Part shown: piece after piece, positions 1 through 64,000 of the stretch
How positions within the stretch are numbered: the stretch's first letter is position 1
Layout of the letters: each line of letters begins with the position of its first letter
DNA from: Minisyncoccota bacterium
Lineage (GTDB): Bacteria > Patescibacteriota > Minisyncoccia > Phycocordibacterales > UBA6065
Direction: 5' to 3'
DNA length: 64,000 nt
Assembly: GCA_041661645.1 (NCBI GenBank)
Contig: JBAZUA010000004.1
Location: forward strand, 69,067-133,066
Position numbers and translations under genes: made by a program
The notes under the pieces: generated by a model
Told to the model about the DNA's origin: nothing
Databases searched by the model: none
The model's input: the letters and a program-made list of their open reading frames with translations, nothing else

Positions 1-168
1 GACGATGAACTCGCCAAAGCTGATGAAGGGGAGGGTCTTCTGGAGGAGCGCGGCGACCAGGGGGTTCGCGGGGCTCTCGTTCACGAGCTTGAGCGTGCCG
101 AACCAGACATAGACGACGAAGAGGGCGAAGCGCGAAAAAGAGTACGAGAATTTTTCCTGCGAGTTCAT
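1..168 (-). CDS. hypothetical membrane protein (N-terminal part only, gene runs off window start)
   Basis: Minus-strand ATG at 168 (cat 166-168). Translation MNSQEKFSYSFSRFALFVVYVWFGTLKLVNESPANPLVAALLQKTLPFISFGEFIV is hydrophobic and TM-like. Confidence 0.4.
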   Translation of the reverse strand, partial: MNSQEKFSYSFSRFALFVVYVWFGTLKLVNESPANPLVAALLQKTLPFISFGEFIV

Positions 169-257
169 GCGTCTAGTATACAGGGCATTGTCGCGGGAGA
201 AAAATGCGGCGCTTGCCACGCTGTTTGCCGGGGTGTAGTCTCTGGCTAGAAATAACC

Positions 258-692
258 ATGAACATCATCGAATTGGATATGCGGTTTTACGGGAAGACTA
301 AGGGCAGGAAAGAGTTTCTCAAATGCCTCGCGCTGGATCTCGGTGAGTTTCTCGGCCCATGCTTCGATGGCCACGAGAACGGCGCGATCATGTTCTTCAG
401 GGAGATGATCAAGAACATCTATGACCATGCCGACGGCAAGGGCAGGGCTAGGTTTGCCAAAGAGGCGACGGGCATTCGCTTTAGGATCGAGGATTTCGGG
501 ACGGGCTCGCATGATTTTTTCGCCCTGAGAAGGGGAGGGTCCTCGAAGGCCGGGAATGGAATCAATTCTGGCAAAGGCCTCGGTCTTATCGAGGACATGG
601 CGACAGACCTTCACATTCGGGAGTGGAACATCGACTGCTCGAAGGGCTTCGCCTATTCAGGCCTCTACCCATACGCAAACACCCCCGCATAG
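258..692 (+). CDS. GHKL/HATPase_c-like ATP-binding protein (anti-sigma-factor / Ser-kinase-like size)
   Basis: N-box-like EMIKNIYDHAD, G1-like IEDFGTGS and G2-like SGKGLGL motifs in a ~145 aa protein. ORF track starts at 204; the internal ATG at 258 (MNIIELDMRF) is the likelier start. Confidence 0.5.
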   Translation: MNIIELDMRFYGKTKGRKEFLKCLALDLGEFLGPCFDGHENGAIMFFREMIKNIYDHADGKGRARFAKEATGIRFRIEDFGTGSHDFFALRRGGSSKAGNGINSGKGLGLIEDMATDLHIREWNIDCSKGFAYSGLYPYANTPA

Positions 693-726
693 GCGAGGGT
701 TGTTTTTTATGTGCTAAAGTAAACTT

Positions 727-1041
727 ATGAAAAAAGAAGAATCCCAATTCGGAATGACCGGGCCAGATAACACTCCTGTGGGTCTTGTCGAGAGGGAGGG
801 CTCGCTTTTAAGGGGAATGACTGACACTGCAAACAAGCCTCTGTGGGTTAGGGTTTTATCAATTATTCTTTTCGTTTTCTGTTTGGTGGTTCCAGGGATA
901 TTTTTTATTTTTGTGGCGCTTGTCGCGTATAAAGAGGGTGGCATTATGGGAACCTTGATGCCTCTCGGCATCGGCCTATTGATAACTCTCGCTGGCTTGG
1001 CTGGTCTAAAGGCTAACTTTAAAAAGAGAATTACAAAATAG
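727..1041 (+). CDS. small hypothetical membrane protein (2 predicted TM helices)
   Basis: ORF of 104 aa with hydrophobic stretches LSIILFVFCLVVPGIFFIFVALVAY and LMPLGIGLLITLAGLAGL. Confidence 0.4.
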   Translation: MKKEESQFGMTGPDNTPVGLVEREGSLLRGMTDTANKPLWVRVLSIILFVFCLVVPGIFFIFVALVAYKEGGIMGTLMPLGIGLLITLAGLAGLKANFKKRITK

Positions 1042-1178
1042 AAGGGATTTGCTCGTTGGTCACGGATAGTTTTCTCACCGTCGTTCGAAAACTTCCTCGA
1101 CCCCGGCTCGCGGTCTCGCCTGATGGCTCGACATTCGCTCCGCCTTTCAACTCGCGCCATCTCTTCTAATCAGACAAT

Positions 1179-1210
1179 CAAAAAGGCTCCCGAAAGGGGA
1201 GCCTTTTTGA
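1179..1210. terminator. rho-independent terminator (bidirectional hairpin) 3' of tmRNA
   Basis: caAAAAAGGCTCCC-GAAA-GGGGAGCCTTTTTg is a perfect 12-bp stem flanked by A/T runs on both sides. Confidence 0.65.
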
Positions 1211-1216
1211 TTGTTG

Positions 1217-1617
1217 TGGAGATGGCGCGAGTTGAACGCGCGTGCACATGATCTTTCCCGATGCTTCTACGCGATGTAGTCCGTCTTTGCCCCGCGAGGG
1301 GCTTTAGGAAAAGATGCTTTAAGACTGACAGAACGCACCTCTTCCGATTCCCATGCCGCTTTTGAGGGCGGATTCGCTACCCCTCTCGAGAAGAAAGGGG
1401 GGGGCTAGACCGGAGGTATAACATTGGGGTCTCCCGTGCCGGTCGCACAAGAGGTCAACGTCGCTTAGGCTATTGCGTAAGCGAATGAGAAATCTGCTGC
1501 CGTGAAATACGGCGAAGTGGAAGATTTTGCATTTGATGTTTGGGGCAGTTTGAAGAGTTACTCCAGCTCTATCGCGCGCGAAGGGAAGGGAATCACATGT
1601 CGAAGCCCGTCATCCCC
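1217..1617 (-). ncRNA. ssrA: tmRNA (SsrA)
   Basis: Minus strand begins GGGGATGACGGGCTTCGACATGTG, matching the tmRNA 5' consensus GGGGnUGAnnnGGnUUCGAC. It ends ACGCGCGTTCAACTCGCGCCATCTCCA, a tRNA-like T-arm plus acceptor. The acceptor GGGGATG pairs with CATCTCC including a G3.U wobble, the Ala identity element. A candidate tag ORF reads GCA GCA GAT TTC TCA TTC GCT TAC GCA ATA GCC TAA, giving (A)ADFSFAYAIA*. The gene lies directly downstream of smpB. Confidence 0.8.
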
Positions 1618-1643
1618 ATATATTTGCCGGACCGATGTCCGCG

Positions 1644-2087
1644 CTATTCGTATTTCAATGTTCTCTGGCTCTCGCGGTCGCTCTCGCGCCTCTTGATGCT
1701 CTGGCGCTTGTCGAACTCCTTCTTGCCGCGGGCGACCGCTATGTCCACCTTGACCACTCGGCCCTTATTATACACCTTAATTGGCACTATTGTCAACCCA
1801 CGTCCGGCCTCGAGATTCGCCAGCTTGTTGAGCTCTGCCTTGTTCAAAAGGAGCTTACGGACGCGGAGGGGGTCATAGTCCTTGGGGGTGTTGGCGACCT
1901 GATAGGGAGGGATGTTCAGCTGTATGAGAAAGCCCTCGCCGCCGCGGATGATGACGTGCGCGCCCTCCAGGGTTGCGCCGTGGGCGCGCAGGGACTTTAC
2001 CTCGAGCCCGAGCAGCTCGATGCCCGCCTCGAATGATTCGAGGATCTCGTAGTCATAGAACGCCTTTTTGTTCTCTGCCAGGGCCAT
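1644..2087 (-). CDS. smpB: SsrA-binding protein SmpB
   Basis: 147 aa protein with an SmpB-typical sequence (KKAFYDYEILE...GLEVKSLR...LLLNKAEL) and a basic C-terminal tail. Confidence 0.95.
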   Translation of the reverse strand: MALAENKKAFYDYEILESFEAGIELLGLEVKSLRAHGATLEGAHVIIRGGEGFLIQLNIPPYQVANTPKDYDPLRVRKLLLNKAELNKLANLEAGRGLTIVPIKVYNKGRVVKVDIAVARGKKEFDKRQSIKRRESDRESQRTLKYE

Positions 2088-2133
2088 GAATCCTATGCTA
2101 TCACATTCGACGGTTCTGCTATACTATCGACAT

Positions 2134-4068
<1,935 letters not shown>

Positions 4069-4094
4069 CCGCGGCCCTGGAGGTTTTTGAGGCA

Positions 4095-4130
4095 AAAAAG
4101 CACCACCTAGATGAGGTGGTGCTTGTGTTC
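4095..4130. terminator. terminator hairpin between ftsH (+) and the convergent minus-strand gene
   Basis: GCACCACC-TAGATGA-GGTGGTGC stem with AAAAAA upstream (a T-run on the minus strand) and TTGTGTT downstream. Confidence 0.5.
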
Positions 4131-4535
4131 GAGAGCGAGGAGCGCGGTCCAGGTCTCGGCAGACTGATCGTCGTCCAGGAGCTGTTCGAAGGGTATCCAG
4201 ATTGCCGTGTGGGGGTTTTTGACTCGACATCTCTCGTCGACGAATTCGGCACAGGCCCACACGTCTATCGTTCCTTTGCCGTGGGAGAGGCGCATTGGCG
4301 CGTATGCCGTAAAGGTCCTCCGGAACGCGAGCTCATCCTCGATGTATGTGTTTCGTATGTCGAGGGCGACCGCCTCGGCCTGGGCGTTTCTTGGCAGTGG
4401 CGCGTTGGGAAGCCAGAGCGACTCTTGGCTGCCCCTGACCTTTTTTATGCAGAGGACTCTGTGATGATCCACGCGAAGTCCGACGAAGACGACTATCGAT
4501 TCATGAAGGATCGGGGGAAGCTTTTTCAGTTTCAT
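4107..4535 (-). CDS. hypothetical protein
   Basis: 142 aa ORF with no motif I recognise. Its stop codon lies inside the terminator hairpin loop. Confidence 0.45.
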   Translation of the reverse strand: MKLKKLPPILHESIVVFVGLRVDHHRVLCIKKVRGSQESLWLPNAPLPRNAQAEAVALDIRNTYIEDELAFRRTFTAYAPMRLSHGKGTIDVWACAEFVDERCRVKNPHTAIWIPFEQLLDDDQSAETWTALLALEHKHHLI

Positions 4536-4738
4536 GTCAGTTGATTGCTGAACGGTGGAGTTTCGAAATCTGGTATAAGTATACTCCTCAACGCTCCGTG
4601 CGCCACGTCATTCGACAATATGATTTTTCTCACCTGTAATGAGCCTGACATGAACCATTTTACCCGCCCGAAACGTATTATCGAGCAGGGGGATATGTCT
4701 CGACGTTCCCTCTTGGTTGCGGACCCATCGTCACAACA

Positions 4739-4768
4739 AGCCCCGACCCGACCTCGGGGCTTTTTCGT
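4739..4768 (+). terminator. terminator-like hairpin upstream of tRNA-Ile
   Basis: AGCCCCGA-CCCGACC-TCGGGGCT followed by TTTTTCG. Confidence 0.4.
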
Positions 4769-4825
4769 TGTCTGGGTCGCGGGGCTGTTGTGCGGAGGGC
4801 CTCCGTAGTTTAGTATAGCCAGTAT

Positions 4826-4899
4826 GCGCCCATAGCTCAGTTGGTTAGAGCACAGAGCTTATACCTCTGGGGTCCATGGTTCGAGTCCATGTGGGCGCA
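4826..4899 (+). tRNA. tRNA-Ile with genomically encoded UAU anticodon
   Basis: Cloverleaf folded by hand. Acceptor GCGCCCA/TGGGCGC is perfect. D-arm GCTC-AGTTGGTTA-GAGC. Anticodon stem CAGAG/CTCTG with loop CTTATAC (U33, anticodon TAT, A37). T-arm CATGG-TTCGAGT-CCATG. Discriminator A; no encoded CCA. Confidence 0.85.
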
Positions 4900-4922
4900 C
4901 TGTTAAGCTAACATAGATTCAA

Positions 4923-5672
4923 ATGGACAAGACGGTCTCTGACAATGAAAAGACTTGGGATATCGTAGCGGATCAATTTTTTGAGGCTTCCGCTTTGCCC
5001 GTATGGGGGCCCTTTGATGTGGGACGCGACCTGAATTTGATTCCCGATATAAAAAACAGGACTTTCCTTGAAGTTGGTTGTGGCAGTGGGAGGTCGATAA
5101 AATATCTCCTTAAGCAAGGTGCCGAGAAGGTGTACGGACTCGACCTCTCGCAGAGACAGCTGGACGAGGCTACTCGGTATAATAAGACAAGCGTCGATCA
5201 AGGGAAGGTCGTTCTGATTAAGGGCCCGATGGAGGAAAAGATTGATATCGAACCAGTTGACGTCGTCTGTTCTATATACGCCATCGGCTGGACTCCTGAT
5301 CCCAAGGCTACCTTTAAGAGTATTTATTCGTATTTGAAACCAGGCGGGCTTTTCATCTGGAGTTGGGATCATAGCTTTTTCTCAGATGTCAGGTATGAGG
5401 ACGGAAGGTGTGTCGTTGTTCGTTCTTACCATGATGAGAAGACGGTCACGCTGAGGAACTGGAAAAACTCGGGTGCTGATGCATATATTACCTACAGAAA
5501 GACGTCGACATGGTTTCAGTTGTTGAGAGAGGCCGGGTTTGAGGTTGTCGGATACCATGAGCCTGCGGCAGGCAGTTCTGACAAAATTTATGATGATCCC
5601 GTAAGATATTATTCCATCCAGAAAGCAGAGAAGGTGCCCTCAAGCTTTATTTTTGTCTGCAGAAAAAATTGA
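4923..5672 (+). CDS. class I SAM-dependent methyltransferase
   Basis: Motif I LEVGCGSGRSIKYL with acidic residue (VYGLDLS), motif IV-like VDVVCSIYAIGW, and LKPGGLF. 249 aa. Confidence 0.85.
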   Translation: MDKTVSDNEKTWDIVADQFFEASALPVWGPFDVGRDLNLIPDIKNRTFLEVGCGSGRSIKYLLKQGAEKVYGLDLSQRQLDEATRYNKTSVDQGKVVLIKGPMEEKIDIEPVDVVCSIYAIGWTPDPKATFKSIYSYLKPGGLFIWSWDHSFFSDVRYEDGRCVVVRSYHDEKTVTLRNWKNSGADAYITYRKTSTWFQLLREAGFEVVGYHEPAAGSSDKIYDDPVRYYSIQKAEKVPSSFIFVCRKN

Positions 5673-5740
5673 GGACGCAAAATCACGGGATGTCGTCTGA
5701 CGGGCCTGAGGCTTATAGCCGACACGGCACCCTCTTTCAC

Positions 5741-5769
5741 TTGCGGTTTTAATATATTGTGGTATAAAG
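5741..5769 (+). promoter_or_regulatory. putative sigma70 promoter for the PEP-CTERM-like gene
   Basis: TTGCGG-N16/17-TATAAA about 65 nt upstream. RBS AAAGGAGG sits 8 nt before the ATG at 5832. Confidence 0.3.
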
Positions 5770-5831
5770 AGTTCATAAGCTCTTTGCCACAACGGTAGAG
5801 ACTTTTCAACCTCAAAGAAAGGAGGCCCGCG

Positions 5832-6479
5832 ATGAGACACATCGTAGCCCTGATGGCGCTTTTCAGCGTCTTGTCGGTACCGAGTCGGGCCCTTGTGCTC
5901 CAGTACTCGTTTTCAGGTACGTTCTCGAGTTCTGATTTTTCCTCGATTCTGGTTGGGGACTCGTTCTCCGACATGGTCACCATCGACTATTCCGCGCCGG
6001 CGGTCAATTCTGCGGGGGTCGATTTTACCTTCGCCGTCACGTTCGTCGGCGGTATGACGGGAGGCTCGGTGATTCTTGGCAACGGCACCTCGTGGGGCAC
6101 AGGTCAAAATTCACCATACATGGAGAGCGACGCTCAGACTGATCCGTTCTTCCTGTTCCCGATCATCCTGACGCCGACGTCCCTGATTATCGATGGCTTC
6201 GAGATCAACGACGTGAACGTTCAGATTCCGGTCGGAAATGCCTTTAACATGGGCACTGGCGGAACGATGTCCCATTATTTCCCCAACACGGGAGAGCTGC
6301 CTGATTTGGTTGGCGGGTGGTTTGTCATAAACCACCGTGATGGGTCGGGCGGCATCATTGCCGAGGCATATGGGGATATCACAAGTGCCTCTGTCACGGT
6401 AATCCCCGAGTCTTCCTCCTGTGCCTTGGCCTTTGGCGTCCTGGCCCTGGTCGCGATGTGTATTCGCCGCCGTCCGTGA
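5832..6479 (+). CDS. secreted protein with PEP-CTERM-like C-terminal sorting signal
   Basis: N-terminal signal peptide MRHIVALMALFSVLSVPSRA. C-terminus VIPESSS-CALAFGVLALVAMCI-RRRP is a PE(P/S) motif followed by a hydrophobic helix and an Arg cluster. Confidence 0.6.
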   Translation: MRHIVALMALFSVLSVPSRALVLQYSFSGTFSSSDFSSILVGDSFSDMVTIDYSAPAVNSAGVDFTFAVTFVGGMTGGSVILGNGTSWGTGQNSPYMESDAQTDPFFLFPIILTPTSLIIDGFEINDVNVQIPVGNAFNMGTGGTMSHYFPNTGELPDLVGGWFVINHRDGSGGIIAEAYGDITSASVTVIPESSSCALAFGVLALVAMCIRRRP

Positions 6480-6545
6480 TTCATCAGATCCATGTGGTCC
6501 CATCAGTTCAAGCCGCCCTCGAGTTTAACTCGGGAGGCGGCTTTT

Positions 6546-8765
6546 TTATTCGAAATGTATTCTTTGCTTCTCGCGGCGGGACAGTTCCTCGCGGACGAGG
6601 GGCAGGGCGGCGAGCGTATCGTCAGCCTCGACGAGCCGCAATGCCTCGGCGCGAGCCGCCTCCACCATTTTTATATTTTGAATTGCTTCCATGGCCACGT
6701 CGCTCACGCCCCATTGCTTCTTTCCATATAATTGTCCGGTGCCTCTAAATTTCAGATCAAACTCAGCCAATTCAAATCCATTCTTTGCCGTGGTCAGGGC
6801 CTTCAGTCGGTCCAGGGTCTTGTCGCCCTTGCTCTCGGAGAACAGGAAGCAGTGTGCCTGATGATTCGAGCGCACGACGCGCCCGCGCAGCTGGTGCAGT
6901 TGGGAGAGTCCGAACCTCTCCGCGCCTTCAATAAGTATCACCGTGGCATTGGGTACGTTCACCCCGACCTCGACCACTGACGTCGCCACCAGGATGTGTA
7001 TCTTGCCCGCCTTGAACTCCATCATGACCCGCTCCTTTTCCGCATCCTTCATCTTTCCGTGCAGGACGCCTATCTCGTACTCCCTGAACACGCTTTTCTT
7101 GAGCCTCTTCGCCTCCTCGACGACCGATTTCGAGAGCAGGGCGTTCTCCATGGTCGGGTCTGGCTCGTCGATGCGGGCGCAGATGACATAGGCCTGACGT
7201 CCGTCTGCGAGTTCGCGGCGCATCTTCTCGTACATGGCGTCGCGGGTGGATGGAATGACTACCTCGGTGATGATGGGTTTGCGTCCTACGGGCATTTGAT
7301 CGAGCAGGGTAAGGTCGAGGTCTCCGTATATGGTCAGGGCCAAGGTGCGGGGGATGGGGGTTGCCGTCATGGAAAGCAGGTGCGGGTGAATCTTGTCCTT
7401 GCGCACGAGTTTCTGCCTTTGCGCAGTTCCGAAGCGATGCTGCTCGTCGATGATGACATAGGCGAGGTTCTTGAACTCGACGCTTTTCTGTATGAGAGCA
7501 TGGGTGCCGATGAGTATCGATATCTCGCCCGATGCCACCCATTTTAAAAGCTGTGACCTCGATATGTCGGTCCAGTCCTGTCTAACGCCATTTCGAATGG
7601 TTGCGACCTTGGCGGGAAACTTGCGACAACCCGATCCTGTGATGAGGGCGATATTGATGGGGAGATGCCTGAAATATTCGATGAAGGACTCGAAATGCTG
7701 GGTGGCGAGTATTTCCGTCGGGGCCATATAGGCGACCTGAAGCGTCCCATAATCCTGCCCACGTGGTCGCGTCATAATCGCCGCATATGCGGTGGTGGCG
7801 GCCACGGCGGTCTTGCCCGACCCCACGTCTCCCTCGAGCAGGCGCGACATGGCATGGCCTTTCTTGAAGTCGGCGAGCACGTCGGCGGTGGCCTTTGCCT
7901 GCGCCTCGGTCATGGCAAAGGGGAAGCGTGACAGGAATCTGTCCACGACCTCTTTCGTTGGCTCGATGACGAAGGCGGGATTCTTCTTCCATTCCTTTCT
8001 CTCCCTCTGTCGCTCGAGCTGTATGTAGAAGATCTCCTCGAAGGCGAATCGTTTGCGGGCCGCCGTGGCGTCGCCCTCCTTTTGCGGTGCGTGTATCCAG
8101 ATGATGGCGGTCGTGATGGTGGGCAGATTGTATTTCTCGAGAATGTCGGCGGGCAGGGACTCTCGCATTGTGTCGAGTATGCCGCTCTTCAATATCTTCT
8201 GCACGGCATGATACATCCAGTTCGAGGTGATGCCTCGGGACTCGGGATATACGGGATAGAGGGTGTGCGACGGGCCGTCCTCGCCGAACAAAGAGCCTGC
8301 TGTGGCCGACGGCATTCTGTCGATGCGCTCGATCTGGGGATTGGAAAGGTAGAGCTCACCGTCCTTCTTGCGGGCGGACACCTTTCCCTCGACGCGGACT
8401 ATGGCGCCCTCGGGGATCATCTTGGCGAGATAGGGCTGATTGAACCAGACGGCCTTGATATGGCCGGTCTCGTCCGAAATCTGCCCGTCGGCCATGGCAA
8501 TCTTGGTCCTAAAGCCCTTGGACATCTTGAGCTTGGACACCGTGCCGAATATGACGGCGCTGTCGCCGGCGGAAAGTGCGCCGATGCTCTTTGACGCCGA
8601 GGCGTCTCCATAGCGGGCGGGGAAGTGATAGAGCAGGTCTTCGATGGTGACGATGCCCATACGTCTCAAGGCCTCCTTCTGGGGGAGCTGAAGGCGGAAG
8701 TGTTCCTCGACGCGGGAGTGGGGATACATGTGAGGTATTGTATCATCGTGATAAACTGGAAGCAC
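6546..8765 (-). CDS. recG: ATP-dependent DNA helicase RecG
   Basis: Wedge/OB N-terminal domain, helicase motifs GDVGSGKT, DEQHRFG and TATPIPRT, and C-terminal helicase domain. The true start may be an internal Met (e.g. MGIVTIEDLL at about 8660), because the 8765 start abuts the divergent downstream gene. Confidence 0.93.
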   Translation of the reverse strand: MLPVYHDDTIPHMYPHSRVEEHFRLQLPQKEALRRMGIVTIEDLLYHFPARYGDASASKSIGALSAGDSAVIFGTVSKLKMSKGFRTKIAMADGQISDETGHIKAVWFNQPYLAKMIPEGAIVRVEGKVSARKKDGELYLSNPQIERIDRMPSATAGSLFGEDGPSHTLYPVYPESRGITSNWMYHAVQKILKSGILDTMRESLPADILEKYNLPTITTAIIWIHAPQKEGDATAARKRFAFEEIFYIQLERQRERKEWKKNPAFVIEPTKEVVDRFLSRFPFAMTEAQAKATADVLADFKKGHAMSRLLEGDVGSGKTAVAATTAYAAIMTRPRGQDYGTLQVAYMAPTEILATQHFESFIEYFRHLPINIALITGSGCRKFPAKVATIRNGVRQDWTDISRSQLLKWVASGEISILIGTHALIQKSVEFKNLAYVIIDEQHRFGTAQRQKLVRKDKIHPHLLSMTATPIPRTLALTIYGDLDLTLLDQMPVGRKPIITEVVIPSTRDAMYEKMRRELADGRQAYVICARIDEPDPTMENALLSKSVVEEAKRLKKSVFREYEIGVLHGKMKDAEKERVMMEFKAGKIHILVATSVVEVGVNVPNATVILIEGAERFGLSQLHQLRGRVVRSNHQAHCFLFSESKGDKTLDRLKALTTAKNGFELAEFDLKFRGTGQLYGKKQWGVSDVAMEAIQNIKMVEAARAEALRLVEADDTLAALPLVREELSRREKQRIHFE

Positions 8766-8777
8766 AACACATCATTC

Positions 8778-9671
8778 GTGGATACGCTCAAAAAAATAGC
8801 CCTAATCATCATAATCATTGCCTCGGGAGCGACCTCTTTCTACATATGGAACAAGAAGCCCTGCGACTCTCCCATAACATACAGGCTGGGCACGTGGAGT
8901 GATAAATTCGGCGTGAGCAAGGCGGATTTCCTGAAGGCGGCGGCCGATGCCGGGGCTCTCTGGGATGAGGCGGCAGGCAAGACGCTATTCGTCTATGACC
9001 CGTCAGGTGATATTTCCGTCAACCTGGTCTATGACGGGCGTCAGGAGGCGACAGATCGAAGCAAGGTACTTGAGTCAAGGATAGGGAAGGTCGGACAGTC
9101 GGCGGAATCGGTGAAGGCCGACCTCGATACCCTCAGGGCTCGCTATGAAAAGGCGAGCGAGGCATACAAGCTGTCTGTCTCGGCATTCAAGAAGGAGCAG
9201 GAGGACCTTTCATCGCAGGTCTCGTATTGGAACGAGAGGGGAGGGGCGCCGAGCAAGGAATATGACAAGCTCGTGAGCGCCGAGACCGCCCTCAAGCAGT
9301 CTCTCGTGTCGCTCGAGGCCGAGCGCCTCGCGGTCAACGGCCTTTCGGATCAGGTCTCGGCTCTCGTCGACGCCTATAACGGTCTCGTTAGGAACATAAA
9401 TTCAAATGTCGATGCGGTGAACAAGTTGTCAGATAGGGAGTTCGAGCAGGGACAGTATGTTTCGAGCGCGAGCGGACAGGAGATAGATGTCTATCAGTTC
9501 GCCGATAGGACAAAGCTCGTGCGCGTTCTGGCGCACGAGCTCGGGCATGCTCTTGGAATCGAGCATAACGATGATCCTGAGTCGATTATGTACTATCTGG
9601 ACAAAGGGAAGAGCCTGGTGCTTTCAGTCGCCGACGAGGCGAGCCTTGGGCTTGCTTGCGGAATGAAGTAG
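8778..9671 (+). CDS. secreted zinc metalloprotease (matrixin/metzincin-like HExxHxxGxxH) with central coiled-coil
   Basis: C-terminal HELGHALGIEHNDDPESIMYY fits the metzincin motif plus Met-turn. N-terminal TM/signal IALIIIIIASGATSFYIW. The middle is rich in coiled-coil-like heptads (LDTLRARYEKASEAYKL...). GTG start at 8778 chosen; the ORF track start at 8625 would overlap recG. Confidence 0.7.
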   Translation: MDTLKKIALIIIIIASGATSFYIWNKKPCDSPITYRLGTWSDKFGVSKADFLKAAADAGALWDEAAGKTLFVYDPSGDISVNLVYDGRQEATDRSKVLESRIGKVGQSAESVKADLDTLRARYEKASEAYKLSVSAFKKEQEDLSSQVSYWNERGGAPSKEYDKLVSAETALKQSLVSLEAERLAVNGLSDQVSALVDAYNGLVRNINSNVDAVNKLSDREFEQGQYVSSASGQEIDVYQFADRTKLVRVLAHELGHALGIEHNDDPESIMYYLDKGKSLVLSVADEASLGLACGMK

Positions 9672-9674
9672 GGG

Positions 9675-9974
9675 CTACTTGAGGAGGTCAGCAGGGTAAT
9701 TGACGCCGGCGTTTGAGGCGGTCGAGGTACCGGTAGGGCAGACGAACTGGCAGTTTGGTCCGGTTCGGCCGACATAGGTTCCGTTAGGGCACATCTTTGC
9801 GTCCATGGTGCAGGCTACCGCGCTGTTCGTGCCGGTGGCCGCGTTGTTCGCAATGTCGGTGGTTGAGGGCGTGCCGGTGCCCGAGAACATGAAGTATGCC
9901 CCGACTCCGACAAGGACGATGCCCGCCGCCCAAAGACCCATCTTTGCTCCCGCGCTCATTGTTTTTGGTTCCAT
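9675..9974 (-). CDS. small secreted Cys-containing protein
   Basis: 99 aa with TM/signal GLWAAGIVLVGVGAYFMF, then a Thr/Gly-rich region with 4 Cys (ACTMDAKMCPNG...CQFVCP). Confidence 0.45.
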   Translation of the reverse strand: MEPKTMSAGAKMGLWAAGIVLVGVGAYFMFSGTGTPSTTDIANNAATGTNSAVACTMDAKMCPNGTYVGRTGPNCQFVCPTGTSTASNAGVNYPADLLK

Positions 9975-9996
9975 AAATGCTGTGATTATACTGTTA

Positions 9997-10833
9997 TTAC
10001 GTTATTGATATGATGTTTCTTTTGACCGAGACGAAACCCTCCATTTTCAGATCGTCGAGGTTCCTCTGTATGTCTGCCTTCTCCTTGCCCAGAGCGACGA
10101 AGTGTTCGATGACCAGTTTTTGCCTCCGGGGTCCTTTCATGACGAACTGAAGCAGGTTGGAGCGCAATTCACGATTCGAGCCCTTGAAGGGGGACTGTCT
10201 GGCGTGATGGGCGCTTTTACGAGACGGGTTCGGCAGACTTGACTTGAGATGGACCCCGTAGTCCATGAGCGCATAGTACCACACCCTCGGATTTAATGTG
10301 TCGAGGGTCTTTTCGATGAGGGGCATGAGCTCCTTGTCGGTGACGGTGCCCCTTTTCGACGCGGGGGACGATTTTTTGCCCGCAAAGAAGCAGTGTATAT
10401 AGACCGCGCGGATATTTGTCTCTATGAATGGCGTGGCGATGCCGAAGGCGAAGGCGAGAAGGGCGCCGCGCGTCGACTGCCCGATGCCGGGGAGGGCCTC
10501 CAGCTGCGCGGCGTCCCGCGGAAACTTTCCGCCATGCTCGGCAACGATCGCCTGGGCCGCCCGTCGCAGGTTCAGCGCCCGACGATTGTATCCGAGGCCT
10601 TTCCAGACCGAGAGGAGGGACACCGTCGGCGCGGCGGCAAGGTCGCTGACTGTCGGGAACGCGGCCAGGAACTCATTGTATTTGTGAAGCACCCTGGCCA
10701 CCTGCGTCTGCTGGAGCATTATCTCGGACACGAGGATTCTGTACGGGTCATGGGTTTTTCGCCATGGCAAATCGTGTCGGCCGTGGGCCGCATGATGGTC
10801 GAGAATCATTTTCCTGAATGTCGCCGTTCTCAT
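9997..10833 (-). CDS. HhH-GPD superfamily DNA glycosylase (MutY/Nth-like adenine glycosylase)
   Basis: ILVSEIMLQQTQV...WKGLGYNRRA...LPGIGQSTRGA is a helix-hairpin-helix/GPD signature. No 4Cys Fe-S cluster loop is recognisable. C-terminal extra domain. Confidence 0.8.
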   Translation of the reverse strand: MRTATFRKMILDHHAAHGRHDLPWRKTHDPYRILVSEIMLQQTQVARVLHKYNEFLAAFPTVSDLAAAPTVSLLSVWKGLGYNRRALNLRRAAQAIVAEHGGKFPRDAAQLEALPGIGQSTRGALLAFAFGIATPFIETNIRAVYIHCFFAGKKSSPASKRGTVTDKELMPLIEKTLDTLNPRVWYYALMDYGVHLKSSLPNPSRKSAHHARQSPFKGSNRELRSNLLQFVMKGPRRQKLVIEHFVALGKEKADIQRNLDDLKMEGFVSVKRNIISIT

Positions 10834-10885
10834 GTCGTCTACTGTACTAAAAAGCCGGCGACTTGGGAAAGTCGCCGGCAGATAT

Positions 10886-11380
10886 CTATTTGAGGAGGAA
10901 TCTCTGAGACTCTTCCCGAATCCATTCGTTCAGGTGAACTGACAGGTTGGCGTCCCCATCCATGCCGGTGCCTGGACCTGGAATATTGAGGAAGTCTCCG
11001 ACCCTGATGAACTTGCCCAGAACCGCATGTTCCGCGTCAAACCTTTTTGCCAGGCTTGGATGGCTGGAGTTTGGGTGTTCGGGCACATCGAATGCCGTGA
11101 GGAGGTGTCTGAGGAAAAATCCCCGATACCCCTTTATCAGCTCCTTTTCCCCCTCGCCGGTGACCATTCCTTCCTCTTTGAGCATTTCCCCGTTGATGAT
11201 CCAGCGAATGCCCCATACGATGCCACCTGCCTTTCTCGGCCTTTTGATGTTGAGATGGCCTGAGCCTGTCGTTATGGAGAGGCAGTTCTCATCCATGTTT
11301 GCTCGGTTGATCCGATTGCCGATTGCCGACTTGTTCCACCAGACTGGCGGATTTTCGAGAGAGTAAGGTTCCGTGCTCAT
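10886..11380 (-). CDS. hypothetical protein
   Basis: 164 aa ORF with good coding appearance but no motif I can assign. Confidence 0.45.
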   Translation of the reverse strand: MSTEPYSLENPPVWWNKSAIGNRINRANMDENCLSITTGSGHLNIKRPRKAGGIVWGIRWIINGEMLKEEGMVTGEGEKELIKGYRGFFLRHLLTAFDVPEHPNSSHPSLAKRFDAEHAVLGKFIRVGDFLNIPGPGTGMDGDANLSVHLNEWIREESQRFLLK

Positions 11381-11492
11381 TATTAGTGTCTTTGATTGTT
11401 TGCGTGCTGACTGTGTCCTACACTACAATTAAATCCATCCTTGTCAATCAGGTATAGAAAAAGGCGATTGAGTGTGATATTGTCTCTCGTAC

Positions 11493-11581
11493 GGAGACGT
11501 GTCAGAGTGGTCTAACGTGCATCTTTGCTAAAGATGTGTACCCTTTATACGGTACCGAGGGTTCGAATCCCTCCGTCTCCG
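11493..11581 (+). tRNA. tRNA-Ser (GCU anticodon, long variable arm)
   Basis: Acceptor GGAGACG/CGTCTCC. Anticodon stem CATCT/AGATG with loop TTGCTAA (anticodon GCT). Long extra arm GTGTACCCTTTATACGGTAC. T-arm GAGGG-TTCGAAT-CCCTC. Discriminator G. Confidence 0.9.
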
Positions 11582-11591
11582 CCGATACAAA

Positions 11592-11622
11592 AACGAGCAT
11601 CTGTCAAGATGCCGTTTTTTTG
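11592..11622 (+). terminator. rho-independent terminator after tRNA-Ser
   Basis: ACG-A-GCATCT-GTCA-AGATGC-CGTTTTTTTG. Confidence 0.7.
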
Positions 11623-11819
11623 TTCGGTGGAGACGAGTGGGCGCGTTGCGCCCGCGTGAGGGATTCGGAGCCTGTTTGAGATATTTTCGAGTACGGAGTA
11701 CGATGAAAATATCCAAACAGGGTACTGGTCCTGTAAGGACCGATTATCCCTCCGCCTCCCCCAGATTAATATGTATTTAGTCGAGTTTACCTGTATACTT
11801 TCTTTAAGATAAATTATTT

Positions 11820-13058
11820 ATGAAGAAAATCTTCAGAGAGTACCATCAATTTACGGATAAGGAGTTTCAAAAAATATGGAAAGAAGGGCTTTTTGTGTTT
11901 GATACAAACACTCTTTTGAACATGTATCGCTATAGTCGCAAGACGGTTGATGCATATTTTGATGTGCTAAAAGGGCTGAAGAAGAGCAGTCAGCTTTGGA
12001 TTCCACATCAGGTTGGTTTTGAATTCTATGAGAATAGAATTAATGTTATATCTGAATATGAAAAGTCGTATGATGAGATGCAGTCGATTCTTAATAAGGC
12101 AAAGACAGATATCGAATCTAGGTACAAGGATCATCCCTTTCTTAATCTTTCTGACATAAAGAAAGATATGGATAGTGGGCTTTCGGCGGTTGAGTTGAAG
12201 CTTAAAAAAGCAAAAGCCGACCATCCTAAATGGCTCGAGGAGGATGATGTTCTTACGAAGCTGAACGAACTATTTGACGGGAGTGTCGGTACTGGTTATA
12301 CGGAAGAGAGGCTTTGTGAAATAAAGAAGGAGGGGAAGGAGAGGTATGAAAAAAAGACCCCGCCTGGTTTTAAAGATGATAAAAAATCTGAGGATAAAAA
12401 ATATGGTGATCTGATATTGTGGTATCAGATAATCGAGAACGCTAAACAGGCAAAGAAACCTGTAATTTTGGTTTCTGGTGACGTTAAGGAAGATTGGTGG
12501 CTTGAAAAAGATGGTAAAAAACTTATGCCTTTACCCCAGCTTAAGAAGGAGCTTTTTGATAAAGCTGGAGTTTCTTTTCACATATATACCTCGGACAGGT
12601 TCTTGGAGCTTTCAGGAACAAAAGAAAAGAAAATTGATGATAGTACCATTAAAGAGGTTAGGAAAATTCGAGAGCTTGAAGAAAAGAGAATGATGTCTCG
12701 ACGATCAGAACTTCCCGAAAAAGAGTATTATTCCAGAAGCCCGTATCGCCACGTTTCAGAGTTTGTCTCCATTATCCCTTTGTTGGAAGAAATCATCCTC
12801 ATCTTGAGGAGTGTGGACATTCCTCCTCCTTACCGGAGTGATCTTGAACAGTCGATGCAGAATTTGTTAGAAACGCGTCACAGGATGGCGCATGGGGAAG
12901 TTGATAAGTTGGGTTTATATCGCTTAGGTCGAGAGGTGTCTTTTGTCGTGGGTCGTTTCTTGGCCCTTGGACTCGTCGATCCCGAGCCTTCTGCGAAACT
13001 GAAGGAGTTGCTCGATCGCGTAGAGTACTCTAATCATAGAATGCAGAGATATCTTTAG
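11820..13058 (+). CDS. PIN-like nuclease domain protein with C-terminal HEPN-like Rx4H motif
   Basis: N-terminal GLFVFDTNTLLNMYRY (PIN first Asp), later acidic positions (FEFYEN, ILWYQIIEN, VSGDVKEDWW). C-terminal RHRMAHGE matches HEPN Rx4-6H. 412 aa, lysine-rich, low GC. Confidence 0.6.
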   Translation: MKKIFREYHQFTDKEFQKIWKEGLFVFDTNTLLNMYRYSRKTVDAYFDVLKGLKKSSQLWIPHQVGFEFYENRINVISEYEKSYDEMQSILNKAKTDIESRYKDHPFLNLSDIKKDMDSGLSAVELKLKKAKADHPKWLEEDDVLTKLNELFDGSVGTGYTEERLCEIKKEGKERYEKKTPPGFKDDKKSEDKKYGDLILWYQIIENAKQAKKPVILVSGDVKEDWWLEKDGKKLMPLPQLKKELFDKAGVSFHIYTSDRFLELSGTKEKKIDDSTIKEVRKIRELEEKRMMSRRSELPEKEYYSRSPYRHVSEFVSIIPLLEEIILILRSVDIPPPYRSDLEQSMQNLLETRHRMAHGEVDKLGLYRLGREVSFVVGRFLALGLVDPEPSAKLKELLDRVEYSNHRMQRYL

Positions 13059-13061
13059 TGT

Positions 13062-13538
13062 ATGAGTAAAAATATCACCTTCGCCCGTAATCTTGTAAAA
13101 GGAAAGATAGCAGAAACAATTTTTGCGCAGATGTTGCGTGAGGTTGGCAATTTCACAGTTCTTGAGTTTGGATATGAAAAAATCATTCCTGAACTTATAC
13201 AGACCGAATACGATACAAATAAGGAAACGTTGGAGATTTTAAGAACTGCTCCTGATTTCGCTGTTATCAACAAGAAAGAGAAGGGGGTTAGACTTGTTGA
13301 GGTTAAGTATCTCCATCGGATTAATACTGAGTATGTCTACCGTTATGCCCATAGAATGGCAGAGTCTTGGAACCCTTCTTTTCTCTTTGTGGCCACTCAA
13401 GAGGGTTTCTTTTATGACGAGGTTCGTACGATTGTAGAAAACAAGGGTGTCATAGCGCCTCTTGATGATTCACAGATTCCAAAGACCATCCAAGAGGAAT
13501 ATTTGAAGATACTGAAGGATTTTGAGGCTAATAATTAA
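13062..13538 (+). CDS. small PD-(D/E)xK nuclease-fold protein (putative)
   Basis: E...PDFAV-x12-VRLVEVKY arrangement (D...ExK) in a 158 aa protein. 3-nt gap to upstream gene and 3-nt gap to downstream gene suggest an operon. Confidence 0.5.
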   Translation: MSKNITFARNLVKGKIAETIFAQMLREVGNFTVLEFGYEKIIPELIQTEYDTNKETLEILRTAPDFAVINKKEKGVRLVEVKYLHRINTEYVYRYAHRMAESWNPSFLFVATQEGFFYDEVRTIVENKGVIAPLDDSQIPKTIQEEYLKILKDFEANN

Positions 13539-13541
13539 ACC

Positions 13542-14333
13542 ATGTCTCAATTATCACAAATCATAAAATCTCTCGAAAATAACGTATCTGTAGATGCTGT
13601 TTTACTCGTCGGTTCACAGAGTAAAAATGAGCACAAGGAATACAGTGATATCGATCTTGTTGTCATCCTTAAGGAAAAGGCATCAGATTTACAATCACTC
13701 TTTCAGTATGTTGATGGCAAGCCATGTGACATCTTTTTCTTTGACGGGGCAATGTTGCAATTATTCCTAGGAGCTAAAACTATCCCTGCAAATAAGATGG
13801 ATGCGGTTTTGCTTGGCTGGCTCGACACAGCACACGTATATTTTGATAAATCAGGTGTCGTAAAGTCTCTCATGGGCAATAAGGAGAGTCTCAAGGCAAA
13901 GCTCGAAGTGCCTGTAGAGGAGATGGTTTCTTTTGAATCGAAGATTAATGCTGGCTATATTACGAACAAGAGATATTTTGATTCAGCTAATCCTGAATAT
14001 CATGATGCGCTTGAGACAAAGCTTCTTCAGGATGTATACAACATACTTATTGGTTATTTTGAATTTAGAGCAATACCGTGGAGAGGGGAGAAAACAATGC
14101 TTCGACATCTAAAGGAACACGACAAAGCTTTTTATGATCTATATATGTCATATATACGAGCTACAACTCTCAAGGAAAAATTTAAACTCTATGAACAACT
14201 GGTGTCATTGGTATTCTATGGAGAGTATCGTTTGTGGGACAGAGAGGCCGTAAGACCATACACAAATCGACCTCTTAAAAAAGAAGAACAGGCTCACCTT
14301 GTTGGATATTGGAATGGACTGATTAAGTCTTAA
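13542..14333 (+). CDS. Pol-beta-superfamily nucleotidyltransferase (ANT/Lnu-like or minimal NTase)
   Basis: LLVGSQSKNEHKEYSDIDLVVIL matches the hG[GS]x9-13Dh[DE]h NTase motif. About 150 aa C-terminal helical domain. 263 aa. Confidence 0.7.
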   Translation: MSQLSQIIKSLENNVSVDAVLLVGSQSKNEHKEYSDIDLVVILKEKASDLQSLFQYVDGKPCDIFFFDGAMLQLFLGAKTIPANKMDAVLLGWLDTAHVYFDKSGVVKSLMGNKESLKAKLEVPVEEMVSFESKINAGYITNKRYFDSANPEYHDALETKLLQDVYNILIGYFEFRAIPWRGEKTMLRHLKEHDKAFYDLYMSYIRATTLKEKFKLYEQLVSLVFYGEYRLWDREAVRPYTNRPLKKEEQAHLVGYWNGLIKS

Positions 14334-14342
14334 AAAGACCCC

Positions 14343-14470
14343 GTCCCGAGTACTTCAAGAACTCGCTTTAAAAAATTCTAAACTACCCATATGGGGTAAT
14401 GAAGTAGGGGGTCTATACCCGAGTGGCCCGCCATTCTTCCCCGTGAGGGGACTAGATGCAAGGATGGATT
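14343..14470 (+). repeat. partial copy D of the roughly 200-bp cassette-leader repeat family
   Basis: Shares cccgagtacttca..., agggggtctatacccgagtggcccgcc and gtgaggggactagat(g/a)ca(a/g)gga(t/c)gg with copies at 15341, 16428, 17500 and 18437. Confidence 0.6.
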
Positions 14471-14496
14471 CATCGCAGAGTGGGCATTGTGTATAC

Positions 14497-14525
14497 TTGA
14501 CGTACATCCTTAAAAGATATATAAT
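14497..14525 (+). promoter_or_regulatory. consensus-like sigma70 promoter at 3' end of repeat copy D
   Basis: TTGACG-N17-TATAAT, with exact spacing counted from the sequence, reading into the downstream ORF. Confidence 0.5.
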
Positions 14526-14752
14526 TTTAATATAGATGTACTTTGATTTAGATATAAGTGTTGCGATGTTCTTTCTGGATTTAATCTCTTGAATCTTGAA
14601 AGAACGTCGTAACAACCAACCCGTAGAAGGGAGGCGTTCAATGAATCAATATCTGAAGAGCCTTGCATGTCGCAAAGCAGGATTTTGAATCAAACCGTCA
14701 GCATGGAAGCCCGACTTTGTCGGGAGTTCATGAGGACTCACCAAGGATAGTC

Positions 14753-15280
14753 ATGAGCAAATCGCTTGTCACTCGCCGTCAAACTGATAGTCTGCACAGC
14801 ATGGCACAAGCAAAAGGAGTTTTGTGCGCCGCATTCCAATGGTGGCTCGACACGAGAGCATCGTCAACTCTCGACCAACTCATTGTTGGATATCTGATCA
14901 GGGGTATCAGTGCCCCGTCAGATTGCCGTATGCATGCGCTCACAATATGGGAAGGAGGTGTCGAGCATACTTATATCATGCTTAACTACCTCAAATACCG
15001 TACAGACTGTCTCAAACTTGCTGATGCATGGGCTGAGACACATAATCTAATGAAAACCGATTGTGTGTCTGTGTTGAATATCCAATCCTCTCACCCGCAA
15101 CTTAACCGATATATTGGTGATATGAGAATGAATCTAGTCTCGACCCAACCGGGTCGAGGACGCCGATTCAGCGAGCCTTTTGTAGGCTGGTGGGATGGTG
15201 ATTGGAAAGAAGCGGGACCAGAGAGCGAGTGGCGTGCCAGACCGGGGATTCCGACTGTTTGGTTTCTTTACCGCCGGTAA
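14753..15280 (+). CDS. hypothetical protein (ORF 14663..15280; the internal start MSKSLVTRRQ is likelier)
   Basis: ORF only; no recognisable motifs. Confidence 0.35.
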   Translation: MSKSLVTRRQTDSLHSMAQAKGVLCAAFQWWLDTRASSTLDQLIVGYLIRGISAPSDCRMHALTIWEGGVEHTYIMLNYLKYRTDCLKLADAWAETHNLMKTDCVSVLNIQSSHPQLNRYIGDMRMNLVSTQPGRGRRFSEPFVGWWDGDWKEAGPESEWRARPGIPTVWFLYRR

Positions 15281-15340
15281 CTTCACCCGTCAGCTCGACA
15301 CAGGAAACCCCTGTCGCGAGATGGCGGGTTTTCTTTTGTT

Positions 15341-15565
15341 TAAAAAAGGACCCCTACTTGGGATTCGAACTAAACTTTAAGAGTGAGACGTTATGTTTTA
15401 AGCCACCAAATCGGTGCCGTTCGAATCGCTTCAGACCCGCACAAAAAACTTTCTTTCGGAGTGACCCGAGTGCCTCGATTTTCGGCTCGAAACAAGGCTT
15501 AAAAAGAACGTTCGAATCCCAGATGGGTGAGGGGACTAGATACAGGGACGGAATTCGCCTCATGC
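15341..15565 (+). repeat. copy A of cassette-leader repeat with 11-bp terminal inverted repeats
   Basis: TIR-L GGGATTCGAAC at 15360-15370 and TIR-R GTTCGAATCCC at 15510-15520. Internal core ccgttcgaatcgcttcagacccgc...ctttcggagtgacccgagtgcctcgattttcggct. 3' flank cagatgggtgaggggactagatacaggg is conserved with copies B and D. Confidence 0.65.
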
Positions 15566-15581
15566 GGGGTCAAATCTATAT

Positions 15582-15611
15582 TTGACATATAGGTATATTT
15601 AGATGTATAAT
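15582..15611 (+). promoter_or_regulatory. sigma70-like promoter with extended -10 at 3' end of repeat copy A
   Basis: TTGACA-N18-(TG)TATAAT located 16 nt upstream of the 15627 ATG. Confidence 0.45.
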
Positions 15612-15626
15612 ATAATCTGAAGTACC

Positions 15627-16355
15627 ATGAAAGTCACAAAAGAGATGGGTGTCGCAGCAAGCGACGTGTTCGCAGGCAAAAGCGGACAATCGGCGGTGCA
15701 GGCACTATATGGAGAGACGGCTTCGTTGTTCGTGGACTTGATTGGACACAACACGACTCTTTCCAAGTGCAGGCTCCTCGATGCGGGAGCCTTCAAAGGA
15801 GAACTCATGTCCTCGGTCATGGAGCTGAACGGACATCGAGAATTATTTGAAATCACCGCGACTGATATCAACGAGTCTGCATTGGCGCAAAACGCTATCG
15901 CAGACAGGAAGGTTGTTGCAGACCTTTCGGTGCTCCCTTTCAACAACAGGGAATTCGACATTGTATGCGCTCGATACGTTCTCGTGTGGAACGTCTTGGC
16001 GAAGCAGAAGAGAATTCTCCGGGAGTTGAATCGTGTGGCGGGACTGACTGTCTTGCAACACGCAGGGGCCGATGATGTCGGCACGAGCGAGTGGCAGGGG
16101 CGTATGCATGCGCTCCTTGGAGGTAAGGTCTCGAAGCTTTTCCGGAACGAGTGTCACTTCTCCTCCGCACAGGAGGTGGAGTGTCAGCTCGACGAACTCG
16201 GAATCGCATACGAGCGAATTCAGCACAGAAGGGTCGATTTCGTCTCTCAAGTTTTGATCGAAAGGTTTAAGCTTGATGCGAATGAGGCCGCTGAAGTTCT
16301 GAAAACGCTCGGTGAGAAGGACTATATACTCCAAACCACATGGCTCATCAAATAG
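15627..16355 (+). CDS. class I SAM-dependent methyltransferase-like protein
   Basis: Motif I-like RLLDAGAFKGELMS; motif IV-like FDIVCARYVLVW. 242 aa. Confidence 0.6.
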   Translation: MKVTKEMGVAASDVFAGKSGQSAVQALYGETASLFVDLIGHNTTLSKCRLLDAGAFKGELMSSVMELNGHRELFEITATDINESALAQNAIADRKVVADLSVLPFNNREFDIVCARYVLVWNVLAKQKRILRELNRVAGLTVLQHAGADDVGTSEWQGRMHALLGGKVSKLFRNECHFSSAQEVECQLDELGIAYERIQHRRVDFVSQVLIERFKLDANEAAEVLKTLGEKDYILQTTWLIK

Positions 16356-16400
16356 CAGTACTCTGCTCCGTTAATTGTGGATGTCGGCAACATTCACTAA

Positions 16401-16430
16401 CCCGCATTCGTGCGGGTTTTGTTTTGCTTA
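16401..16430 (+). terminator. rho-independent terminator after the 15627 methyltransferase gene
   Basis: CCCGCA-TTCG-TGCGGG followed by TTTTGTTTTG. Confidence 0.6.
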
Positions 16431-16640
16431 AAAAGAGAGCTCTACGTGGGATTCGAACGAGATTCTGAGAGAGGGTCTATGTTTAGAGCCACGAAATTCC
16501 AGCCGTTCGAATCGCTTCAGACCCGCTAAGAAAACTTTGTTTCGGTGTGACCCGAGTACCTCGATTTTCGGCTGAAAATAACACTCGGATAAAACATTCG
16601 AATCCCAGATGGGTTAGGGGACTAGATACAGGGGTGGATT
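16428..16640 (+). repeat. copy B of cassette-leader repeat
   Basis: TIR-L GGGATTCGAACG at 16448-16459 and TIR-R CATTCGAATCCC at 16595-16606. An 87-bp internal stretch (16504-16590) is identical to copy C (17575-17660). Confidence 0.7.
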
Positions 16641-16692
16641 TGGTTAGTTTTGTTGAGGGCGAGCGGTGTGTTATCAATGCTATACTACCTTC

Positions 16693-17484
16693 ATGCAAGA
16701 AGTCGAGGCTAAGGTTAGAAAGTTGGCTGAAGAGACCATATCACTTCACAGAGCTGATGTGGAGAGTCTGTGTGCCTCTCTGGGCACAAATGTCGAAGAA
16801 GTTATTGGTGCGTGGGTGGCATGGGATACGGGAATCAACGATTACAGCAATTCCATCTACAGCTCGAACGCGACGCGTATCGCCATGCATCTGCATAATT
16901 TTATCCCTGGGAATTGGCATGATAAGCGGCAGGCAGAGGTTTTGAAACTGATCTCCGATATCGCCCCAAAGAGGATAGCGGATGTTGGATTCGGTACGCC
17001 GCAGAGGTACGTGACGGAATACGTCCTTCAGAAAGACTTATCTGCGTCCCTGCTCGATTTCGATCAGGAGAGCTTGGACTTCGCCGGGTCGTATCTGGAT
17101 ACGCAGTCGAAGAATTGGCGGAAGCAGGTGAGCCTTCGGAAATACGATATGAACTCTGGAGAGGCGATTGGTGACTTCGATCTGTACCTCTTTCAGGATT
17201 CTGTTGAGCATGCCGATGACCCGTCGAAATACTTCAGCTCTGCAATCGTGCGAGCGAACCGAGGAAGCTATTTCGTGCTTTCGATGCCGATTGAGGTGAA
17301 TCGAGCGGTTCCCGAACACAATATCTTTTGGAAAAGCACCGAGGACGCTCTTGGCTGGGTGAGGGGGCACGGTTTGGAGATCAGGGGATGGTCCGAAATA
17401 CGCATGAATCCCGATCTTGACCTGTTCGCCAAGCACCTCCATCCTGAATTCAAAGAGATACTGGTCTGGGCGCAGAAGCCGTAA
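16693..17484 (+). CDS. class I SAM-dependent methyltransferase-like protein
   Basis: Motif I-like RIADVGFGTPQ; FDLYLFQDSVEH; about 263 aa. ORF track starts at 16666; the ATG at 16693 (MQEVEAK) is likelier. Confidence 0.6.
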   Translation: MQEVEAKVRKLAEETISLHRADVESLCASLGTNVEEVIGAWVAWDTGINDYSNSIYSSNATRIAMHLHNFIPGNWHDKRQAEVLKLISDIAPKRIADVGFGTPQRYVTEYVLQKDLSASLLDFDQESLDFAGSYLDTQSKNWRKQVSLRKYDMNSGEAIGDFDLYLFQDSVEHADDPSKYFSSAIVRANRGSYFVLSMPIEVNRAVPEHNIFWKSTEDALGWVRGHGLEIRGWSEIRMNPDLDLFAKHLHPEFKEILVWAQKP

Positions 17485-17499
17485 CGGTAACAAGGGGGT

Positions 17500-17682
17500 T
17501 TAGGTAAACGCGCTCGGGATTCGAACGGAATTAGGGTAGAGCACAGGTATATTTCAAGCCACGAAACCCCCGCCGTTCGAATCGCTTCAGACCCGCTAAG
17601 AAAACTTTGTTTCGGTGTGACCCGAGTACCTCGATTTTCGGCTGAAAATAACACTCGGATGGAACGTTCGAATCCCAGATAC
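17500..17682 (+). repeat. copy C of cassette-leader repeat
   Basis: TIR-L GGGATTCGAACG at 17516-17527 and TIR-R CGTTCGAATCCC at 17666-17677. Confidence 0.7.
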
Positions 17683-17747
17683 TTTTTTCGAGTGTATACG
17701 CAGAGTTGTTCACACCATTTTTTCTTGGTCAAATTAGGGTGTAGTAT

Positions 17748-18365
17748 ATGTGCATGGAAAATTTACCAGTCGAATCAAACGGAAAAGGGTGGGCATCACT
17801 CATTCTTGGAATATTTAGTCTCCCTGCCATGCTTCTTCCGGCGGTCGGAATTCCTGTCTCACTCTTGGGCATATTCTTCGGCATAAAAGGCTGCAGAGCA
17901 GGTAAAAAAGGAAAGGCAATTACTGGTATTGTACTCTCCGGTCTCGGACTTATTCTTGCGGTAGCTACGGTATTTCTTGCTTCTTATTATTCTTCAGGCA
18001 ACTCTCCTCAGCCTGGACATCCTCAAGTATCAACCTATTTTATTCGTGATACGCCAAAGAGTTCAGATTCCGCTTTCGCCAATTGGCCGGTGATGAACTC
18101 ACTCTCGGCAAATCCTGTGGCACCAGGTGATGTGGTGACAATATTCGGGACTAATTTTAGCGCAAAGAAAAATGATAATTTCGTTAAACTCCTGCATGAT
18201 GCCACCGGCCAGATTTTCGAATTTTATATACCAAATTCAGATAACGGTACAGTGGTTTTCTCGATGCCGAGAAACGCACCAGTAGGGAATTACACATTGT
18301 ATTTTATGGTCTTATCGACAGGGGGATATGATGTGTTCAGAGATTTTAAAATAGCAGGGAAATAG
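17748..18365 (+). CDS. membrane-anchored protein with C-terminal IPT/TIG-like beta-sandwich
   Basis: Two N-terminal TM helices (WASLILGIFSLPAMLLPAVGIPVSLLGIFFGI; ITGIVLSGLGLILAVATVFLA). C-terminus PGDVVTIFGTNFS...GNYTLYFMV resembles IPT/TIG. Confidence 0.5.
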   Translation: MCMENLPVESNGKGWASLILGIFSLPAMLLPAVGIPVSLLGIFFGIKGCRAGKKGKAITGIVLSGLGLILAVATVFLASYYSSGNSPQPGHPQVSTYFIRDTPKSSDSAFANWPVMNSLSANPVAPGDVVTIFGTNFSAKKNDNFVKLLHDATGQIFEFYIPNSDNGTVVFSMPRNAPVGNYTLYFMVLSTGGYDVFRDFKIAGK

Positions 18366-18436
18366 AAAATCTGGCACTTAACCCGACACCACTGCCTCTG
18401 TCCTAAACTTTTTGAAAGATTCCAAGGATAATCGCT

Positions 18437-18570
18437 TTTAGATAGCGTCCCACGTACTTCAGAAATTCGGTTCGGGAAATGCCAAACTAACCTTGCTGGG
18501 CAATGAGCCAGGGGGTCTATATCCGAGTAGCCCGCCAAGAAAACTTTGTTTCGGAGTGACCCGAGTGCCC
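18437..18570 (+). repeat. partial copy E of cassette-leader repeat
   Basis: cccacgtacttcagaaattcgg...agggggtctatatccgagtagcccgccaagaaaactttgtttcggagtgacccgagtgcc matches the cores of copies A-D. Confidence 0.6.
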
Positions 18571-18635
18571 GAATTAAGTTGTGGTTTTTGTCGTTTGGTG
18601 TGCGTATACTGTATAGGTCTTAATATCTTATTCAT

Positions 18636-18962
18636 ATGCTTGCCCTAGCCTTATTAATGCTTTCTTTCGCTCTGGCCTTTCTCACCATGCTTGTTCTGGC
18701 GGGGGCCGGACTTGGCGGAGGAGTTTCTGGAAAGGACGCTGTTTTTCTCAATATCCTAATAATATTGACCGCTGGCTCTTTTGTTTCGGCGATAGTTTCG
18801 TTTTTTTCGACACCTCGTCACGAGCAGTCGGGACAGGCGTCATCAGAAAAACAGCTTAAAAGCCGCAGAAGAGTCCGTATTGTTTTGATAACATCGATTA
18901 TTTTTGTTGGATCTGTGTTTCTCCTCCTATACGGATCGGCCTACTTTGTCAGGATGAGATAA
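18636..18962 (+). CDS. small membrane protein (3 predicted TM helices)
   Basis: 108 aa and hydrophobic throughout. Confidence 0.45.
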   Translation: MLALALLMLSFALAFLTMLVLAGAGLGGGVSGKDAVFLNILIILTAGSFVSAIVSFFSTPRHEQSGQASSEKQLKSRRRVRIVLITSIIFVGSVFLLLYGSAYFVRMR

Positions 18963-18984
18963 TCGATATCGTATTACGGGTACC

Positions 18985-19006
18985 TGACCCGAGTAGCCCG
19001 CACTCG
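18985..19006 (+). repeat. short fragment F of the repeat family
   Basis: gacccgagtagcccgcactcgg resembles the acccgagt(a/g)gcccgcc core. Confidence 0.35.
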
Positions 19007-19449
19007 GCTGTCTGCTCTATTTCTTCGTTGATTCTCAGATGGCTCTTCTCGTCGTGTAGGTCGTCCTCGGCATTGGCATCGCCATTGTCAGTCCGGCCTT
19101 CGACGCCACCTATTCCCATTACGTGAGTTCGGAGAGGAAGGCCTCTGACTGGGGAGCCTGGGGGGGGGTCGCGGGGAGCATTGTTGCCGACTCCTTTGGT
19201 TTTCACACGCTTTTTCTCTGCATGTTCGTCGCCGCCCTCATATCGTTCCTCCTCTTCAACGATAAGGAATATCTCCGAGCCTCCGGATTCTAGGTTTTTG
19301 CACCAATCCATTTTCATGGAACGTGTGTAGATGTGAAGGCTTGCTCGAAAGGATACCTTCTTATCTTTCCTCCCTAATTTTCACACAGGAAGGCCGCGGA
19401 ACGAGGTTCTGCGGCTTTAGTTTGCTCATATGTGTGCTAAAATAGCCAA

Positions 19450-22400
19450 GTGAATTCACTCGCCAAAACCTTCAGGCCGATCATCTTTGGTTTTATTTTG
19501 GTCTCTGGCCTTTTCCTCTCCTCGCACCAGGTCGCGTTCGCGGATGTCTTGTTTCCAGGCAACATAAGTTCTTGTGGAGAACTAGCCGTTACGGGAACGT
19601 ATACTCTCACATCTGACGTCACGGCCTCGCCTGGGCAGGCCTGCTTCACGGTTTCTTCCAATGATGTGACTTTGGATGGTTTCGGATTCACTGTCTTTGG
19701 CGGCAGCGCTTGGGCAATAGATGCCAGGGCATATGACAACGATCGCGTCACCCTCACGAATGGTGCAAACGCATACACGAACCTTATCGTTAACAACATT
19801 GTCTTATCTGGATTCACTGGGGGAGTGAATATAAGTGGAAACACTGATACGAATGGATCGGGTGCGAATGCTGGTTACGGAGGTGCGGGAGGGGATGTTG
19901 CGGTGTTCTACTCGCCGTCGCTCGGCGTGACGGCGAATGGCGGGAACACCTCAACCTATGGGTACGGAGGCGTCGGAGGAAACATCTCCTTCACCGACGA
20001 GAACCTCAACATCTCGACGAGCAATATCTCCGCTCTCGGCGGTACCGGCACGACGGGTCGCAACACCGATGGGGGACTCACTCTTTCATATACTGGGACT
20101 TTTGCACATTCAAATGTCACCCTGAGCACTCTTTCATATCTTAACGAGAACCTAACCTCATTCGGAACATATGTTGGTGGTACCTATCCGATTGTTCCTG
20201 GCACCGTCTCTTCTTGTGGAACTCTCGCAGGGTCGGGAACTTATACTCTTGCTCAGGATATTACAAATATCTCTGGTACTTGTTTTACTCTTAACTCAAA
20301 CGACGTCTTAATTAATGGAGCAGGTTATTCGATCATCGCAGCACCATCGAATACATCTTTCGCCGTACGAGCAGGAAGCTTCTCTGGCCTCACTATCGCA
20401 TCGACGACTGTTACAGACTTTTCAAACCTAGTTATCTCAAGCTCGACAGTGACCATCTCAGGAAACAATCTTGATCTTTCAAATCAATTTATTGCCGCTG
20501 GATCTCTTACTCTTTCATATACAGGGTCATTGACGAAGACGGGTGCGACAGCCACAGCTTTTAGCGCGCTTACGGTGAATGGTACAAGTTATGGGGCACA
20601 GGCTGCGGGAGTTTTGATGGATTGGGTGGTAAGGGAACAGAGCAGGGGCTGGCGGGGCATCACCTCCTCCGCCGACGGCACGAGGCTTGTCGCGGGTGTC
20701 TATGGCGGCCAGATCTACACATCCGCCGACTCCGGCGCCACCTGGACCGCCCGCGACTCGGCCAGGAACTGGTACTCCGTCACGTCCTCCGCCGACGGAA
20801 CCAGGCTTGCCGCCGTGGTTTTAAGCGGCCAGATCTACACCTCGACAGATTCCGGAGTCACCTGGGCGGCCCGCGACTCGGTCAGGAACTGGTACTCCGT
20901 CACGTCCTCCGCCGACGGCACAAAACTCGCGGCGGTAGTCTCTGGCGGACAGATCTACACCTCGACCAATTCCGGCGCCACATGGAGCGCCCGAGATTCA
21001 AACAGGAGCTGGCAATCTGTCGCCTCCTCCGCCGACGGCACAAAACTCGCGGCGACGGTGAATGGCGGCCAGATCTACACCTCGACAGATTCCGGAGTCA
21101 CCTGGGCGGCCCGCGACTCGGTCAGGAACTGGTACTCCGTCACGTCCTCCGCCGACGGCACAAAACTCGCGGCGGTTGTTTACGGCGGACAGATCTACAC
21201 TTCCACCGATTCTGGTGTCACCTGGACCGCCCGCGACTCGGTCAGGAGCTGGCGATCTGTCGCCTCCTCCGCCGACGGCACGAGGCTTGTCGCGGGTGTC
21301 TATGGTGGCCAGATCTACACATCCACCGACTCCGGCGCCACATGGAGCGCCCGCGACTCGGCCAGGAACTGGTACTCCGTCACCTCCTCCGCCGACGGAA
21401 CCAGGCTTGCCGCCGTGGTTTTAAGCGGCCAGATCTACGCCCACCAGGATGACCCTGCTTCATTCGCTGTGGATATTCTTGTGCCTGTTTCAAGTTCAAC
21501 TGTATCTACCTGGTCTCCAATTGTCTCTTGGGGCACCGCCACATCCTGTTACTACTCGTATAATAATTTTACTTCAACTTCTACGGCAAACTGTGCATTG
21601 AACGGTTCTGATATTTCAAATCCAGGATACGGAGATCGTACATTATATGTGAAAGGCATTGATGCTAATGGGACAATCATTCAGAAAAGCTCTACCTATT
21701 ATTTAGGGCTTCCAATTACACCTATATATCCAATCGCGGGAACCACAGCCACATCTTCAGTTTTTTCTGTTAATTGGGATCCCACAAACGCAGGAAACAT
21801 CACTTCCTGTTATTACTCCTACGACGACTTCATCTCGACTTCGACCGCAAACTGTGCTTCGGAGGGTTCTGACATCTCTGTTCCTGTAGATGGTTCGGCG
21901 ACTCTGTATCTAAAAGCAGTTGATTCAAATGGATTGATAGGTAATTCGAATACTTCATTCATTTATCCTTTTTATTTTGCCCGCGACTCGAACAGGAGCT
22001 GGCTTTCCATCACCTCTTCTTCCGACGGGACCAGGCTCGCCGCGGTTGTTACTAACGGACAAATCTATACGTCCACCGACTCAGGTTCCACATGGACCGC
22101 TCGGGAGTCTAATAGGAACTGGCGTGGCATCACTTCTTCCGCCGACGGAACCAAGCTCGCCGCGTTTGTTCAGAATGGTCAGATTTACACTTCCACCGAT
22201 TCTGGTGTCACCTGGACCGCCCGCGACTCGAACAGGACGTGGTATGGTATCACTTCTTCCGCCGATGGAACCAAGCTTGCCGCTATTGTGAGTGGTGGAG
22301 GCCAGATTTACACTTCCACCGATTCTGGTGTCACCTGGACCGCCCGCGACTCGAATAGGAGCTGGTATTCTGTCACCTCCTCATCCGACGGCACCAAGCT

Positions 22401-25400
22401 CGCCGCGGTTGTGAGTGGTGGTCAAATCTACTCCTCGACCGACAGTGGTGTCACTTGGACTGCTCGTGATTCGAATAGGAGCTGGTTCTCTATAACTTCT
22501 TCCGCCGATGGTACGAAGCTTGCCGCGGTTGTTTACGGTGGTCAGATTTACACCTCCACAAACTCCGGGGTCACCTGGACCGCCCGCGACTCGAATAGGA
22601 CGTGGTATGACATCACTTCTTCCGCCGATGGTACGAAGCTCGCTGTGGTTGTTAACAGCGGACAGATTTACACTTCCACCGATTCTGGTGTCACCTGGAC
22701 TGCCAGGGACTCGAGCAGGAACTGGCTCTCGATTACCTCCTCCGCTGACGGCACAAAGCTTGCTTCGGTTGTTGGTGGTGGCCAAATATATACCCATCAA
22801 GATATCAACCCTTCTTTAAAGGTTGACCTGATTACACCTTCTTCTGGCGCGACACTCAGTTCCTGGTCTCCAACTGTTTCCTGGGGCACCGCCACATCTT
22901 GCTACTACTCATATGACAATTTCACCTCTACCTCCACAGCCAATTGTGCGTTGGGTGGTTCTGATGTTTCTAATCCAGGACTTGGATCAAAGACCCTATC
23001 CCTAAGAGGTATAGATTTAAATGGAACCATTGTTCAGAAAGATACAACTTTCTCTTTTGGTGTTCCGTCCGCTACTAATCCGACAGACTCCGCTGTCCTT
23101 ACTTTGTGGAACCCATCTATCAACTGGGATCCTGCCTCTCTGGGAAATATTTCGAGTTGCTATTATTCGTACGATAACTTTATTTCGACATCAACCGTAG
23201 ATTGTCTGGGAACGGGTTCTGATATTTTCTCTCCGACGGTTGACGGAACATCGACTCTTTCCTTGAAGGTTTCCGATTCAAATGGGAATATCGGCACCAC
23301 CAGCATTGCCTTCAGCTTCCTTTTCAGCTGGACGTCTCATGGCCCGTCAGCCGATTGGAACGGTCTCGCCGCTTCTTCGGATGGGATGAAGCTTATTGCT
23401 GCTCCTTGGGGCGGTAATTTGCAAACGTCATCCGATGGTGGCCTTACCTGGGTGGACAGGGGCAACAACAATTTGTGGACACAAGCCGCGTCTTCGGCTG
23501 ACGGTACAAAGTTGCTCGTCGGTGCCTGGACCGGCAGGTTGCAGATGTCTACGACATCGGGGGCCACATGGTTCCTGACGGGTCCCAGTGCGAACTTCTA
23601 TTCGGCTGTCGCGGCCTCTGCCGACGGAACGGTTTTGGCCACCAGCATTTACAATGCAGGTTCCCGAATATATGTATCAACAGATAGCGGCACAAATTGG
23701 GTTGCTCGCGGACCGGTTCTTGCGACGGGGTGGAATGATCTCACTATTTCTTCGAATGGGGCAAAGATGGCCGCTGTCCCTCAGGGCTCAAATCAGATTT
23801 ATACCTCCACCGACTACGGCGTCACCTGGACCGCCCGTGATTCAAATAGGAGTTGGTCCGCTATTAGATCATCGGCTGATGGTGTCAAGCTCATTGCCTT
23901 CGCGGGAAGTCAGATATACGTGTCTTCAGACTCAGGGATCACTTGGACTGCACGGGGACCTAGCAAGACATGGTCGTTTGTCGCCATATCGGGAGACGGG
24001 AGCAAGCTCGCAGCTACCGTCAACAGTAACGGTCAGGTGTGGACATCAAACGACTTTGGCTTGACTTGGACCGCTCGAGAATCAGCGAGGGCGTGGAAGG
24101 AAGTCGTCTTTTCAAACGATGGGTCCAGACTTGCTGTGGCTGTAAGTAATGCTCAGATATACACCTTCAACTCAAATCCCTCCGCTCTTTCCATTTCCCG
24201 GCCAGTGTTTGGGGAAAGTGTTCTTTATAAAAACTGGTCACCCCTCGTGAACTGGAGTACATCGGTATCCTGTTATTATTCTTACAACAACTTCAGTTCC
24301 ACTTCTACCGCATCATGTCTCAACGTTGGGTCTGATATCCTTCCTCCTTCAAGCCAAGGTGTTCAGACTTTATATGTTCGTGGCATAGACGGATCTGGGG
24401 TCATAACGACTGTGAATACGACGTTTGATTTTGACTTTATCTTAACTGCTCGCGATTCAACTAGGAATTGGGTTTCCATCACATCTTCCTCCGACGGCAC
24501 CAAGCTCGCCGCCGTTGTCAACAATGGTCAGATATACACCTCCACGAACTCCGGCGTAAACTGGACCGCCCGCGACTCGAATAGGAGCTGGCGTTCTGTC
24601 ACATCCTCATCCGACGGCACCAAGCTCGTCGCCGTTGTCAACAGTGGTCAGATATACACCTCCACGAACTCCGGCGTAAACTGGACCGCCCGCAACTCAA
24701 ATAAGAATTGGTGGTCTGTCACCTCCTCATCCGACGGCACCAAGCTCGCCGCGGTGGTGAATGGCGGACAGATATACACCTCGACTGACTCAGGTGTCAC
24801 CTGGACCGCCCGCGACTCGAACAGGAGCTGGTATTCTGTCACCTCCTCATCCGACGGCACCAAGCTAGCCGCGGTGGTGAGCGGCGGCCAGATATACACC
24901 TCCACGAACTCCGGCGTAAACTGGACCGCCCGCGACTCGAACAGGACGTGGAATGGTATCACATCTTCCTCCGACGGAACCAAGCTCGCCGCGGTGGTGA
25001 ATGGCGGCCAGATATACACCTCCACGAACTCCGGCGTAAACTGGACCGCCCGCGACTCGAACAGGACGTGGTACGGTATCACTTCTTCCGCCGACGGAAC
25101 CAAGCTCGCCGCCGTTGTCAACAATAGTCAGATATACACCTCGACTGACTCAGGTGTCACCTGGACCGCCCGCGACTCGAATAAGAGTTGGTGGTCTGTT
25201 GTCTCGTCCTCTGACGGTGCAAAGTTGTTCGGAGTCGTTCTGAACGGTCAGATTTACACCTCGGCCCTTTTACCAACAGTCACGTCACCTGCGGCCGGTG
25301 CAACCGTAAACTCTTGGGCACCGGTCGTTTCTTGGGACAGATCATCTTCTTGTCAGTACTCATATGACAATACGAACTGGACCACAGCTTCCTGCACGGG

Positions 25401-28400
25401 TACGGGATCAGAGATAGCCGTCCCTTCATCGATAGGTTCTTTGGTTCTATACATACAAGGAACTGATTTTCTGGGAACTGTCGCTACCTCAAGCTCTTCA
25501 TTCACCTATCTGCCCTTACTCACATCATCCGTCAGTGGTTGTGGGGCGATAGCTTCTTCCGGCACATATACGCTCTCAGGTGACATATCGGGAGTGACGG
25601 GCACCTGTTTCGTGGTCAGTGCCAATAACGTAACTATTAATGGGGCGGGGCATTCGATAACCGCGGCTGGAGGAAACACGAGCTACGCTATTTCTGCCGG
25701 GAATTCATCAAACCTTGTTCTTCAGGACATTTCAATCTCAGGATTCGGTGGTGGACTCGTCAATTCGTATTCAAGCGTTTCCTACACCGGCACCGACGTA
25801 ACCTTCTCTACAACCACAGCAAGCACACTCTCGGTCATTTATACAGGTACCCTTAACGCGATTGAAACCACCGTCTCAAATCTTTTGAGTTTTGTAATAA
25901 ACTCAGTTGATCTCCAGTCGTTTGTTGCTGGACTATTCTCTTGGTCTCAACAGAGCATATCTTCTTGCGGCGCCCTCTCGAGCTCAGGCGTCTACACCCT
26001 CACTCAGGATATATCAAACGTGTCGGGAACCTGTTTCACCATAGGTGCGCGAGCGGTGATCATTGATGGAGATGGTCACACGATCACGGGGGCGAATGGC
26101 AATACTGACTTTGCGTTTGTCGCAACCTCGACAAACGCAAATGCTTACTCGAACATTGCGGTCAAGAATCTCACGCTCGTTGGCTTTAGTGGTGGTGTCG
26201 ACGCGCGCGGCGCCGATGGGGTCACGGGTGATGTATCAGGCAAGCTCGGTGGCAATGTCTCTCTTTACAGCGTAACGTTTCCTACAAGCACGATATCCGT
26301 TGACGCTTCCGGCGGAGATGGCTTCTACGAAAACAACACGACGGCCGAAGGTGGATACGCGGGCGATGTTAAGGCTGTTGATTCGACCCTTGGCGCCGTT
26401 ATCATGAACGGCGGTGATACGAATGGAGACTTGGCTATTGGAAGCAATAATGGGGCTGTTGGTGGGGGAACCCCAGGTTCTCTTTCAAGCATCAATTCAA
26501 CAATAACCCTTACGACGGCAAATTACGGAGGGGCGTATACGCCTGGTTGCATGGACAATTCGTTTACTAATTACGATTCGTCCGCGACATATGACGATGG
26601 AACCTGTACCAACCTTACGATTGGGACGGAGATAGGCAATCCCGCGAACAGCACCATCTCGGGACCGATAGCCTTCTGGGGCTTCTCGAACTCGGGAGTA
26701 ATAGAAGGGGATGCCGAGTATCATGGCATGGATCAATTCTTCGGTAGTTATTATGGTTACGACACTCTTGGAAATATTGGGACAACGACAGGATTTGCCA
26801 ACTTCGTAGATGATTATAATTATGGTGGCGGACCAAACAACTATGGATATGTTGGGGGAGGGGCGAATTTCACCTATTACACAAGTAATTACGGTACGAT
26901 TGATGGTGCCACCATCTTCCAATACGGAAGTAATAACGGAATTATAAATGGCAGCGCCGACTTTACCCAGAACGGAAGTTATGCGGGTTATAACTACGGC
27001 ACAGTGAATGGTGATGCGACGTTTTTTGGTTCCCCGAACGGTTTCGGTACCTACAATTATGGTACTGTGACGGGAACCACGTATTATTACTACGGATGCG
27101 CTAATCCTACGGCCTATAATTATGAGTCTACTGCTTTAAATGACGATGGATTCTCCTGTCAGTATGTCGGTTCGAATCTGGATAACCCTTCTGGTAACAC
27201 TGTCCTCGGACCAATCTATTTCTACGGCCTCTCGAACTTCGGCACCGTGACTGGTGACGCATTCTTCTATTCCGGTGGTGCAAACCAGCCCGACGGAATT
27301 GTCACGGGCAACGCCGACTTCACGAACGGCGGCAGCGATCAGGGCTTCAATTACGGCACCGTTCAAGGTGATGCGACGTTTCAGCATAGTCCTGATGATT
27401 ACTATGGCTACCCTAGCTTTAACCAGGGAACCGTATCGGGAAGCACCTACTATTACTATGGATGCATGGATCCAAACGCGTCAAATTACAATGCGGGTGT
27501 TCTGAACGATGACGCGACTTGCCTCTACTTTGGATCAAACGCTGATCTTCCTGCTGGGAGGACTGCGACCGGACCAATTACCTTTACCGGTGGTTATTCA
27601 AACTACGGCACGGTGAACGGCGACGCGACGTTCGATGTCGGCAGCTATAACTTCGGCACCACGACGGGTGCTGCGACATTCAATGAGTTTACTTCGAATG
27701 CCGGAGTGTTGAGCATTGACGGAAGCTTTACCTTCAATGGTACGGGTATTGTTGGTGGGACGATATATGACGTCAATGCCGCGCCGATAGTTTCGTTCGA
27801 GTTCAGCAACGGCTCCGTGAACTCCTATACGGTGACGGGTGGCAGTACTTTCGACGATGGGACATATAACATCGGCGAGGTTGTTGGCACCGCCACGTTT
27901 GCTGGTTCTTCATACAATGAAGGCACGGTGACTGGTGACGCCCTGCTCAATGACGGCTCATTCAATCTGGGTTCCGTCTCGGGTGATGCCTTTTTCAACA
28001 CCACCTACTACGCTTCCACCACGCCATCGGGCGGCATATTCTCCCTCGAGAACGCTCCTTGGCAGGGAAGCATTGGCGGTGTCGTGTACGGTTCGGACAG
28101 CAATCCCATAACAGAGTATAGATTCTACGGAGGGAACTTCAATTCCAGCACGATACTGGGTAACGCGGTCTTCAATTCATCCTCGTATAATAGCGGCATA
28201 GTGACAGGAAATGTCCTGTTGAACGATACGGGTTATAACGTGCGTACCGTAAACGGAGACCTCACCCTCAACACCACCTACTACGCTTCCACCACGCCGT
28301 CCAATGGCTTGATGGTCATTGCGGACAACACCTGGCAGGGAAGTGTCGGGGGAACCATATATGGTTCAGATAATCTCCCGATCACGAACTTCAGTTTCAT

Positions 28401-29703
28401 CGGCTCTCGAAACAATGCAACGACCATCACGGGCACCGTCTCCTTCTCCGACTCCGCGTACAACGCCGGCACCATAAACGGCACCGCAGCCTTCGGCAAC
28501 AATCGGCCGTTCCGAATGGGCACCATAAACGGTACCTCGACCCTCATGGGAACGAATCAGACCATCACTGGCTCGAATTCTGTTACGATTTTGACCAAGC
28601 AGCTCGGTAGGGACACCCTCTATCTCGGCGCGGGCGCGACCCTCGCTGTCGGTAGTGTCTTCATTGGGGGCGTTGATGGCAACAATCTCCTCACAATCCG
28701 ATCGAACACGCCGGGCAGCTATGCCTCGATCAACATATCTGGCGACACCTCAGGACTCAATTTCATCCGTCTCAAGGACATACACAATACGGGAACGACC
28801 ATAGACTTCAGGGGGAGGACGGTCTATGACGATGGGGGAAATACGGGCTTCATTTTCAACCCAAGCTCACAGCCGGGCCAGCACACCTTCGTGCCCCCAT
28901 CGACGCATATCGTGACCCCGACCGAGAGGGCGGCCACGGCGGCACAGGCTGCCGCCATCGCACGTGCGACCGCCGCCGCCCTGGCAGCACTGCGTTCTAA
29001 CTCGGGCACCGTGAGTGCCGCGCTGCAGGAGTTCCGCCGTGCGACGGCGACGACGCTCCCGACACTTTCCCTGCCCACACTCGCCGTTGGCAGGCTCCCG
29101 ACCCTCGTCTCGCTCCCGACCTTCGGCGGCACGGGCGCCAAGTCATTCTCCTTTGCTGACTCGATAGCGAAATTCCTCTTCGCGCCTCTGCCCGATTCGA
29201 TACAGGCCTCCCTTGGCAGCGCCCCGCGCCTGAAGGCCTACTTTGACTCGATCGGCATCACCACCTCCCAGTCTCTCGTCAGGATATCGACGTCCCCAAT
29301 GACTGTTCCCGCGCTGGATGCGGCGGTGCCTGGCATATACTCGGTGTCAAAGGACGGGAAGGACGTGAGGACCCAGCTCTCCTCGGACGGCAAGGTCACG
29401 CTCCTTCAGTATGTCCAGGCAAAGCCGGGCGACAGGCTCCTAGTGTCCATCGTTCCGACGGACGATGCCAGGGTGACGGCGACCTTTGACGGGAAACCCC
29501 TCTCGTTTGGCGCCTCGAACTCGGCCTTCGTCATTGCCCCTAACAAGGCAGGATCCTATGTCCTGAAGTCATCGGCTTCGCCGATATCCCTCGTGGTGAG
29601 GGTTGTCCCTACGTCCAATGTGACGGTCGTTCCAACTAATGGCGGGGAGGTAAAGCCTAGTGGGTCACTCTGGCACAAGGTACTTAGCTTCTTCGGCTTC
29701 TGA
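19450..29703 (+). CDS. giant secreted surface protein (3417 aa) with beta-helix-like modules, four 7-bladed Asp-box/BNR beta-propellers and a conserved C-terminal domain
   Basis: GTG start, signal peptide FGFILVSGLFLSSHQVAFA. Four blocks of 7 repeats of about 40 aa containing S-x-D-S-G-x-T-W (20640-21440, 21980-22790, 23340-24170 degenerate, 24460-25260). Recurring CYYSYDNF...C modules. N-terminal SSCGxL..GTYTL...CF module present 4 times. C-terminus ...SLWHKVLSFFGF. Confidence 0.9.
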   Translation: MNSLAKTFRPIIFGFILVSGLFLSSHQVAFADVLFPGNISSCGELAVTGTYTLTSDVTASPGQACFTVSSNDVTLDGFGFTVFGGSAWAIDARAYDNDRVTLTNGANAYTNLIVNNIVLSGFTGGVNISGNTDTNGSGANAGYGGAGGDVAVFYSPSLGVTANGGNTSTYGYGGVGGNISFTDENLNISTSNISALGGTGTTGRNTDGGLTLSYTGTFAHSNVTLSTLSYLNENLTSFGTYVGGTYPIVPGTVSSCGTLAGSGTYTLAQDITNISGTCFTLNSNDVLINGAGYSIIAAPSNTSFAVRAGSFSGLTIASTTVTDFSNLVISSSTVTISGNNLDLSNQFIAAGSLTLSYTGSLTKTGATATAFSALTVNGTSYGAQAAGVLMDWVVREQSRGWRGITSSADGTRLVAGVYGGQIYTSADSGATWTARDSARNWYSVTSSADGTRLAAVVLSGQIYTSTDSGVTWAARDSVRNWYSVTSSADGTKLAAVVSGGQIYTSTNSGATWSARDSNRSWQSVASSADGTKLAATVNGGQIYTSTDSGVTWAARDSVRNWYSVTSSADGTKLAAVVYGGQIYTSTDSGVTWTARDSVRSWRSVASSADGTRLVAGVYGGQIYTSTDSGATWSARDSARNWYSVTSSADGTRLAAVVLSGQIYAHQDDPASFAVDILVPVSSSTVSTWSPIVSWGTATSCYYSYNNFTSTSTANCALNGSDISNPGYGDRTLYVKGIDANGTIIQKSSTYYLGLPITPIYPIAGTTATSSVFSVNWDPTNAGNITSCYYSYDDFISTSTANCASEGSDISVPVDGSATLYLKAVDSNGLIGNSNTSFIYPFYFARDSNRSWLSITSSSDGTRLAAVVTNGQIYTSTDSGSTWTARESNRNWRGITSSADGTKLAAFVQNGQIYTSTDSGVTWTARDSNRTWYGITSSADGTKLAAIVSGGGQIYTSTDSGVTWTARDSNRSWYSVTSSSDGTKLAAVVSGGQIYSSTDSGVTWTARDSNRSWFSITSSADGTKLAAVVYGGQIYTSTNSGVTWTARDSNRTWYDITSSADGTKLAVVVNSGQIYTSTDSGVTWTARDSSRNWLSITSSADGTKLASVVGGGQIYTHQDINPSLKVDLITPSSGATLSSWSPTVSWGTATSCYYSYDNFTSTSTANCALGGSDVSNPGLGSKTLSLRGIDLNGTIVQKDTTFSFGVPSATNPTDSAVLTLWNPSINWDPASLGNISSCYYSYDNFISTSTVDCLGTGSDIFSPTVDGTSTLSLKVSDSNGNIGTTSIAFSFLFSWTSHGPSADWNGLAASSDGMKLIAAPWGGNLQTSSDGGLTWVDRGNNNLWTQAASSADGTKLLVGAWTGRLQMSTTSGATWFLTGPSANFYSAVAASADGTVLATSIYNAGSRIYVSTDSGTNWVARGPVLATGWNDLTISSNGAKMAAVPQGSNQIYTSTDYGVTWTARDSNRSWSAIRSSADGVKLIAFAGSQIYVSSDSGITWTARGPSKTWSFVAISGDGSKLAATVNSNGQVWTSNDFGLTWTARESARAWKEVVFSNDGSRLAVAVSNAQIYTFNSNPSALSISRPVFGESVLYKNWSPLVNWSTSVSCYYSYNNFSSTSTASCLNVGSDILPPSSQGVQTLYVRGIDGSGVITTVNTTFDFDFILTARDSTRNWVSITSSSDGTKLAAVVNNGQIYTSTNSGVNWTARDSNRSWRSVTSSSDGTKLVAVVNSGQIYTSTNSGVNWTARNSNKNWWSVTSSSDGTKLAAVVNGGQIYTSTDSGVTWTARDSNRSWYSVTSSSDGTKLAAVVSGGQIYTSTNSGVNWTARDSNRTWNGITSSSDGTKLAAVVNGGQIYTSTNSGVNWTARDSNRTWYGITSSADGTKLAAVVNNSQIYTSTDSGVTWTARDSNKSWWSVVSSSDGAKLFGVVLNGQIYTSALLPTVTSPAAGATVNSWAPVVSWDRSSSCQYSYDNTNWTTASCTGTGSEIAVPSSIGSLVLYIQGTDFLGTVATSSSSFTYLPLLTSSVSGCGAIASSGTYTLSGDISGVTGTCFVVSANNVTINGAGHSITAAGGNTSYAISAGNSSNLVLQDISISGFGGGLVNSYSSVSYTGTDVTFSTTTASTLSVIYTGTLNAIETTVSNLLSFVINSVDLQSFVAGLFSWSQQSISSCGALSSSGVYTLTQDISNVSGTCFTIGARAVIIDGDGHTITGANGNTDFAFVATSTNANAYSNIAVKNLTLVGFSGGVDARGADGVTGDVSGKLGGNVSLYSVTFPTSTISVDASGGDGFYENNTTAEGGYAGDVKAVDSTLGAVIMNGGDTNGDLAIGSNNGAVGGGTPGSLSSINSTITLTTANYGGAYTPGCMDNSFTNYDSSATYDDGTCTNLTIGTEIGNPANSTISGPIAFWGFSNSGVIEGDAEYHGMDQFFGSYYGYDTLGNIGTTTGFANFVDDYNYGGGPNNYGYVGGGANFTYYTSNYGTIDGATIFQYGSNNGIINGSADFTQNGSYAGYNYGTVNGDATFFGSPNGFGTYNYGTVTGTTYYYYGCANPTAYNYESTALNDDGFSCQYVGSNLDNPSGNTVLGPIYFYGLSNFGTVTGDAFFYSGGANQPDGIVTGNADFTNGGSDQGFNYGTVQGDATFQHSPDDYYGYPSFNQGTVSGSTYYYYGCMDPNASNYNAGVLNDDATCLYFGSNADLPAGRTATGPITFTGGYSNYGTVNGDATFDVGSYNFGTTTGAATFNEFTSNAGVLSIDGSFTFNGTGIVGGTIYDVNAAPIVSFEFSNGSVNSYTVTGGSTFDDGTYNIGEVVGTATFAGSSYNEGTVTGDALLNDGSFNLGSVSGDAFFNTTYYASTTPSGGIFSLENAPWQGSIGGVVYGSDSNPITEYRFYGGNFNSSTILGNAVFNSSSYNSGIVTGNVLLNDTGYNVRTVNGDLTLNTTYYASTTPSNGLMVIADNTWQGSVGGTIYGSDNLPITNFSFIGSRNNATTITGTVSFSDSAYNAGTINGTAAFGNNRPFRMGTINGTSTLMGTNQTITGSNSVTILTKQLGRDTLYLGAGATLAVGSVFIGGVDGNNLLTIRSNTPGSYASINISGDTSGLNFIRLKDIHNTGTTIDFRGRTVYDDGGNTGFIFNPSSQPGQHTFVPPSTHIVTPTERAATAAQAAAIARATAAALAALRSNSGTVSAALQEFRRATATTLPTLSLPTLAVGRLPTLVSLPTFGGTGAKSFSFADSIAKFLFAPLPDSIQASLGSAPRLKAYFDSIGITTSQSLVRISTSPMTVPALDAAVPGIYSVSKDGKDVRTQLSSDGKVTLLQYVQAKPGDRLLVSIVPTDDARVTATFDGKPLSFGASNSAFVIAPNKAGSYVLKSSASPISLVVRVVPTSNVTVVPTNGGEVKPSGSLWHKVLSFFGF
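20640..21440 (+). repeat. tandem 120-bp coding repeats (first propeller), including perfectly identical copies >100 bp
   Basis: 20827-20936 equals 21067-21176; 20761-20830 approximately equals 21361-21430; 20641-20760 approximately equals 21241-21360. Confidence 0.85.
21980..22790 (+). repeat. tandem 120-bp coding repeats (second propeller)
   Basis: Seven W..ITSS(A/S)DGTKLAAVV..GQIY(T/S)STDSG(V/S)TWTARDSNR units. Confidence 0.85.
24460..25260 (+). repeat. tandem 120-bp coding repeats (fourth propeller)
   Basis: Seven units; tccacgaactccggcgtaaactggaccgcccgc recurs 4 times. Confidence 0.85.
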
Positions 29704-29715
29704 TAAACTATTCCC

Positions 29716-30108
29716 ATGAGAAGTCGATGCTTGAAATTAGGGCAGAGGTTGGGGCGTCGGGGCTTGATCGGAGTGGCCATCGGCGTGGCAATCCTCGGGG
29801 GAGCGGTCATGCTCTTCTGGGGCTCGAACAGGCCCAATTTCGCCAAAAGTTTCTCTGCCATAGGCACCGTGTCGAGCACTACCAGCGAGACCCTTTTTAT
29901 CGAGGGGGCCAAGAATTCGGACGGGTCCGAGAGCGCCACGTACGCCTTCTCCCTCTCATCAAAACCAAAAGTCGAGACTAACACGTACGCTTCGTCCACC
30001 TTGGCCCAGATTAGGCTTGGGGACCGTGTCATTGTCCAGGGGACGTCTCTGTCTGGCAAGGTTACCATCCTCAGGATAATCATATTCCCGTCGGTTGCCG
30101 ATAAGTAA
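29716..30108 (+). CDS. small membrane-anchored protein, paralog of the 30144 gene
   Basis: TM LIGVAIGVAILGGAVMLFW; shared motifs SFSAIGTVSS and LGDRVIVQGTS. Confidence 0.5.
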   Translation: MRSRCLKLGQRLGRRGLIGVAIGVAILGGAVMLFWGSNRPNFAKSFSAIGTVSSTTSETLFIEGAKNSDGSESATYAFSLSSKPKVETNTYASSTLAQIRLGDRVIVQGTSLSGKVTILRIIIFPSVADK

Positions 30109-30143
30109 TCCGTGCTATTATGTGTCGGTAGGCACAGCTAATC

Positions 30144-31031
30144 ATGACCAACAACTATCTCGATCTCAGCAACAAGCCAGCCCCGCGCATCATCGAGCGC
30201 GTGGTGTTTAAGAGGCGCTCATGGCATGTCGAGTTGGCCAAGGTCGCCCTCGGCATAGTGGTTGCCACTGGGGTGGTGTATGCCGTATCAAAGGCGGATG
30301 AAAACCTCTCCAGCAAGAGCTTCTCGGCGATCGGCGTCATTTCGAGCATGAGCGGCGAGAGTCTCTCCATTGAAAAGGCGAATGGGTCTGACGGCGGCAA
30401 GGGAATCTCTTATTCCTTCGCTACGGCATCCATATCAAAGCTCGAGACGAGCGACTATTCGCCTATCAACCTCTCTGACCTCAGGGTGGGGGACAGGGTC
30501 ATCGTGCAAGGCACGGATTCCCTGGGCGGTCTCACCGCCACCCGAATCATCTCCTTCTCGTCCCTGACGAGTTCCGCCGTCGTTCTCGACGTTGCCACAT
30601 CGACCGCAACGTTGGTAGCGACCTCAACAGCCTCATCAACCATTTCCGGGGGAATAAGCATCGAGGTTGCGACCTCTACCGTAATATCGACCGCGACGAC
30701 AACCGAGGACGTCATAATCGCCTCATCGACCGTCGCGATTGCCACATCTACCGCGACCTCCACGACGCCTTCCTCATCTGGTTCCGAGGTCATCGAAGTC
30801 ATAGATGTTGCCACATCATCAGCGAGCACCACTGATGCCGTTGCGACGGACGTATCGAGCACGACGGATTCCGTCATCTCGACATCGACGTCCCCATCAT
30901 CTGTGGCGGAACCAGAAAGTCAGCCGGCGAGCGATGTCATTGTTCCGGTCTTGACCGAACCTGTTCCTGATGTGATCCCGACTCCTGATTCATCATCGAC
31001 TTCCTCTGATCCTGCCGCAGCCACCGAATAG
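30144..31031 (+). CDS. membrane-anchored protein with long Ser/Thr/Ala-rich tail; paralog of the 29716 gene
   Basis: TM VALGIVVATGVVYAV; SFSAIGVISS...LRVGDRVIVQGTDS core. About 150 aa of low-complexity ATSTATLVATSTASS... Confidence 0.55.
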   Translation: MTNNYLDLSNKPAPRIIERVVFKRRSWHVELAKVALGIVVATGVVYAVSKADENLSSKSFSAIGVISSMSGESLSIEKANGSDGGKGISYSFATASISKLETSDYSPINLSDLRVGDRVIVQGTDSLGGLTATRIISFSSLTSSAVVLDVATSTATLVATSTASSTISGGISIEVATSTVISTATTTEDVIIASSTVAIATSTATSTTPSSSGSEVIEVIDVATSSASTTDAVATDVSSTTDSVISTSTSPSSVAEPESQPASDVIVPVLTEPVPDVIPTPDSSSTSSDPAAATE

Positions 31032-31066
31032 TTTGTCTTTTTCAGTGCTGGCCATGTTAAACTGAT

Positions 31067-34000
31067 GTGGTGAAATCGCCTGTGAAAACCTTTTGCCATA
31101 TCTCTATCTGGTCACTCCTGACCATTGGTTTCTTCCTAGGCTCGCATTCCATCGCTTCTGCCGCCGTTCTTCTCCCTGGCACCATAGATACCTGTGGAGA
31201 GCTTGCCGCTTCAGGGACATACACCTTGGGCTCGAGTTTTGCGGCGAGCACGACTCTCGATGCGAACGGCACCTGTTTTGTGGTTGACGCATATCAGATC
31301 GGCGGGGGTACGGTGACCATCGATGGAAATGGCCATACCATCGATGGTGAGATGATTGGAAGCGGGCTTGGGGTTGATGCTCGCGCATACAATATCGCAG
31401 GAGACACTACGAGCGGTCTCGTCAACGGAGGGTCTCCGTCCCTTACGGCTCTCGTCATTCAAAATATCACTTTTACTGGATTTAACGATGGAGTGAATGC
31501 GAGTGGAAATGCTGACGGGGGCACTTGTAGCGTGCCCGGTGGAAATGGCGGGAATATAACCATCTCAAACGCCACGACAACCATCATAACCTCTAACGGA
31601 GGAGATGAGACAAGTTCCTGTAATCCTGTTGGTTTCGGCGGTGCGATCACGATAATATCTTCAAACACAAGCGGTTTACAATCCATATCTGGTGTCGGTG
31701 GCGGTTCTGGTGTAGGTGGGGCCATATCTATTAGCGCAAGTTCAACGGTGACGGGTTCGGTATCATCTAATAGCGGCGGTTATTCCCAGTCTGGTTCAGC
31801 GGGAGATATTAGCGGCGGACCTATTTCTATTACTACCGGCTCTGTCGTGATAGGTAATGTGTCATCAAGCGCCCTTGGGTCCGATGGTGACGGAGGGCCT
31901 ATTTCCATTACCACGGGATCCATGGTGACGGGCGACATATCGGCCGACGGTTCACAAGGCAACTCCGGTGAGGCTGGTCAAATCGATATAACCGATTCTT
32001 CCGTGAGTGGATCTCTGACGTCTAATGGCGGCTCAGGAGCAGTTTGTTATTCTGGTGGAACGATAAACATTACGGATTCTTCGCTTGTTGGGGGTATCAC
32101 ATCTAATGGCGGTGGTTCTGGCGGAGGTGGCTGCTCGGGTGGATCGATTACTATTTCAAACTCACCAATCACGGGAGGTGTAAGTGTTGGTGGAGGAGGT
32201 GGTGCTTCTGGCACTACAGGAGGCCCCGGAGGGAACATTTCAATCTCCGGGACAAACTTGGATCTTTCTGGAGAGACAATCAGCGCTCCTGGAGGGGTGA
32301 TTAATGATGGAGGGACAACTGGGGCAGACGGCACCCTGACCCTCACGTATACTGGTTCTCTGGTCACGACGGGCGTGACACTGTCGGCATTTTCCGCCTT
32401 TACCATAAACGCCCCATCCTCGGTTACCTATGGCCCGGTAGTGTTTGCGGGCGGGGAATTTCCACTTCTTCCGGGAGGAACGGCGGCATCGGCGGCACAG
32501 TGCAGCTCTCTTCTATTTGCTGGTACATATTACGTCCAGAGCTTCACCGGGGATTGTCTGATATCTGTTAGCGGAATAACCCTAGACGGGTCGGGAACAG
32601 AGACGATCACGGGAAATGTGACTGGAGCCAACGGTGCTGATCAGGTCGTTGATGGTAATAACAATGAGGTTAGCGCAAATACCCCAGGCGTCGGCGTGAG
32701 CGTTTCCAATCTTACGGTCACTGGTTCGGTGGCTGGTGGCAATGGTGGTAATGCGGTGTATGGGGCAAGCGCCTCCCCTGGTGGTTTGGTCAGTGTCGTC
32801 AATTCGACCGTTGGCACCGTAACATCTGGAAACGGCGGAGGCAGCGGTACCTATTATGGAGGACATGCCGGCAGTGTCACCGTCACGGGTTCTGTGACGG
32901 GAGCTGTTACGTCAGGCTCTGGCGGTTATGGAAACGATCAAATATCCTTCGAGGGAAGTGCGGGCAACGGGGGTGGCATTACAATCACAACCTCAACCTC
33001 AACCTCTGTCTCGTCGGGTGCGGGAGGTTATTCGACAGGGGCGTCCTGTGGTTTGGGTGGAAGTATCGCTGTCCAAGGGGGTACCAGTATTACAGGGGGC
33101 GTGACTTCTGGAGACGGTGGATCGAATAGCTTCGGTGGATCGCCCGGATGTTCAAACGGCGCCATCTCAATCACCTCTAATTCAAGGATCGGTGGTGCCG
33201 TGACGGCCAGCAATGGCTCCAGCGGTTTTGGTGGCGATATTTCCGTCACGGCAAGCTCCACCGTTGTGGGTACGATAACTTCAAATGGTAGCAATGATAA
33301 CGGTGCGTGTTATGCGCCCGGAGGTTACGGGGGAGCCGTCACGGTCTTGAATTCGGTGACAGCAGGCATCGTTTCTAATGGAGGAATCGAATCCAGCGGC
33401 TGTGGTTACTCCGGGCTCGGTGGAACTGTTTATATCCTAAATTCCCAGACGGGAACGGTCACATCAAACGGCGGAGCCGGGTTTTTCTCTGGTAATGGCG
33501 GATCTGTTTCCGTCACCAATTCCCAGACGGGAACGGTCACGTCAAATGGTGGTGATGGCATAGTAGAGGTGTCTGGCGATGGCGGTTCTGGCGGAACTGT
33601 CTCGATTGCCACAAACTCCACTGTCACGGGCGCTGTATCGGCTAATGGTGGTGAAGGTCTTTCTGGTCAAAGTAATGGTGGAACTGTCTCGATCACCGCG
33701 AACTCAATCGTGACTGGGGCCGTTTCGGCCAACGGGGCCTCTAGTTTTCTTGGTGGCAACAGTTATGACTCTGGCGGTTATGGTGGGCCGATTACCATAA
33801 CCAATTCACAGGCGGGAAGCGTGTCCTCCATGGGAGGACACGGTCTTGGCGTTGCGGGTGGTCGAGGCGGCACGATCACGATTTCAGTCACAAGCCTTGA
33901 TCTTTCGGATAGGACAATAAATGTGTCTGGTGGGACTGGCGACGCGGGTTTTGGCGCGAACGGCTCCTTTGTCATCAATTATCAATCTCTATCCACCAAT

Positions 34001-37000
34001 GTCTCGACCTTCCTATATGACATCGGCACATTAACTGTCAATGGAAGTGCGGTTTCCGATTCAAGCGCCACAACGTGTACAAACGAGGTAGTGGCGGGAG
34101 CAGGTTGTGCGTGGAACGGAGTCTTCGACCCAGTCATCTATTACTTCTTTGACGGTGTGACCGTGCTTCAACCTTCTGCCGCTTCCGACGGAGATTGGAA
34201 CAATCCAAATAATTGGTATACCACCGGAAGTTATCTGACTACAAGCGATGGGGCAGACCAGCCGGGTGTCATCCCTCAAGCGGTCAACAGTGTCATCATC
34301 AATAGCTCTGTCACGACAAACAGTGGCTCTTCCGCAGCGGTTTCAAGTGTCATTGTGAACGGCACCTCAACTATCAATATTCCTATTTCTACCTTGGGTG
34401 TTACGTTTAATAACGGAGGCAGTAATACGGGTACGATCGCTAACACTGGAGTCACGATTTTTAACGGCACAAGTACAAACAGTGGAATTACTATAAGCTC
34501 CGGTATGGTTACCTTCAATGCTTCGTCTTCAAACACTGGGACCATTTTCACTGACGCCACGACTACTTTTAATGGGGATGATGCTTCAAGTACGGGAAGT
34601 GTTTTTGATACAGGTATTTTCATAACCCAAAATGTGGGAAATAGAAGTTGGCGATCTATAGCCTCCACCCCATCTGGCGACGTGTACGCGGTTGTACCTG
34701 GTGGTTACATCTATAAGCAGACGGGCGGCACGGGGTCCTTCGTAAACGTCAGCAGTGCTTTGGGGACTAAAGGTTGGTCCTCCATCACATCCACCCCATC
34801 TGGCGACGTGTATGCGGTTACAAATGGCGGCGACATATATAAGCAGACGGGCGGCACGGGGAGCTTCACGGCGCAGGTCGCGGGAAACAGGGGTTGGTAT
34901 TCCATAACTTCCACCCCATCGGGCGACGTGTACGCGGTTGTGTATCCTGGCGGCGACATATATAAGCAGACGGGCGGCACGGGGAGTTTCGCGGCCCAGG
35001 GTGTGGGGAATAAATCCTGGTACTCTATAGCCTCCACCCCATCTGGCGACGTGTACGCGGTTGTAAATGGCGGCGACATATATAAGCAGACGGGCGGCAC
35101 GGGGTCCTTCGTAAACGTCAGCAGTGCTTTGGGGACTAAAGGTTGGTTCTCCATAACGTCTACTCCCTCGGGCGACGTGTACGCGGTTGTAAATGGCGGC
35201 GACATCTACAGGCAGATCGGGGGCACAGGCAGCTTTGTGGCCCGAGGTGCGGGAAATAAAGATTGGGGCGCTATAACCTCCACACCTTCAGGCAACGTGT
35301 ATGTGGTTATATATGCTGGTGGCGACATATACAAATCAATTCCAGACGGCACATCAACACCAATCACCCGCATCTTCTCCTCCGCCGTCGCCACCGTCCG
35401 AGATTTCACCACTGAAGCCGGTCACAACAACTGGATTGTTGTCGCCCAGGGTGTCGTCGTCGATCTCACGAATGCCGTATACAACGTCGCGACAAACATA
35501 TTCAAGGCATTTGCCGGAGGTTGGTTCATCCCTAATCCAACAATAAATGGGGGAGCGCATGTGGTTCCATTGATCTCTGTCTCTACCTCAACCCTCGCAT
35601 ATACCGGTGCCTCGGATACAAAGACAATCAAATGGAAGCCGGTCATTGACTGGGATACTGCCACCACCTGTCTTTATTCATATGATGATTTTGTCACGAC
35701 AAGTGTTGTAACGTGTTCTGCTTCAGATACAACCCTCCCTCGACCAACCGCAGGACCACACACCCTCTCGCTTCGAGGTACTGACGCGAACGGTGGCATG
35801 GCCGAGGCAAGTCTCACTTATTATTACGACAACACCTCGCCCCTCGGCATCGACTCGTCCGACGCGACCCTTCCTCTAGACGAGGTGACTCGCCCATACT
35901 ATTACCTCTCCTCGGACATCTCTTTCCCATTGACCTTCGCCGTGTCCGCCGAGCTTCGCGGATCTGCCGCAACAACCGTAATATCGACTACGGGCGGATA
36001 TACCACAAGTGGGGCAATTGATGCACAGGGTTACAATCTTGTCTTAAGAAATATTACTGTTGGAGGTGCTATCACATCGAATGGCTTCTCATCTGGAGCG
36101 TCAGGAGGATCCATCTCTATATATAACGCAAATACGGCGTCTATCACGGCAAACGGTGCTGCGGGCACAAACGGTGGGGCGGGAGGAGTCGTAACTATCG
36201 CCACATCTACCACCGCGGCCGTCACCGCCAACGGTGCGAACGGCACCACGAACGGTGGCGCGGGAGGAAGCGTGACGATCACCAATTCCATCGGCAATCC
36301 GCTGACTTCGACAGTCACCGCGAGCGGCGGCAGTTCGTCCTCCTGTGGCGACGGGGGAGACTCGGGTGATATCGTCCTGACGAATTCGTCATACGGCACG
36401 CTCACGAGCGATGCTGGGAGCGCGGCCACCTCTGGTTGCCCGGGCCAATCGCATTCGAGCGGCACGCAGCATCACGCCCCCACGGTGACGGGAGTCCATT
36501 CGTCTCAGGTCGTTTCGTCGAATTCGTCGCCCGTCGTTCGTTCGAGCACTGGTACCGTAAATGCCGCCGTGCAGGAGTTCCGTCGCGCAACGGCGACGAC
36601 GCTCCCAACCCTGTCCCTCCCCACGCTCGTCGTCGGAAGGCTCCCGACACTCACCTCGCTCCCAACCTTTGGCGGCACGGGCATCAGGTCGTTCTCCTTC
36701 GCCGGCCCGATAGCGAAGTTCCTCTTCGAGCCTTTGCCTGAGGGGCTTCGCTCTACCCTTGCGACGTCTCCGGTCCTCGCCGCGTACGTCTCGTCCAAGG
36801 GCATCGCTGGCGCACAGTCTCTCTCGAGACTGGTCGTGACCCCGATTGCCATCACCGATCCGGCGCCCATTGGTCTCTATTCCGTGTCGCGCGGTGGTAG
36901 GACTCTCTCGACATCCCTGTCATCTGATGGGCTGACCCTCTTCCAGCTTGTCCATGTTTCGCCGGGAGCGGAGCTCTCTGTCTCGAGGGAGGGCTCATCG

Positions 37001-37219
37001 CTCTCGTCGGGGATGTTTGCACGCAAGCCTCTCCAATTCGATGTCGATGGCTCCGCGGCCCTTCGGGCCCCAGCCCTTCCGGGCACCTATTTCCTGACCT
37101 CCTCGTCATCGCCGCTCTCCCTCGCGGTGCAGGTGGGGGTATCCGCCATTTCAGCCCTTCCCGAAGCCAAGCCCCCGTCGATTTGGCAGAGGGTGTGGGG
37201 CTGGTTTGGCTTTCGTTAG
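31067..37219 (+). CDS. giant secreted surface protein (2050 aa) with Gly-rich beta-helix-like repeats, a six-or-more-bladed repeat domain and the same conserved C-terminal domain
   Basis: GTG start, signal peptide. N-terminal DTCGELAASGTYTL...CFVVD module homologous to the first giant protein. Long GGxGG/NGG-rich repeats. 6-7 repeats of about 38 aa W.SI(A/T)STPSGDVYAVV.GGDIYKQTGGTGSF (34650-35340). C-terminal VNAAVQEFRRATATTLPTLSLPTL... ending WGWFGFR. Confidence 0.9.
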   Translation: MVKSPVKTFCHISIWSLLTIGFFLGSHSIASAAVLLPGTIDTCGELAASGTYTLGSSFAASTTLDANGTCFVVDAYQIGGGTVTIDGNGHTIDGEMIGSGLGVDARAYNIAGDTTSGLVNGGSPSLTALVIQNITFTGFNDGVNASGNADGGTCSVPGGNGGNITISNATTTIITSNGGDETSSCNPVGFGGAITIISSNTSGLQSISGVGGGSGVGGAISISASSTVTGSVSSNSGGYSQSGSAGDISGGPISITTGSVVIGNVSSSALGSDGDGGPISITTGSMVTGDISADGSQGNSGEAGQIDITDSSVSGSLTSNGGSGAVCYSGGTINITDSSLVGGITSNGGGSGGGGCSGGSITISNSPITGGVSVGGGGGASGTTGGPGGNISISGTNLDLSGETISAPGGVINDGGTTGADGTLTLTYTGSLVTTGVTLSAFSAFTINAPSSVTYGPVVFAGGEFPLLPGGTAASAAQCSSLLFAGTYYVQSFTGDCLISVSGITLDGSGTETITGNVTGANGADQVVDGNNNEVSANTPGVGVSVSNLTVTGSVAGGNGGNAVYGASASPGGLVSVVNSTVGTVTSGNGGGSGTYYGGHAGSVTVTGSVTGAVTSGSGGYGNDQISFEGSAGNGGGITITTSTSTSVSSGAGGYSTGASCGLGGSIAVQGGTSITGGVTSGDGGSNSFGGSPGCSNGAISITSNSRIGGAVTASNGSSGFGGDISVTASSTVVGTITSNGSNDNGACYAPGGYGGAVTVLNSVTAGIVSNGGIESSGCGYSGLGGTVYILNSQTGTVTSNGGAGFFSGNGGSVSVTNSQTGTVTSNGGDGIVEVSGDGGSGGTVSIATNSTVTGAVSANGGEGLSGQSNGGTVSITANSIVTGAVSANGASSFLGGNSYDSGGYGGPITITNSQAGSVSSMGGHGLGVAGGRGGTITISVTSLDLSDRTINVSGGTGDAGFGANGSFVINYQSLSTNVSTFLYDIGTLTVNGSAVSDSSATTCTNEVVAGAGCAWNGVFDPVIYYFFDGVTVLQPSAASDGDWNNPNNWYTTGSYLTTSDGADQPGVIPQAVNSVIINSSVTTNSGSSAAVSSVIVNGTSTINIPISTLGVTFNNGGSNTGTIANTGVTIFNGTSTNSGITISSGMVTFNASSSNTGTIFTDATTTFNGDDASSTGSVFDTGIFITQNVGNRSWRSIASTPSGDVYAVVPGGYIYKQTGGTGSFVNVSSALGTKGWSSITSTPSGDVYAVTNGGDIYKQTGGTGSFTAQVAGNRGWYSITSTPSGDVYAVVYPGGDIYKQTGGTGSFAAQGVGNKSWYSIASTPSGDVYAVVNGGDIYKQTGGTGSFVNVSSALGTKGWFSITSTPSGDVYAVVNGGDIYRQIGGTGSFVARGAGNKDWGAITSTPSGNVYVVIYAGGDIYKSIPDGTSTPITRIFSSAVATVRDFTTEAGHNNWIVVAQGVVVDLTNAVYNVATNIFKAFAGGWFIPNPTINGGAHVVPLISVSTSTLAYTGASDTKTIKWKPVIDWDTATTCLYSYDDFVTTSVVTCSASDTTLPRPTAGPHTLSLRGTDANGGMAEASLTYYYDNTSPLGIDSSDATLPLDEVTRPYYYLSSDISFPLTFAVSAELRGSAATTVISTTGGYTTSGAIDAQGYNLVLRNITVGGAITSNGFSSGASGGSISIYNANTASITANGAAGTNGGAGGVVTIATSTTAAVTANGANGTTNGGAGGSVTITNSIGNPLTSTVTASGGSSSSCGDGGDSGDIVLTNSSYGTLTSDAGSAATSGCPGQSHSSGTQHHAPTVTGVHSSQVVSSNSSPVVRSSTGTVNAAVQEFRRATATTLPTLSLPTLVVGRLPTLTSLPTFGGTGIRSFSFAGPIAKFLFEPLPEGLRSTLATSPVLAAYVSSKGIAGAQSLSRLVVTPIAITDPAPIGLYSVSRGGRTLSTSLSSDGLTLFQLVHVSPGAELSVSREGSSLSSGMFARKPLQFDVDGSAALRAPALPGTYFLTSSSSPLSLAVQVGVSAISALPEAKPPSIWQRVWGWFGFR

Positions 37220-37254
37220 TCTGATAGAATATTAGAAACAATTAATCAATCACT

Positions 37255-37632
37255 ATGACAAACATTCAATCGGGAATCTTCGATAAGACGCGCATGGTAT
37301 CAAACCTGCTGATGCTCGTGCTCGTCGCGGGAAACATCTTCTTCAGCATCCAGTACTCGACCAACCTCTCGCAGCAGGCCGCTGCCACGCAGCAGGATTC
37401 GGGCCAGCGCATAAAGATCGCTCGCTTCCTCAAGCTCTTCGTCGGCACGGTCCTTCGCACGGAGGGAACCGTCTCGGCTGACGAGCGCATCCAGCTGGAG
37501 AATGACGTTCGTCAGCTCGGCGAGACGGACATTCGCGACCTCTGGGATTCCTTCGTCGACTCCCCGACCTCCGTCGACTATCAGGCGAGGGCCGTCAAGC
37601 TCTTGGCCGCCCTGACCAACAAGTTGATATAG
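37255..37632 (+). CDS. hypothetical membrane-anchored protein
   Basis: 125 aa with one N-terminal TM (VSNLLMLVLVAGNIFFSI). Confidence 0.45.
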   Translation: MTNIQSGIFDKTRMVSNLLMLVLVAGNIFFSIQYSTNLSQQAAATQQDSGQRIKIARFLKLFVGTVLRTEGTVSADERIQLENDVRQLGETDIRDLWDSFVDSPTSVDYQARAVKLLAALTNKLI

Positions 37633-37671
37633 AAAATAAATTATTCCCCCGATTGAATTGATTGAAGAATA

Positions 37672-37705
37672 AAAAATGTCCCAGACGGGGCATTTTTTAT
37701 TTCGC
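37672..37705 (+). terminator. rho-independent terminator
   Basis: AAAATGTCCC-AGA-CGGGGCATTTTTTATTT, a stem with one mismatch. Confidence 0.5.
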
Positions 37706-37856
37706 TGAAAATAGTTTCGTCGCGGAAAAAATAAAAAAGTGCATAACTTCTTTTGATTCTCGCGCACATCGTTCTACAATGTAAGTGCGCCCTCGTGGTC
37801 GGCGAAGGGAAGCGTCTCGATTTTTATTTATTTGCGGTTCACCCCGCACATCCACA

Positions 37857-37958
37857 ATGGCAAAAACAAAGAAGAAGGTTGTGAAGAAGGTCGCCAAGAA
37901 GGCGGTCAAGAAAGTCTCGAAGAAATCTTCTGCAAAGAAGTCTTCTAAGAAGAGATAG
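37857..37958 (+). CDS. tiny lysine-rich protein (33 aa, MAKTKKKVVKKVAKKAVKKVSKKSSAKKSSKKR)
   Basis: Codon-by-codon translation. Preceded by an A/T-rich region. Composition is histone-H1/Hc1-like. Confidence 0.3.
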   Translation: MAKTKKKVVKKVAKKAVKKVSKKSSAKKSSKKR

Positions 37959-37964
37959 TTCATT

Positions 37965-38639
37965 CTAGCTGGCCACGGCCAGACAGATGACGGCGCGCGC
38001 TCCTGCTTGCAGGAGCGCGCGCTTCGCTTCTCCGAGCGTGGCACCGGTCGTGACGATGTCATCGAGGACGATGACGTTTCTGCCCCCGACTCCTCCATCG
38101 CCGTCGCCTCTCGCGGTGAAGGAATCTTTGAGGCCCTCAAGTCTTTCCGCCCTTGTCCTACCGACCTGGTCACCGGTATGCCTTGTCTTTGTGAGCGCAT
38201 CGAACCCTTTCTCCAGCATGGTACCCCTGTCAGCGAGGATTATCTCCCTTGCCACGAGCTCGCACTGGTTCCAGCCTCTCCCCCTCAGGCTTCTTTTGGT
38301 CATCGCCACCGGAACCAGAAGGGGATTGTTGAATCCCTCCAACACATCAAGCTCGTACAGGCGTTCGGCAAGGCGCTCGTGTACGAGTCTCCCGAGAAGC
38401 CTCTCGATTTTTCGATTGCGAAAGGTCTTGAGCTCGACGAGCGAGGCCCGCACCACGTCCGTGCGGTAGGGAAAGAGGGAGATGATGCCGTCGGATCTTT
38501 TCCCGGGCGACTCGGTCTCTGCCCGCAGGGCGAAGTCACCAAGGCTCATTCCCTCGATTTCCCGTATGAGCGGGTCCGGAGGGGCGATGGTGTCGATCCC
38601 GTAGGCGAGGATTCTGGATATGTGCCTCAGTAGATGCAT
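37965..38639 (-). CDS. comFC: ComF family protein (phosphoribosyltransferase domain, competence)
   Basis: C-terminal PRTase motif RNVIVLDDIVTTGATL. Start set at an internal Met (cat 38637-38639), because the full ORF to 38780 would overlap the divergent pilM start. Confidence 0.75.
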   Translation of the reverse strand: MHLLRHISRILAYGIDTIAPPDPLIREIEGMSLGDFALRAETESPGKRSDGIISLFPYRTDVVRASLVELKTFRNRKIERLLGRLVHERLAERLYELDVLEGFNNPLLVPVAMTKRSLRGRGWNQCELVAREIILADRGTMLEKGFDALTKTRHTGDQVGRTRAERLEGLKDSFTARGDGDGGVGGRNVIVLDDIVTTGATLGEAKRALLQAGARAVICLAVAS

Positions 38640-38667
38640 GAAACACATGATATAATGTTTCAATCGT

Positions 38668-39798
38668 ATGGCCATGTCATTTTTTGAAAATTTCTTTAGC
38701 AAGAAGGGACAGAGCGTTATTGGCCTTGATATTGGGTCCTCTTCCGTCAAGGTCGTGCAGATGCGCAAGAAGAACGGCAAGGCCGTTCTCGAGACCTATG
38801 GCGAGCTCGCCCTTGGGCCGTATGCGGGCGTCGAGATAGGCCGGGCAACGAATCTTCCCAACGAGAAGCTCATCGAGGCAATTCGCGACCTGATAAAGGA
38901 GTCGAATGTCACCACCATGTCCTGCGGCATATCGATTGCCGCCTCGTCGAGCCTTCTCTCGTTCATACGCATGCCCGAGATGGATACCAAGCAGCTGGCG
39001 ACCATGGTTCCCATAGAGGCGCGCAAATACATCCCTGTCCCCATAACCGAAGTCGCGCTCGACTGGTCCGTCGTGCCGAAGGAGGAGAGCTCGTTCTCAG
39101 ATTTCGAGAAGTCTCCCGCCCAGGCAGCGGGACAGCAGGCCTCGCAGTCCAAGGGCGTCGACATCATGCTTGTCGTCATACACAACGACGTGCTGAGCAG
39201 GCTCGGGCAGATATCCGCGGCCCTTGGGTTGAACGCGAGCTTCTATGAGATAGAGATTTTCAGTTCCATGCGATCGGTCGTGGATCAAAACGTCGGCTCC
39301 CAGCTCGTCTTTGACATGGGCGCGCGGTCAACCAAGCTCTATATCATTGAAAGGGGAGTGCTGCGCAGCAATCACAGCGTCAACAGGGGGTCGCAGGAGA
39401 TCACCCTGTCCTTGTCGCAGTCTCTCGGCAAGAGCGTCGGCGATGCCGAGCATATAAAGCGCACGATCGGCCTTTCGTCGGATCTCGACAACAAGAACAT
39501 AAACGAGATCATCACCCTTAACCTTGACTACATATTCACCGAGACCAACCGCGTCATAGCGAACTATCAGCAGAAGTACGGCAAGAGCGTATCCAAGGTC
39601 ATTTTGACCGGGGGAGGGTCTCTTCTCAAGGGCCTCCTCGAGGTCGCCCGTGTCAAATTCCAGACAGAGGTGGTCCTTGGCGATCCGTTCTCGAAAACCG
39701 AGGCGCCAGCGTTTCTCGAGCCCGTCCTACGCAGTGCCGGCCCCGAGTTTGCCGTGGCCATCGGCATAGCCCTCAGGAAACTGCAGGAATCAGAGTAG
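38668..39798 (+). CDS. pilM: type IV pilus assembly protein PilM (actin-like ATPase)
   Basis: VIGLDIGSSSVKVVQ actin-fold phosphate-1 motif and 376 aa length, at the head of the pil operon. Confidence 0.9.
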   Translation: MAMSFFENFFSKKGQSVIGLDIGSSSVKVVQMRKKNGKAVLETYGELALGPYAGVEIGRATNLPNEKLIEAIRDLIKESNVTTMSCGISIAASSSLLSFIRMPEMDTKQLATMVPIEARKYIPVPITEVALDWSVVPKEESSFSDFEKSPAQAAGQQASQSKGVDIMLVVIHNDVLSRLGQISAALGLNASFYEIEIFSSMRSVVDQNVGSQLVFDMGARSTKLYIIERGVLRSNHSVNRGSQEITLSLSQSLGKSVGDAEHIKRTIGLSSDLDNKNINEIITLNLDYIFTETNRVIANYQQKYGKSVSKVILTGGGSLLKGLLEVARVKFQTEVVLGDPFSKTEAPAFLEPVLRSAGPEFAVAIGIALRKLQESE

Positions 39799-39850
39799 CT
39801 GTGGATAGCGCTCGCCGCGGAGCGGTAGTATAATAAACAGACAAAAGAAG

Positions 39851-40483
39851 ATGGATCCTCGATTTCAAACATCATTCATACCGAAGAAGCCGATCGTCGC
39901 CCAGGTGAAGTCTGGATCTTCTTCGCCTATCAATCTCTTCACCCTCATCTCGACCGTACTCTTCTTCGCCATGATTGCCGTATCGGCGGGAGCCTTTCTG
40001 TACAAGGGACTCCTGGTCAAGCAAATAGGGGGCGGAAAGGCCTCCCTCGACAGGGCTCGCGACGCGTTTGACCCTGAACTCATCTCCCAGATAGTCAGGC
40101 TCGATTCCCGCATAAACACCGCAAAGGCGCTCATGGCCTCACACGTCACCGTCAACCCCCTGTTCGATTTCGTATCGTCCATAACCCTTCAGACCGTCAG
40201 GTTCAAGAATTTCAACTTCTCCTATCTGGCCCCTGACAAGATACAGGTAAGCATGACCGGTCAGACCAGGAGCTATGCCTCGGTCGCCCTGCAGTCTGAC
40301 ACCCTCAACGAGCAGAAGAGCCTCAAGAACGTGACCATCGGCGACATGGTCCTCGACGCGTCGGGCTCTATATCCTTTGACGTGACCGCCGTCATCGATC
40401 CTACCGTTCTGTCGTACTCAACGTCGATAGCGCCCGCCGCGGCCGATGACGGGTCCGCTCAGACAAACACCCAAACCCAATGA
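39851..40483 (+). CDS. pilN: PilN-like inner-membrane pilus assembly protein
   Basis: Single TM (LFTLISTVLFFAMIAVSAGAFL) followed by a periplasmic domain; position after pilM. Confidence 0.6.
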   Translation: MDPRFQTSFIPKKPIVAQVKSGSSSPINLFTLISTVLFFAMIAVSAGAFLYKGLLVKQIGGGKASLDRARDAFDPELISQIVRLDSRINTAKALMASHVTVNPLFDFVSSITLQTVRFKNFNFSYLAPDKIQVSMTGQTRSYASVALQSDTLNEQKSLKNVTIGDMVLDASGSISFDVTAVIDPTVLSYSTSIAPAAADDGSAQTNTQTQ

Positions 40484-41013
40484 GCAACATAGTATCCATA
40501 CTCCTCATAGTCGTCTCGTTTGGAACGTTCTTCATGTACGTCGATCCTACCTATACCGAGATAAAGGCCCTTTCCGTCGAGAAGGACAATTACACCCGCG
40601 CGCTCGACAATTCAAAGAAGCTTCAGGAACAGAGGGACATGTTCCTTCAGAAGTTCAACGCCGTGAGCGCCGAGGATAGGGATAATCTCCTTAAGCTGCT
40701 GCCAGACAATATAGACAACGTCCGCTTGATCATAGACATTGCGGAGATGGCCAAGGCACAGAATGTGCCGATCGGTGGCTTCAGGGCGTCTGTCGCGACG
40801 GCGAACGCGAACGTCATCGGGGCGAACAAGAGCGCCTATGGAACGCTGACACTGTCCTTCTCGACATCCGCGACCTACGGGACATTTCTTTCCTTCATGA
40901 AGGACCTCGAGAGGAGCCTCCGCATCCTGGATATCACGAGCATAGGATTTTCCGCGAGCGACAGCGGGGCATATGATTATGACGTGACCCTAAAGACCTA
41001 TTGGCTCAAATAA
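40480..41013 (+). CDS. pilO: PilO-like pilus assembly protein
   Basis: N-terminal TM, coiled-coil, 177 aa; 4-nt overlap with pilN. Confidence 0.6.
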   Translation: MSNIVSILLIVVSFGTFFMYVDPTYTEIKALSVEKDNYTRALDNSKKLQEQRDMFLQKFNAVSAEDRDNLLKLLPDNIDNVRLIIDIAEMAKAQNVPIGGFRASVATANANVIGANKSAYGTLTLSFSTSATYGTFLSFMKDLERSLRILDITSIGFSASDSGAYDYDVTLKTYWLK

Positions 41014-41014
41014 C

Positions 41015-41362
41015 ATGAAAGAACGAGGAAACACAGTTCAAAGCCTTCTCATAGCCATCGGCGCGCTCGCCGTCCTCGGTTTTGTGGGCTATCTCTACAT
41101 CACCCGTGACACGACGGCATCGACAGACCTTCTGGTCGTCCAGGATTCGGGAACCGTGGGCGTTGATAGCGACCTTCTCAAGGCCCTCGGTCAGCTCAAG
41201 GCCATCAGGCTCGACACGACCATATTCAGCGACCCCGTGTTCCGCAGCTTTTTTGACTTCAGCACCCAGCTCGTGGATCAGCCAAAGGGCCGTCCAAACC
41301 CTTTCGCCCCCCTCAATGCTCCCGCCTCGACTCAGTCCTCGACGACCTCGACCTTCCGCTAG
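41015..41362 (+). CDS. small TM protein in pil operon (PilP-like?)
   Basis: 115 aa with N-terminal TM; supported by operon context only. Confidence 0.4.
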   Translation: MKERGNTVQSLLIAIGALAVLGFVGYLYITRDTTASTDLLVVQDSGTVGVDSDLLKALGQLKAIRLDTTIFSDPVFRSFFDFSTQLVDQPKGRPNPFAPLNAPASTQSSTTSTFR

Positions 41363-41384
41363 TAGCTAAGCCTATTTACATTAC

Positions 41385-43100
41385 ATGAGCGTCCTAGACA
41401 TACTCGTCAAAAACGAAAAGATCAGCAGGAAAGACGTGACCTCAGTCTCGGAGGAGGTGCGGTTGACGGGCGAGTCCCTCGAGCAGGTCCTCGGCAAGCA
41501 TGGGGTGAAGGACACCGACATCCTTGATGCGAAAGGGGAGTATCTCAATATCCCCATAAAATCCCTCAAGGGACTGAGCATTCCCTTTGACGTGCTCAAG
41601 TACATTCCCGAGGAGTCGGCGACGCACTACCGCTTTGTCCCGATATCGGTCAAGCAGAACGTCCTCGAGGTGGGGGTCGTCGATCCTGACAATATCGAGG
41701 CCCGCGACGCCCTCAACTTCATTGCGTCGAAGATCAGCATGCCCTTCAAGGTCTTTCTCATATCCGAACAGGACTTCGCGGCCGCCGTCGAGCTCTACAA
41801 GGGCCTTTCGGGCGAGGTGACGCGCGCCCTCGACGAGCTCGAGACTGACATCGCCGACATCGACAGCGACGGCGGTGATAAGCCGACCACCGAGGAGAGC
41901 TCCGGCGGCAAGACCCACATCATCGAGGATGCCCCCGTCACCAAAATCGTGGCGACCATATTGCGCTACGCCGTCGAGGGCAATGCCTCTGACATTCACA
42001 TCGAGCGACTTTCAGACAAGCTGCGCGTGCGCTTCCGAGTGGACGGCGACCTTCACACCTCCCTCATACTGCCGATCAAGGTGCATGACGCTGTGATCGC
42101 TCGCATCAAGATTCTCTCGAACATGAAGCTCGACGAGAAGCGAAAGCCTCAGGACGGACGATTCTCGGCACGCATCGAGGGTCGCAAGATAGACTTCCGA
42201 GTCTCTACCTTCCCCGCATACTACGGCGAGAAGGTGGTGATGCGAATCCTCGACCAGGAGAAGGGCGTCAAATCGCTCGAGGACATCGGCTTCAGCCAGC
42301 GCAATCTCGATGCGATCCGTCGCGCCATGGGCCGACCGTACGGCCTCATCCTCATCTCGGGACCTACCGGTTCCGGAAAGTCCACGACCCTCTACTCAAT
42401 GCTCAAGGAGATGAACGACGAGACCAAGAACGTGCTCTCTCTCGAGGACCCTGTCGAGTACAACATGGAAGGCGTCTCCCAGTCTCAGGTGAGACCCGAG
42501 ATCGGCTACACCTTCGCCTCGGGACTCAGGACCACCCTCCGACAGGACCCTGACATCATCATGGTGGGAGAGATCCGAGACAAGGAGACGGCCCAGCTCG
42601 CCATCCAGGCGGCCCTCACCGGTCACCTCGTGCTCTCGACCATCCACACCAACAACGTCGTCGGCGTCGTGCCGCGACTCATCGACATGGGCGTCGATCC
42701 GTACCTTATCGCCCCGACGCTCATCCTCTCGATGGCCCAGCGACTGGTGTCCCGCATCTGCGAGGGCGGGGAGGAGATACCTGTTGAGGGCTCCATTCAG
42801 ACCATGCTCGACAAGCAGTTCGCGGACCTTCCCGAGCAGTTCCGAAAGGAGATCGTCATACCGAAGACCGTGCTCGAGCCAAAGCCGAGCGGCACCTGCC
42901 CAAACGGAACCCGCGGCCGAATGGCCATCGCTGAGGTTCTCGAGAAGGACAAGGACCTCGAGCGTGCCATCCTCGCCAATGCCGGCGAGCAGGAGATATA
43001 CAAACTCGCAAGGTCAAAGGGAATGCTCACCATGCGCGAGGATGCCATGCTCAAGGCCTTCAAGGGCGAGATCGCCTTCAGCGAGGTGAACAGGCTCTAG
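41385..43100 (+). CDS. pilB: type IV pilus assembly ATPase PilB (GspE family)
   Basis: Walker A GPTGSGKST, Asp box, His box; tetracysteine-like C..C motif absent or variant; 571 aa. Confidence 0.95.
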   Translation: MSVLDILVKNEKISRKDVTSVSEEVRLTGESLEQVLGKHGVKDTDILDAKGEYLNIPIKSLKGLSIPFDVLKYIPEESATHYRFVPISVKQNVLEVGVVDPDNIEARDALNFIASKISMPFKVFLISEQDFAAAVELYKGLSGEVTRALDELETDIADIDSDGGDKPTTEESSGGKTHIIEDAPVTKIVATILRYAVEGNASDIHIERLSDKLRVRFRVDGDLHTSLILPIKVHDAVIARIKILSNMKLDEKRKPQDGRFSARIEGRKIDFRVSTFPAYYGEKVVMRILDQEKGVKSLEDIGFSQRNLDAIRRAMGRPYGLILISGPTGSGKSTTLYSMLKEMNDETKNVLSLEDPVEYNMEGVSQSQVRPEIGYTFASGLRTTLRQDPDIIMVGEIRDKETAQLAIQAALTGHLVLSTIHTNNVVGVVPRLIDMGVDPYLIAPTLILSMAQRLVSRICEGGEEIPVEGSIQTMLDKQFADLPEQFRKEIVIPKTVLEPKPSGTCPNGTRGRMAIAEVLEKDKDLERAILANAGEQEIYKLARSKGMLTMREDAMLKAFKGEIAFSEVNRL

Positions 43101-43142
43101 TCGGCCGTGCTATAATATTCCCATTACACACAGACAGATCAC

Positions 43143-43553
43143 ATGGAAAAGAAAAACATACAAGTATTCATAGTCGACGACGACAAGTTCCTCCTCGGGA
43201 TGTACTCTCTCAAGTTCTCGAATAATGGCTATGAAGTCGACACGACCCTCGGGTCTCTCGTCGCCCTCGAGAAGCTCCGCGCCGGGGCGAAGCCAGACGT
43301 CGTCCTCCTCGACATCGTCATGCCGTACATGGATGGCCTCGAGCTCCTCAAGATCATCCGCGACGAGAAGCTCGCCCCAGGCGCCGTCATCATCATGCTC
43401 ACGAACCAGAGTGCCTCTTCCGACATCGACAGGTCCCGCGAGCTCGGCGTCGACGGATACATCATAAAGGCCGCGACGATTCCGTCAGAGGTGCTGCACG
43501 AGGTCGAGAAGATCCTCGCCGCAAAGAAGCGGGGACCACAGGCGGCGGCATAG
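43143..43553 (+). CDS. stand-alone response-regulator receiver (CheY/PilH-like)
   Basis: VFIVDDDKF...(phospho-acceptor) VLLDIVMPYMDG...; 136 aa with no output domain. Confidence 0.9.
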   Translation: MEKKNIQVFIVDDDKFLLGMYSLKFSNNGYEVDTTLGSLVALEKLRAGAKPDVVLLDIVMPYMDGLELLKIIRDEKLAPGAVIIMLTNQSASSDIDRSRELGVDGYIIKAATIPSEVLHEVEKILAAKKRGPQAAA

Positions 43554-43582
43554 GTTCGGTCTAATTTCCCCTTGAAAACATC

Positions 43583-44650
43583 ATGGCACTTGATTACAAA
43601 AAAGAATTCGAGGAGCTGGTAGAGATTGTGACGAAGGAGTCGGCGTCCGACCTTCACCTCTCGAGCGGGCGATACCCGACCATTCGCGTCGGCGGATTCC
43701 TCATACCCCTCATGAATCGGGCCGTGCTGACAAGGGAGGATGCCCTCGGCTTCATGGTCGCGATACTCTCGGCCGATGACAAGGAGATATTCCTCAGGAC
43801 CAAGGAGATAGACTTTTCATACAATCACAAGGACCAAGTTAGGTTCCGCGGCAACGGCTTCTTCCAGCAGGGAGGCGTGGCCTTCGCCTTCCGCCTCATT
43901 CCGAGGAAGATCAGGACATTCTCGGAGCTCGGCCTCCCGCCGGCGCTCGAGGCGTTCACCGAAAAGAGGCAGGGATTCTTCCTCGTGGTGGGACCGGTCG
44001 GCCACGGCAAGACGACGACCCTGGCCGCAATGGTCGAGCGCATCAACGAGACCCGCGCCGAGCACATCATCACCATCGAGGACCCTATCGAGTACGTGTA
44101 CGAGCAGAAGAAGTCGATCATCGACCAGAGGGAGGTTCGCCTCGACACCAAGGACTTCTCCGCGGCGCTTCAGGGCGTTTTCAGGCAGGACGTGAACGTC
44201 ATACTGATCGGCGAGATGCGCGGCATCGAGACCATCTCGACCGCCGTCACCGCCGCCGAGACGGGACACTTGGTCCTCTCGACGCTCCACACCAACAACG
44301 CCGCCCAGACCATCAACCGAATCATAGACTCGTTCCCGGCAGGCCAACAGGACCAGATACGCATACAGCTCGCCGCCACCCTCACGGGCATATTCTCCCA
44401 ACGCCTCATTCCCCGCATATCCGGCGGACGAGTCCCTGCCTACGAGCTCCTCATATCGAATGCCGCGGTCTCGAACCTCATCCGCGAGAAGCGCGTCCAC
44501 GAGATCAACACGGTCATCGAGACGGGCGTCGAGACGGGCATGATAGACATGAACAGGTCCCTCGCCGACCTTGTGCGAAAAGGGGAGATAACGGCCGAGA
44601 GCGCCTACAGCTTCTCGCCGAATCCGTCCGTGCTGGAGCGCCTCATATAA
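43583..44650 (+). CDS. pilT: twitching motility / pilus retraction ATPase PilT
   Basis: Walker A GPVGHGKTTT, AIRNLIRE-like AVSNLIREKR motif; 355 aa. Confidence 0.95.
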   Translation: MALDYKKEFEELVEIVTKESASDLHLSSGRYPTIRVGGFLIPLMNRAVLTREDALGFMVAILSADDKEIFLRTKEIDFSYNHKDQVRFRGNGFFQQGGVAFAFRLIPRKIRTFSELGLPPALEAFTEKRQGFFLVVGPVGHGKTTTLAAMVERINETRAEHIITIEDPIEYVYEQKKSIIDQREVRLDTKDFSAALQGVFRQDVNVILIGEMRGIETISTAVTAAETGHLVLSTLHTNNAAQTINRIIDSFPAGQQDQIRIQLAATLTGIFSQRLIPRISGGRVPAYELLISNAAVSNLIREKRVHEINTVIETGVETGMIDMNRSLADLVRKGEITAESAYSFSPNPSVLERLI

Positions 44651-44661
44651 TATAGAATCAC

Positions 44662-45870
44662 ATGCTTTTCAATTACAACGCGGTAGAGCAAAGCGGGGTC
44701 GAGTCGAAGGGGTCAATCGACGCAATCTCCCTCGACGTCGCCATCTCGTCCCTTCAGAGGCGCGGCCTCACCATAAAGACCGTCGAGCCCGCAGAGAAGA
44801 CGTCCCTGTTCTCAAGGGATTTTGAAATGTTCTCCCGCGTCTCCTCCAAGGAGGTGGTGGTGCTCTCGAGGCAGCTTTCGACCCTCTTCGAGGCGCAGGT
44901 ATCGGCCCTTCGCGTCTTCAGGCTCCTCTCGGCCGAGGCGGAGAATCCTCTCCTCAGCAAGGCCCTCACCGTCATTGCCGACGACCTTCAGGCGGGCAGC
45001 TCCATATCGAAGGCCCTGGCAAAGCACCCGAAGATATTCTCCGACTTCTATGTGAACATGGTCCGCTCGGGCGAGGAGTCCGGCAAGCTCGACGAGGTGT
45101 TCATCTTCCTCGCGGACCATCTCGATCGAACCTACGAGGTTAACTCGAAGGCCAAGAACGCCCTCATCTACCCGGCCTTCGTCGTCTTCACCTTCTTCAC
45201 GGTCATGATACTCATGCTTACCGTGGTCATACCGAAGATCAGCGGCATCCTCACCGACTCGGGCCAGGCCGTGCCCCTGTACACCCAGGTCGTCATCGGC
45301 GCGTCTGGATTCCTGGTTAACTACGGCCTTTTCATAGTGATCGCCCTCATCATCGGCGCCTTCTTCCTCTTCAGGTTCACCAAGACGGAGGCGGGGAAGC
45401 TCGCCCTCGATGACCTCAAGATCCGCGTGCCCTTCGTCAAGAACCTCTACCAGAAGCTCTATCTCTCGCGCATCGCCGACAACATGAACACCATGCTCGT
45501 CTCGGGCATACCGATGGTGCGTGCCCTCGAGCTCACCGCGGGCATCGTCGGCAATCAGGTCTACAAGGACATCCTCACCGGATCGATGGATGCGGTCAAG
45601 GGAGGCAAGTCGGTCTCGGAGGCCCTTGGGAACAGCAAGGAGATACCGGGCATCATGATACAGATGATCAAGGTGGGGGAGGAGTCGGGAGAGCTCGGCA
45701 AGATCCTGAAGACCCTCTCTGCCTTCTATCGTCGCGAGGTCATAAACGCCGTGGACACCCTCGTCGACCTGATCGAGCCTGCCATGATAGTCGGCCTTGG
45801 TCTCGGCGTCGGCTTTCTGCTCGCCTCGGTGCTCATCCCTATATACAACATCTCATCGAACATCTCGTAG
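44662..45870 (+). CDS. pilC: type IV pilus platform protein PilC (GspF family)
   Basis: Two GspF-type repeats, three TM segments; 402 aa. Confidence 0.95.
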   Translation: MLFNYNAVEQSGVESKGSIDAISLDVAISSLQRRGLTIKTVEPAEKTSLFSRDFEMFSRVSSKEVVVLSRQLSTLFEAQVSALRVFRLLSAEAENPLLSKALTVIADDLQAGSSISKALAKHPKIFSDFYVNMVRSGEESGKLDEVFIFLADHLDRTYEVNSKAKNALIYPAFVVFTFFTVMILMLTVVIPKISGILTDSGQAVPLYTQVVIGASGFLVNYGLFIVIALIIGAFFLFRFTKTEAGKLALDDLKIRVPFVKNLYQKLYLSRIADNMNTMLVSGIPMVRALELTAGIVGNQVYKDILTGSMDAVKGGKSVSEALGNSKEIPGIMIQMIKVGEESGELGKILKTLSAFYRREVINAVDTLVDLIEPAMIVGLGLGVGFLLASVLIPIYNISSNIS

Positions 45871-46030
45871 GCGGGCGGGGCGTTGTCCCCAAGAGGCTTG
45901 CGCTTTACGGCAGATGTTTTGTATAATAGGCAGAGCCGGCGCCTGCCCAAGTGCTTGGAACATCGAGTGTTTGAGCGGGTGCTTCCGGGATAAGTCTTAT
46001 TAGTCAATCAGTTTTCCTTAAAATTTAAGT

Positions 46031-46459
46031 ATGAAATCATCAAAAGGCTTCACATTGATCGAACTTCTCGTCGTCATCGCGATCATCGGTATCCTCTCGT
46101 CCGTCGTTCTCGCTTCCCTCAACAGCGCCCGAGCGAAGGGAGCAGACGCAGCCGTCAAGTCTAACCTCGCAAACATCCGAGCCCAGGCCGAGATCTTCTA
46201 TGACGGAACCGGAAACTCATCGTATACCGGCCTCTGTGGCGATGCGACCATCGCGAATATGATCGCCGCCGCAGGAAAGGCAAACGGTTCTTGGTCTGGA
46301 TGCACCGCTTCCACCACAAACCTTCCCGCCCAGAGCTGGGTTGCCTCAGCCGCTCTCAAAAACCCTACGGCCCCTACCGGATACTGGTGCGTCGATAGCT
46401 ATGGTGCCTCAAAGGAGTCTACCGCTACGACTACCTCAGGTCAGGTAAAGTGTAACTAG
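46031..46459 (+). CDS. pilA: type IV major pilin (prepilin, class III signal)
   Basis: MKSSKG|FTLIELLVVIAIIGIL N-terminal methylation motif; 142 aa; C-terminal Cys pair. Followed by a strong terminator. Confidence 0.9.
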   Translation: MKSSKGFTLIELLVVIAIIGILSSVVLASLNSARAKGADAAVKSNLANIRAQAEIFYDGTGNSSYTGLCGDATIANMIAAAGKANGSWSGCTASTTNLPAQSWVASAALKNPTAPTGYWCVDSYGASKESTATTTSGQVKCN

Positions 46460-46477
46460 TCCCAGGACTTGTTAAGT

Positions 46478-46508
46478 CAAAAGACCGCCACGATGGCGGT
46501 TTTTTGCT
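46478..46508 (+). terminator. rho-independent terminator after pilA
   Basis: AAAAGACCGCCA-CGAT-GGCGGTTTTTTGC. Confidence 0.75.
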
Positions 46509-46565
46509 TTTTGCTTTTCTGATATACTTATTCGCATATACTTTTAATTCCGCTCAAGCATCCCA

Positions 46566-47009
46566 ATGAAATCATCAAAAGGCTTCACCCTCATCGAACT
46601 TCTCGTGGTGATCTCCATCATCGCCCTCCTCTCGTCCGTCGTCCTGTCGGCCCTTAACAGTGCACGGGCCAAGGCTGCTGATAGCGCGGTGAAGGCCTCT
46701 CTGAAGCAGTTGGCTACCCAGGTGCAGAATTATCTGGATACCCAATCTAATCTCGGCGTGAGTGTCACCTCATGTGCGGCGTCCAACCCTACACCCCATG
46801 TTTTTAAGAGCGATGTAAAGATCGTGAGTATTCTCGCGAACATTGCCGTGAATGATGGTGCCGGGACGGTTACCTGTACCACTGATGCAACGGGGCAGAA
46901 GTGGGCTGTGAGCATCTCGGTTCTCAAGGGTGGTGGATCATGGTGTATGGATAACTCGCAGGGCTGGTTCAAGGCCGGTGCGGCACAGGTAACAGGCCTC
47001 TGTAACTAG
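46566..47009 (+). CDS. type IV pilin paralog
   Basis: MKSSKG|FTLIELLVVISIIALL; 147 aa. Confidence 0.9.
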   Translation: MKSSKGFTLIELLVVISIIALLSSVVLSALNSARAKAADSAVKASLKQLATQVQNYLDTQSNLGVSVTSCAASNPTPHVFKSDVKIVSILANIAVNDGAGTVTCTTDATGQKWAVSISVLKGGGSWCMDNSQGWFKAGAAQVTGLCN

Positions 47010-47452
47010 TGAGAATGAGAAAGAACGCCTTCACCCTCGTAGAGCTCCTCATCGTCATCGCCATCATAGGCGTGTTCACGGCGGTGCTCTTTGGGTCGAT
47101 AGCGTCCTCACGCGCGAATTCCCGTGACCACAAGCGCATCATCGACATGAAGCAGATCCAGATAGGCCTAGCCCTCTATTTCGACATCAATCGCGAGTAC
47201 CCTCGTCCCTCGCCGGCATCGGAGGCGTCCGACGTCGGCTCGCTCGCACCGCTCGTGACCCAGAGATTCCTGCCGCTCATACCGGCTGACCCGACCGTCG
47301 GCGCTACATACGAATATTTCACGTCAGGTCTGGGTCGAAAATATTGCGTCGGCGTCAAGCTCGAGAACGTGGCCGGTGCGCCGTCCGAGAACGCCTGCTC
47401 ACTCACCAAGCCTGTCGGATCGGTCGCTAACTACTGGGGGCAGAACAACTAG
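47009..47452 (+). CDS. type IV pilin-like protein
   Basis: MRMRKNA|FTLVELLIVIAIIGVF; 147 aa. Confidence 0.8.
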   Translation: MRMRKNAFTLVELLIVIAIIGVFTAVLFGSIASSRANSRDHKRIIDMKQIQIGLALYFDINREYPRPSPASEASDVGSLAPLVTQRFLPLIPADPTVGATYEYFTSGLGRKYCVGVKLENVAGAPSENACSLTKPVGSVANYWGQNN

Positions 47453-47458
47453 ACATCG

Positions 47459-48265
47459 ATGACCCTCATCATACTCATCCTCGCGGCGTTCGGCATTATC
47501 ATCGGCAGTTTTCTCAACGTCGTCATATTGAGGTTCAATACGGGCATGTCCATAAGCAAAGGGAGGTCAAAGTGCTTCTCCTGTGACAAGACCCTGCGTT
47601 GGTATGAGCTTTTTCCTCTGGCAAGCTTCATCCTGCAGAGAGGGAGGTGTCGCGGCTGCGGCTCGCGCATCTCCTGGCAGTACCCCTTGATCGAGCTTCT
47701 CGGCGGCCTCGCCCTGCCTATCGCCTTTATCTATTCGCCACTCGTGCCAAATGTCATCCTGAGCCTGGCGCTTTTCGCCCTCACCGCCAAGCTTCTCTTC
47801 GTCTACATAGTCATCTGTGCCTATGACTTCCGCCACAAGATCATCCCCGACTTCTTCTCGTACGGGGCGGCGCTCATCGCACTCGCGGCCATTGCGCTCG
47901 AGTGGTGGGGAACTGGAGTCTTTGACTGGACGAGGCTCGTTGCCGGTCCGGCCCTGGCGGCATTCTTTTTCTTCTTCTGGGCGGTGTCGCGCGGCAGGTG
48001 GATGGGCCTTGGCGACGCCAAACTGGCCCTGTCGGTGGGATGGTTCCTCGGCCTCTCCCAGGGCATATCGGCGATATTGCTCTCGTTCTGGACCGGAACG
48101 ATCATCATGATTCCGATCATGGTCTATCAGAGGATCACCCGCAAGAAAGGCGCCCTTGGCATGGGGAGCGAGATACCCTTCGGCCCCTTCATCATCCTCG
48201 GCTTCCTCCTGTCCTTCCTTATGCACATAGACATTCAGTATCTTGCGACGCATTTGGCGGTATAA
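47459..48265 (+). CDS. pilD: prepilin peptidase PilD (A24 family)
   Basis: N-terminal CxxC...CRGCGSRISW zinc motif, polytopic membrane protein, 268 aa. Confidence 0.9.
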   Translation: MTLIILILAAFGIIIGSFLNVVILRFNTGMSISKGRSKCFSCDKTLRWYELFPLASFILQRGRCRGCGSRISWQYPLIELLGGLALPIAFIYSPLVPNVILSLALFALTAKLLFVYIVICAYDFRHKIIPDFFSYGAALIALAAIALEWWGTGVFDWTRLVAGPALAAFFFFFWAVSRGRWMGLGDAKLALSVGWFLGLSQGISAILLSFWTGTIIMIPIMVYQRITRKKGALGMGSEIPFGPFIILGFLLSFLMHIDIQYLATHLAV

Positions 48266-48274
48266 TAGGGAAGC

Positions 48275-48871
48275 ATGAACAGCACATGGGCAAAAGGCTT
48301 CACCCTGGTCGAGCTCCTCGTCTCGATTGGCATATTCACCATCATCACGGCGGTGTCTGTGTTCAACTACTCCTCCTTCAACGCGAGCATCCTCCTCACC
48401 AACCTCTCCTATGAGATCGCCCTCTCGGTCAGGCAGGCGCAGTTCTATGGCATCAATGTCAGGCAGTCGACGACCGACAACAAGTTCGATTCAGGATACG
48501 GCGTCCACTTTGACGACGACTCGACGTCATACACGCTCTTCGAGGACACCAACAAGAATCATGTTTACGACAGCGGGACGGATGTCAGTCTGAATTCGTA
48601 CACCATACAGAGGGGGAACAAAGTCTCCAAGCTTTGCGTCGTGACTTCGGTGCCCCCGGTGAACTGCACGCTCACCCTGCTTGATCTCTCGTTCATCCGT
48701 CCCAATCCCGACAGCTTCATAAACAAGAATGGCATCGCGGACGACTGGAAGACCAGTGGTGCCCAGACCGCGATCATCTGCCTGACATCACCAAACAAGG
48801 TGCTGAGGAAGGTCGTCGTCGAGTCCACGGGCCAGATATCGGTGTCGACCAGCGCCCCTGAATGCATATAG
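48275..48871 (+). CDS. minor pilin / pseudopilin
   Basis: KGFTLVELLVSIGIFTII prepilin N-terminus. Confidence 0.8.
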   Translation: MNSTWAKGFTLVELLVSIGIFTIITAVSVFNYSSFNASILLTNLSYEIALSVRQAQFYGINVRQSTTDNKFDSGYGVHFDDDSTSYTLFEDTNKNHVYDSGTDVSLNSYTIQRGNKVSKLCVVTSVPPVNCTLTLLDLSFIRPNPDSFINKNGIADDWKTSGAQTAIICLTSPNKVLRKVVVESTGQISVSTSAPECI

Positions 48872-48894
48872 CAATGACCATGACCAAGTACAAC

Positions 48895-49446
48895 ATGACA
48901 CAATCCGGCGGCAAGGCATTCACCCTCATCGAGGTTATGGTGTCCGTCTCCATATTCGCCACGGTCATGCTCGTGGCCACGGGCGCCGTATTCAGCATCG
49001 TCGAGGCGAACAAGAAGGCACATTCGGTAAAGTCCGTCATGACCAATCTCAACTTTGCCCTCGAGAGCATGTCCCGCGACATACGAGTCGGGTCGAATTA
49101 CAGATGCGGCGATCCAAACACGGGCGGAGACTGCATCGATGGGGATACCAGATTCACCTTCATCGCCAATCGCGACATAAACGGGGACGCCGTCGTGAAC
49201 CTCTCCGATTGGGTGACGTACTCAAAAAGCGGCACGGGAATAGACAAAGAGACAGGTCTCGGCACCACGCGCATAACTGCCCCGGAGATACAGATAGCCA
49301 ATCTCAAGTTCTATGTGTCCGGCACCTCGGCGGGAGGCATTCAGCCAAAGGTCAACATCGTCATCCAGGGATATTCGGGCTCCTCGACGGTGAGCTCGAC
49401 CTTCAACATACAGACGACGATCTCCCAGCGACCATCAGATTCATAA
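48895..49446 (+). CDS. minor pilin / pseudopilin
   Basis: MTQSGGKA|FTLIEVMVSVSIFA. ORF track start at 48862 overlaps the upstream gene; ATG at 48895 preferred. Confidence 0.75.
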   Translation: MTQSGGKAFTLIEVMVSVSIFATVMLVATGAVFSIVEANKKAHSVKSVMTNLNFALESMSRDIRVGSNYRCGDPNTGGDCIDGDTRFTFIANRDINGDAVVNLSDWVTYSKSGTGIDKETGLGTTRITAPEIQIANLKFYVSGTSAGGIQPKVNIVIQGYSGSSTVSSTFNIQTTISQRPSDS

Positions 49447-49450
49447 TCAT

Positions 49451-50038
49451 ATGAGAAACACCTTTTCACCCAAAAACGCGGGGTTCACGCTTGTCGAGTC
49501 GATGGTTGCCGTCTCGATCCTTTCGGTTGCCATAACGGGACCCCTTCTCATCGCCCAGAAGGGAATCGCCTCGGCCGTATATTCCCGCGATCAGGTGACT
49601 GCCTCATATCTTGCGCAGGAAGCCGTCGAATACATCAGGAACGCCCGTGACACCAACGGCAACAACGGCTCCTCGTGGCTGAACGGCTTCGACGCCTGCG
49701 TGTCGCCGAATTTCTGCGTCATCGACGCGCGCTACCCTGATTTCACCACCGTCGATGGCTCTGGCCTGCCCCTGGCGGTCAAGGGCTGCACGGGCGTAGG
49801 CGGTATCTGTCCCAACATCTCCCTCAACAAGAGCACTTCCGGCATCGGTGCCGGTCTCTATGGATATGAATCGTCCGCCAACGGATTCACGACGACGCCC
49901 TTCGTCCGAGCGGTGTCTCTCGTTATGGTTGGCGGCGGGCAGGACCAGGCCATACTGACGGTGAGGGTGTCATGGACCACTGCACTCTTCACGCCCGTGA
50001 AGCAGTTCGTGGTCAAGGAGGTACTCTTTAACATATGA
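49451..50038 (+). CDS. minor pilin / pseudopilin
   Basis: NAG|FTLVESMVAVSILSVAI. Confidence 0.8.
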   Translation: MRNTFSPKNAGFTLVESMVAVSILSVAITGPLLIAQKGIASAVYSRDQVTASYLAQEAVEYIRNARDTNGNNGSSWLNGFDACVSPNFCVIDARYPDFTTVDGSGLPLAVKGCTGVGGICPNISLNKSTSGIGAGLYGYESSANGFTTTPFVRAVSLVMVGGGQDQAILTVRVSWTTALFTPVKQFVVKEVLFNI

Positions 50039-50580
50039 CAGACATGAACACCACCGTCACCACAAGGAAGCAGAGAGGGTTCGCCATGCTTTTCGCCGTG
50101 CTCACCTCGAGCGTGCTGCTCTCGATCGGTCTTTCCATATTCAGCCTGACCGTCAAGGAGCTCGCCCTGTCGTCGGCCGGAAAGGAATCCCAGATTGCCT
50201 TCTATGCGGCCGACAGCGGGGTCGAGTGCGCCCTGTATTGGGATATCACCAAGGCGGCATTCGCCACGTCTTCGAGTCCGCTCGCGAGCCCGACTCTTGA
50301 ATGTGCCGGACAAGACGGCTTGGCCATATCAGAGGTGAAGGGCTCTTCCGCCGCCACCACGACCTTCTCGTTTGCCCCGACCGATGTCACCCCCTATGAT
50401 TCCGTGACGCCCTGCGTCTTCGTCAGCGTCGCCAAATATGTTTCCGGCGGGTCGTCAAAGACCCAGATACAGTCCCGCGGATACAATGTGGGATATGAGA
50501 CGACCGGGCCGACTCCCGAGAACAAATGCACGGGACCGGACACCCTCAAGGTCGAGCGCGCCCTTCTCGTGAACTACTAA
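50035..50580 (+). CDS. PilX-like minor pilin
   Basis: RGFAMLFAVLTSSVLLSIGLSIF N-terminus typical of the PilX N-terminal domain. Confidence 0.7.
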   Translation: MTDMNTTVTTRKQRGFAMLFAVLTSSVLLSIGLSIFSLTVKELALSSAGKESQIAFYAADSGVECALYWDITKAAFATSSSPLASPTLECAGQDGLAISEVKGSSAATTTFSFAPTDVTPYDSVTPCVFVSVAKYVSGGSSKTQIQSRGYNVGYETTGPTPENKCTGPDTLKVERALLVNY

Positions 50581-52651
<2,071 letters not shown>

Positions 52652-52878
52652 AAAGTTTTTATCTTCTTCGGTTGATTGTTGTAATAGCCTATAGATAGGT
52701 GTTTTTCATACATGCTCTGCCGGCAGCCGAACTGTTTTCAGGGCTTGGGTATCGCTCACGTCATGATGCTTAGTGGGAGGTGCCGACTTCGACCGAGGCG
52801 ACTCGGAAGAAATACCACGCATCAAACCCTCTCGCGATGTTCGGATGTAGCGAACAGGGTGGGATTACAACACCGCAT

Positions 52879-52911
52879 AAAGCCGCCTGTCAGGCGGCTT
52901 TATGTTCTCTT
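52879..52911 (+). terminator. rho-independent terminator
   Basis: AAAGCCGCC-TGTCA-GGCGGCTTT followed by ATGTTCTCTTT. Confidence 0.65.
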
Positions 52912-52953
52912 TAGGATATTTTCAGCCTTCTTTCATCACTGTTTTGTTATGGT

Positions 52954-53688
52954 GTGTCGATGGAAATAGAGTCTTTCGGTTTAAGATTATCGGATTACGA
53001 TAAAATATGGAGTAAATTCTGCTTTCTCGATGAGACGGGTAGTTTGGCTGACTGGAAAGACCCATATTTTACGCTCGGTATACTCAAGATGAGTCAGCCT
53101 TACTATCTTCAGAGCAAGATATCCTATGAACGTAATAGGAGAAATTTTCATGATGAGTTGAAGTTCAATAAATTATCGAGACTCAATATTGATTTTGCCA
53201 AATGGGTTTTGAATTCACTGTTCGAGACTAGGAGTATCAATTTTTACTCTCTCACGATAAGAAAGGGTGGCGCATACTTTATGGACAATCTCAATTCAGA
53301 CCAGTGGAGTGCATATGAAAATCTTACGATTAGATTGCTCGATATGGCGCTTGGGAATAGTGAAATCCTCATACTCATCGCCGACCACATCACCGTGCCC
53401 AAAGAGATTAAGTTTGAAGTTAATACCAAGAAGAATTTCAATACGCTGCAAAATAGGTTTGCTCTTGCTGGAGTTTGTCGATTCGATTCAAAATCGAATG
53501 ACCTCCTCCAGGTAGTTGATTTATTGATCGGTGCGATTACCTATGATGTAAAGTACACAAACGCTATCGTCTCAGGGTCGCGGTATAAGATTGAGCTCGT
53601 AGACTTTCTGAAGAAATTATTAGGAGTAGATACGTTTGAAGGTGGCTTTCGTGGTGAGAAATTTTGGATTTCTCTCGAAGAGGTTTAG
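52954..53688 (+). CDS. DUF3800-like protein on a low-GC (about 36%) singleton island
   Basis: N-terminal CFLDETGS resembles the DUF3800 hDESG motif. 244 aa. Strong compositional contrast with flanking ligA and gatC. Confidence 0.5.
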   Translation: MSMEIESFGLRLSDYDKIWSKFCFLDETGSLADWKDPYFTLGILKMSQPYYLQSKISYERNRRNFHDELKFNKLSRLNIDFAKWVLNSLFETRSINFYSLTIRKGGAYFMDNLNSDQWSAYENLTIRLLDMALGNSEILILIADHITVPKEIKFEVNTKKNFNTLQNRFALAGVCRFDSKSNDLLQVVDLLIGAITYDVKYTNAIVSGSRYKIELVDFLKKLLGVDTFEGGFRGEKFWISLEEV

Positions 53689-53838
53689 GCAAATGAAAAA
53701 GGGCAATCGTCCAATCGGTCGACGCCCTTTCTCGGTACGTATTGGATTATAACTTGGGGGAGGTTTTTTGCAAGTACTAAACACCCCAGGAGAGTGAGGT
53801 GTTTAGTATGGCTCTATATCTTGTGATATAGTGTTTCC

Positions 53839-54120
53839 ATGATAACGAGAGAGGACATAGAGAAGCTCGCGACCCTGTCGCGGCTCAAGCTTTCCGAGGA
53901 CGAGATAGCCCGATTCCAGGGCGAGATGTCCTCGATTTTGGCCTATGTGGACAAGCTGAAGGCCGTCACCGGCTCCGAGTCTGGTCCCGTCATGTCCGTC
54001 AATAGAAACGTCCTGCGCGAGGATGCGAATCCGAATCCGAGCGGGGCGTATACTCGAAAGCTCGTTGACCTCGCCCCTCAGCACGAGGGCGATCACGTCA
54101 AGGTGAAGAAAATACTTTAA
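53839..54120 (+). CDS. gatC: Asp/Glu-tRNA amidotransferase subunit C
   Basis: 93 aa; ITREDIEKLATLSRLKLSEDEI...YVDKL typical of GatC; immediately upstream of gatA. Confidence 0.9.
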   Translation: MITREDIEKLATLSRLKLSEDEIARFQGEMSSILAYVDKLKAVTGSESGPVMSVNRNVLREDANPNPSGAYTRKLVDLAPQHEGDHVKVKKIL

Positions 54121-54122
54121 AC

Positions 54123-55613
54123 GTGCCGCATATTTTTATGGATCTCACCAAACTCACCATCGTTCAAGCGCATGAAGGCCTCGTCAAGGGCGACTTTACC
54201 GCGCGACAGCTCGCCGAGGCGCATCTCAAGGCCATTGCGGAGAAAGACGGCACCATTGGCACTGATGATGTGGGCGTTCACGCCTATCTCGAGGTGTATG
54301 CCGACGTCCTTGCCCAGGCCGACGCAGCCCAGAAAAAAGTTTCTCCGGAAAATATGCTCGCAGGCATTCCGATCGCCATAAAGGACAACATCCTGATTGA
54401 CGGAAGGCGAGCGGGATCGGCCTCGAAAATCCTCGAGGGATATATCGCGCCTTACGATGCGACTGCCATAACTAAGTTAAAGGAAGCGGGAGCTGTCTTC
54501 ATCGGCCGCGTGAACATGGACGAGTTTGCCATGGGTGGGTCGACCGAGAACTCGGCGTATGGCGTCACCAGGAACCCTCGAGATCTTTCACGAGTGTCGG
54601 GCGGTTCTTCCGGCGGCTCGGCCGCTGCGGTCGCGGGCGACATGGCCATCGCCGCCCTCGGCTCGGACACCGGCGGATCTGTTCGCCAGCCGGCGAGCTA
54701 TTGCGGCGTGGTCGGGCTCAAGCCGACCTATGGATCGATCTCACGCCACGGCCTCATGGCTATGGGATCATCCCTCGACGTCATCGGCCCCGTCGCCAAG
54801 ACCGTCACTGACGCCGAGATCCTGTTCAATATCATGAAGGGTAAGGATGCCTATGACAGCACCTCTATAGACGTTGAGACGATTCGGGCAACGGCTGGCG
54901 CGGGCAGCATTGCCGGCGCTGATAAGAAGCCCGTTATCGGCGTACCTCGACATTTCCTGACGGGCGGGGGAATTGATGCTGCCGTCATGTCTGCCTTTGA
55001 CGCCTCTATCGAGAAATTCAAGGCGCTCGGCTTTGAGGTGAGGGATATCGAGCTTCCGAATATCGAGTACTCCCTCGCCGTCTATTACGTTCTCATGCCT
55101 GCCGAGGTCTCGACTAACCTGTCCCGATTCGATGGCGTGAAGTACGGCGCCCACAAGGATGGGGCGAACCTGACCGAGGACTATTTCCTGACTCGAGGCG
55201 AGGGCTTTGGCCGCGAGGCTCGTCGCCGCATCATGCTTGGCGCCTACGTTCTCTCGTCGGGATACTATGATGCCTATTACAACAAGGCGAACGCCGTGCG
55301 CGAGCTCATCAAAGCCGATTTCGCGAGGGCGTTCGCCGCTGACGGCTTTGGCGTCGATGCCATATTCACCCCAACCGCCCCTGCGCCTGCCTTCAAGATA
55401 GGCGAGAAGGTCTCTGACCCCGTCGCCATGTATCTCGAGGACATCTTTACCGTCACCGCGAACCTCATCGGCGCCCCGGCCATATCCATTCCCGCGGGCG
55501 AAAAGGAAGTCGACGGAAAGAAACTTCCCATTGGCATACAGCTCCTGGCCGCGGAGGGCAGGGAGGACACGCTTTTCACGCTCGGCAAGACTTTTCTCGG
55601 CGAAAAAGTATAA
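54123..55613 (+). CDS. gatA: Asp/Glu-tRNA amidotransferase subunit A
   Basis: Amidase signature GGSSGGSAAAVA, Ser-cisSer-Lys triad context, 496 aa. Confidence 0.95.
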   Translation: MPHIFMDLTKLTIVQAHEGLVKGDFTARQLAEAHLKAIAEKDGTIGTDDVGVHAYLEVYADVLAQADAAQKKVSPENMLAGIPIAIKDNILIDGRRAGSASKILEGYIAPYDATAITKLKEAGAVFIGRVNMDEFAMGGSTENSAYGVTRNPRDLSRVSGGSSGGSAAAVAGDMAIAALGSDTGGSVRQPASYCGVVGLKPTYGSISRHGLMAMGSSLDVIGPVAKTVTDAEILFNIMKGKDAYDSTSIDVETIRATAGAGSIAGADKKPVIGVPRHFLTGGGIDAAVMSAFDASIEKFKALGFEVRDIELPNIEYSLAVYYVLMPAEVSTNLSRFDGVKYGAHKDGANLTEDYFLTRGEGFGREARRRIMLGAYVLSSGYYDAYYNKANAVRELIKADFARAFAADGFGVDAIFTPTAPAPAFKIGEKVSDPVAMYLEDIFTVTANLIGAPAISIPAGEKEVDGKKLPIGIQLLAAEGREDTLFTLGKTFLGEKV

Positions 55614-55634
55614 AAGGTGTAGAATAGAGCGAGC

Positions 55635-56216
55635 ATGGACTCGATAAACTTCCTCAATCTCGAATACATATTCCTGCGCATAGCGGGCTTCTTCAAAGGC
55701 TTCGACATCGTCGCCATCCTCAACTCCATAATCAAGTTCATCGGCCTCATCACGCCTGTGGCCATCGTTGTCGCCCTCTTTCTTCTCTACGTCATCCTGT
55801 ACGCCTACATCCGACTGAAGAAGCTCGAGAAGGTCGAGGAGAAGAAATTCCACGCCCTGCGCTTTAGGGAGGTTTCTGCCGAGCACGGCAACGATCCCGT
55901 GCTCAACCAGAAGTGGATGCAGGTCGAGACCCACATCAACTCGACGAATCCGTCCGACTGGAGGCTTGCCATACTTGAGGCAGATATCATGCTGGGCGAT
56001 GTCCTGAACAAGATGGGGTATCAGGGCGATTCGATCGGCGAGCAGCTCAAAGGTGTTGAGGAGAGCGACTTCCTGACCCTTCAGGATGCCTGGGAGGCCC
56101 ACAGGGTCCGAAACCAGGTCGCCCATGAGGGAAGCGACTTTCAGCTGAACGAGAGGGATGCCAAGCGCATCATAGGCCTTTACAAGAAGGTTTTCAGCGA
56201 GTTTTTCTATATATAG
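55635..56216 (+). CDS. membrane protein with C-terminal HEPN-like (Rx4H) domain
   Basis: Two N-terminal TM helices; C-terminal AWEAHRVRNQVAHEG contains an R-x4-H motif. Confidence 0.45.
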   Translation: MDSINFLNLEYIFLRIAGFFKGFDIVAILNSIIKFIGLITPVAIVVALFLLYVILYAYIRLKKLEKVEEKKFHALRFREVSAEHGNDPVLNQKWMQVETHINSTNPSDWRLAILEADIMLGDVLNKMGYQGDSIGEQLKGVEESDFLTLQDAWEAHRVRNQVAHEGSDFQLNERDAKRIIGLYKKVFSEFFYI

Positions 56217-56277
56217 GGCTATCGCATCGCCGCCACTTGCGCCAAATTTTTAGGCGTTGTATACTAATCACCTCAAT

Positions 56278-56348
56278 AGCGGGGTAGAGCACCGGTAGCT
56301 CGACAGGCTCATAACCTGTAGGAGGTGGTTCAATTCCACCCCCCGCAA
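56278..56348 (+). tRNA. tRNA-Met (CAU), initiator-like
   Basis: AGCGGGG/CCCCGCA acceptor with a 1:72 A.A mismatch. Anticodon stem ACAGG/CCTGT with loop CTCATAA. T-arm GGTGG-TTCAATT-CCACC. Close to the E. coli tRNA-fMet layout. Confidence 0.85.
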
Positions 56349-56356
56349 CAAGTAAG

Positions 56357-56388
56357 TAAAACACCCCGACATTCGGGGTGTTTTCTTT
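56357..56388 (+). terminator. rho-independent terminator after tRNA-Met
   Basis: AAAACACCCCG-ACAT-TCGGGGTGTTTTCTTT. Confidence 0.65.
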
Positions 56389-56605
56389 GATCTGATGACG
56401 AGAGGGTGAAAATGACCCTTCCGACATTTTCCTCGACCGGAGAGATGCGGAAACGCCTGCTCGAGGCCGTCCTGTGACGGAGGGTCTTGCGGCCGCGTTT
56501 CCCGTGTGTTTGGTTGCTTCAAAATTATTGCAATTAGCATGTGCGAGAATTAAAATATCTTTGATACGCGGTCTTATTTATTAAAATTTCTTAAACAGAC
56601 AACGC

Positions 56606-58753
56606 ATGTTCAAGCACATCAAGAAGCGAGACGGTCGATCGGTGCCTTTCGACGCCGGGAAGATAGCCCAGGCAATCGAAAAGGCGGGCAAGGCAACGGG
56701 TGAATTCGATGGAAAGGTCGCCGCTGAGCTCGCAAAGAAGGCCATATCGCTCGCTTCCAAGAAGGTGGGGGACAGGACTCCCTCGGTCGAGGACCTGCAG
56801 GATGCCGTGGAAGAGGCTCTCATCTCCTCTCTTTACCACCAGACCGCCAAGGCATACATTCTCTATCGCGAACAACATGCGGCCATGCGTGCCTTCGCCA
56901 CGGCCTCGTCGCTCGACCTCATAGACAGCTATCTCGAGAAGCTCGACTGGCAGGTCAAGGAGAACAGCAATATGGGCTACTCCCTCCAGGGGCTCAACAA
57001 CTACATTTTTTCTGAGGTGAGCAAGACATACTGGCTCAACAAGGTCTATCCACAGAATATTCGTGCAGCATACGAGAGCGGAGACCTCCACATACACGAT
57101 CTCGGCACGCTTTCGGTCTATTGCGTGGGCTGGGATCTCATGGATCTCCTCACGGAGGGATTTCGCGGCGCGCCGGACAAGATAGAGTCTGCTCCGCCAA
57201 AGCATTTCCGTACGGCTTTGGGCCAGATGGTCAATTTCATGTATACCCTCCAGGGTGAGGCGGCCGGGGCGATCGCCTTCTCGAACTTCGACACCCTGCT
57301 CGCACCCTTTATTCGATTCGACAAGCTTTCGGCGAAAGAGGTCAAACAGTCCCTCCAGGAATTCATATTCAACATGAACGTGCCGACCCGCGTCGGCTTC
57401 CAGACGCCGTTCTCGAACATCACCCTTGACCTCACGCCGTCGCCTAACTTCAAGAAGCAGGGAGTCGTCATAGGCGGAAAGATAATGAAGGAGACATATG
57501 GCGAGTTCCAGCCGGAGATGGACGTGCTCAACTCCGCCCTCTTCGAGGTCATGGCCGAGGGAGATTCGGCGGGCCGCGTCTTCACCTTCCCGATCCCGAC
57601 CGTGAACGTCACCAAGGATTTCGATTGGGAGAATCCAAAGCTCAAGGGCCTTTGGGAGATCACCGCAAAATATGGCGTGCCGTATTTCAGCAATTTCATC
57701 AATTCGGACATGAAGCCCGAAGACACGCGATCCATGTGCTGCCGCCTCAGGCTCGACCTCGAGGAGCTCGACAGGAGAGGGGGAGGGCTCTTTGGCGCAA
57801 ACGCGCTCACCGGATCGGTCGGCGTGGTGACCATAAACCTGCCGCGACTGGCTTATATATCGAAGGACGGCGGCAAGGAGGAGTTCTTCCGCGTCATCGC
57901 CGAGAAGATGGACATAGCCAAGGAAAGCCTCGAGATCAAGCGTAAGATGCTCGAGCGCCTGACGGATGCCAATCTCTATCCATATACCAAGTTCTATCTG
58001 CGTAATATCAGGTCGGCATTCGGCGCATACTGGTATAACCACTTCTCGACCATCGGGCTCGTCGGCATGAACGAGGCCTCCCTGAACCTCATCGGCAAGG
58101 ACATCGGATCGGAGGATGGTCAGGCCTTCGCCGCGGAGACGCTCGATTTCATGAGGAAGCGACTCGTGGGCTATCAGAAGGAGACGGGAAACCTCTACAA
58201 TCTCGAGGCAACACCGGCCGAAGGCACGGCCTATCGCCTGGCCCTCAAGGACAAGAAGCTCTATCCGGACATCATCGTGGCGAACGAGGCCGAGTACAAG
58301 GATGGCGCGCAGCCGTTCTATACGAACTCGTCCCACCTGCCTGTCAATTATACGGACGATATCGTCGAGGCCCTGGACATTCAGGATAATCTCCAGACCA
58401 AATACACGGGAGGAACTGTCATCCATCTGTTCCTTGGCGAGAGGATCGCGGACGCGAGTGCCGTGCCGGGACTTGTCCGGAAGATCTGCGAGGGGTATAA
58501 GCTGCCATACTTCACCCTGACCCCTACGTTCAGCGTCTGCAGGTCGCACGGCTATATGGTCGGCGAGCATCATCTCTGCCAGACTTGTAAGGCCGAATGC
58601 GAGGTCTATTCGAGAGTCGTCGGGTATCTTCGTCCGGTGAGCCAGTGGAATTCAGGCAAGCAGGCCGAGTACAAGATGCGTGAGCTCTATGTCCCCGCGG
58701 TCGCCGGGGTCGACGCGCGAATCCTCGCGGGAGTCGGCGTCCTAGCCGAGTAA
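56606..58753 (+). CDS. nrdD: anaerobic ribonucleoside-triphosphate reductase (class III) NrdD
   Basis: N-terminal ATP-cone. C-terminal zinc ribbon CQTCKAEC plus a glycyl-radical-type C-terminus. 715 aa. Confidence 0.93.
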   Translation: MFKHIKKRDGRSVPFDAGKIAQAIEKAGKATGEFDGKVAAELAKKAISLASKKVGDRTPSVEDLQDAVEEALISSLYHQTAKAYILYREQHAAMRAFATASSLDLIDSYLEKLDWQVKENSNMGYSLQGLNNYIFSEVSKTYWLNKVYPQNIRAAYESGDLHIHDLGTLSVYCVGWDLMDLLTEGFRGAPDKIESAPPKHFRTALGQMVNFMYTLQGEAAGAIAFSNFDTLLAPFIRFDKLSAKEVKQSLQEFIFNMNVPTRVGFQTPFSNITLDLTPSPNFKKQGVVIGGKIMKETYGEFQPEMDVLNSALFEVMAEGDSAGRVFTFPIPTVNVTKDFDWENPKLKGLWEITAKYGVPYFSNFINSDMKPEDTRSMCCRLRLDLEELDRRGGGLFGANALTGSVGVVTINLPRLAYISKDGGKEEFFRVIAEKMDIAKESLEIKRKMLERLTDANLYPYTKFYLRNIRSAFGAYWYNHFSTIGLVGMNEASLNLIGKDIGSEDGQAFAAETLDFMRKRLVGYQKETGNLYNLEATPAEGTAYRLALKDKKLYPDIIVANEAEYKDGAQPFYTNSSHLPVNYTDDIVEALDIQDNLQTKYTGGTVIHLFLGERIADASAVPGLVRKICEGYKLPYFTLTPTFSVCRSHGYMVGEHHLCQTCKAECEVYSRVVGYLRPVSQWNSGKQAEYKMRELYVPAVAGVDARILAGVGVLAE

Positions 58754-58754
58754 C

Positions 58755-59441
58755 ATGGTCTTCGGAGGCTTCGAGAAATTCACCCTCATAGACTACCCGG
58801 GGAAGGTGGCCTGCATGGTCTATACCATCGGATGCAACTTCCGATGCCCGTATTGCCACAATCCGGAGCTTGTGGACGAGACGGTCGAGGTCCGCTATGG
58901 CGAGGAGGAGATATTGGCCTTCCTCGACAGGCGAAAGGGCATGATCGATGGCATTGTCATCACGGGCGGAGAGCCGACCATGCACGATGACCTCCTCGAT
59001 TTCATGAAGAAGGTTAAGGACAGGGGCTTTTTGGTGAAGCTCGATTCGAACGGCACTCGCCCCGCCATGATCAGGGAGGCCATAGACAGGAAGCTCGTGG
59101 ACTATATCGCCATGGACATGAAGGCGCCCCTGTCCCGCTACAGCCAGACCGTGGCACGACCCGTGGACACGGAGGCAATCGCGGAAAGCATTGCCCTCCT
59201 CATGTCCTCTCCCGTCGAGTACGAGTTTCGGACGACGGTCATCAAATCGCTCGTCTCGCCCGAGGAGATCGAGGAGATTGGCAGGGAGATCAAGGGGGCA
59301 AAACGTTACTATCTCCAGAAGTTCATCCCCACCAAGCTCCTGAACCCTCAGTTTCGCCGGAAGACCACCTACACCGACGAGGAGTTCGAGGGCTTTCGCA
59401 AGACCTTATCAGCCTATGTCGCCTATTGTGGAATACGATAA
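58755..59441 (+). CDS. nrdG: anaerobic RNR activating radical-SAM protein NrdG
   Basis: CNFRCPYCHN (Cx3Cx2C) radical SAM motif; 228 aa; 2 nt after nrdD. Confidence 0.9.
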   Translation: MVFGGFEKFTLIDYPGKVACMVYTIGCNFRCPYCHNPELVDETVEVRYGEEEILAFLDRRKGMIDGIVITGGEPTMHDDLLDFMKKVKDRGFLVKLDSNGTRPAMIREAIDRKLVDYIAMDMKAPLSRYSQTVARPVDTEAIAESIALLMSSPVEYEFRTTVIKSLVSPEEIEEIGREIKGAKRYYLQKFIPTKLLNPQFRRKTTYTDEEFEGFRKTLSAYVAYCGIR

Positions 59442-60624
59442 GACCATATATCTCGATCATGCTGCCACGACGCCCCTCGACCCCGAGGTGCTCGCCGTCA
59501 TGATGCCCTATTTCGACGGCCGATATGGCAACGCCTCTTCGATGTATGCGAGCGGCAGGAGGTCGGGACAGGTCCTGCGCGAGGCACGACAGGCAGTGGC
59601 GGAGATCCTGAACGCCCTGCCGGAGGAGATCATCTTCACGGGCTCGGGCACCGAAGCGGACAATATGGCCATTCTCGGCGTGGCTCGGGCCAATCGGACG
59701 GCCGGTGACCACATCATCATCTCGTCCATCGAGCACAAGGCCGTGACGGAATCGGCAAAGAAGCTCGAAAGGGAGGGTTTCTCGGTCAGCGTCTTGCCGG
59801 TGGGCAGGGACGGTCTGGTGAGCGTCGAGGCGTGCCTCGCCCTCATAACGTCTCGTACCACCCTCGTGTCGGTCATGTACGCCAACAACGAGATAGGGAC
59901 CATAGAGCCAATCAGGGAACTCGCGGACGCCGTGCGGAAGCTCAGGGGGGCGAATCCTTTCCCGCTCTTCCATACCGATGCCTGCCAGGCGGCAGGAGCC
60001 CTCTCTCTCGACGTTCAGGAGCTTGGGGTAGACCTCATGTCGCTCAATGGGTCAAAGATATACGGCCCCAAGGGCGTGGGGGCACTTTACAAGAAGAGGG
60101 GTGTGCGCATTGACCCCGTGATCGTCGGCGGGGAGCAGGAGATGAGCCTGCGGGCGGGGACGGAGAGCGTGCCTCTCATCGTCGGTTTTGCCGAGGCCCT
60201 GAAAAGGGCGGATGATGGGCGGGAAGGCGAATCACGGAGGCTATCTGTACTTCGGGACTATCTCATAGAGCGATTGCGGAAGGAAATTCCAGGGCTCGTG
60301 GTGAACGGTCATCTGGAGAAAAGGCTGCCAAATAACGTCCACGTCTCCATTCCGCACGTCGAGGGGGAGTCCATGCTCCTCATGCTCGACACGCATGGCA
60401 TAGAGGCAGGTACGGGATCGGCCTGCTCGGCCCATGACCTGAAGCCCTCGCATGTCCTCGCGGCCATAGGCCAGGATGCGGACCTCATGCACGGTAGTGT
60501 TCGCTTCTCCCTGGGCAAGCCCTCGACCAGGGAACAGATGGATCGCGTCATGGAGGTCTTTCCCGAGGTCGTGCGATACCTTACCAGCATATCGGCCCTG
60601 ACGGCCATAACATCAAAACGATGA
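59416..60624 (+). CDS. cysteine desulfurase (class V aminotransferase, IscS/NifS-like)
   Basis: PLP-Lys context SLNGSKIYGPKGVG, active-site Cys loop GSACS, 402 aa. Confidence 0.9.
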   Translation: MSPIVEYDKTIYLDHAATTPLDPEVLAVMMPYFDGRYGNASSMYASGRRSGQVLREARQAVAEILNALPEEIIFTGSGTEADNMAILGVARANRTAGDHIIISSIEHKAVTESAKKLEREGFSVSVLPVGRDGLVSVEACLALITSRTTLVSVMYANNEIGTIEPIRELADAVRKLRGANPFPLFHTDACQAAGALSLDVQELGVDLMSLNGSKIYGPKGVGALYKKRGVRIDPVIVGGEQEMSLRAGTESVPLIVGFAEALKRADDGREGESRRLSVLRDYLIERLRKEIPGLVVNGHLEKRLPNNVHVSIPHVEGESMLLMLDTHGIEAGTGSACSAHDLKPSHVLAAIGQDADLMHGSVRFSLGKPSTREQMDRVMEVFPEVVRYLTSISALTAITSKR

Positions 60625-61073
60625 AAAAAGATCATACCGCCCATGCGACTACCTGTGACGTGCAGGACTGGCTCTACAGCGACATCGTCAAAGACCATTT
60701 CTTCAAGCCGCGCAACATCCTCTTGGACGAGGCCGGATACGAGGCTGACGGCGTGGGGGTGGTGGGGAGCCCCGCCTGCGGCGACATGATGGCCGTCTGG
60801 ATCAAGGTTGATCGCAAGGCGGGTACGATTTCCGAATGCAAATGGCGCACCTTTGGCTGTGCCTCGGCTATTGCATCGACGTCAATGATGTCGGTCATGG
60901 CGACCGAGAACGGCGGCATGTCGATAGCGCGGGCCAAGCGCATGACGCCCGAGGCGATCATCGACCGTCTCGGCGGACTGCCTGACAGGAAGTATCATTG
61001 CTCGGTTCTCGGACACTCGGCCCTGCGCGAGGCTATCTTGGATTATGAACAAACCCATGAAGCAAGAAACTAG
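60621..61073 (+). CDS. Fe-S cluster scaffold IscU/NifU-like
   Basis: GSPACGDMM...CKWRTFGCASAIASTSM with three conserved Cys ligands. Confidence 0.9.
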   Translation: MKKDHTAHATTCDVQDWLYSDIVKDHFFKPRNILLDEAGYEADGVGVVGSPACGDMMAVWIKVDRKAGTISECKWRTFGCASAIASTSMMSVMATENGGMSIARAKRMTPEAIIDRLGGLPDRKYHCSVLGHSALREAILDYEQTHEARN

Positions 61074-61770
61074 GCTCAGGTACAGGGTTGTGCGGGTGAC
61101 GAAGGAGACCGAGGACGTCTCCACCCTTGACCTGGAGATTCCCGAGGGCGAGCTTCCGGCATACACGCCGGGTCAATATCTCACCGTATATTTTCCCGAA
61201 TCGGGCACTCCCGAGGGCAAGGCTTATACCATATCGAGCGCACCGTCCGAAAAGAGGTTTTCCTTAAGCGTGAAGGCCATGGGGGAGTTCTCTCACAGGC
61301 TTGTCTCGATGAGGCCGGGCGATACGGTGACGGCGTCGCTGCCCTATGGCTATTTCTATAGCGAATCGCAGGACGCGCCCCTCGTCATGATCGCGGGCGG
61401 CATCGGCGTGTCGCCCTTTCGGAGCATGATAGTGGACATCATGGGCAAGAATCCCGCTCGCAGGCTCCTCCTCCTCTATAGTGGCAGGACTCTCTCGTCC
61501 ATGGCTTTCAAGGGCACGTTTGATGAGCTGTCCCGAAGGAATCCGACATTCCAAGTCCGCTTTTTCGTGACGAGGGAGGAACCCGTCACGCCAGATGTGT
61601 CAGTGGGGAGGATAAACGGCAGGCGTATCCTCGAGGTCGCGGGCGACACGGCGCAGGCCGAATTCCTCATCTGTGGATCAATCCCGTTTGCCAGAGACCT
61701 ATGGCGAGAGCTAAAGTCCCTGGGCGTCCCCGAGGAAAATATGTATACAGAGGCCTTCTTCTCGCACTGA
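61045..61770 (+). CDS. FAD/NAD(P)-binding oxidoreductase (ferredoxin-NADP reductase-like)
   Basis: FAD-binding GQYLTVYF and NAD-binding LVMIAGGIGVSPFRSM motifs. Confidence 0.75.
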   Translation: MNKPMKQETRLRYRVVRVTKETEDVSTLDLEIPEGELPAYTPGQYLTVYFPESGTPEGKAYTISSAPSEKRFSLSVKAMGEFSHRLVSMRPGDTVTASLPYGYFYSESQDAPLVMIAGGIGVSPFRSMIVDIMGKNPARRLLLLYSGRTLSSMAFKGTFDELSRRNPTFQVRFFVTREEPVTPDVSVGRINGRRILEVAGDTAQAEFLICGSIPFARDLWRELKSLGVPEENMYTEAFFSH

Positions 61771-61825
61771 TCGGGCAAGGGGGAGGTGAGAAACTCCACA
61801 TTCTTTGTTATAATATTTCCACGCG

Positions 61826-64000
61826 ATGAAAAGATCTCTCTTGAAAACCTTTCTGTGTGCGAATCTGATTTTCGGATTGTCCTTCCTGCCTGCGATTTCG
61901 GCATTCGCCGCCGAGTCGAGCTCTACGAGTTACACGATCACCAACTCGGCTGTGGGATCGGGTCGCCAGATGGATTCGACGAGCTTCTCTCTGCAGGGGA
62001 CGTTCTCCCAGTCCGCCAATGTATCGTATTCAAGCGGCATGATCCCCCTGGCTGCCGGAACGATAACCTCCTGTGGCAAGATAACCTCCCCGGGAACCTA
62101 CTCCCTTAACTCGGACCTCGCCAACATCTCAGGCCCCTGTTTTTTCATTGTGTCCGACAACGTGACGATTGACGGTGGCGGGCATTCGATCACCGGTGTG
62201 TCGGGCAATATCGGATATGCCGTGGTCGCGACGTCCTCGGTCGCGAGCGGGGGCTCATCGTTCATAGGCATCGATATCCAGGACATCGTCTTTGCCAATT
62301 TCACTGGTGGCGTCAACGCGAACGGAAATGCGGGCATCGCCTCGGGCGGAAACGGCGGGCATGTCACGGTCGCGTCGTCGACCCTGGGTGCCATCACGGC
62401 AAATGGCGGGGCGGCGAGCTCCGGCACGGGCGGAGACGGTGGCTCCATATCGATAACGAGCACCGACAGCCTTGATTTTGTCGCCAATCCAATTTCCGTG
62501 ACCAGGGGTTCGGGATCGGTCAATGGCTCAACCGGAACGATTTCCGTCAACGGGCCCATTCTCATATCGGGCAGCGAGGTATGGACGGGGGATGACAGCT
62601 CTTGGACCGGCTCGCATCCATGGACCTTTACGGGGAATGCGTACAGTTCAGGCATCATTGGCGGCGATGCGACCTTTTCGGCATATACCGCGAGCTCGAG
62701 TGTCGTGACCGTGGATTCAAACTCTGATTTTCATGGCACGGGCAGGGTGAATGGCACGGTATTCGATTCTCTCGGGGCGCCCGTCACCACATGGAACCTG
62801 ACCAACGGATCTATTTTGACCGGTACCCTCTCGGACAATGTCATCTTTGACGGGCAATCGATCAACTCAGGAACGGTTCTCGCTGATTCCGTCTTTAATG
62901 ACTCCTCATATAACAGCGGCACTACGACCAATGCCGTCTTTACGGCCTCGTCCTTCAACTCGCTTGGTGGCATACCGAATGGCGATCCGACGGGAATATC
63001 GAATGGGCATGTGGTCTTGGGAACGATCACCTTCTCCGCGACGACATCACCCGTCAGCTTTACGATCAATTCCGGCTCGACCTGGGGCGTGAATACCTCC
63101 TCGTGGATATTCGATACGGCGGGGCAGAATTGGATTTTCAACTTCAGCACCAATACGGGCAGCATCGTGGGCGACGCATCCTTCAATAACAGCCACAACC
63201 TGGGTGTGGTGAGTGGCGTGAGCACCTTCCTCACGAATTCATACAATGCCGGTTCGACGGCCACATCCTCTTTCTACGGAAACTCCTACAATATCGGCGG
63301 TGTGGAGTACGCAAGCTTCCATGACTCGAGCACGAACAGCCATAGCCCTGATTCAGGTACGGTGAGCGTCAGGTGCGACTTCTTTGACTCCTCGCTTCCG
63401 GGAACCGGCACATGTCCACCAGGCGCGACCTTTTACCATATCCCATATTATTTCAATGGTTCGGTGAGCACCAACTGGGACGATCTTGGCAACTGGTTCT
63501 TTGATGCGACATCTACGCAGCCTGCGGCGACCCTTCCTCAGAGCGGCGACACGGTATTCATCGGGGCCTCTCTGACAAGCGGCCCGGGCTCGGCCATCAC
63601 CCTCGGCAGCGTCGTCGTGGCATCATCGACCACGGGCGGGGGGTCGTTCTCGGTCAATTTGACCAATATTTCGGCCCCAGCGTATTTCTACGCCTCGAGC
63701 ACGAACGTGGGTGCGGTGAACGGGACGTTCCACGTCTTCGGCGACAGGCCCTTCTCCCAGGTGAACACGAGCGGGACATTTACGGGGGTCGTCGCCTTTC
63801 ATGACGGGTCGTGGAACGACGTGACGATACCGGGCAATGTTTCCTTCTATGACACGAGCTATAACTCATCGAGCGGCATCGTGGGCGGCGACGCCGAATT
63901 CATCGGCAGCAACAGAAATGACGGCATCGTGGTCGGCGTCGCCACCATCTATTCCGGCGCGAGCGTCACGGGCAGTGGCACGGTTCAGGGAAACACCCTC
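61826..64000 (+). CDS. third giant surface protein paralog (N-terminal 724 aa; runs off window end)
   Basis: ATG 61826, signal peptide ANLIFGLSFLPAISAFA. TSCGKITSPGTYSLNSDLANISGPCFFIVSDNVTIDGGGHSITG module homologous to the first and second giant proteins. Open frame (positions congruent to 2 mod 3) to the window end. The ORF track does not list it because no stop falls inside the window. Confidence 0.85.
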   Translation, partial: MKRSLLKTFLCANLIFGLSFLPAISAFAAESSSTSYTITNSAVGSGRQMDSTSFSLQGTFSQSANVSYSSGMIPLAAGTITSCGKITSPGTYSLNSDLANISGPCFFIVSDNVTIDGGGHSITGVSGNIGYAVVATSSVASGGSSFIGIDIQDIVFANFTGGVNANGNAGIASGGNGGHVTVASSTLGAITANGGAASSGTGGDGGSISITSTDSLDFVANPISVTRGSGSVNGSTGTISVNGPILISGSEVWTGDDSSWTGSHPWTFTGNAYSSGIIGGDATFSAYTASSSVVTVDSNSDFHGTGRVNGTVFDSLGAPVTTWNLTNGSILTGTLSDNVIFDGQSINSGTVLADSVFNDSSYNSGTTTNAVFTASSFNSLGGIPNGDPTGISNGHVVLGTITFSATTSPVSFTINSGSTWGVNTSSWIFDTAGQNWIFNFSTNTGSIVGDASFNNSHNLGVVSGVSTFLTNSYNAGSTATSSFYGNSYNIGGVEYASFHDSSTNSHSPDSGTVSVRCDFFDSSLPGTGTCPPGATFYHIPYYFNGSVSTNWDDLGNWFFDATSTQPAATLPQSGDTVFIGASLTSGPGSAITLGSVVVASSTTGGGSFSVNLTNISAPAYFYASSTNVGAVNGTFHVFGDRPFSQVNTSGTFTGVVAFHDGSWNDVTIPGNVSFYDTSYNSSSGIVGGDAEFIGSNRNDGIVVGVATIYSGASVTGSGTVQGNTL

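Follow-up and report, generated by a model that had tools for sequence, protein, structure and literature searches.

Three probably independent accessory genes in a repeat-bearing variable region next to tRNA-Ser(GCU) of a Paceibacterota (CPR) bacterium

The PIN_8 family (PF18476) belongs to the VapC-like group and is related to DUF4935/PIN_12; its function is given as unknown, and members from dsDNA viruses are listed (Matelska et al. 2017, PMC5499597). The related DUF4935 genes are described in the same paper as 'usually expressed as mono-cistrons', and HEPN domains go unmentioned there; our literature search on PF18476 and on PIN-HEPN proteins yielded no more than two classification papers. 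Both domain types are combined in Swt1, a eukaryotic endoribonuclease with an N-terminal PIN domain followed by a HEPN-type helical domain, which Anantharaman et al. proposed to descend from a defence protein of bacteria. Among HEPN RNases, RiboL-PSP, ApeA and Abi2 are examples with an Rx4H motif at the end of a helix and a polar residue after the arginine. Other known proteins and regions that bear on the present locus are the archaeal Holliday-junction resolvases Hjc/Hje and the PD-(D/E)xK homing endonuclease I-Ssp6803I, the nucleotidyltransferases KNTase/ANT(4'), Lnu, AadA and MNT, and, at the level of whole regions, tRNA-linked genomic islands and sedentary chromosomal integron arrays (VCR-type repeats, CALINs).

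Here we analyzed a window of 64,000 nucleotides, i.e. the whole stretch of DNA under study, in which three genes (g1, g2 and g3) follow a tRNA gene. The features of this part of the window are:

11493-11583, + strand: tRNA-Ser(GCU), found with ARAGORN and Rfam (tRNA, 47.2 bits), anchoring the variable region
11597-11621, + strand: terminator-like hairpin with T-run, 3' of the tRNA (terminator scan and sequence reading)
11820-13058, + strand: g1, 412 aa, PIN_8 nuclease whose C-terminus is a HEPN-like four-helix bundle
12876-12893, + strand: R353-H-R-M-A-H358 of g1, Rx4H motif of the HEPN-like domain (homologue conservation)
13062-13538, + strand: g2, 158 aa, single-domain PD-(D/E)xK nuclease of a family absent from Pfam
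13542-14333, + strand: g3, 263 aa, Pol-beta-type nucleotidyltransferase with a helical, unassigned C-terminal domain
14497-14525, + strand: strong promoter-like site TTGACG-17-TATAAT, 11/12 matches

A first-pass annotation had described three tightly packed ORFs on one strand with gaps of 3 nt, and the ORF list bears this out, the distance from stop codon to next ATG being exactly 3 nt at both g1/g2 and g2/g3. The low-GC island it reported is likewise present (g1 0.403, g2 0.388 and g3 0.383, compared with 0.54 for the window overall, 0.553 for positions 1-11400 and 0.552 for 18600-64000), although it extends from ~11600 to ~14750 and thus slightly past the claimed end. The tRNA-Ser(GCU) is present as well, but the first gene does not follow it directly; g1 starts 236 nt downstream, and within this gap lie the terminator hairpin and an element that folds strongly. 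Two further assemblies of this population show the same arrangement; the ORF packing and the composition drop are genuine features and not a chance effect. The same tRNA also precedes the variable genes in the loci L001, L183 and L185, and the 2.6-kb low-GC block is most likely that part of a variable region, gained by horizontal transfer, which lies nearest to the tRNA in this Candidatus Paceibacterota genome. The exact proteins are on record as those of a Candidatus Paceibacterota MAG, on a contig of 135 kb.

On the + strand, neither gene junction has a terminator-like site and none follows g3, although two weak ones are listed inside g1 (11895-11911 and 12446-12463). The promoter scan found nothing within the g1-g3 block and nothing upstream of g1 that is comparable to the site at 14497-14525, which serves the next cassette rather than the trio. 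Because the gaps measure 3 nt, the junctions lack terminators and the block has no internal promoter, g1, g2 and g3 are probably co-transcribed and co-expressed here, as judged from the sequence. Co-expression of this kind is also what a functional module would look like, and the first-pass annotation had indeed suggested a candidate undescribed defence/TA module. A single system of this type would comprise a PIN/HEPN effector, a PD-(D/E)xK effector and an NTase regulator. The location on one strand and the similar GC of the three genes agree with such a system, as does the frequent occurrence of all three folds in conflict systems.

The distribution of the genes, however, largely refutes this proposal. 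Neither g1 nor g3 was detected by tblastn or HMM within +/-8 kb of g2 in any of 80 genome loci, and neither g2 nor g3 is present at the g1 loci (36 viral and 7 cellular). Across 80 + 36 + 43 independent loci the trio does not co-occur; it was found only in assemblies of one population, although the loci were gathered by exact peptide patterns with +/-8 kb flanks, so that distant or dispersed partners could escape. Clustering of the neighbours yielded no partner above 9/80 loci for g2, 11/43 for g1 and 10/54 for g3, and PADLOC has no match for g1 or g2. The annotation had itself tied its proposal to co-occurrence in other genomes, and with none observed we consider one dedicated system most improbable.

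Comparison with related genomes points in the same direction, since nucleotide similarity halts at the ORF ends and the neighbours are swapped. Window positions 13062-13538, which are exactly the g2 ORF, are 86% identical to L183, where the order is tRNA-Ser, PIN_12, g2, Ser_hydrolase and then the same boundary repeat that follows g3 in the window. Positions 13552-14332 (g3) are 85% identical to L001, whose block consists of NYN, g3 and GrpB and is flanked by the same repeats. Homology to relatives thus ends at ORF boundaries and the partners differ, which again argues against one system. In all three related islands the first gene encodes an RNase of the PIN superfamily (PIN_8 here, PIN_12 in L183 and NYN in L001), a possible sign of a loosely shared functional theme. 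The PIN_12 protein of L183, located upstream of the closest g2, was considered as a g1 homologue and rejected (BLASTP E 0.29); in a jackhmmer search it was found in no other collected locus.

A smaller unit composed of g2 and g3, i.e. a nuclease with an NTase partner, is suggested by their adjacency with gaps of 3-5 nt in the window and in L100, the only one of 36 confirmed metagenome g3 loci in which g2 lies beside g3. As the DNA homology between L100 and the window is contiguous across both genes (76.5% identity over 1.1 kb), this adjacency reflects common descent and provides no independent support. Moreover, g3 is missing from 80/80 genome g2 loci, the closest g2 (98% aa identity) has Ser_hydrolase next downstream, and upstream of the g3 homologues that are closest (85-89% aa) lies either NYN or nothing, which makes a two-gene unit very unlikely. 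Since joint occurrence in other genomes is lacking, we conclude that the three accessory genes are probably independent of each other and lie at a hotspot of gene shuffling in this bacterium, rather than forming one new defence system; they would be functionally independent and packed into one transcription unit by accident.

The g1 protein shows a PIN-like N-terminus as had been noted, and the motif quoted for it, GLFVFDTNTLLNMY, corresponds to aa 23-36. Against PIN_8 (PF18476) g1 scores 220.6 bits (cut-off 26.1; E 3.5e-65), aa 24-241 covering model positions 1-227 of 227, and the acidic residues D28, E68, D197, D221 and D225 are conserved, so that g1 has a PIN fold with the 4-5 conserved active-site acidic residues. 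In spanning the full model and keeping these residues g1 resembles other PIN_8 proteins, and its homologues are usually stand-alone genes as described for DUF4935. They are distributed over many phyla and viral contigs and are AT-rich compared with their hosts elsewhere (0.285-0.287 vs 0.34-0.43 GC).

Unlike the PIN_8 family as described in PMC5499597, g1 has a last part of ~100 aa with the pattern R[N/D/H]x3H-G and weak HEPN-like matches. The RHRMAH sequence, which had been read as a HEPN motif, comprises aa 353-358; among 95 homologues the R is conserved in 68/95, the H in 77/95 and G359 in 76/95. Per-position counts together with a triplet table show that the residue following R is N, D or H in 73/95 (56 N, 16 D and 1 H). 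The motif is placed at the end of helix 336-357, which is the position described for the HEPN motif (PMC3710099), and the pattern agrees with the motif definition of that paper and with the arrangement in RiboL-PSP, ApeA and Abi2. Position and conservation of the motif are in line with the earlier reading, whereas the HEPN-family Pfam matches that span it are weak and remain below threshold. Taken together, the C-terminus of g1 is probably a HEPN RNase domain.

The g1 product may thus be a stand-alone protein with two RNase domains, a Mg-dependent PIN_8 endonuclease at the N-terminus and a HEPN-like domain at the C-terminus, in the same order as in Swt1. It might act as a self-contained RNA-cleaving effector of the conflict or abortive-infection type, normally monocistronic and also virus-borne. 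As a bacterial PIN-HEPN double RNase, g1 would match the ancestral prokaryotic architecture from which, as postulated by Anantharaman et al., Swt1 arose. The function-unknown PIN_8 family thereby gains a probable HEPN RNase domain and a testable bacterial PIN-HEPN protein.

For g2, the assignment as a PD-(D/E)xK nuclease holds on both fold and catalytic residues. The protein has the restriction-endonuclease-like alpha-beta-beta-beta-alpha-beta core, and E18, P64-D65 and E80-V-K82 show no variation across 76 sequences. Of the arrangement E...PD-x12-EVK proposed earlier, the E, the PD and the EVK are confirmed; the x12 is not, as the spacer from D65 to E80 comprises 14 residues. In Pfam the top scores are below cut-off (HSDR_N_2 15.2 bits with a cut-off of 25, and TnsA_N 14.7 bits), NCBIfam contains no match, and a distant member of the family reaches 25.6 bits against PDDEXK_15 (cut-off 27). 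The identity of g2 to Hjc/Hje and I-Ssp6803I is only 15-20%. In contrast to these, g2 has extra helices at 42-61 and 141-156, has no Pfam family and occurs sporadically, in neighbourhoods that are variable or rich in defence genes.

The g2 family comprises ~500 clusters at 50% identity, and among the proteins encoded nearby are R-M of Type I, IIG and II, AbiD, Nhi/AbiO-like and PDC-S37/Hhe-like ones. A conserved target or flank, such as a homing-site or attC-like motif, was sought around g2 in 53 loci and none was found. Presumably g2 is a small single-domain, Hjc-like PD-(D/E)xK endonuclease acting on DNA, probably as a dimer. A compact PD-(D/E)xK family outside Pfam coverage is now defined; still unnamed, it appears to be spread sporadically through CPR and other genomes, often beside restriction-modification and Abi genes.

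The g3 protein was correctly recognized as a Pol-beta NTase, with the Pfam match covering the N-terminal 50 aa. Its motif G24-S25-x10-D36-I-D38 (GS-x10-DID; nt 13611-13655), in which G24, S25, D36 and D38 are invariant, conforms to the hG[GS]-x9-13-[DE]h[DE]h pattern of the superfamily. The Pfam matches are confined to aa 4-51 (NTP_transf_2 1.3e-8, 35.5 bits, cut-off 21; Polbeta 2.5e-8, 34.4 bits, cut-off 26.9). A g3 profile run against PDB matched only the KNTase/MNT NTase motif, and the C-domain has no match in the Pfam or PDB profile searches, KNTase_C included. Searching PDB with each protein sequence by itself and with profiles likewise gave no hit other than the NTase motif. The homologues form 86 clusters, mostly from Paceibacterota.

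The layout of a Pol-beta nucleotidyltransferase domain with a helical C-domain would be that of the KNTase/ANT/Lnu-type small-molecule nucleotidylyltransferases. The first-pass annotation had kept the alternative that g3 is an ANT/Lnu-type antibiotic enzyme, resistance-like and unrelated to its neighbours; this alternative bears on g3 alone and does not conflict with three independent genes. In favour of this are the GS-x10-DxD motif shared with KNTase/ANT(4'), Lnu, AadA and MNT, the ~200-aa helical domain behind the N-terminal NTase and the length of 263 aa (253 aa in ANT(4')/KNTase, 256 aa in Lnu(H), about 255-265 aa in the ANT/Lnu group, and AadA is also alike). The homologues lie amid methyltransferases, GrpB, S51 peptidase, DUF1801 and AAA_17 kinase-like genes, and there are weak matches to Lnu(H), ANT(4')-I, ANT(9), AadA and Pfam Adenyl_transf. 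All these matches, however, are confined to the ~45-residue NTase motif (aa ~2-59 in NCBIfam), and for the C-domain no similarity to KNTase_C or any other family could be detected. The architecture fits, whereas scores of 13-20 bits against cut-offs of 340-540 (Lnu(H) 19.8/540, ANT(4')-I 14.6/350, ANT(9) 13.5/340 and AadA 13.3/375) leave g3 outside the named resistance clades. It falls >300 bits short of the cut-offs of these clades and 35 bits short of that of MntA, and its family is mostly confined to Patescibacteria. In these respects g3 differs from both groups, and we regard an ANT/Lnu-type function as a tentative possibility on the unlikely side.

A type VII HEPN-MNT-like TA pair, in which g3 would nucleotidylylate and silence the HEPN site of g1 and g2 would be a passenger, was also considered. 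The Rx4H motif of g1 and the g3 matches to MntA (NCBIfam, E 1.9e-5, 24.5 bits), to the PADLOC PDC-S09 NTase and, on the motif, to MNT in PDB would be in line with it. However, the MntA score lies far under the cut-off of 60, and g3 with 263 aa and a large C-domain differs from the minimal ~100-140-aa MNT. The g1 homologues are solitary in 43/43 loci, and those of g3 have no HEPN neighbour and adjoin NYN/GrpB, methyltransferases or S51 instead. Furthermore, g1 and g3 are non-adjacent here and never co-occur elsewhere in the loci examined. On the MntA score and the distribution we reject such a pair as having hardly any chance of being correct. A CBASS-like reading finds no support either, since PADLOC yields no cyclase model and Pfam no SMODS at E<=1. 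Defence roles for g1-g3 would be suggested by guilt by association, judged without a background control.

More unusual than the trio is the cassette array in which it lies. The elements that punctuate the region are:

11627-11760, + strand: tRNA-like element that folds strongly and has a near copy of the 3' end of tRNA-Ser as its last part
14342-14470, + strand: repeat bounding the g1-g3 block on the right, a direct repeat with 18446-18537 and 15527-15554 / 16613-16640
15322-15559, + strand: intergenic cassette repeat, copy 1 (repeat search; nhmmer E 1.9e-78; alignment)
16410-16644, + strand: intergenic cassette repeat, copy 2 (repeat search, nhmmer, alignment)
17502-17713, + strand: intergenic cassette repeat, copy 3 (repeat search, nhmmer, alignment)
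18531-18573: cassette repeat, partial fourth copy

The near copy of the tRNA-Ser 3' end (11744-11760, ATCCCTCCGcCTCCcCC) matches at 15/17 positions, and in L001 a perfect copy of 19 nt lies 130 nt past the tRNA. The RNA fold of 11584-11760 has a z of -8.2, with 0/200 shuffles folding as well. An intron-containing tRNA at 11627-11760 was rejected, as ARAGORN gave no call even with introns allowed, and no Rfam family matched. The boundary repeat at 14342-14470 is 86% identical to L183 2402-2497, located directly after the different gene block of that locus, and 78% identical to L001 9318-9419. The conserved ~200-nt repeats downstream of tRNA-Ser carry degenerate copies of the tRNA 3' end, and the cassette repeats share the invariant core AAAACTTTnTTTCGGnGTGACCCGAGTnCC. 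A structured RNA was rejected for them (fold z -1.5, 0/25 pairs covary, no Rfam family), as was the idea that their spacing stems from tandemly duplicated paralogues, since the ORFs flanked by the repeats are unrelated.

As in tRNA-linked islands and sedentary integron arrays, the region begins at a tRNA whose 3' end is duplicated downstream, consists of unrelated same-strand genes parted by conserved ~200-nt repeats, and varies in gene content between close relatives. It differs from them in that a scan of 20 larger ORFs from the 64-kb window, all flanking ones included, matched no recombinase or integrase family. The repeats are longer than attC, their hairpins are unsupported by covariation and, judged without a dedicated attC model, they fold no better than shuffles, so that the region does not qualify as an integron or CALIN. 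In addition, the g1-g3 block has its genes 3 nt apart with zero repeats between them. It is a doubtful but conceivable proposal that in this Paceibacterota lineage the 3' side of tRNA-Ser(GCU) is an accretion site for small cassettes, integron-like without a local integrase, in which repeat-bounded units of ~1-3 kb with one to three ORFs are swapped among close relatives with ORF-precise breakpoints.

The neat PIN/HEPN, PD-(D/E)xK and NTase operon is attractive as a defence candidate, and recognizing its parts as independent stops a false lead. If the proposal of cassette accretion is true, nucleases, NTases and methyltransferases reach a streamlined CPR genome by way of cassette exchange. The tRNA-Ser-linked, repeat-bearing cassette region in an ultra-small CPR genome could reveal a route of accessory-gene exchange.

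The three adjacent open reading frames downstream of tRNA-Ser(GCU), termed g1, g2 and g3, are separated by gaps of exactly 3 nt, counted from each stop codon to the next ATG.

11493-11583, plus strand: tRNA-Ser(GCU), identified by ARAGORN and Rfam
11820-13058, plus strand: g1, ORF of 412 aa
13062-13538, plus strand: g2, ORF of 158 aa
13542-14333, plus strand: g3, ORF of 263 aa

The GC contents of 0.403 (g1), 0.388 (g2) and 0.383 (g3), compared with 0.54 for the window and about 0.55 for both flanks, together with the ORF coordinates and the gaps, confirm the low-GC three-ORF block described in the first-pass annotation, and it is a real accessory block. The motifs cited there were all found in the three proteins; the spacer of the PD...EVK arrangement in g2, given as 12 residues, is in fact 14 residues long. 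Proteins identical to g1 and g3 are also on record from a 135-kb contig of a Candidatus Paceibacterota MAG. Because of the type IV pilus cluster, a feature common in CPR genomes, the flanks are confirmed as ordinary chromosome.

1216-1617, minus strand: tmRNA
4826-4900: tRNA-Ile with anticodon TAT (ARAGORN)
38668-48265: type IV pilus cluster (PilM, PilB/T2SSE, PilT-like, PilC/T2SSF, prepilin peptidase A24)

A tRNA-Ile with a TAT anticodon is uncommon among bacteria, and a SAM methyltransferase gene (4923-5672) follows it directly. In addition, the window contains two giant ORFs, 19450-29703 (3417 aa) and 31067-37219 (2050 aa), of which the former is probably a repetitive surface protein, with a 120-nt (40-aa) unit repeated in long tandem arrays around 20587-22840.

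The proposal that the trio forms a single defence or toxin-antitoxin module, for which a co-occurrence search had been advised, was not borne out. Outside the window the trio is found in only two other assemblies, both of which belong to the same population since they encode an identical protein. When 80 loci of species-representative genomes encoding a g2 relative were searched with 8 kb of flank on either side (tblastn and family HMMs), none (0/80) contained a relative of g1 or g3. A g3 profile fetched 47 metagenome loci; the presence of g3 was confirmed in 36, and only one of these 36, L100, also carries g2. Over an uninterrupted 1.1 kb spanning g2 and g3, L100 is 76.5% identical to the window at the DNA level, and the pair should therefore be regarded as one of common descent and not as an independent recurrence. 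Neither g2 nor g3 was found near the g1 relatives of Smithella, Planctomycetes and Moranbacteria genomes or on 36 IMG/VR viral contigs carrying g1 relatives, and no constant g1 neighbour was present in these three cellular genomes or the 36 contigs. Clustering of all neighbouring ORFs yielded no partner family beyond 9/80 (g2), 11/43 (g1) or 10/54 (g3) loci. The three genes do not belong together and are not a new three-gene system. Membership in CBASS and in HEPN-MNT was tested as well and rejected.

Close relatives show how the block is composed. The nearest g2 (98% aa, 86% nt identity) lies in locus L183, in the order tRNA-Ser, PIN_12 protein, g2, Ser_hydrolase and a 96-nt sequence with 86% identity to window positions 14336-14431. 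The nucleotide similarity spans exactly 13062-13538, the complete g2 reading frame, and the PIN_12 protein has no detectable relationship to g1. The nearest g3 (89% aa) is found in L001, whose genome has HhH-GPD and M10 peptidase genes in common with the window; there g3 is preceded by an NYN RNase and followed by a GrpB protein, members of the window's repeat family enclose the block, and the similarity around g3 ends at the ORF ends. In a third locus, L185, the tRNA is followed by a DUF1398 gene and then g2. At this tRNA, related genomes thus carry differing sets drawn from the same genes. Each gene behaves as its own unit, and the three functions are treated here as independent. The first variable-block gene after tRNA-Ser is a PIN-superfamily RNase in three related genomes, a different one each time:

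Window 11820-13058: PIN_8 plus HEPN-like
L183 188-1306: PIN_12
L001 7408-7947: NYN

This may be a coincidence reflecting the abundance of such genes in mobile regions, or it may be a functional theme.

The PIN reading of the g1 N-terminus was supported: g1 is a member of PIN_8 (PF18476), whose model it matches over the full length (E 3.5e-65, aa 24-241), and PHROG 9788 matches as well (E 7e-67). In an AlphaFold model based on 95 homologues (pLDDT 84.7), a PIN core that carries a long helical insert is followed by a linker helix and a disordered stretch (298-310), and then by a C-terminal helix bundle (310-330, 336-357, 363-382, 388-411). Across the homologues the last 120 residues are far more variable than the PIN part. 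Their most conserved feature is R353-[N/D/H]-x3-H358-G359 (R in 68, H in 77 and G in 76 of 95), located where a helix ends and a loop starts; the HEPN Rx4-6H RNase motif has the same position and composition according to Anantharaman et al. (PMC3710099). When 34 isolated C-terminal segments were compared with Pfam, HEPN families were the commonest weak matches (Apea 7, RiboL-PSP 5 with a best value of 3.4e-5, MAE_28990 2, Swt1 1), and a separate scan of ten of the 34 additionally gave pEK499_p136 in one; the matched stretches displayed singly in that scan overlap or adjoin the motif. For the HEPN reading, the motif fits, but all HEPN matches fall below the Pfam gathering score and Foldseek against the PDB gave no significant match, so that the C-terminus is graded as probably HEPN-like. 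HEPN is not mentioned in the PIN classification of Matelska et al. 2017 (PMC5499597). The domain order resembles that of the eukaryotic Swt1 (PIN plus HEPN), and g1 also resembles stand-alone Abi or toxin-like RNases, its relatives occurring on viral contigs too. It would act as a self-contained RNA-cleaving effector with two predicted sites, a metal-dependent one of PIN type and a metal-independent one of HEPN type.

An exhaustive profile search with g2 against 1.84 billion representatives returned 492 clusters at E<=1e-3, nearly all single-domain and about 155-165 aa long. Distant members have only sub-threshold matches, to TnsA_N, PDDEXK_15 (25.6 bits against a cut-off of 27), PDDEXK_7, VRR_NUC and NERD. 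The suspected PD-(D/E)xK nature of g2 is upheld: it is a genuine member of that superfamily, a predicted nuclease of a compact family outside Pfam coverage, which is new within the superfamily. Hjc and I-Ssp6803I are nearest by fold. In other genomes g2 often adjoins Type I, IIG and II R-M genes, AbiD, Nhi/AbiO-like and PDC-S37/Hhe-like proteins, and this raw neighbour tally, uncorrected for background, suggests a role in defence or DNA conflict. The protein would be a small, probably dimeric DNA endonuclease.

For g3, the Pol-beta nucleotidyltransferase assignment holds over aa 4-51, the only part matched by NTP_transf_2 and Polbeta in Pfam; for the remaining 200 residues neither Pfam nor PDB showed a detectable relative, and a profile of 34 sequences did not change this. 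The alternative that g3 is an ANT/Lnu-type resistance enzyme agrees with its size and layout, which are like those of ANT/KNTase-type enzymes, but the weak matches to MntA, Lnu(H), ANT(4')-I, ANT(9) and AadA cover the catalytic motif only and score far under the curated cut-offs. g3 is a Pol-beta nucleotidyltransferase that belongs to none of the curated ANT, Lnu and MntA families; by analogy with ANT/Lnu enzymes, its substrate would most simply be a small molecule. Its relatives neighbour methyltransferases, GrpB, S51 peptidase and kinase-like genes. In three loci with g3 homologues (L002, L005, L006) the called genes include a large serine recombinase of 524 aa (L002 5181-6755), some 1.2 kb upstream of the homologue. 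It is absent from the called genes of the otherwise identical L003 and L004, where the coordinates are unchanged; a difference in gene calling or a polymorphism may explain this.

Our scan found no promoter-like site within the block and no plus-strand terminator-like site at the gene junctions or after g3; two weak ones lie inside g1 (11895-11911, 12446-12463). The only strong promoter-like site near the block lies beyond g3 (14497-14525, 11/12 match). From these promoter and terminator results, the three genes are probably co-transcribed in the window. A perfect sigma-70-type match (TTGACA-18-TATAAT, 12/12) at 15582-15611 lies 16 nt upstream of a methyltransferase cassette ORF (15627). Together the two sites suggest that at least the two downstream cassettes concerned are equipped with promoters of their own, which sets them apart from integron cassettes; integron membership was tested and rejected.

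The plus-strand genes downstream of g3 are mutually unrelated (an unknown ORF, a Methyltransf_11 enzyme, a 272-aa protein and a small membrane protein) and are spaced, from 15322 on, by copies of a repeat of about 200 nt, which lies in gene orientation in every copy of L001, L183 and L185.

Window 15322-15559, 16410-16644, 17502-17713 and, partial, 18531-18573, plus strand: cassette repeat
Window 14342-14470 (bounding the g1-g3 block) and 18446-18537: variant repeat
L001 3863-4019, 4532-4650, 7237-7346: cassette repeat
L183 2493-2612, 3050-3168: cassette repeat
L185 1805-1897: cassette repeat
Window 11584-11760, with homologues at L001 about 3760-3905 and 4628-4814 and L185 1645-1793: post-tRNA region

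A full copy starts with a terminator hairpin, followed by a degenerate tRNA-Ser 3' end (GTTCGAATCgCT..CCGC-ACAAAAAC) and a core, AAAACTTTnTTTCGGnGTGACCCGAGTnCC, invariant across four genomes. The repeats give no signal of RNA structure (fold z -1.5, covarying pairs 0/25) and no Rfam match. In the post-tRNA region a terminator hairpin directly after tRNA-Ser precedes an element of about 130 nt with a four-way, tRNA-like fold (z -8.2, far better than shuffled sequence), which neither ARAGORN, with introns allowed, nor Rfam recognises. Its first seven nucleotides are the 5' heptamer of the tRNA itself, GGAGACG, and a 15/17 copy of the tRNA 3' end closes it (11744-11760); L001 has a perfect 19-nt copy 130 nt past the tRNA. 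No recombinase family was found among 20 larger ORFs tested across the window. The tentative reading is a tRNA-linked variable region that arose through successive rounds of integration and recombination, with displaced copies of the tRNA 3' end as the sites; a cassette-accretion hotspot, of which the repeat would possibly be the att-type site, is rather less likely than not. The block itself is a tRNA-linked variable island with conflict-type genes, which is an already known kind.

Follow-up and report, generated by a model that had tools for sequence, protein, structure and literature searches.

Cassette arrays are found in sedentary chromosomal integrons, and attC sites that cluster without an integrase are known as CALINs. 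Small modules can also be moved by a host enzyme acting in trans, as in the pdif (Xer) modules of Acinetobacter plasmids and in IMEX elements, and BIMEs/REP and the pneumococcal BOX elements are mosaic intergenic repeats dispersed genome-wide. The ssrA islands of Dehalococcoides are reportedly tRNA-anchored-type islands built by repeated integration. Islands of Prochlorococcus, also tRNA-anchored genomic islands built by repeated integration, are shaped by tycheposons (bioRxiv 10.1101/2020.12.28.424599).

Here we describe a cassette array in a 64-kb window (the whole stretch of DNA that was analysed). It lies in a flexible-gene hot spot directly 3' of tRNA-Ser(GCT) in Saccharibacteria, the most variable spot of the genome. 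Like the islands of Prochlorococcus and Dehalococcoides, the array abuts the 3' side of a tRNA gene, recent insertions would displace earlier ones outward, partial tRNA copies occur throughout, the accessory cargo is of the niche/defence type with foreign composition, and content varies between close relatives. It differs from them in that its elements have neither integrase nor replication module and each unit is one gene of ~1 kb that comes with its own promoter and terminator. Its repeat spans 200-340 bp of tRNA downstream flank plus a tRNA-end mimic, in contrast to an att core of ~20-48 nt, and is more conserved across species than the tRNA.

The array also resembles integron arrays and CALINs: it is unidirectional, consists mostly of single unrelated ORFs with a conserved, similarly sized imperfect-palindrome repeat between them, has repeats that are alike within one array, and would receive new cassettes at one fixed end. 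However, IntI, attI and Pc are absent from it, its termini (TTCGAAC/GTTCGAA) do not fit RYYYAAC/GTTRRRY, its stem pairs continuously and lacks an unpaired spacer and extrahelical bases, each cassette has a promoter and a terminator of its own, and the array is anchored on a tRNA gene; the defining features of a canonical integron that were tested do not hold here. As in pdif and IMEX, small gene modules lacking their own recombinase are bounded by short sites of alternating orientation, on which a host-encoded enzyme is proposed to act in trans. In contrast to those systems, the array is chromosomal and lies beside a tRNA, not at dif, and no 28-bp XerC/XerD-type site is recognisable in it; a link to Xer would be pure speculation. 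The repeat is modular, intergenic at gene ends and has hairpin potential, as do BIMEs/REP and BOX, but it is confined to one locus and homologous to a tRNA flank.

Repeat copies and linker anatomy

Three full repeat copies (B, C and D; 79-87% pairwise identity) and three truncated ones (A, E and F) lie at 14.3-19.0 kb of the window ( Table 1 ). The initial annotation had placed them correctly. A and E have another left module, M1v2 (75% identical between the two over 92 nt), and F is a ~16-25-nt fragment of the M1v2 end. Homology runs further than the annotated ~200 bp, on the left into the upstream terminator and on the right into M4 and, for A and B, into the promoter. The inverted termini are limited to the three full copies, with a gap of 135-137 nt, and CGTTCGAATCGC is a third, direct copy of the terminus motif. 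In the window, GGGATTCGAAC with at most one mismatch is found 10 times where 2.4 are expected (a count of 10 was reached in 0/100 shuffles); for ACCCGAGTRSCC the count is 8, with 1.1 expected. The longest identical tract, given previously as 87 bp, is shared by C and D and measures 89 bp (17572-17660). Identity is 82% between B and C, but 87% between B and a relative, L009, and 92% between C and L009; thus copies from the same genome are not mutual closest relatives. No copy folds as a tRNA (Rfam, ARAGORN), as the annotation had noted. A profile of the repeat matches this locus only within the 64-kb window, the M2 motif matches the tRNA-Ser neighbourhood only within a 649-kb contig, and in the viral, phage and plasmid collections searched the linker motif was absent and no extrachromosomal form was found.

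Table 1. Features of the array and its anchor (window coordinates).
Feature	Position	Strand	Details and basis
tRNA-Ser(GCT), anchor of variable region	11493-11583	+	Rfam 47.2 bits; ARAGORN
Element X: terminator hairpin, then tRNA-Ser-derived structured element (predicted)	11584-11765	+	sequence, fold, compensatory changes
GC-poor multi-gene insert	11820-14333	+	GC 0.39-0.41 vs ~0.57 in flanks
PIN_8 protein	11820-13058	+	Pfam
ORF158	13062-13538	+	homologues in other arrays
Nucleotidyltransferase (NTase)	13542-14333	+	Pfam; homologues in other arrays
Linker A	14334-14530	+	copy A 14342-14470; M1v2 14342-14433, ends ...GGCCCGC; M2 and M3 deleted; M4 14443-14470
Promoter of linker A, TTGACG-17-TATAAT	14497-14525	+	
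Cassette ORF 1, 175 aa	14753-15280	+	gene call in L016 and L017; no family match (Pfam, NCBIfam)
Linker B	15281-15626	+	copy B 15340-15570; terminator 15310-15328; M1 15360-15440; M2 15441-15477; M3 15478-15524; M4 15525-15552
Termini and pseudo-tRNA end of linker B	15360-15371; 15418-15440; 15509-15520		left inverted terminus GGGATTCGAAC at 15360; pseudo-tRNA end, CGTTCGAATCGC at 15418; right terminus, reverse complement of GGGATTCGAAC at 15509
Promoter of linker B, TTGACA-18-TATAAT	15582-15611	+	
Cassette ORF 2, class I SAM methyltransferase, 242 aa	15627-16355	+	Pfam Methyltransf_11, E = 2e-8
Linker C	16356-16692	+	copy C 16428-16645; terminator 16399-16418; M1 16448-16526; M2 16527-16560; M3 16561-16610; M4 16611-16640; GGGATTCGAAC at 16448, CGTTCGAATCGC at 16504, reverse complement of GGGATTCGAAC at 16595
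Extended -10 (TGcTATACT) in linker C	16678-16686	+	6 nt upstream of ATG
Cassette ORF 3, 263 aa	16693-17484	+	gene call in L016; sub-threshold methyltransferase signal, Pfam E = 0.13
Linker D	17485-17747	+	copy D 17500-17690; no terminator, no M4; M1 17516-17596; M2 17597-17630; M3 17631-17680; GGGATTCGAAC at 17516, CGTTCGAATCGC at 17574, reverse complement of GGGATTCGAAC at 17665
Cassette ORF 4, 205 aa, transmembrane N-terminus, weak IPT/TIG signal	17748-18365	+	Pfam sub-threshold, E 0.016
Linker E	18366-18635	+	copy E 18446-18569; M1v2 18446-18537; M2 18537-18569; homology ends directly past GACCCGAGTGCC
Cassette ORF 5, 108 aa (ORF108), membrane protein	18636-18962	+	sequence
Remnant F, last ~25 nt of M1v2, ends ...AGCCCGC; distal array end	18976-19000	+	copy F 18985-19000; sequence

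The linkers between the + strand ORFs are modular and 200-340 bp long, in the order terminator of the upstream cassette (lacking in D), M1 or M1v2, M2-M3-M4, and promoter of the next cassette. Comparison with ~25 related Saccharibacteria contigs (L numbers) shows that in most relatives M2-M3-M4 comes immediately after an intact tRNA-Ser(GCT), as at nine loci (L004, L001, L009, L012, L006, L011, L020, L023, L026), with the promoter also present in most of these nine. We take this order to be ancestral. These tRNA-adjacent copies comprise the right half only, with neither left terminus nor left arm, and by sequence comparison the right half of the repeat (M2-M3-M4 plus promoter) derives from the tRNA-Ser(GCT) 3' flank. 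In the array copies the place of the tRNA is occupied by M1 or M1v2, ending in a tRNA-3'-end-like ...GTTCGAATC-N10-CCGC; the last 23 nt of M1 match the tRNA-Ser 3' end GTTCGAATCCCTCCGTCTCCGCC at 16/23 positions (P ~9e-6). Each of M1 and M1v2 is conserved in its own form and neither is a decaying version of the resident tRNA end; the classical attR picture is therefore only a loose fit.

Because of this anatomy, the boundary between ...CCGC and M2 (junction J), which resembles the junction of the tRNA-Ser 3' end with M2, recurs before every cassette. The junction is combinatorial: its left partners (tRNA, M1 and M1v2) all end in CCGC, and its right partners are of at least five kinds (M2, divergent M2, X, X2, M4 and unrelated DNA). 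A DUF7674 cassette lies exactly between M1 and M2 in L023, two copies of the 18-nt GAATCCCTCCATCTCCGC enclose X2 in L005, and ORF108 in the window has TGACCCGAGT(A)GCCCG on either side as a direct repeat (18557-18572 and 18985-19000). Element X is inserted exactly past the tRNA-Ser 3' end and terminates in a second tRNA-3'-end-like sequence, ATCCCTCCGCCTCC. Independent loci share three recurrent breakpoints, which follow CCGC, GACCCGAGTRCC and GAATCCCA, and some homology breakpoints lie not at J but inside ORFs or at stop codons. Over 90 nt the linker is 95.6% identical between the window and L006, against 83.3% for their tRNA-Ser genes, and neighbouring mutY DNA is ~70% identical between close relatives; as judged from these alignments, the linker is conserved unusually strongly, above its surroundings.

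Cargo and variability

The cargo of the array is unrelated, with just 5 homologous pairs in an all-against-all BLASTP of the cassette ORFs (n = 44). The same terminator-M1-M2-M3-M4-promoter linker brackets unrelated ORFs across genomes, and in three genomes its start coincides with the stop codons of ORFs that are unrelated; linker C has its terminator and the sequence after the stop codon in common with L003 and L011, with unrelated ORFs upstream. The two SAM methyltransferases and the TIG protein proposed from the sequence reduce to one methyltransferase (ORF 2) and sub-threshold signals in ORFs 3 and 4 ( Table 1 ). Nor do all repeats lie 20-110 bp upstream of an ORF: A ends 283 bp before ORF 1, and F and the giant surface gene are 450 bp apart, with a minus-strand ORF between. 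The proposed connection with the giant adhesin genes is positional only; they lie within the same variable interval.

Polymorphism, a check that the initial annotation had suggested, was found among relatives but not in the window's own population. In L006, L011 and L012, flanks that are 97-98% identical enclose three different fillings, whereas no presence/absence differences were seen among the independent assemblies L016-L019. GC content is 0.39-0.49 in the region against ~0.57 elsewhere, and the base composition of the array region is foreign. A second mini-island, behind tRNA-Ile, has a partial-tRNA repeat and an empty site in relatives. The locus is bordered by type IV pilus genes and by a phosphoribosyltransferase-domain gene that, as a guess, might be ComF-like.

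Proposed origin of the array

These observations confirm the array reported in the initial annotation and partly support its interpretation: the closest proposal was of ORFs swapped behind a conserved module, which agrees with the identical linkers, unrelated ORFs and alternative fillings but missed the anchoring on a tRNA and the origin in the tRNA-Ser 3' flank. We propose, with a probability of about one half, that the repeat is the att-like linker of a tRNA-anchored cassette array formed by recombination at J. In this tandem accretion, cassettes would have been inserted one behind another through recombination at J or in its immediate vicinity, by a recombinase encoded elsewhere that would recognise the invariant motifs GTTCGAATC, present three times per linker with one of the three inverted, and ACCCGAGTRSCC. 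Homologous recombination and gene conversion between linkers, also after natural transformation, would later have reshuffled the array. No recombinase adjoining a linker was found among the window ORFs examined (most, not all), or among those cassette ORFs at related loci that were scanned with Pfam or had precomputed Pfam calls, and the sole large serine recombinase in the hot spot, in L026, is not bounded by linker modules. The involvement and identity of a site-specific enzyme are therefore inferred, as are the direction and order of the insertions.

Could such an array arise with no dedicated site? Linkers of 110-340 bp may serve as portable homology for RecA-dependent gain, loss and replacement of genes after DNA uptake, with recombination also between the tRNA and the distal core genes, and would be conserved because they are repeatedly exchanged. 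Experiments have established that Saccharibacteria undergo natural transformation with homologous recombination (PMC10633639). The lack of a linker-adjacent recombinase at any locus examined, the breakpoints at stop codons and inside ORFs (those of L011 and L005 have a common 5' UTR and N-terminus and then diverge), a gene-precise indel difference of the NTase and GrpB genes, and the C/D identical tract, which looks like gene conversion, all fit this account. However, the same three breakpoint positions recur in independent loci, some inserts are bracketed by short direct repeats, invariant 9-12-nt motifs sit inside otherwise variable linker parts, and portable homology alone leaves the tRNA-3'-end mimic of the left modules unexplained. 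We consider it unlikely, though it survives best among the alternatives.

A mainly regulatory or insulating linker, comprising a terminator, sites of one regulator (the GTTCGAATC and ACCCGAGT motifs) and a promoter, seems improbable; the initial annotation had raised a related idea, paired operator sites. Accessory genes would be co-controlled and insulated from each other, the linker being repeated because it is reused, with M2 and GTTCGAATCCC as candidate regulator targets. Each linker does lie between terminator and promoter, M2 and GTTCGAATCCCA do not vary among 13 copies drawn from different genomes and could bind protein, and M4 is spaced ~27-30 nt from the -35 box in A, B and L004. But the genes behind the module vary by genome, so there is no conserved regulon; D without M4 and E without M3 and M4 still precede genes; and the tRNA-end homology and the behaviour of the junction are unexplained.

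We give slightly less credence still to a structured noncoding RNA, or a fold of single-stranded DNA akin to integron attC, in which the shape of the 161-nt unit (inverted terminus to inverted terminus) would matter. As single-stranded DNA the unit of B and C is predicted to fold better than shuffles (z = -3.7), a perfect 12-bp stem closes 3/3 full copies, and the neighbouring X has a similar GGGATTCG...CGAATCCC closure with real covariation: its predicted RNA fold (-69.3 kcal/mol, z = -7.06) includes 8 pairs with compensatory changes across 4-6 copies, and X is a well-supported candidate structured RNA. For the repeat itself, modelling does not support a structured RNA. The covariance check suggested at the outset gave 0 compensatory changes in the 8 pairs of the consensus fold of 13 copies (covariation term 0.04), the internal hairpin shifts register between copies, and Rfam gave no match. 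The unit is placed past a terminator and ahead of a promoter, its left arm is missing in tRNA-adjacent copies, the attC R-box consensus is not matched, and the cassettes have their own promoters.

A locally spread, MITE-like non-autonomous transposon, proposed from the 12-bp terminal inverted repeats ~136 nt apart in three copies, was rejected as barely credible, because there are no target-site duplications (left flanks TACTT, TACGT and CGCTC; right flanks AGATG, AGATG and AGATA), homology runs beyond both termini, the copies are confined to a single locus, and the progenitor-like, tRNA-adjacent copies have the right half alone, without the left terminus.

With no recombinase gene found nearby, the locus is an array of single-gene cassettes that carry their own promoters, and it is gene-capture-like.

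The repeat and the genes it separates

The initial annotation described repeat copies between 14.3 and 19.0 kb, and these are present in the sequence (Table). Copies B, C and D are full length, with pairwise identities of 79-87%. The left end of each carries GGGATTCGAAC(G), which recurs 135-137 nt further right as its exact reverse complement, and between this inverted pair lies a third, direct and slightly different motif, CGTTCGAATCGC. The 11-mer (at most 1 mismatch) was observed 10 times in the window, compared with 2.4 expected, a count reached by 0 shuffles, while ACCCGAGTRSCC was observed 8 times, compared with 1.1 expected. The truncated copies A and E have in common a 92-nt alternative left module, of which copy F retains the tail only. 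Each repeat is positioned 3' of the intrinsic terminator of the preceding ORF and 5' of the sigma-70-type promoter of the next, and two of the promoters that follow repeats are perfect or near-perfect consensus. The ORFs separated by the repeats are mutually unrelated: one is a clear SAM methyltransferase, and the rest gave no match or sub-threshold matches only. Defence-system assignment of this cargo (PADLOC, NCBIfam) returned weak nucleotidyltransferase matches only. The repeat is real and non-random, and it matches known kinds of element only in part.

A -10-like box precedes the starts of cassette ORFs 3 and 4 by 6-7 nt, with an extended -10 (TGcTATACT) at ORF 3; the position of the start codons so close to this box suggests leaderless mRNAs for both. 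No Shine-Dalgarno sequence was seen before cassette ORF 2.

Coordinates of the features in the window and in related loci (L numbers)
Feature	Locus	Position	Strand
Two-gene insert after tRNA-Ile(TAT)	window	4901-6546	
Methyltransferase gene of this insert	window	4923-5672	
Unknown ORF of this insert	window	5832-6479	
Partial tRNA-Ile 3'-end copy, ATCCATGTGGTCCCA	window	6488-6502	
tRNA-Ser(GCT) gene	window	11493-11583	+
Variable stretch	window	11584 to about 38600	
Element X	window	11584-11765	+
158-aa ORF	window	13062-13538	
Copy A	window	14342-14470	
Copy B	window	15340-15570	
Promoter, example	window	15582-15611	
Terminator, example	window	16399-16418	
Copy C	window	16428-16645	
-10-like box and start of cassette ORF 3	window	16678-16695	
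Copy D	window	17500-17690	
-10-like box and start of cassette ORF 4	window	17736-17750	
Copy E	window	18446-18569	
Copy F	window	18985-19000	
Giant gene, 3417 aa	window	19450-29703	
Giant gene, 2050 aa	window	31067-37219	
DUF3800 gene	window	52954-53688	
Element X	L005	914-1085	
Element X	L007	3700-3830	-
Element X	L008	838-975	
Element X	L027	6139-6270	-
Element X, 3' domain	L032	19108-19172	
Element X2	L005	23-150	
Element X2	L010	about 5312-5520	
Element X2 (reverse complement)	L030	14485-14625	
158-aa ORF	L006	2060-2536	-
158-aa ORF	L007	2481-2978	-
Large serine recombinase	L026	6742-8070	

A variable locus anchored at tRNA-Ser

The RNA genes of the window are those for tmRNA, tRNA-Ile(TAT), tRNA-Ser(GCT) and tRNA-Met. 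The GC content drops from ~0.57 to 0.39-0.49 in the stretch that starts exactly at the tRNA-Ser gene and ends near 19 kb, and variable DNA begins immediately 3' of this gene; the same tRNA-Ser anchor was found in about 20 related loci. When the most conserved 23-mer of the repeat was scanned against one genome per species, matches were obtained in Saccharibacteria or unclassified MAGs only, in one neighbourhood per contig. A metagenome scan yielded eight further loci, and more were fetched via the conserved neighbour gene mutY. These loci share a backbone of mutY (-), tRNA-Ser (+), a variable stretch, a phosphoribosyltransferase gene (-) and a type IV pilus operon starting with pilM. In the window the variable stretch includes both giant genes.

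These giant genes lie within the interval between tRNA-Ser and pilM, and at their position relatives have nothing, other genes or a different giant gene; that of L022 encodes >3742 aa and has internal repeats of 100-340 nt. Elsewhere in the window a DUF3800 gene occupies a 1-kb GC-poor patch (0.43 vs about 0.57), which is likely another small foreign insert.

Origin of the right half of the repeat from the tRNA-Ser flank

We divided the repeat into modules: T, the terminator of the upstream ORF; M1, GGGATTCGAACG ... AAGCCACGMAA ... CCGTTCGAATCGCTTCAGACCCGC; M1v2, an alternative left module; M2, YACAAAAACTTTSTTTCGGWGTGACCCGAGTRCC; M3, a hairpin followed by GAACGTTCGAATCCCAGAT; M4, GGGTGAGGGGACTAGATACAGGGACGGA; and P, the promoter. 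In nine related loci (L001, L004, L006, L009, L011, L012, L020, L023 and L026), M2-M3-M4, usually with P, lies directly 3' of an intact tRNA-Ser(GCT). Because of this arrangement, the right half of the repeat is, as judged by sequence comparison, a copy of the DNA that normally lies downstream of tRNA-Ser. Within the array, M1 or M1v2 takes the place of the tRNA. The BLAST alignment runs 23 nt into the tRNA, and in the stretch from the T-loop through the final base of the tRNA, 16/23 positions agree with the end of M1 (P about 9e-6). What had been described as terminal inverted repeats are T-loop/T-stem-like fragments, one ending M3 and one inverted at the start of M1. A complete terminator hairpin is seen in L011 and in the second L005 copy, with the M3 fragment as its 5' arm and a 3' arm that resembles the start of M1.

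M1 and M1v2 were rejected as tRNAs or pseudo-tRNAs, since ARAGORN and Rfam find nothing on either strand. T-stem pairing of the bases around each TTCGAAT was absent on inspection by hand, and the M1 3' end is carried by none of the tRNAs of the fetched loci. A small conserved ORF within the repeat was likewise discarded, as no frame is open in 13/13 copies.

Evidence for exchange of cassettes and linkers between genomes

Only five homologous pairs occur among the 44 cassette ORFs of all loci, and in three genomes the linker (the repeat unit between cassettes) begins directly at the stop codon of the preceding ORF, the three ORFs being unrelated. Polymorphism in cassette content, which the initial annotation named as a check, is seen among relatives as replacement: in L006, L011 and L012, flanks that are 97-98% identical on both the tRNA side and the distal side enclose three different contents. 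Presence/absence variation was not found in the window's own population, where independent assemblies, recovered by exact-protein look-ups, show the identical arrangement, with contigs that break at the repeats.

Over M2-M3, copy D and a copy in L006 are 95.6% identical, compared with 83.3% for the tRNA-Ser genes of the two genomes; the DNA identity of mutY is about 70% in even closer relatives. The copies within the window are not each other's nearest relatives: B shows 82% identity to C and 87% to L009, and C shows 92% to L009. The exception is an 89-bp tract identical between C and D, which has the look of gene conversion. Because the intervening ORFs are unrelated and the copies are closer to those of other genomes, simple tandem segmental duplication is excluded. 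We found no conserved first-cassette gene behind an ancestral promoter, as the four candidates do not align.

An ORF of 158 aa and unknown function is present in the window, L006 and L007. Between the window and L006 it is 98% identical in protein and 86% in DNA, while the tRNA-Ser genes are only 83% identical. It is preceded by a PIN_8 gene in the window and by a PIN_12 gene in L006, and the downstream gene differs between the two. Its position after a PIN gene suggests a two-gene toxin-antitoxin or defence pair.

The junction and flanking direct repeats

The junction J lies directly after the CCGC that ends the left partner. Its left partners are the tRNA, M1 and M1v2, and its right partners are M2, divergent M2, X, X2, M4 and unrelated DNA. 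In L023, a DUF7674 cassette sits exactly between M1 and M2, with its own divergent M2, promoter and M1v2. In L005, the 130-bp element X2 is bounded by two copies of the 18-nt tRNA end GAATCCCTCCATCTCCGC, and the last cassette of the window (ORF108) is bounded by two copies of TGACCCGAGT(A)GCCCG. Homology among copies also breaks recurrently directly after M2 and directly after M3.

A second, independent case lies 7 kb upstream, where a lower-GC insert (GC 0.48) of two genes follows tRNA-Ile(TAT). A partial copy of the tRNA-Ile 3' end lies near its far end, and a terminator hairpin comes after it. In three relatives (L020, L021 and L022) the site is empty and the tRNA is followed directly by recG; no integrase is present in the island. 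Direct repeats of the tRNA 3' part are clear for such small inserts (18 nt for X2 of L005, 9-14 nt for the tRNA-Ile island); the cassette repeat consists of the tRNA downstream flank and the 16/23 mimic of the tRNA end, with no exact copy.

Elements X and X2

Element X follows the 3' end of tRNA-Ser in the window. From 5' to 3' it comprises a terminator, an acceptor-like 5' strand (GGAGACGAG), a strongly covarying GC hairpin, a T-stem-like GAGGGAT, a long covarying hairpin, the invariant GGTACTGGTCCTGTAAGGACCGA and a tail resembling a tRNA 3' end. Its minimum free energy is -69.3 kcal/mol (z = -7.06), and no Rfam match was obtained. Most copies (L005, L007, L008 and L027) lie exactly after the tRNA-Ser end or the M1 pseudo-end, and L032 has the 3' domain alone, elsewhere in the genome. 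X is a candidate for a new tRNA-Ser-derived structured RNA. The shorter X2 lies behind tRNA-Ser in L005, L010 and L030; L030 also has an inverted complement of the tRNA 3' end (GACGGAGGGATTCGAA) that resembles a tRNA primer-binding site, and no reverse transcriptase was seen.

Comparison with known classes of element

The array departs from integrons in three respects. There is no IntI with attI and Pc: no tyrosine recombinase occurs in the window ORFs scanned, and at its proximal end the array has a tRNA gene. An attC site carries R''/R' boxes (RYYYAAC / GTTRRRY), L boxes, an unpaired spacer and extrahelical bases; the termini TTCGAAC and GTTCGAA form a continuous 12-bp perfect stem and share only the AAC and GTT triplets with the R''/R' boxes. 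Finally, integron cassettes are mostly promoterless and expressed from Pc, whereas individual ORFs here have consensus-grade promoters and intrinsic terminators. Xer modules (pdif / IMEX) have 28-bp sites with XerC and XerD arms around a 6-bp centre; by eye, no convincing arm symmetry of this type surrounds TTCGAA. Scans of window ORFs and of the cassettes of related loci detected no recombinase domain, and a Pfam search for a cis-encoded integrase, which covered about 70 ORFs from these sources, found no recombinase beside a linker.

The tRNA-Ser hot spot of L026 contains a large serine recombinase about 1 kb past M4, with an N6/N4 DNA methyltransferase, a ResIII helicase and an AAA_15 ATPase as neighbours. 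It is the only one found, and it is not bounded by linker modules.

Conserved RNA structure, another possibility raised earlier, is not supported by an alignment of 13 copies, in which 8 predicted pairs show 0 compensatory changes and invariant blocks are long. A consensus structure for M2-M4 showed no covariation, and the repeat had no Rfam match at the gathering threshold or at E up to 10. The unit sits between terminator and promoter, and it folds better than shuffles (z about -3.7), largely because of its 12-bp closing stem. In contrast, element X has 8 compensatory pairs among 4-6 copies.

As for the suggested MITE-like element, inverted termini are present, target-site duplication is absent, and homology passes both termini. 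Rather than being dispersed, matches to the repeat profile are confined to 15.4-18.6 kb of the 64-kb window, and in a 649-kb contig M2 occurs only beside tRNA-Ser. With tRNA-adjacent copies that do not have the left terminus and all copies at one locus, a MITE was rejected. A viral, phage or plasmid origin was dismissed: viral contigs were searched with four motif scans, phage and plasmid collections with BLASTN, and neither approach returned a match; the linker motif, and with it any extrachromosomal form, is absent from the collections searched.

Discussion

We propose, as the reading with most support and at even odds (a probability of about 0.5), that the repeat would be an att-like linker of a tRNA-Ser-anchored cassette array, in which cassettes may be added at or beside the junction between the tRNA end and M2 and later reshuffled between linkers, with an enzyme acting in trans. 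M2 and the GTTCGAATCCC motif are candidate protein-binding elements. Three features, namely the recurrence of the junction, the short direct repeats and the invariance of the motifs, argue for a site-specific enzyme in trans. We rate this somewhat above pure homologous recombination in likelihood, and the two mechanisms stay close given the lack of a recombinase gene. Homologous recombination alone, after natural transformation, would be consistent with the lack of a recombinase gene in the ORFs scanned, and natural transformation is experimentally established in this phylum (PMC10633639); as a complete account, we regard it as rather unlikely.

The nearest documented systems to the proposed linker array are tRNA-anchored islands with scattered partial tRNAs, such as the Prochlorococcus islands that tycheposons have shaped (bioRxiv 10.1101/2020.12.28.424599). 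Integron cassette arrays are the closest formal analogue, and the window array differs from both in having no integrase. Single-gene units ready for expression, a long modular linker derived from a tRNA flank, conservation of this linker beyond that of the tRNA and the lack of an integrase together make the array notably distinctive. A more far-reaching and frankly improbable reading is that Saccharibacteria, and perhaps other Patescibacteria, have an integron-like gene-capture platform of independent origin. Here the 3' end of tRNA-Ser(GCT) and the invariant M2 would form the capture site for expression-ready single-gene cassettes, a recombinase encoded elsewhere would read the tRNA-T-arm-like GTTCGAATC motifs, the linker of 160-340 bp would take the role of attC, and the tRNA-derived X elements would be non-autonomous riders.

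Patescibacteria have tiny genomes with few recognisable mobile elements, and their acquisition of accessory genes is poorly understood. Our results indicate that much of their flexible gene content may pass through one tRNA-anchored site in ready-to-express single-gene units, and the linker between these units crosses from species to species more readily than the tRNA does. With a dedicated enzyme at work, the locus would represent a new gene-capture system; without one, it would be a clear example from nature of cassettes exchanged through portable homology in bacteria with natural competence. Genetic tools for Saccharibacteria, which are now transformable, have a candidate landing pad in the invariant junction.

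Follow-up and report, generated by a model that had tools for sequence, protein, structure and literature searches.

The window analysed here is a stretch of 64,000 nucleotides that holds a giant open reading frame, g1 (19450..29703, on the + strand like all features given below), which starts with GTG, encodes 3417 aa and runs uninterrupted over 10.2 kb; it is carried by a contig of 135,091 bp. What kind of protein is this, and whose is it? It is identical to NCBI MFA6158770.1, recorded as hypothetical and coming from a MAG of Candidatus Paceibacterota. Its source is an uncultured Candidatus Paceibacterota (CPR/Patescibacteria) bacterium, and as a record g1 is not new, having already been deposited under that description. 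IMG labels it 'photosystem II stability/assembly factor-like'. The frame begins with a putative Sec-type signal peptide (19450..19542), recognised by reading the translation, no predictor being involved: a basic n-region, the hydrophobic core IIFGFILVSGLFL and a cleavage-like site between VAFA and DV. A beta-helix-like region follows (19543..20619) with two cap motifs of the form SSCGxLxxxGTYTLxxD...C, at 19567 and 20209; a Pfam search with this region returned no match, and it is common to the paralog g2 and to homologs. Then come propeller units (U) and cysteine-containing modules (C) in the order U7 C2 U7 C2 U7 C1 U7 C1. The last of these cassettes is followed by a stalk-like region (25516..29007) with further beta-helix caps at 25534 and 25960, a match to the Pectate_lyase_5 adhesive domain, GTVxGDAxF-type solenoid repeats and CxDxxxxNY...DDGxC mini-motifs. 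A C-terminal domain of ~230 aa (29008..29700) ends in the aromatic/basic tail LWHKVLSFFGF; both domain and tail are kept across homologs. Downstream lies g2 (31067..37219, 2050 aa), a paralogous giant frame with N- and C-terminal domains as in g1 (the two C-termini are 54% identical), six propeller-like units that are not of the Asp-box type and one Cys module at 35627-35842. Type IV pilus genes are linked to g1, a linkage that is not kept in two relatives (L013 and L015).

The repeats make up four blocks of seven ~40-aa units, as the sequence-only reading had described and as the unit coordinates confirm: P1 (20620..21447), six Asp-box units between the closing strand DWVVREQSR and a truncated seventh unit; P2 (21970..22800), seven units with one additional Gly codon in unit 2.3; P3 (23329..24174), seven diverged units; and P4 (24439..25269), seven units, the most homogenised block. 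That reading had also placed an Asp-box in every unit. Six per block do contain one, and the truncated seventh does not: the pattern S-x-[DN]-x-G-x-x-W gives 6+6+5+6 = 23 matches, to which a degenerate box in P3 can be added. In each block the seventh unit ends with strand 3, and unit 1 is preceded by a strand resembling ARDSxR; this N-terminal strand appears to close the propeller in velcro fashion. The divergence of P3 was also correctly noticed, its units being 24% identical to each other vs 66-83% in the other propellers. Across the units the variable residues are positions 1, 3, 4, 19, 20 and 39, while the Asp-box face is invariant; four P4 units (4.1, 4.2, 4.4 and 4.5) have a common NSGVNW variant.

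An AF2 model of P1 with the module behind it has a pLDDT of 91.6 overall and 96-99 across the propeller, and its 28 strands are spaced such that the Asp-box sits in the non-strand stretch linking strands 3 and 4 of a unit. The best Foldseek matches in the PDB are Ycf48 (TM 0.68-0.73), GH74 enzymes and seven-bladed WD40 propellers. On the strength of this model the blocks are predicted to be seven-bladed Asp-box beta-propellers, and the structure prediction that had been proposed as a check (28 strands, seven-bladed Foldseek matches) thus agrees with the earlier assignment. To which family do they belong? P1, P2 and P4 score 36.4, 28.1 and 27.5 bits with PF02012 (BNR) and P3 scores 40 bits with PF15899 (Asp-box), all above the 27-bit cut-offs. 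Sequence links to BNR, PSII_BNR, Sortilin-Vps10 and GH74 are present and weak. Several memberships were rejected: Ycf48/PSII_BNR (PF14870; 18.7, 25.8 and 24.1 bits, under the 27-bit cut-off), Sortilin-Vps10 (PF15902; P3 at 32.3 bits, below the cut-off of 33 and over ~65 residues only, and a ten-bladed propeller where each of g1 has seven units) and the F510_1955 glycosylhydrolase (NCBIfam NF045728; 160.9 bits, below 175, summed over nine stretches in the four propellers). More than 1134 proteins are homologous to P3, with precomputed PF25852 (DUF6242_C) and PF15902 matches among them; on the giant homologs P0124, P0132 and P0129 the PF25852 matches are weak or faint. Proteins of the PF25852 type, named 'WD40/YVTN/BNR-like repeat-containing protein' by NCBI, resemble g1 in the consensus WxxVASSADGTKLVAxVxGGQIYTSTDSGVTWTARDSxR, but they are mostly 400-700 aa long with a single propeller.

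Ycf48/HCF136, the PSII assembly factor (PDB 2XBG, 5OJ3, 5OJP), is likewise a seven-bladed Asp-box propeller and the best structural match of the g1 propeller (Foldseek E about 2e-14), yet the sequence identity is only 16-19% and PDB sequence matches to it have E values of 0.003-0.006. Ycf48 is a single lumenal protein of ~330 aa found in phototrophs, where it binds the D1 peptide, whereas g1 places four propellers in a secreted protein from a CPR bacterium that is not photosynthetic. The GH74 xyloglucanases (PDB 2CN2, 5JWZ, 6P2M) share with g1 the tandem arrangement of seven-bladed Asp-box propellers in one chain. In GH74, however, two propellers are directly apposed and form a catalytic cleft, while the four of g1 have Ig-like modules between them; the g1 blades are alike, the sequence alignments are weak and local (E 2e-4), and no catalytic residues can be aligned.

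The modules between the propellers exist in six copies, 2, 2, 1 and 1 after P1-P4: A1 (21448-21714) and B1 (21715-21969) after P1, together 21448..21969; A2 (22801-23067) and B2 (23068-23328) after P2, together 22801..23328; A3 (24175..24438) after P3; and A4 (25270..25515) after P4. A Cys-rich module after each propeller had been recognised from the start and described as a small disulfide domain. A separate domain it is, although the AF2 model (pLDDT 93.4, all-beta) makes it rather a likely Ig-like beta-sandwich of ~85 aa with two invariant cysteines, C34 and C49, among 48 aligned modules. The best Foldseek matches are Sas6, PKD and FN3-like modules and Big domains (E 0.013-0.2, TM 0.55-0.64). 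Pfam gave no match to the module, and all PDB profile matches have E values of at least 0.048. A profile built on it finds 874 database cluster representatives, mostly giant proteins; as judged by sequence profile, the modules form a sizeable uncurated family.

How similar are the blades as DNA? P1, P2 and P4 are period-120 arrays by TRF, which agrees with the sequence-only reading, but the repeats as a whole are not near-identical as it had held, because DNA identity between units averages 72-80% and falls to 57% at third codon positions. The similarity is concentrated in tracts. The longest is an exact match of 112 bp (20825-20936 = 21065-21176, offset 240), which contains the identity of 20827-20936 with 21067-21176 that had been pointed out before; its 100-bp flanks are just 70% and 82% identical. 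It is the single pair of its kind, and not one of several identical over more than 100 bp, since the next exact tracts measure 69, 54 and 53 bp. In P1, blades 1-2 match blades 6-7 at 97% identity over 176 bp (20663-20838 = 21263-21438, offset 600). For this tract, conversion and partial re-duplication are not fully separable. P4 contains a 143-bp tract of 94% identity (24850..25112, offset 120) that includes the 69-bp exact one, and 83 bp of P2 recur in P4 at 97.6% identity (22327-22409 = 24793-24875), 2466 bp away. Tract offsets thus range from 120 to 600 bp within propellers and reach 2466 bp between them, and tract edges are sharp, with 100% identity inside vs 70-82% in the flanks. When synonymous codons were resampled on the same protein, the longest exact repeat was ~20 bp (maximum 33) against the observed 112 bp, and ~0 exact tracts of at least 28 bp were expected against the 35 observed. 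P3 has no long exact tracts.

Do these tracts reflect an exchange between existing blades or a recent multiplication of them? For 17 of the 18 regular units the nearest unit lies inside g1. Among themselves the P4 units share 83% identity, vs 58% with their positional orthologs in the homolog P0124, and in P3 the relation is reversed (24% between its own units vs 44% to positional orthologs), which makes P3 an internal negative control for homogenisation. P0124 is collinear with g1 over all four propellers, at 55% identity across residues 1-2020. The marks of concerted evolution are all found: paralogous units closer than positional orthologs, mosaic tracts and diverged flanks. The relatives examined have one to eight propellers, most often with seven units each; by HMM the number of units varies between 2 and 9, most departures from seven being gapped or in partial proteins. 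They also have tracts of their own in other places, such as one of 106 bp in the fifth propeller of L013 and 65 tracts in L014. Judged from the DNA, the tracts fit short-tract gene conversion rather than recent expansion. Of the earlier proposal of recent gene conversion or expansion, the exchange of DNA between units is thus retained and the expansion is not, given the collinearity with P0124 at 55% identity and the third positions at 57%. Blade-number variation, another earlier suggestion, does not agree with the modal count of seven in relatives, and in the one homolog with several independent assemblies, itself not homogenised, no indels were seen. In the mechanism we propose, repeated intragenic conversion of short tracts (about 30-180 bp) keeps the blades of P1, P2 and P4 alike, within and between propellers, while blade number (7) and cassette order stay fixed and P3 evolves as an ordinary diverged propeller.

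Highly similar blades are known from other propellers. Pereira and Lupas (2022; PMC9218822) found propellers of this highly repetitive kind in every lineage, about 5% of their set belonging to the Asp-box group, and raised an assembly caveat for them. They attributed the repetitiveness to fresh, independent amplification from single blades, in a paper that mentions gene conversion 0 times. Could the g1 propellers have been re-amplified recently in this way? The NSGVNW variant, lineage-specific and common to four P4 units, and the 97% match of blades 1-2 with 6-7 in P1 would suit such an origin. Against it, the tracts are out of phase with the blades and end sharply within units whose identity is otherwise 70-82%, their offsets are many and some join propellers 2.5 kb apart, and third-position identity is low overall. 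Moreover, a homolog only 55% identical has a collinear layout of four propellers with seven units each, truncated seventh and closing strand included. We therefore consider re-amplification an unlikely source of the blade likeness. Conversion is instead what the tracts point to, being mosaic, out of phase with the blades and partly shared between propellers on a scaffold that is old and conserved.

What would such a protein do? We favour, with moderate confidence, a reading of g1 as a Sec-exported giant cell-surface protein with conversion-homogenised propeller/Ig cassettes that are putative ligand-binding heads. Behind the N-terminal beta-helix region, four cassettes, each a propeller with one or two Ig-like modules, are followed by the beta-helix/solenoid region and the C-terminal domain common to g2, and the propellers would be displayed along a fibre. 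By general propeller topology, the variable unit positions would fall in loops D-A and B-C, which canonically make up the top face used for binding. With their 21 much-alike blades, the propellers would probably bind a repetitive surface, of a host or a substrate, in the multivalent way of lectins or adhesins. Among Patescibacteria, very large proteins go preferentially to the cell surface and have adhesion domains (PMC13059738), and epibiotic growth requires adhesins and type IV pili (PMC10633639). Large size, a signal peptide (putative in g1) and adhesion-type domains are what g1 has in common with the giant surface and adhesin proteins of episymbiotic CPR bacteria described in these two studies. 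Propeller-bearing pilus adhesins, PilX2 of TM7x and PilY1, can also be compared with g1, itself known from sequence alone. PilX2, a heptabladed-propeller protein, helps host binding in TM7x (PMC11623550); it is a minor pilin with an RCC1-type propeller, whereas g1 has Asp-box propellers and a Sec signal and lacks the pilin N-terminus. One protein (P0056) does fuse a g1-type propeller to a prepilin N-terminus.

Two other functions have to be weighed against the display of binding heads. If the propellers were catalytic glycoside hydrolase domains (GH74, sialidase or F510_1955-like), g1 would be a giant enzyme degrading cell walls or glycans. Such a role could draw on the NF045728 score, on the weak GH74 xyloglucanase matches in sequence and fold, and on the statement in PMC2716378 that characterised Asp-box propellers are mostly glycosidases. 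It is nevertheless improbable: that score is under the cut-off and is a sum over nine stretches in four propellers, the alike blades of P1, P2 and P4 would seem unable to accommodate one asymmetric active site, the GH74 cleft requires two apposed propellers where those of g1 are set apart by Ig-like modules, and the top fold match, Ycf48, is non-enzymatic. Alternatively, g1 could be a structural envelope or S-layer-like fibre in which the propellers are beads for self-assembly or spacing. Its great length, the beta-helix and solenoid stretches, the Ig-like spacers, the occurrence of two tandem paralogs both at g1/g2 and in L014, and the conserved C-terminal domain and aromatic tail, which suggest envelope attachment, would all suit a fibre. 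Yet the variation is concentrated in loops where a binding face is typically found, the number of cassettes differs among relatives, a better fit to recognition than to lattice proteins, and a prepilin bears the same propeller (P0056), so we give this role little credence too. That the repeats as assembled, or the identical tracts in them, result from collapse, expansion or chimeric joining in a short-read metagenome assembly is very improbable: g1 is held by only one assembly, a short-read one, another contig from this organism begins within the g2 repeats (P0167) and an overlapping ORF after P0124 suggests a frameshift, but all propellers have exactly the seven units that are modal in independently assembled relatives, the frame stays open over 10.2 kb and P0124 is collinear across the four propellers. 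The repeats should not be a major assembly hazard either, in disagreement with the warning of collapse in the sequence-only reading, because the longest exact repeat, 112 bp, is shorter than what we infer to be the usual short reads and top assembler k-mers.

The display of conversion-homogenised binding heads would place g1 in a little-studied class of giant surface proteins. Is conversion merely tolerated in it, or is it used? Tentatively, and at rather long odds, a change in the binding loop of one blade may spread by copying to as many as 21 blades of three propellers. If so, the whole multivalent surface would shift its specificity together in an arms race with the host, while P3, which does not convert, would keep a fixed function. 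The one to eight propellers of the relatives may then tune avidity or reach, and the propeller with its Ig-like Cys module would be a host-recognition cassette of Paceibacteria.

The giant gene g1 is a single ORF of 10,254 nt (19450-29703, + strand) encoding 3417 aa; with M as first residue (GTG start), its product is identical to NCBI MFA6158770.1, from a 135,091-bp contig, and IMG labels it "photosystem II stability/assembly factor-like". What does its repetitive part consist of? Tandem Repeats Finder detects arrays with a period of 120 at 20660-21438, 21979-22773 and 24479-25199. Delimiting the blocks with SSxDG motif anchors and an HMM of the repeat unit gives four blocks of seven ~40-aa units, all on the + strand: P1 (20620-21447), P2 (21970-22800), P3 (23329-24174) and P4 (24439-25269). 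The four blocks of seven units described in the sequence-only reading are therefore there, but not every unit carries an Asp-box. The pattern S-x-[DN]-x-G-x-x-W matches six times each in P1, P2 and P4 and five times in P3 (which has one additional degenerate box), and unit 7 of all four blocks ends after QIY(T/A), without an Asp-box and without a fourth strand. A (T)ARDSxR-like strand is found immediately N-terminal of unit 1 (DWVVREQSR in P1, FARDSNR in P2, LTARDSTR in P4); together with the shortened unit 7, this is the layout expected of velcro-style propeller closure.

Structure prediction supports the earlier propeller interpretation. AlphaFold2 was supplied with an alignment of P1 and the first Cys module behind it (A1), the three remaining cassettes and 44 homologs. 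It gave a model with a mean pLDDT of 91.6 in which P1 is a seven-bladed propeller (pLDDT 96-99) of 28 strands, four per blade. The best Foldseek match in the PDB is Ycf48 (E about 2e-14, TM 0.68-0.73), and the other best matches are GH74 xyloglucanases and seven-bladed WD40 propellers (5YZV, TM 0.81). Family links at the sequence level are weak: PDB sequence matches to GH74 and Ycf48 have E values of 2e-4 to 6e-3. Pfam, run segment by segment (a scan of the whole 3417-aa protein yielded almost no matches), places BNR and BNR_6 over threshold, with PSII_BNR and Sortilin-Vps10 scoring just under it.

The propellers of g1 are followed by two, two, one and one Cys modules, respectively, six copies of ~85 aa each in which W22, P24, W28, C34, Y36 and C49 show little or no variation. 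The module has no Pfam match and no significant PDB sequence match. A word-indexed search brought up a single relative, and a full profile search 874 cluster representatives at E ≤1e-3 (273 of these at ≤1e-10); the majority are 1000-5000 aa long, and one protein can carry as many as 16 modules. AlphaFold2 predicts a confident all-beta domain (pLDDT 93.4), whose closest matches among solved structures are Ig-like, FN3-like and PKD domains (Sas6, ColH PKD, CbhA Fn3; TM 0.55-0.64, E ≥0.013). Because the model is all-beta, its nearest folds are of the Ig/FN3/PKD type and no curated family matches, we call the module a putative Ig-like beta-sandwich spacer of a sizeable uncurated family. The earlier idea of a small Cys-rich disulfide domain is thereby refined: a separate domain does follow each propeller, and a disulfide between its two conserved cysteines is plausible. 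The module also occurs in propeller-free arrays of 4-11 copies, in P0123 (Taylorbacteria MBU3669036.1), P0125, P0133 and P0141; P0123, P0125 and P0141 have the C-terminus GYFGPKTRAFI, resembling a peptidoglycan-binding domain, while the end of P0133 differs.

How old is this arrangement? The cassette of propeller and Cys modules is shared across twelve metagenome loci and numerous giant proteins. In HMM parsing, where U stands for a propeller unit and C for a Cys module, g1 reads U7 C2 U7 C2 U7 C1 U7 C1, and the most frequent architecture among relatives is U7 C2 U7 C1 U7 C1; the closest homolog, P0124, has the four cassettes of g1 plus one extra, and P0122 has 16 modules and eight propellers. 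Residues 1-2020 of g1 are collinear with P0124 at 55% identity, so the four-propeller layout predates the split of the two proteins and a recent expansion, as proposed earlier, is unsupported. Likewise unsupported is variation in blade number, since seven is the modal number of units per propeller in relatives (HMM range 2-9, with departures mostly in gapped or partial proteins). In the one population check of length polymorphism, the P0129 cluster, five or more full-length copies, taken from different contigs, show no indels, but this gene lacks homogenised repeats and so has little bearing on g1. Two relatives have peculiarities of their own. P0124 is followed at its contig end by an overlapping 499-aa ORF (17520-19019 of its locus), which suggests a frameshift or assembly error splitting a longer giant gene. 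In P0056 (465 aa, JGI), a seven-unit Asp-box propeller of the g1 family is fused directly to an N-terminal methylation motif of the prepilin type; this protein would be a pilin displaying a propeller.

If the scaffold is old, why are its blades so alike? The identical tract singled out from the sequence is real, its maximal exact extent being 112 bp (20825-20936 = 21065-21176). The claim of near-identical DNA repeats fails as a general description: beyond this tract, exact matches drop to 69, 54 and 53 bp, mean unit-to-unit DNA identity is 80% in P1, 74% in P2 and 77% in P4 (~73% between propellers), and third codon positions of the units are 57% identical. Nevertheless, when the amino-acid sequence was fixed and synonymous codons were redrawn from g1's own usage, the longest exact repeat was ~20 bp on average and never above 33 bp, and practically no tract reached 28 bp, whereas the real gene has 35 tracts of that length or more; codon bias or protein constraint is thus ruled out as their source. 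The tracts form a mosaic. Identity drops to 70% and 82% on the two sides of the 112-bp tract; in P1 a 176-bp segment recurs at 97% identity with an offset of 600, so that blades 1-2 match blades 6-7; P4 has a 143-bp segment at 94%; and P2 and P4 are linked by an 83-bp segment at 97.6%, 2466 bp apart.

Comparison with relatives points to the process behind this mosaic. Of 18 complete regular units, 17 have their closest relative within g1, often in another propeller (~11% expected by chance). P4 units are 83% identical among themselves vs 58% to their positional orthologs in P0124, and P1 units 79% vs 72%. In P3 the relation is reversed (24% vs 44%), and by this measure P3 is an ordinary old propeller that serves as an internal control. 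Relatives of similar GC have their own tracts at other places (106 bp in the fifth propeller of locus L013, which encodes P0124; 65 tracts at L014, many between propellers), and low-GC relatives have few or none. Conservation of a ~110-bp tract at an orthologous position is out, as the L013 tract lies in another propeller and in an unrelated sequence register. Repeated short-tract gene conversion fits the likeness of the blades, because the nearest units lie within g1, relatives carry tracts of their own and tract boundaries are sharp. Fresh amplification of single blades, the explanation proposed for repetitive propellers in work that does not discuss gene conversion (PMC9218822), fits less well, although possible for older events: the pattern in g1 is mosaic, out of phase with the blades and crosses between propellers. 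An assembly artefact is unlikely even though only one assembly holds g1, given that its longest exact repeat (112 bp) would, by our comparison, fit within a common read or a top k-mer, the frame stays open over 10.2 kb, all four blocks have the family-typical seven units and the repeat region aligns collinearly with a homolog that was assembled independently. The sequence-only reading thus overstated how alike the repeats are, while the exchange it proposed, gene conversion, appears real; change in copy number appears to be selected against.

Outside the cassettes, a beta-helix cap motif, SSCGxLxxxGTYTLxxD(6-8)C, occurs at four places in g1 (19567, 20209, 25534 and 25960), as well as in homologs and at the start of g2; of the g1 copies, just the third and fourth have a Pfam match (Pectate_lyase_5, PF20585) close by. 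The solenoid region has three copies of C-x-D/N-x(3-4)-N-Y-x(5-8)-D-D-G-x-x-C (e.g. GCANPTAYNYESTALNDDGFSC), at 27097-27159 and near aa 2330 and 2665, each ahead of a similar GTVxGDAxF run. A conserved C-terminal domain of ~230 aa with LPTL-type repeats (29008-29700 in g1, 36554-37216 in g2) is common to the giant homologs P0122, P0128, P0130, P0131, P0134, P0136 and others, and closes with a short tail of aromatic and basic residues (LWHKVLSFFGF, KLWSWFGK, WWSKIKSFFGF). Two scans of genome contigs with this domain found no relatives. A sortase LPXTG anchor is out, as the LPTxx repeats lie ~190 aa before the C-terminus with no terminal TM segment after them; domain and tail could act as a signal, so far unrecognised, for surface anchoring or sorting.

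The window is chromosomal (tmRNA, tRNAs, FtsH, RecG, LigA and NrdD are present), and the named homologs of its LigA, up to 72% identical, come from Paceibacterota or Taylorbacteria. Between 11820 and 14333, beside a tRNA (11493-11581), GC drops to 0.40 from ~0.55 elsewhere; this stretch encodes a PIN_8 protein and a nucleotidyltransferase and may have been acquired as a toxin-antitoxin or defence islet. Between g1 and g2 lies a 295-aa ORF (30144-31031) for which no family was found; it has a single TM-like segment and a long tail of low complexity, rich in Ser, Thr and Ala (ATSTATST...). Directly downstream of g1, g2 (31067-37219, + strand, 2050 aa) is a paralog with the N-terminal beta-helix cap, one Cys module and the C-terminal domain (54% identical to that of g1). 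Its six propeller-like ~41-aa units (~34640-35400; WxSI(T/A)STPSGDVYAVVxGGDIYKQTGGTGSF) lack an Asp-box and matched no Pfam family; they may form a six-bladed propeller of another type, and exact DNA tracts occur within g2 too, the longest being 67 bp. Just beyond, at 38668-45870, a type IV pilus cluster encodes PilM, PilB, PilT and PilC, followed by small pilin-like ORFs. This linkage is absent at the relatives' loci L013 and L015 and so has little weight as a functional clue.

What would the propellers do? The N-terminus of g1 reads, by eye from the translation, as a Sec signal peptide, and the Pectate_lyase_5 match is to an "adhesive domain" accompanied by the cap motifs. Amino-acid variation among the regular units is concentrated at positions 1, 3, 4, 19, 20 and 39. 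By the AlphaFold2 strand pattern these lie in the D-A and B-C connections, which general propeller topology places on the top face; the Asp-box in the C-D loop and the SSxDG in the A-B loop do not vary. Our best reading is that g1 is a fibre-like surface protein that would display four multivalent propellers of lectin or adhesin type. A hydrolase, to which the GH74 likeness might point, is less likely: the score for the glycosylhydrolase family NF045728 is under threshold (160.9 bits vs a 175-bit cut-off), a single asymmetric active site is hard to reconcile with near-identical blades, and the propellers of g1 stand apart, unlike the apposed pair of GH74. The surface-protein reading agrees with what is described for these bacteria: very large proteins of Patescibacteria are reported to be targeted preferentially to the surface and to have many adhesion domains (PMC13059738), epibiotic growth requires multiple adhesins and type IV pili (PMC10633639), and in TM7x a heptabladed-propeller protein helps host binding (PMC11623550).

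The practical value of these observations is modest, as the folds are known, g1 was already deposited as a hypothetical protein and the function is inferred. What is new is a recurrent cassette, a seven-bladed Asp-box propeller with an uncurated Ig-like Cys domain, in giant surface proteins of Paceibacteria, and a clear conversion signature with an internal control. As a well-controlled case in which short-tract gene conversion would maintain propeller repetitiveness on an old scaffold, g1 bears on the question of amplification versus conversion in repetitive propellers. To our knowledge, host recognition and attachment in CPR/Patescibacteria are largely unknown outside Saccharibacteria, and the cassettes are concrete candidates for host-binding studies.
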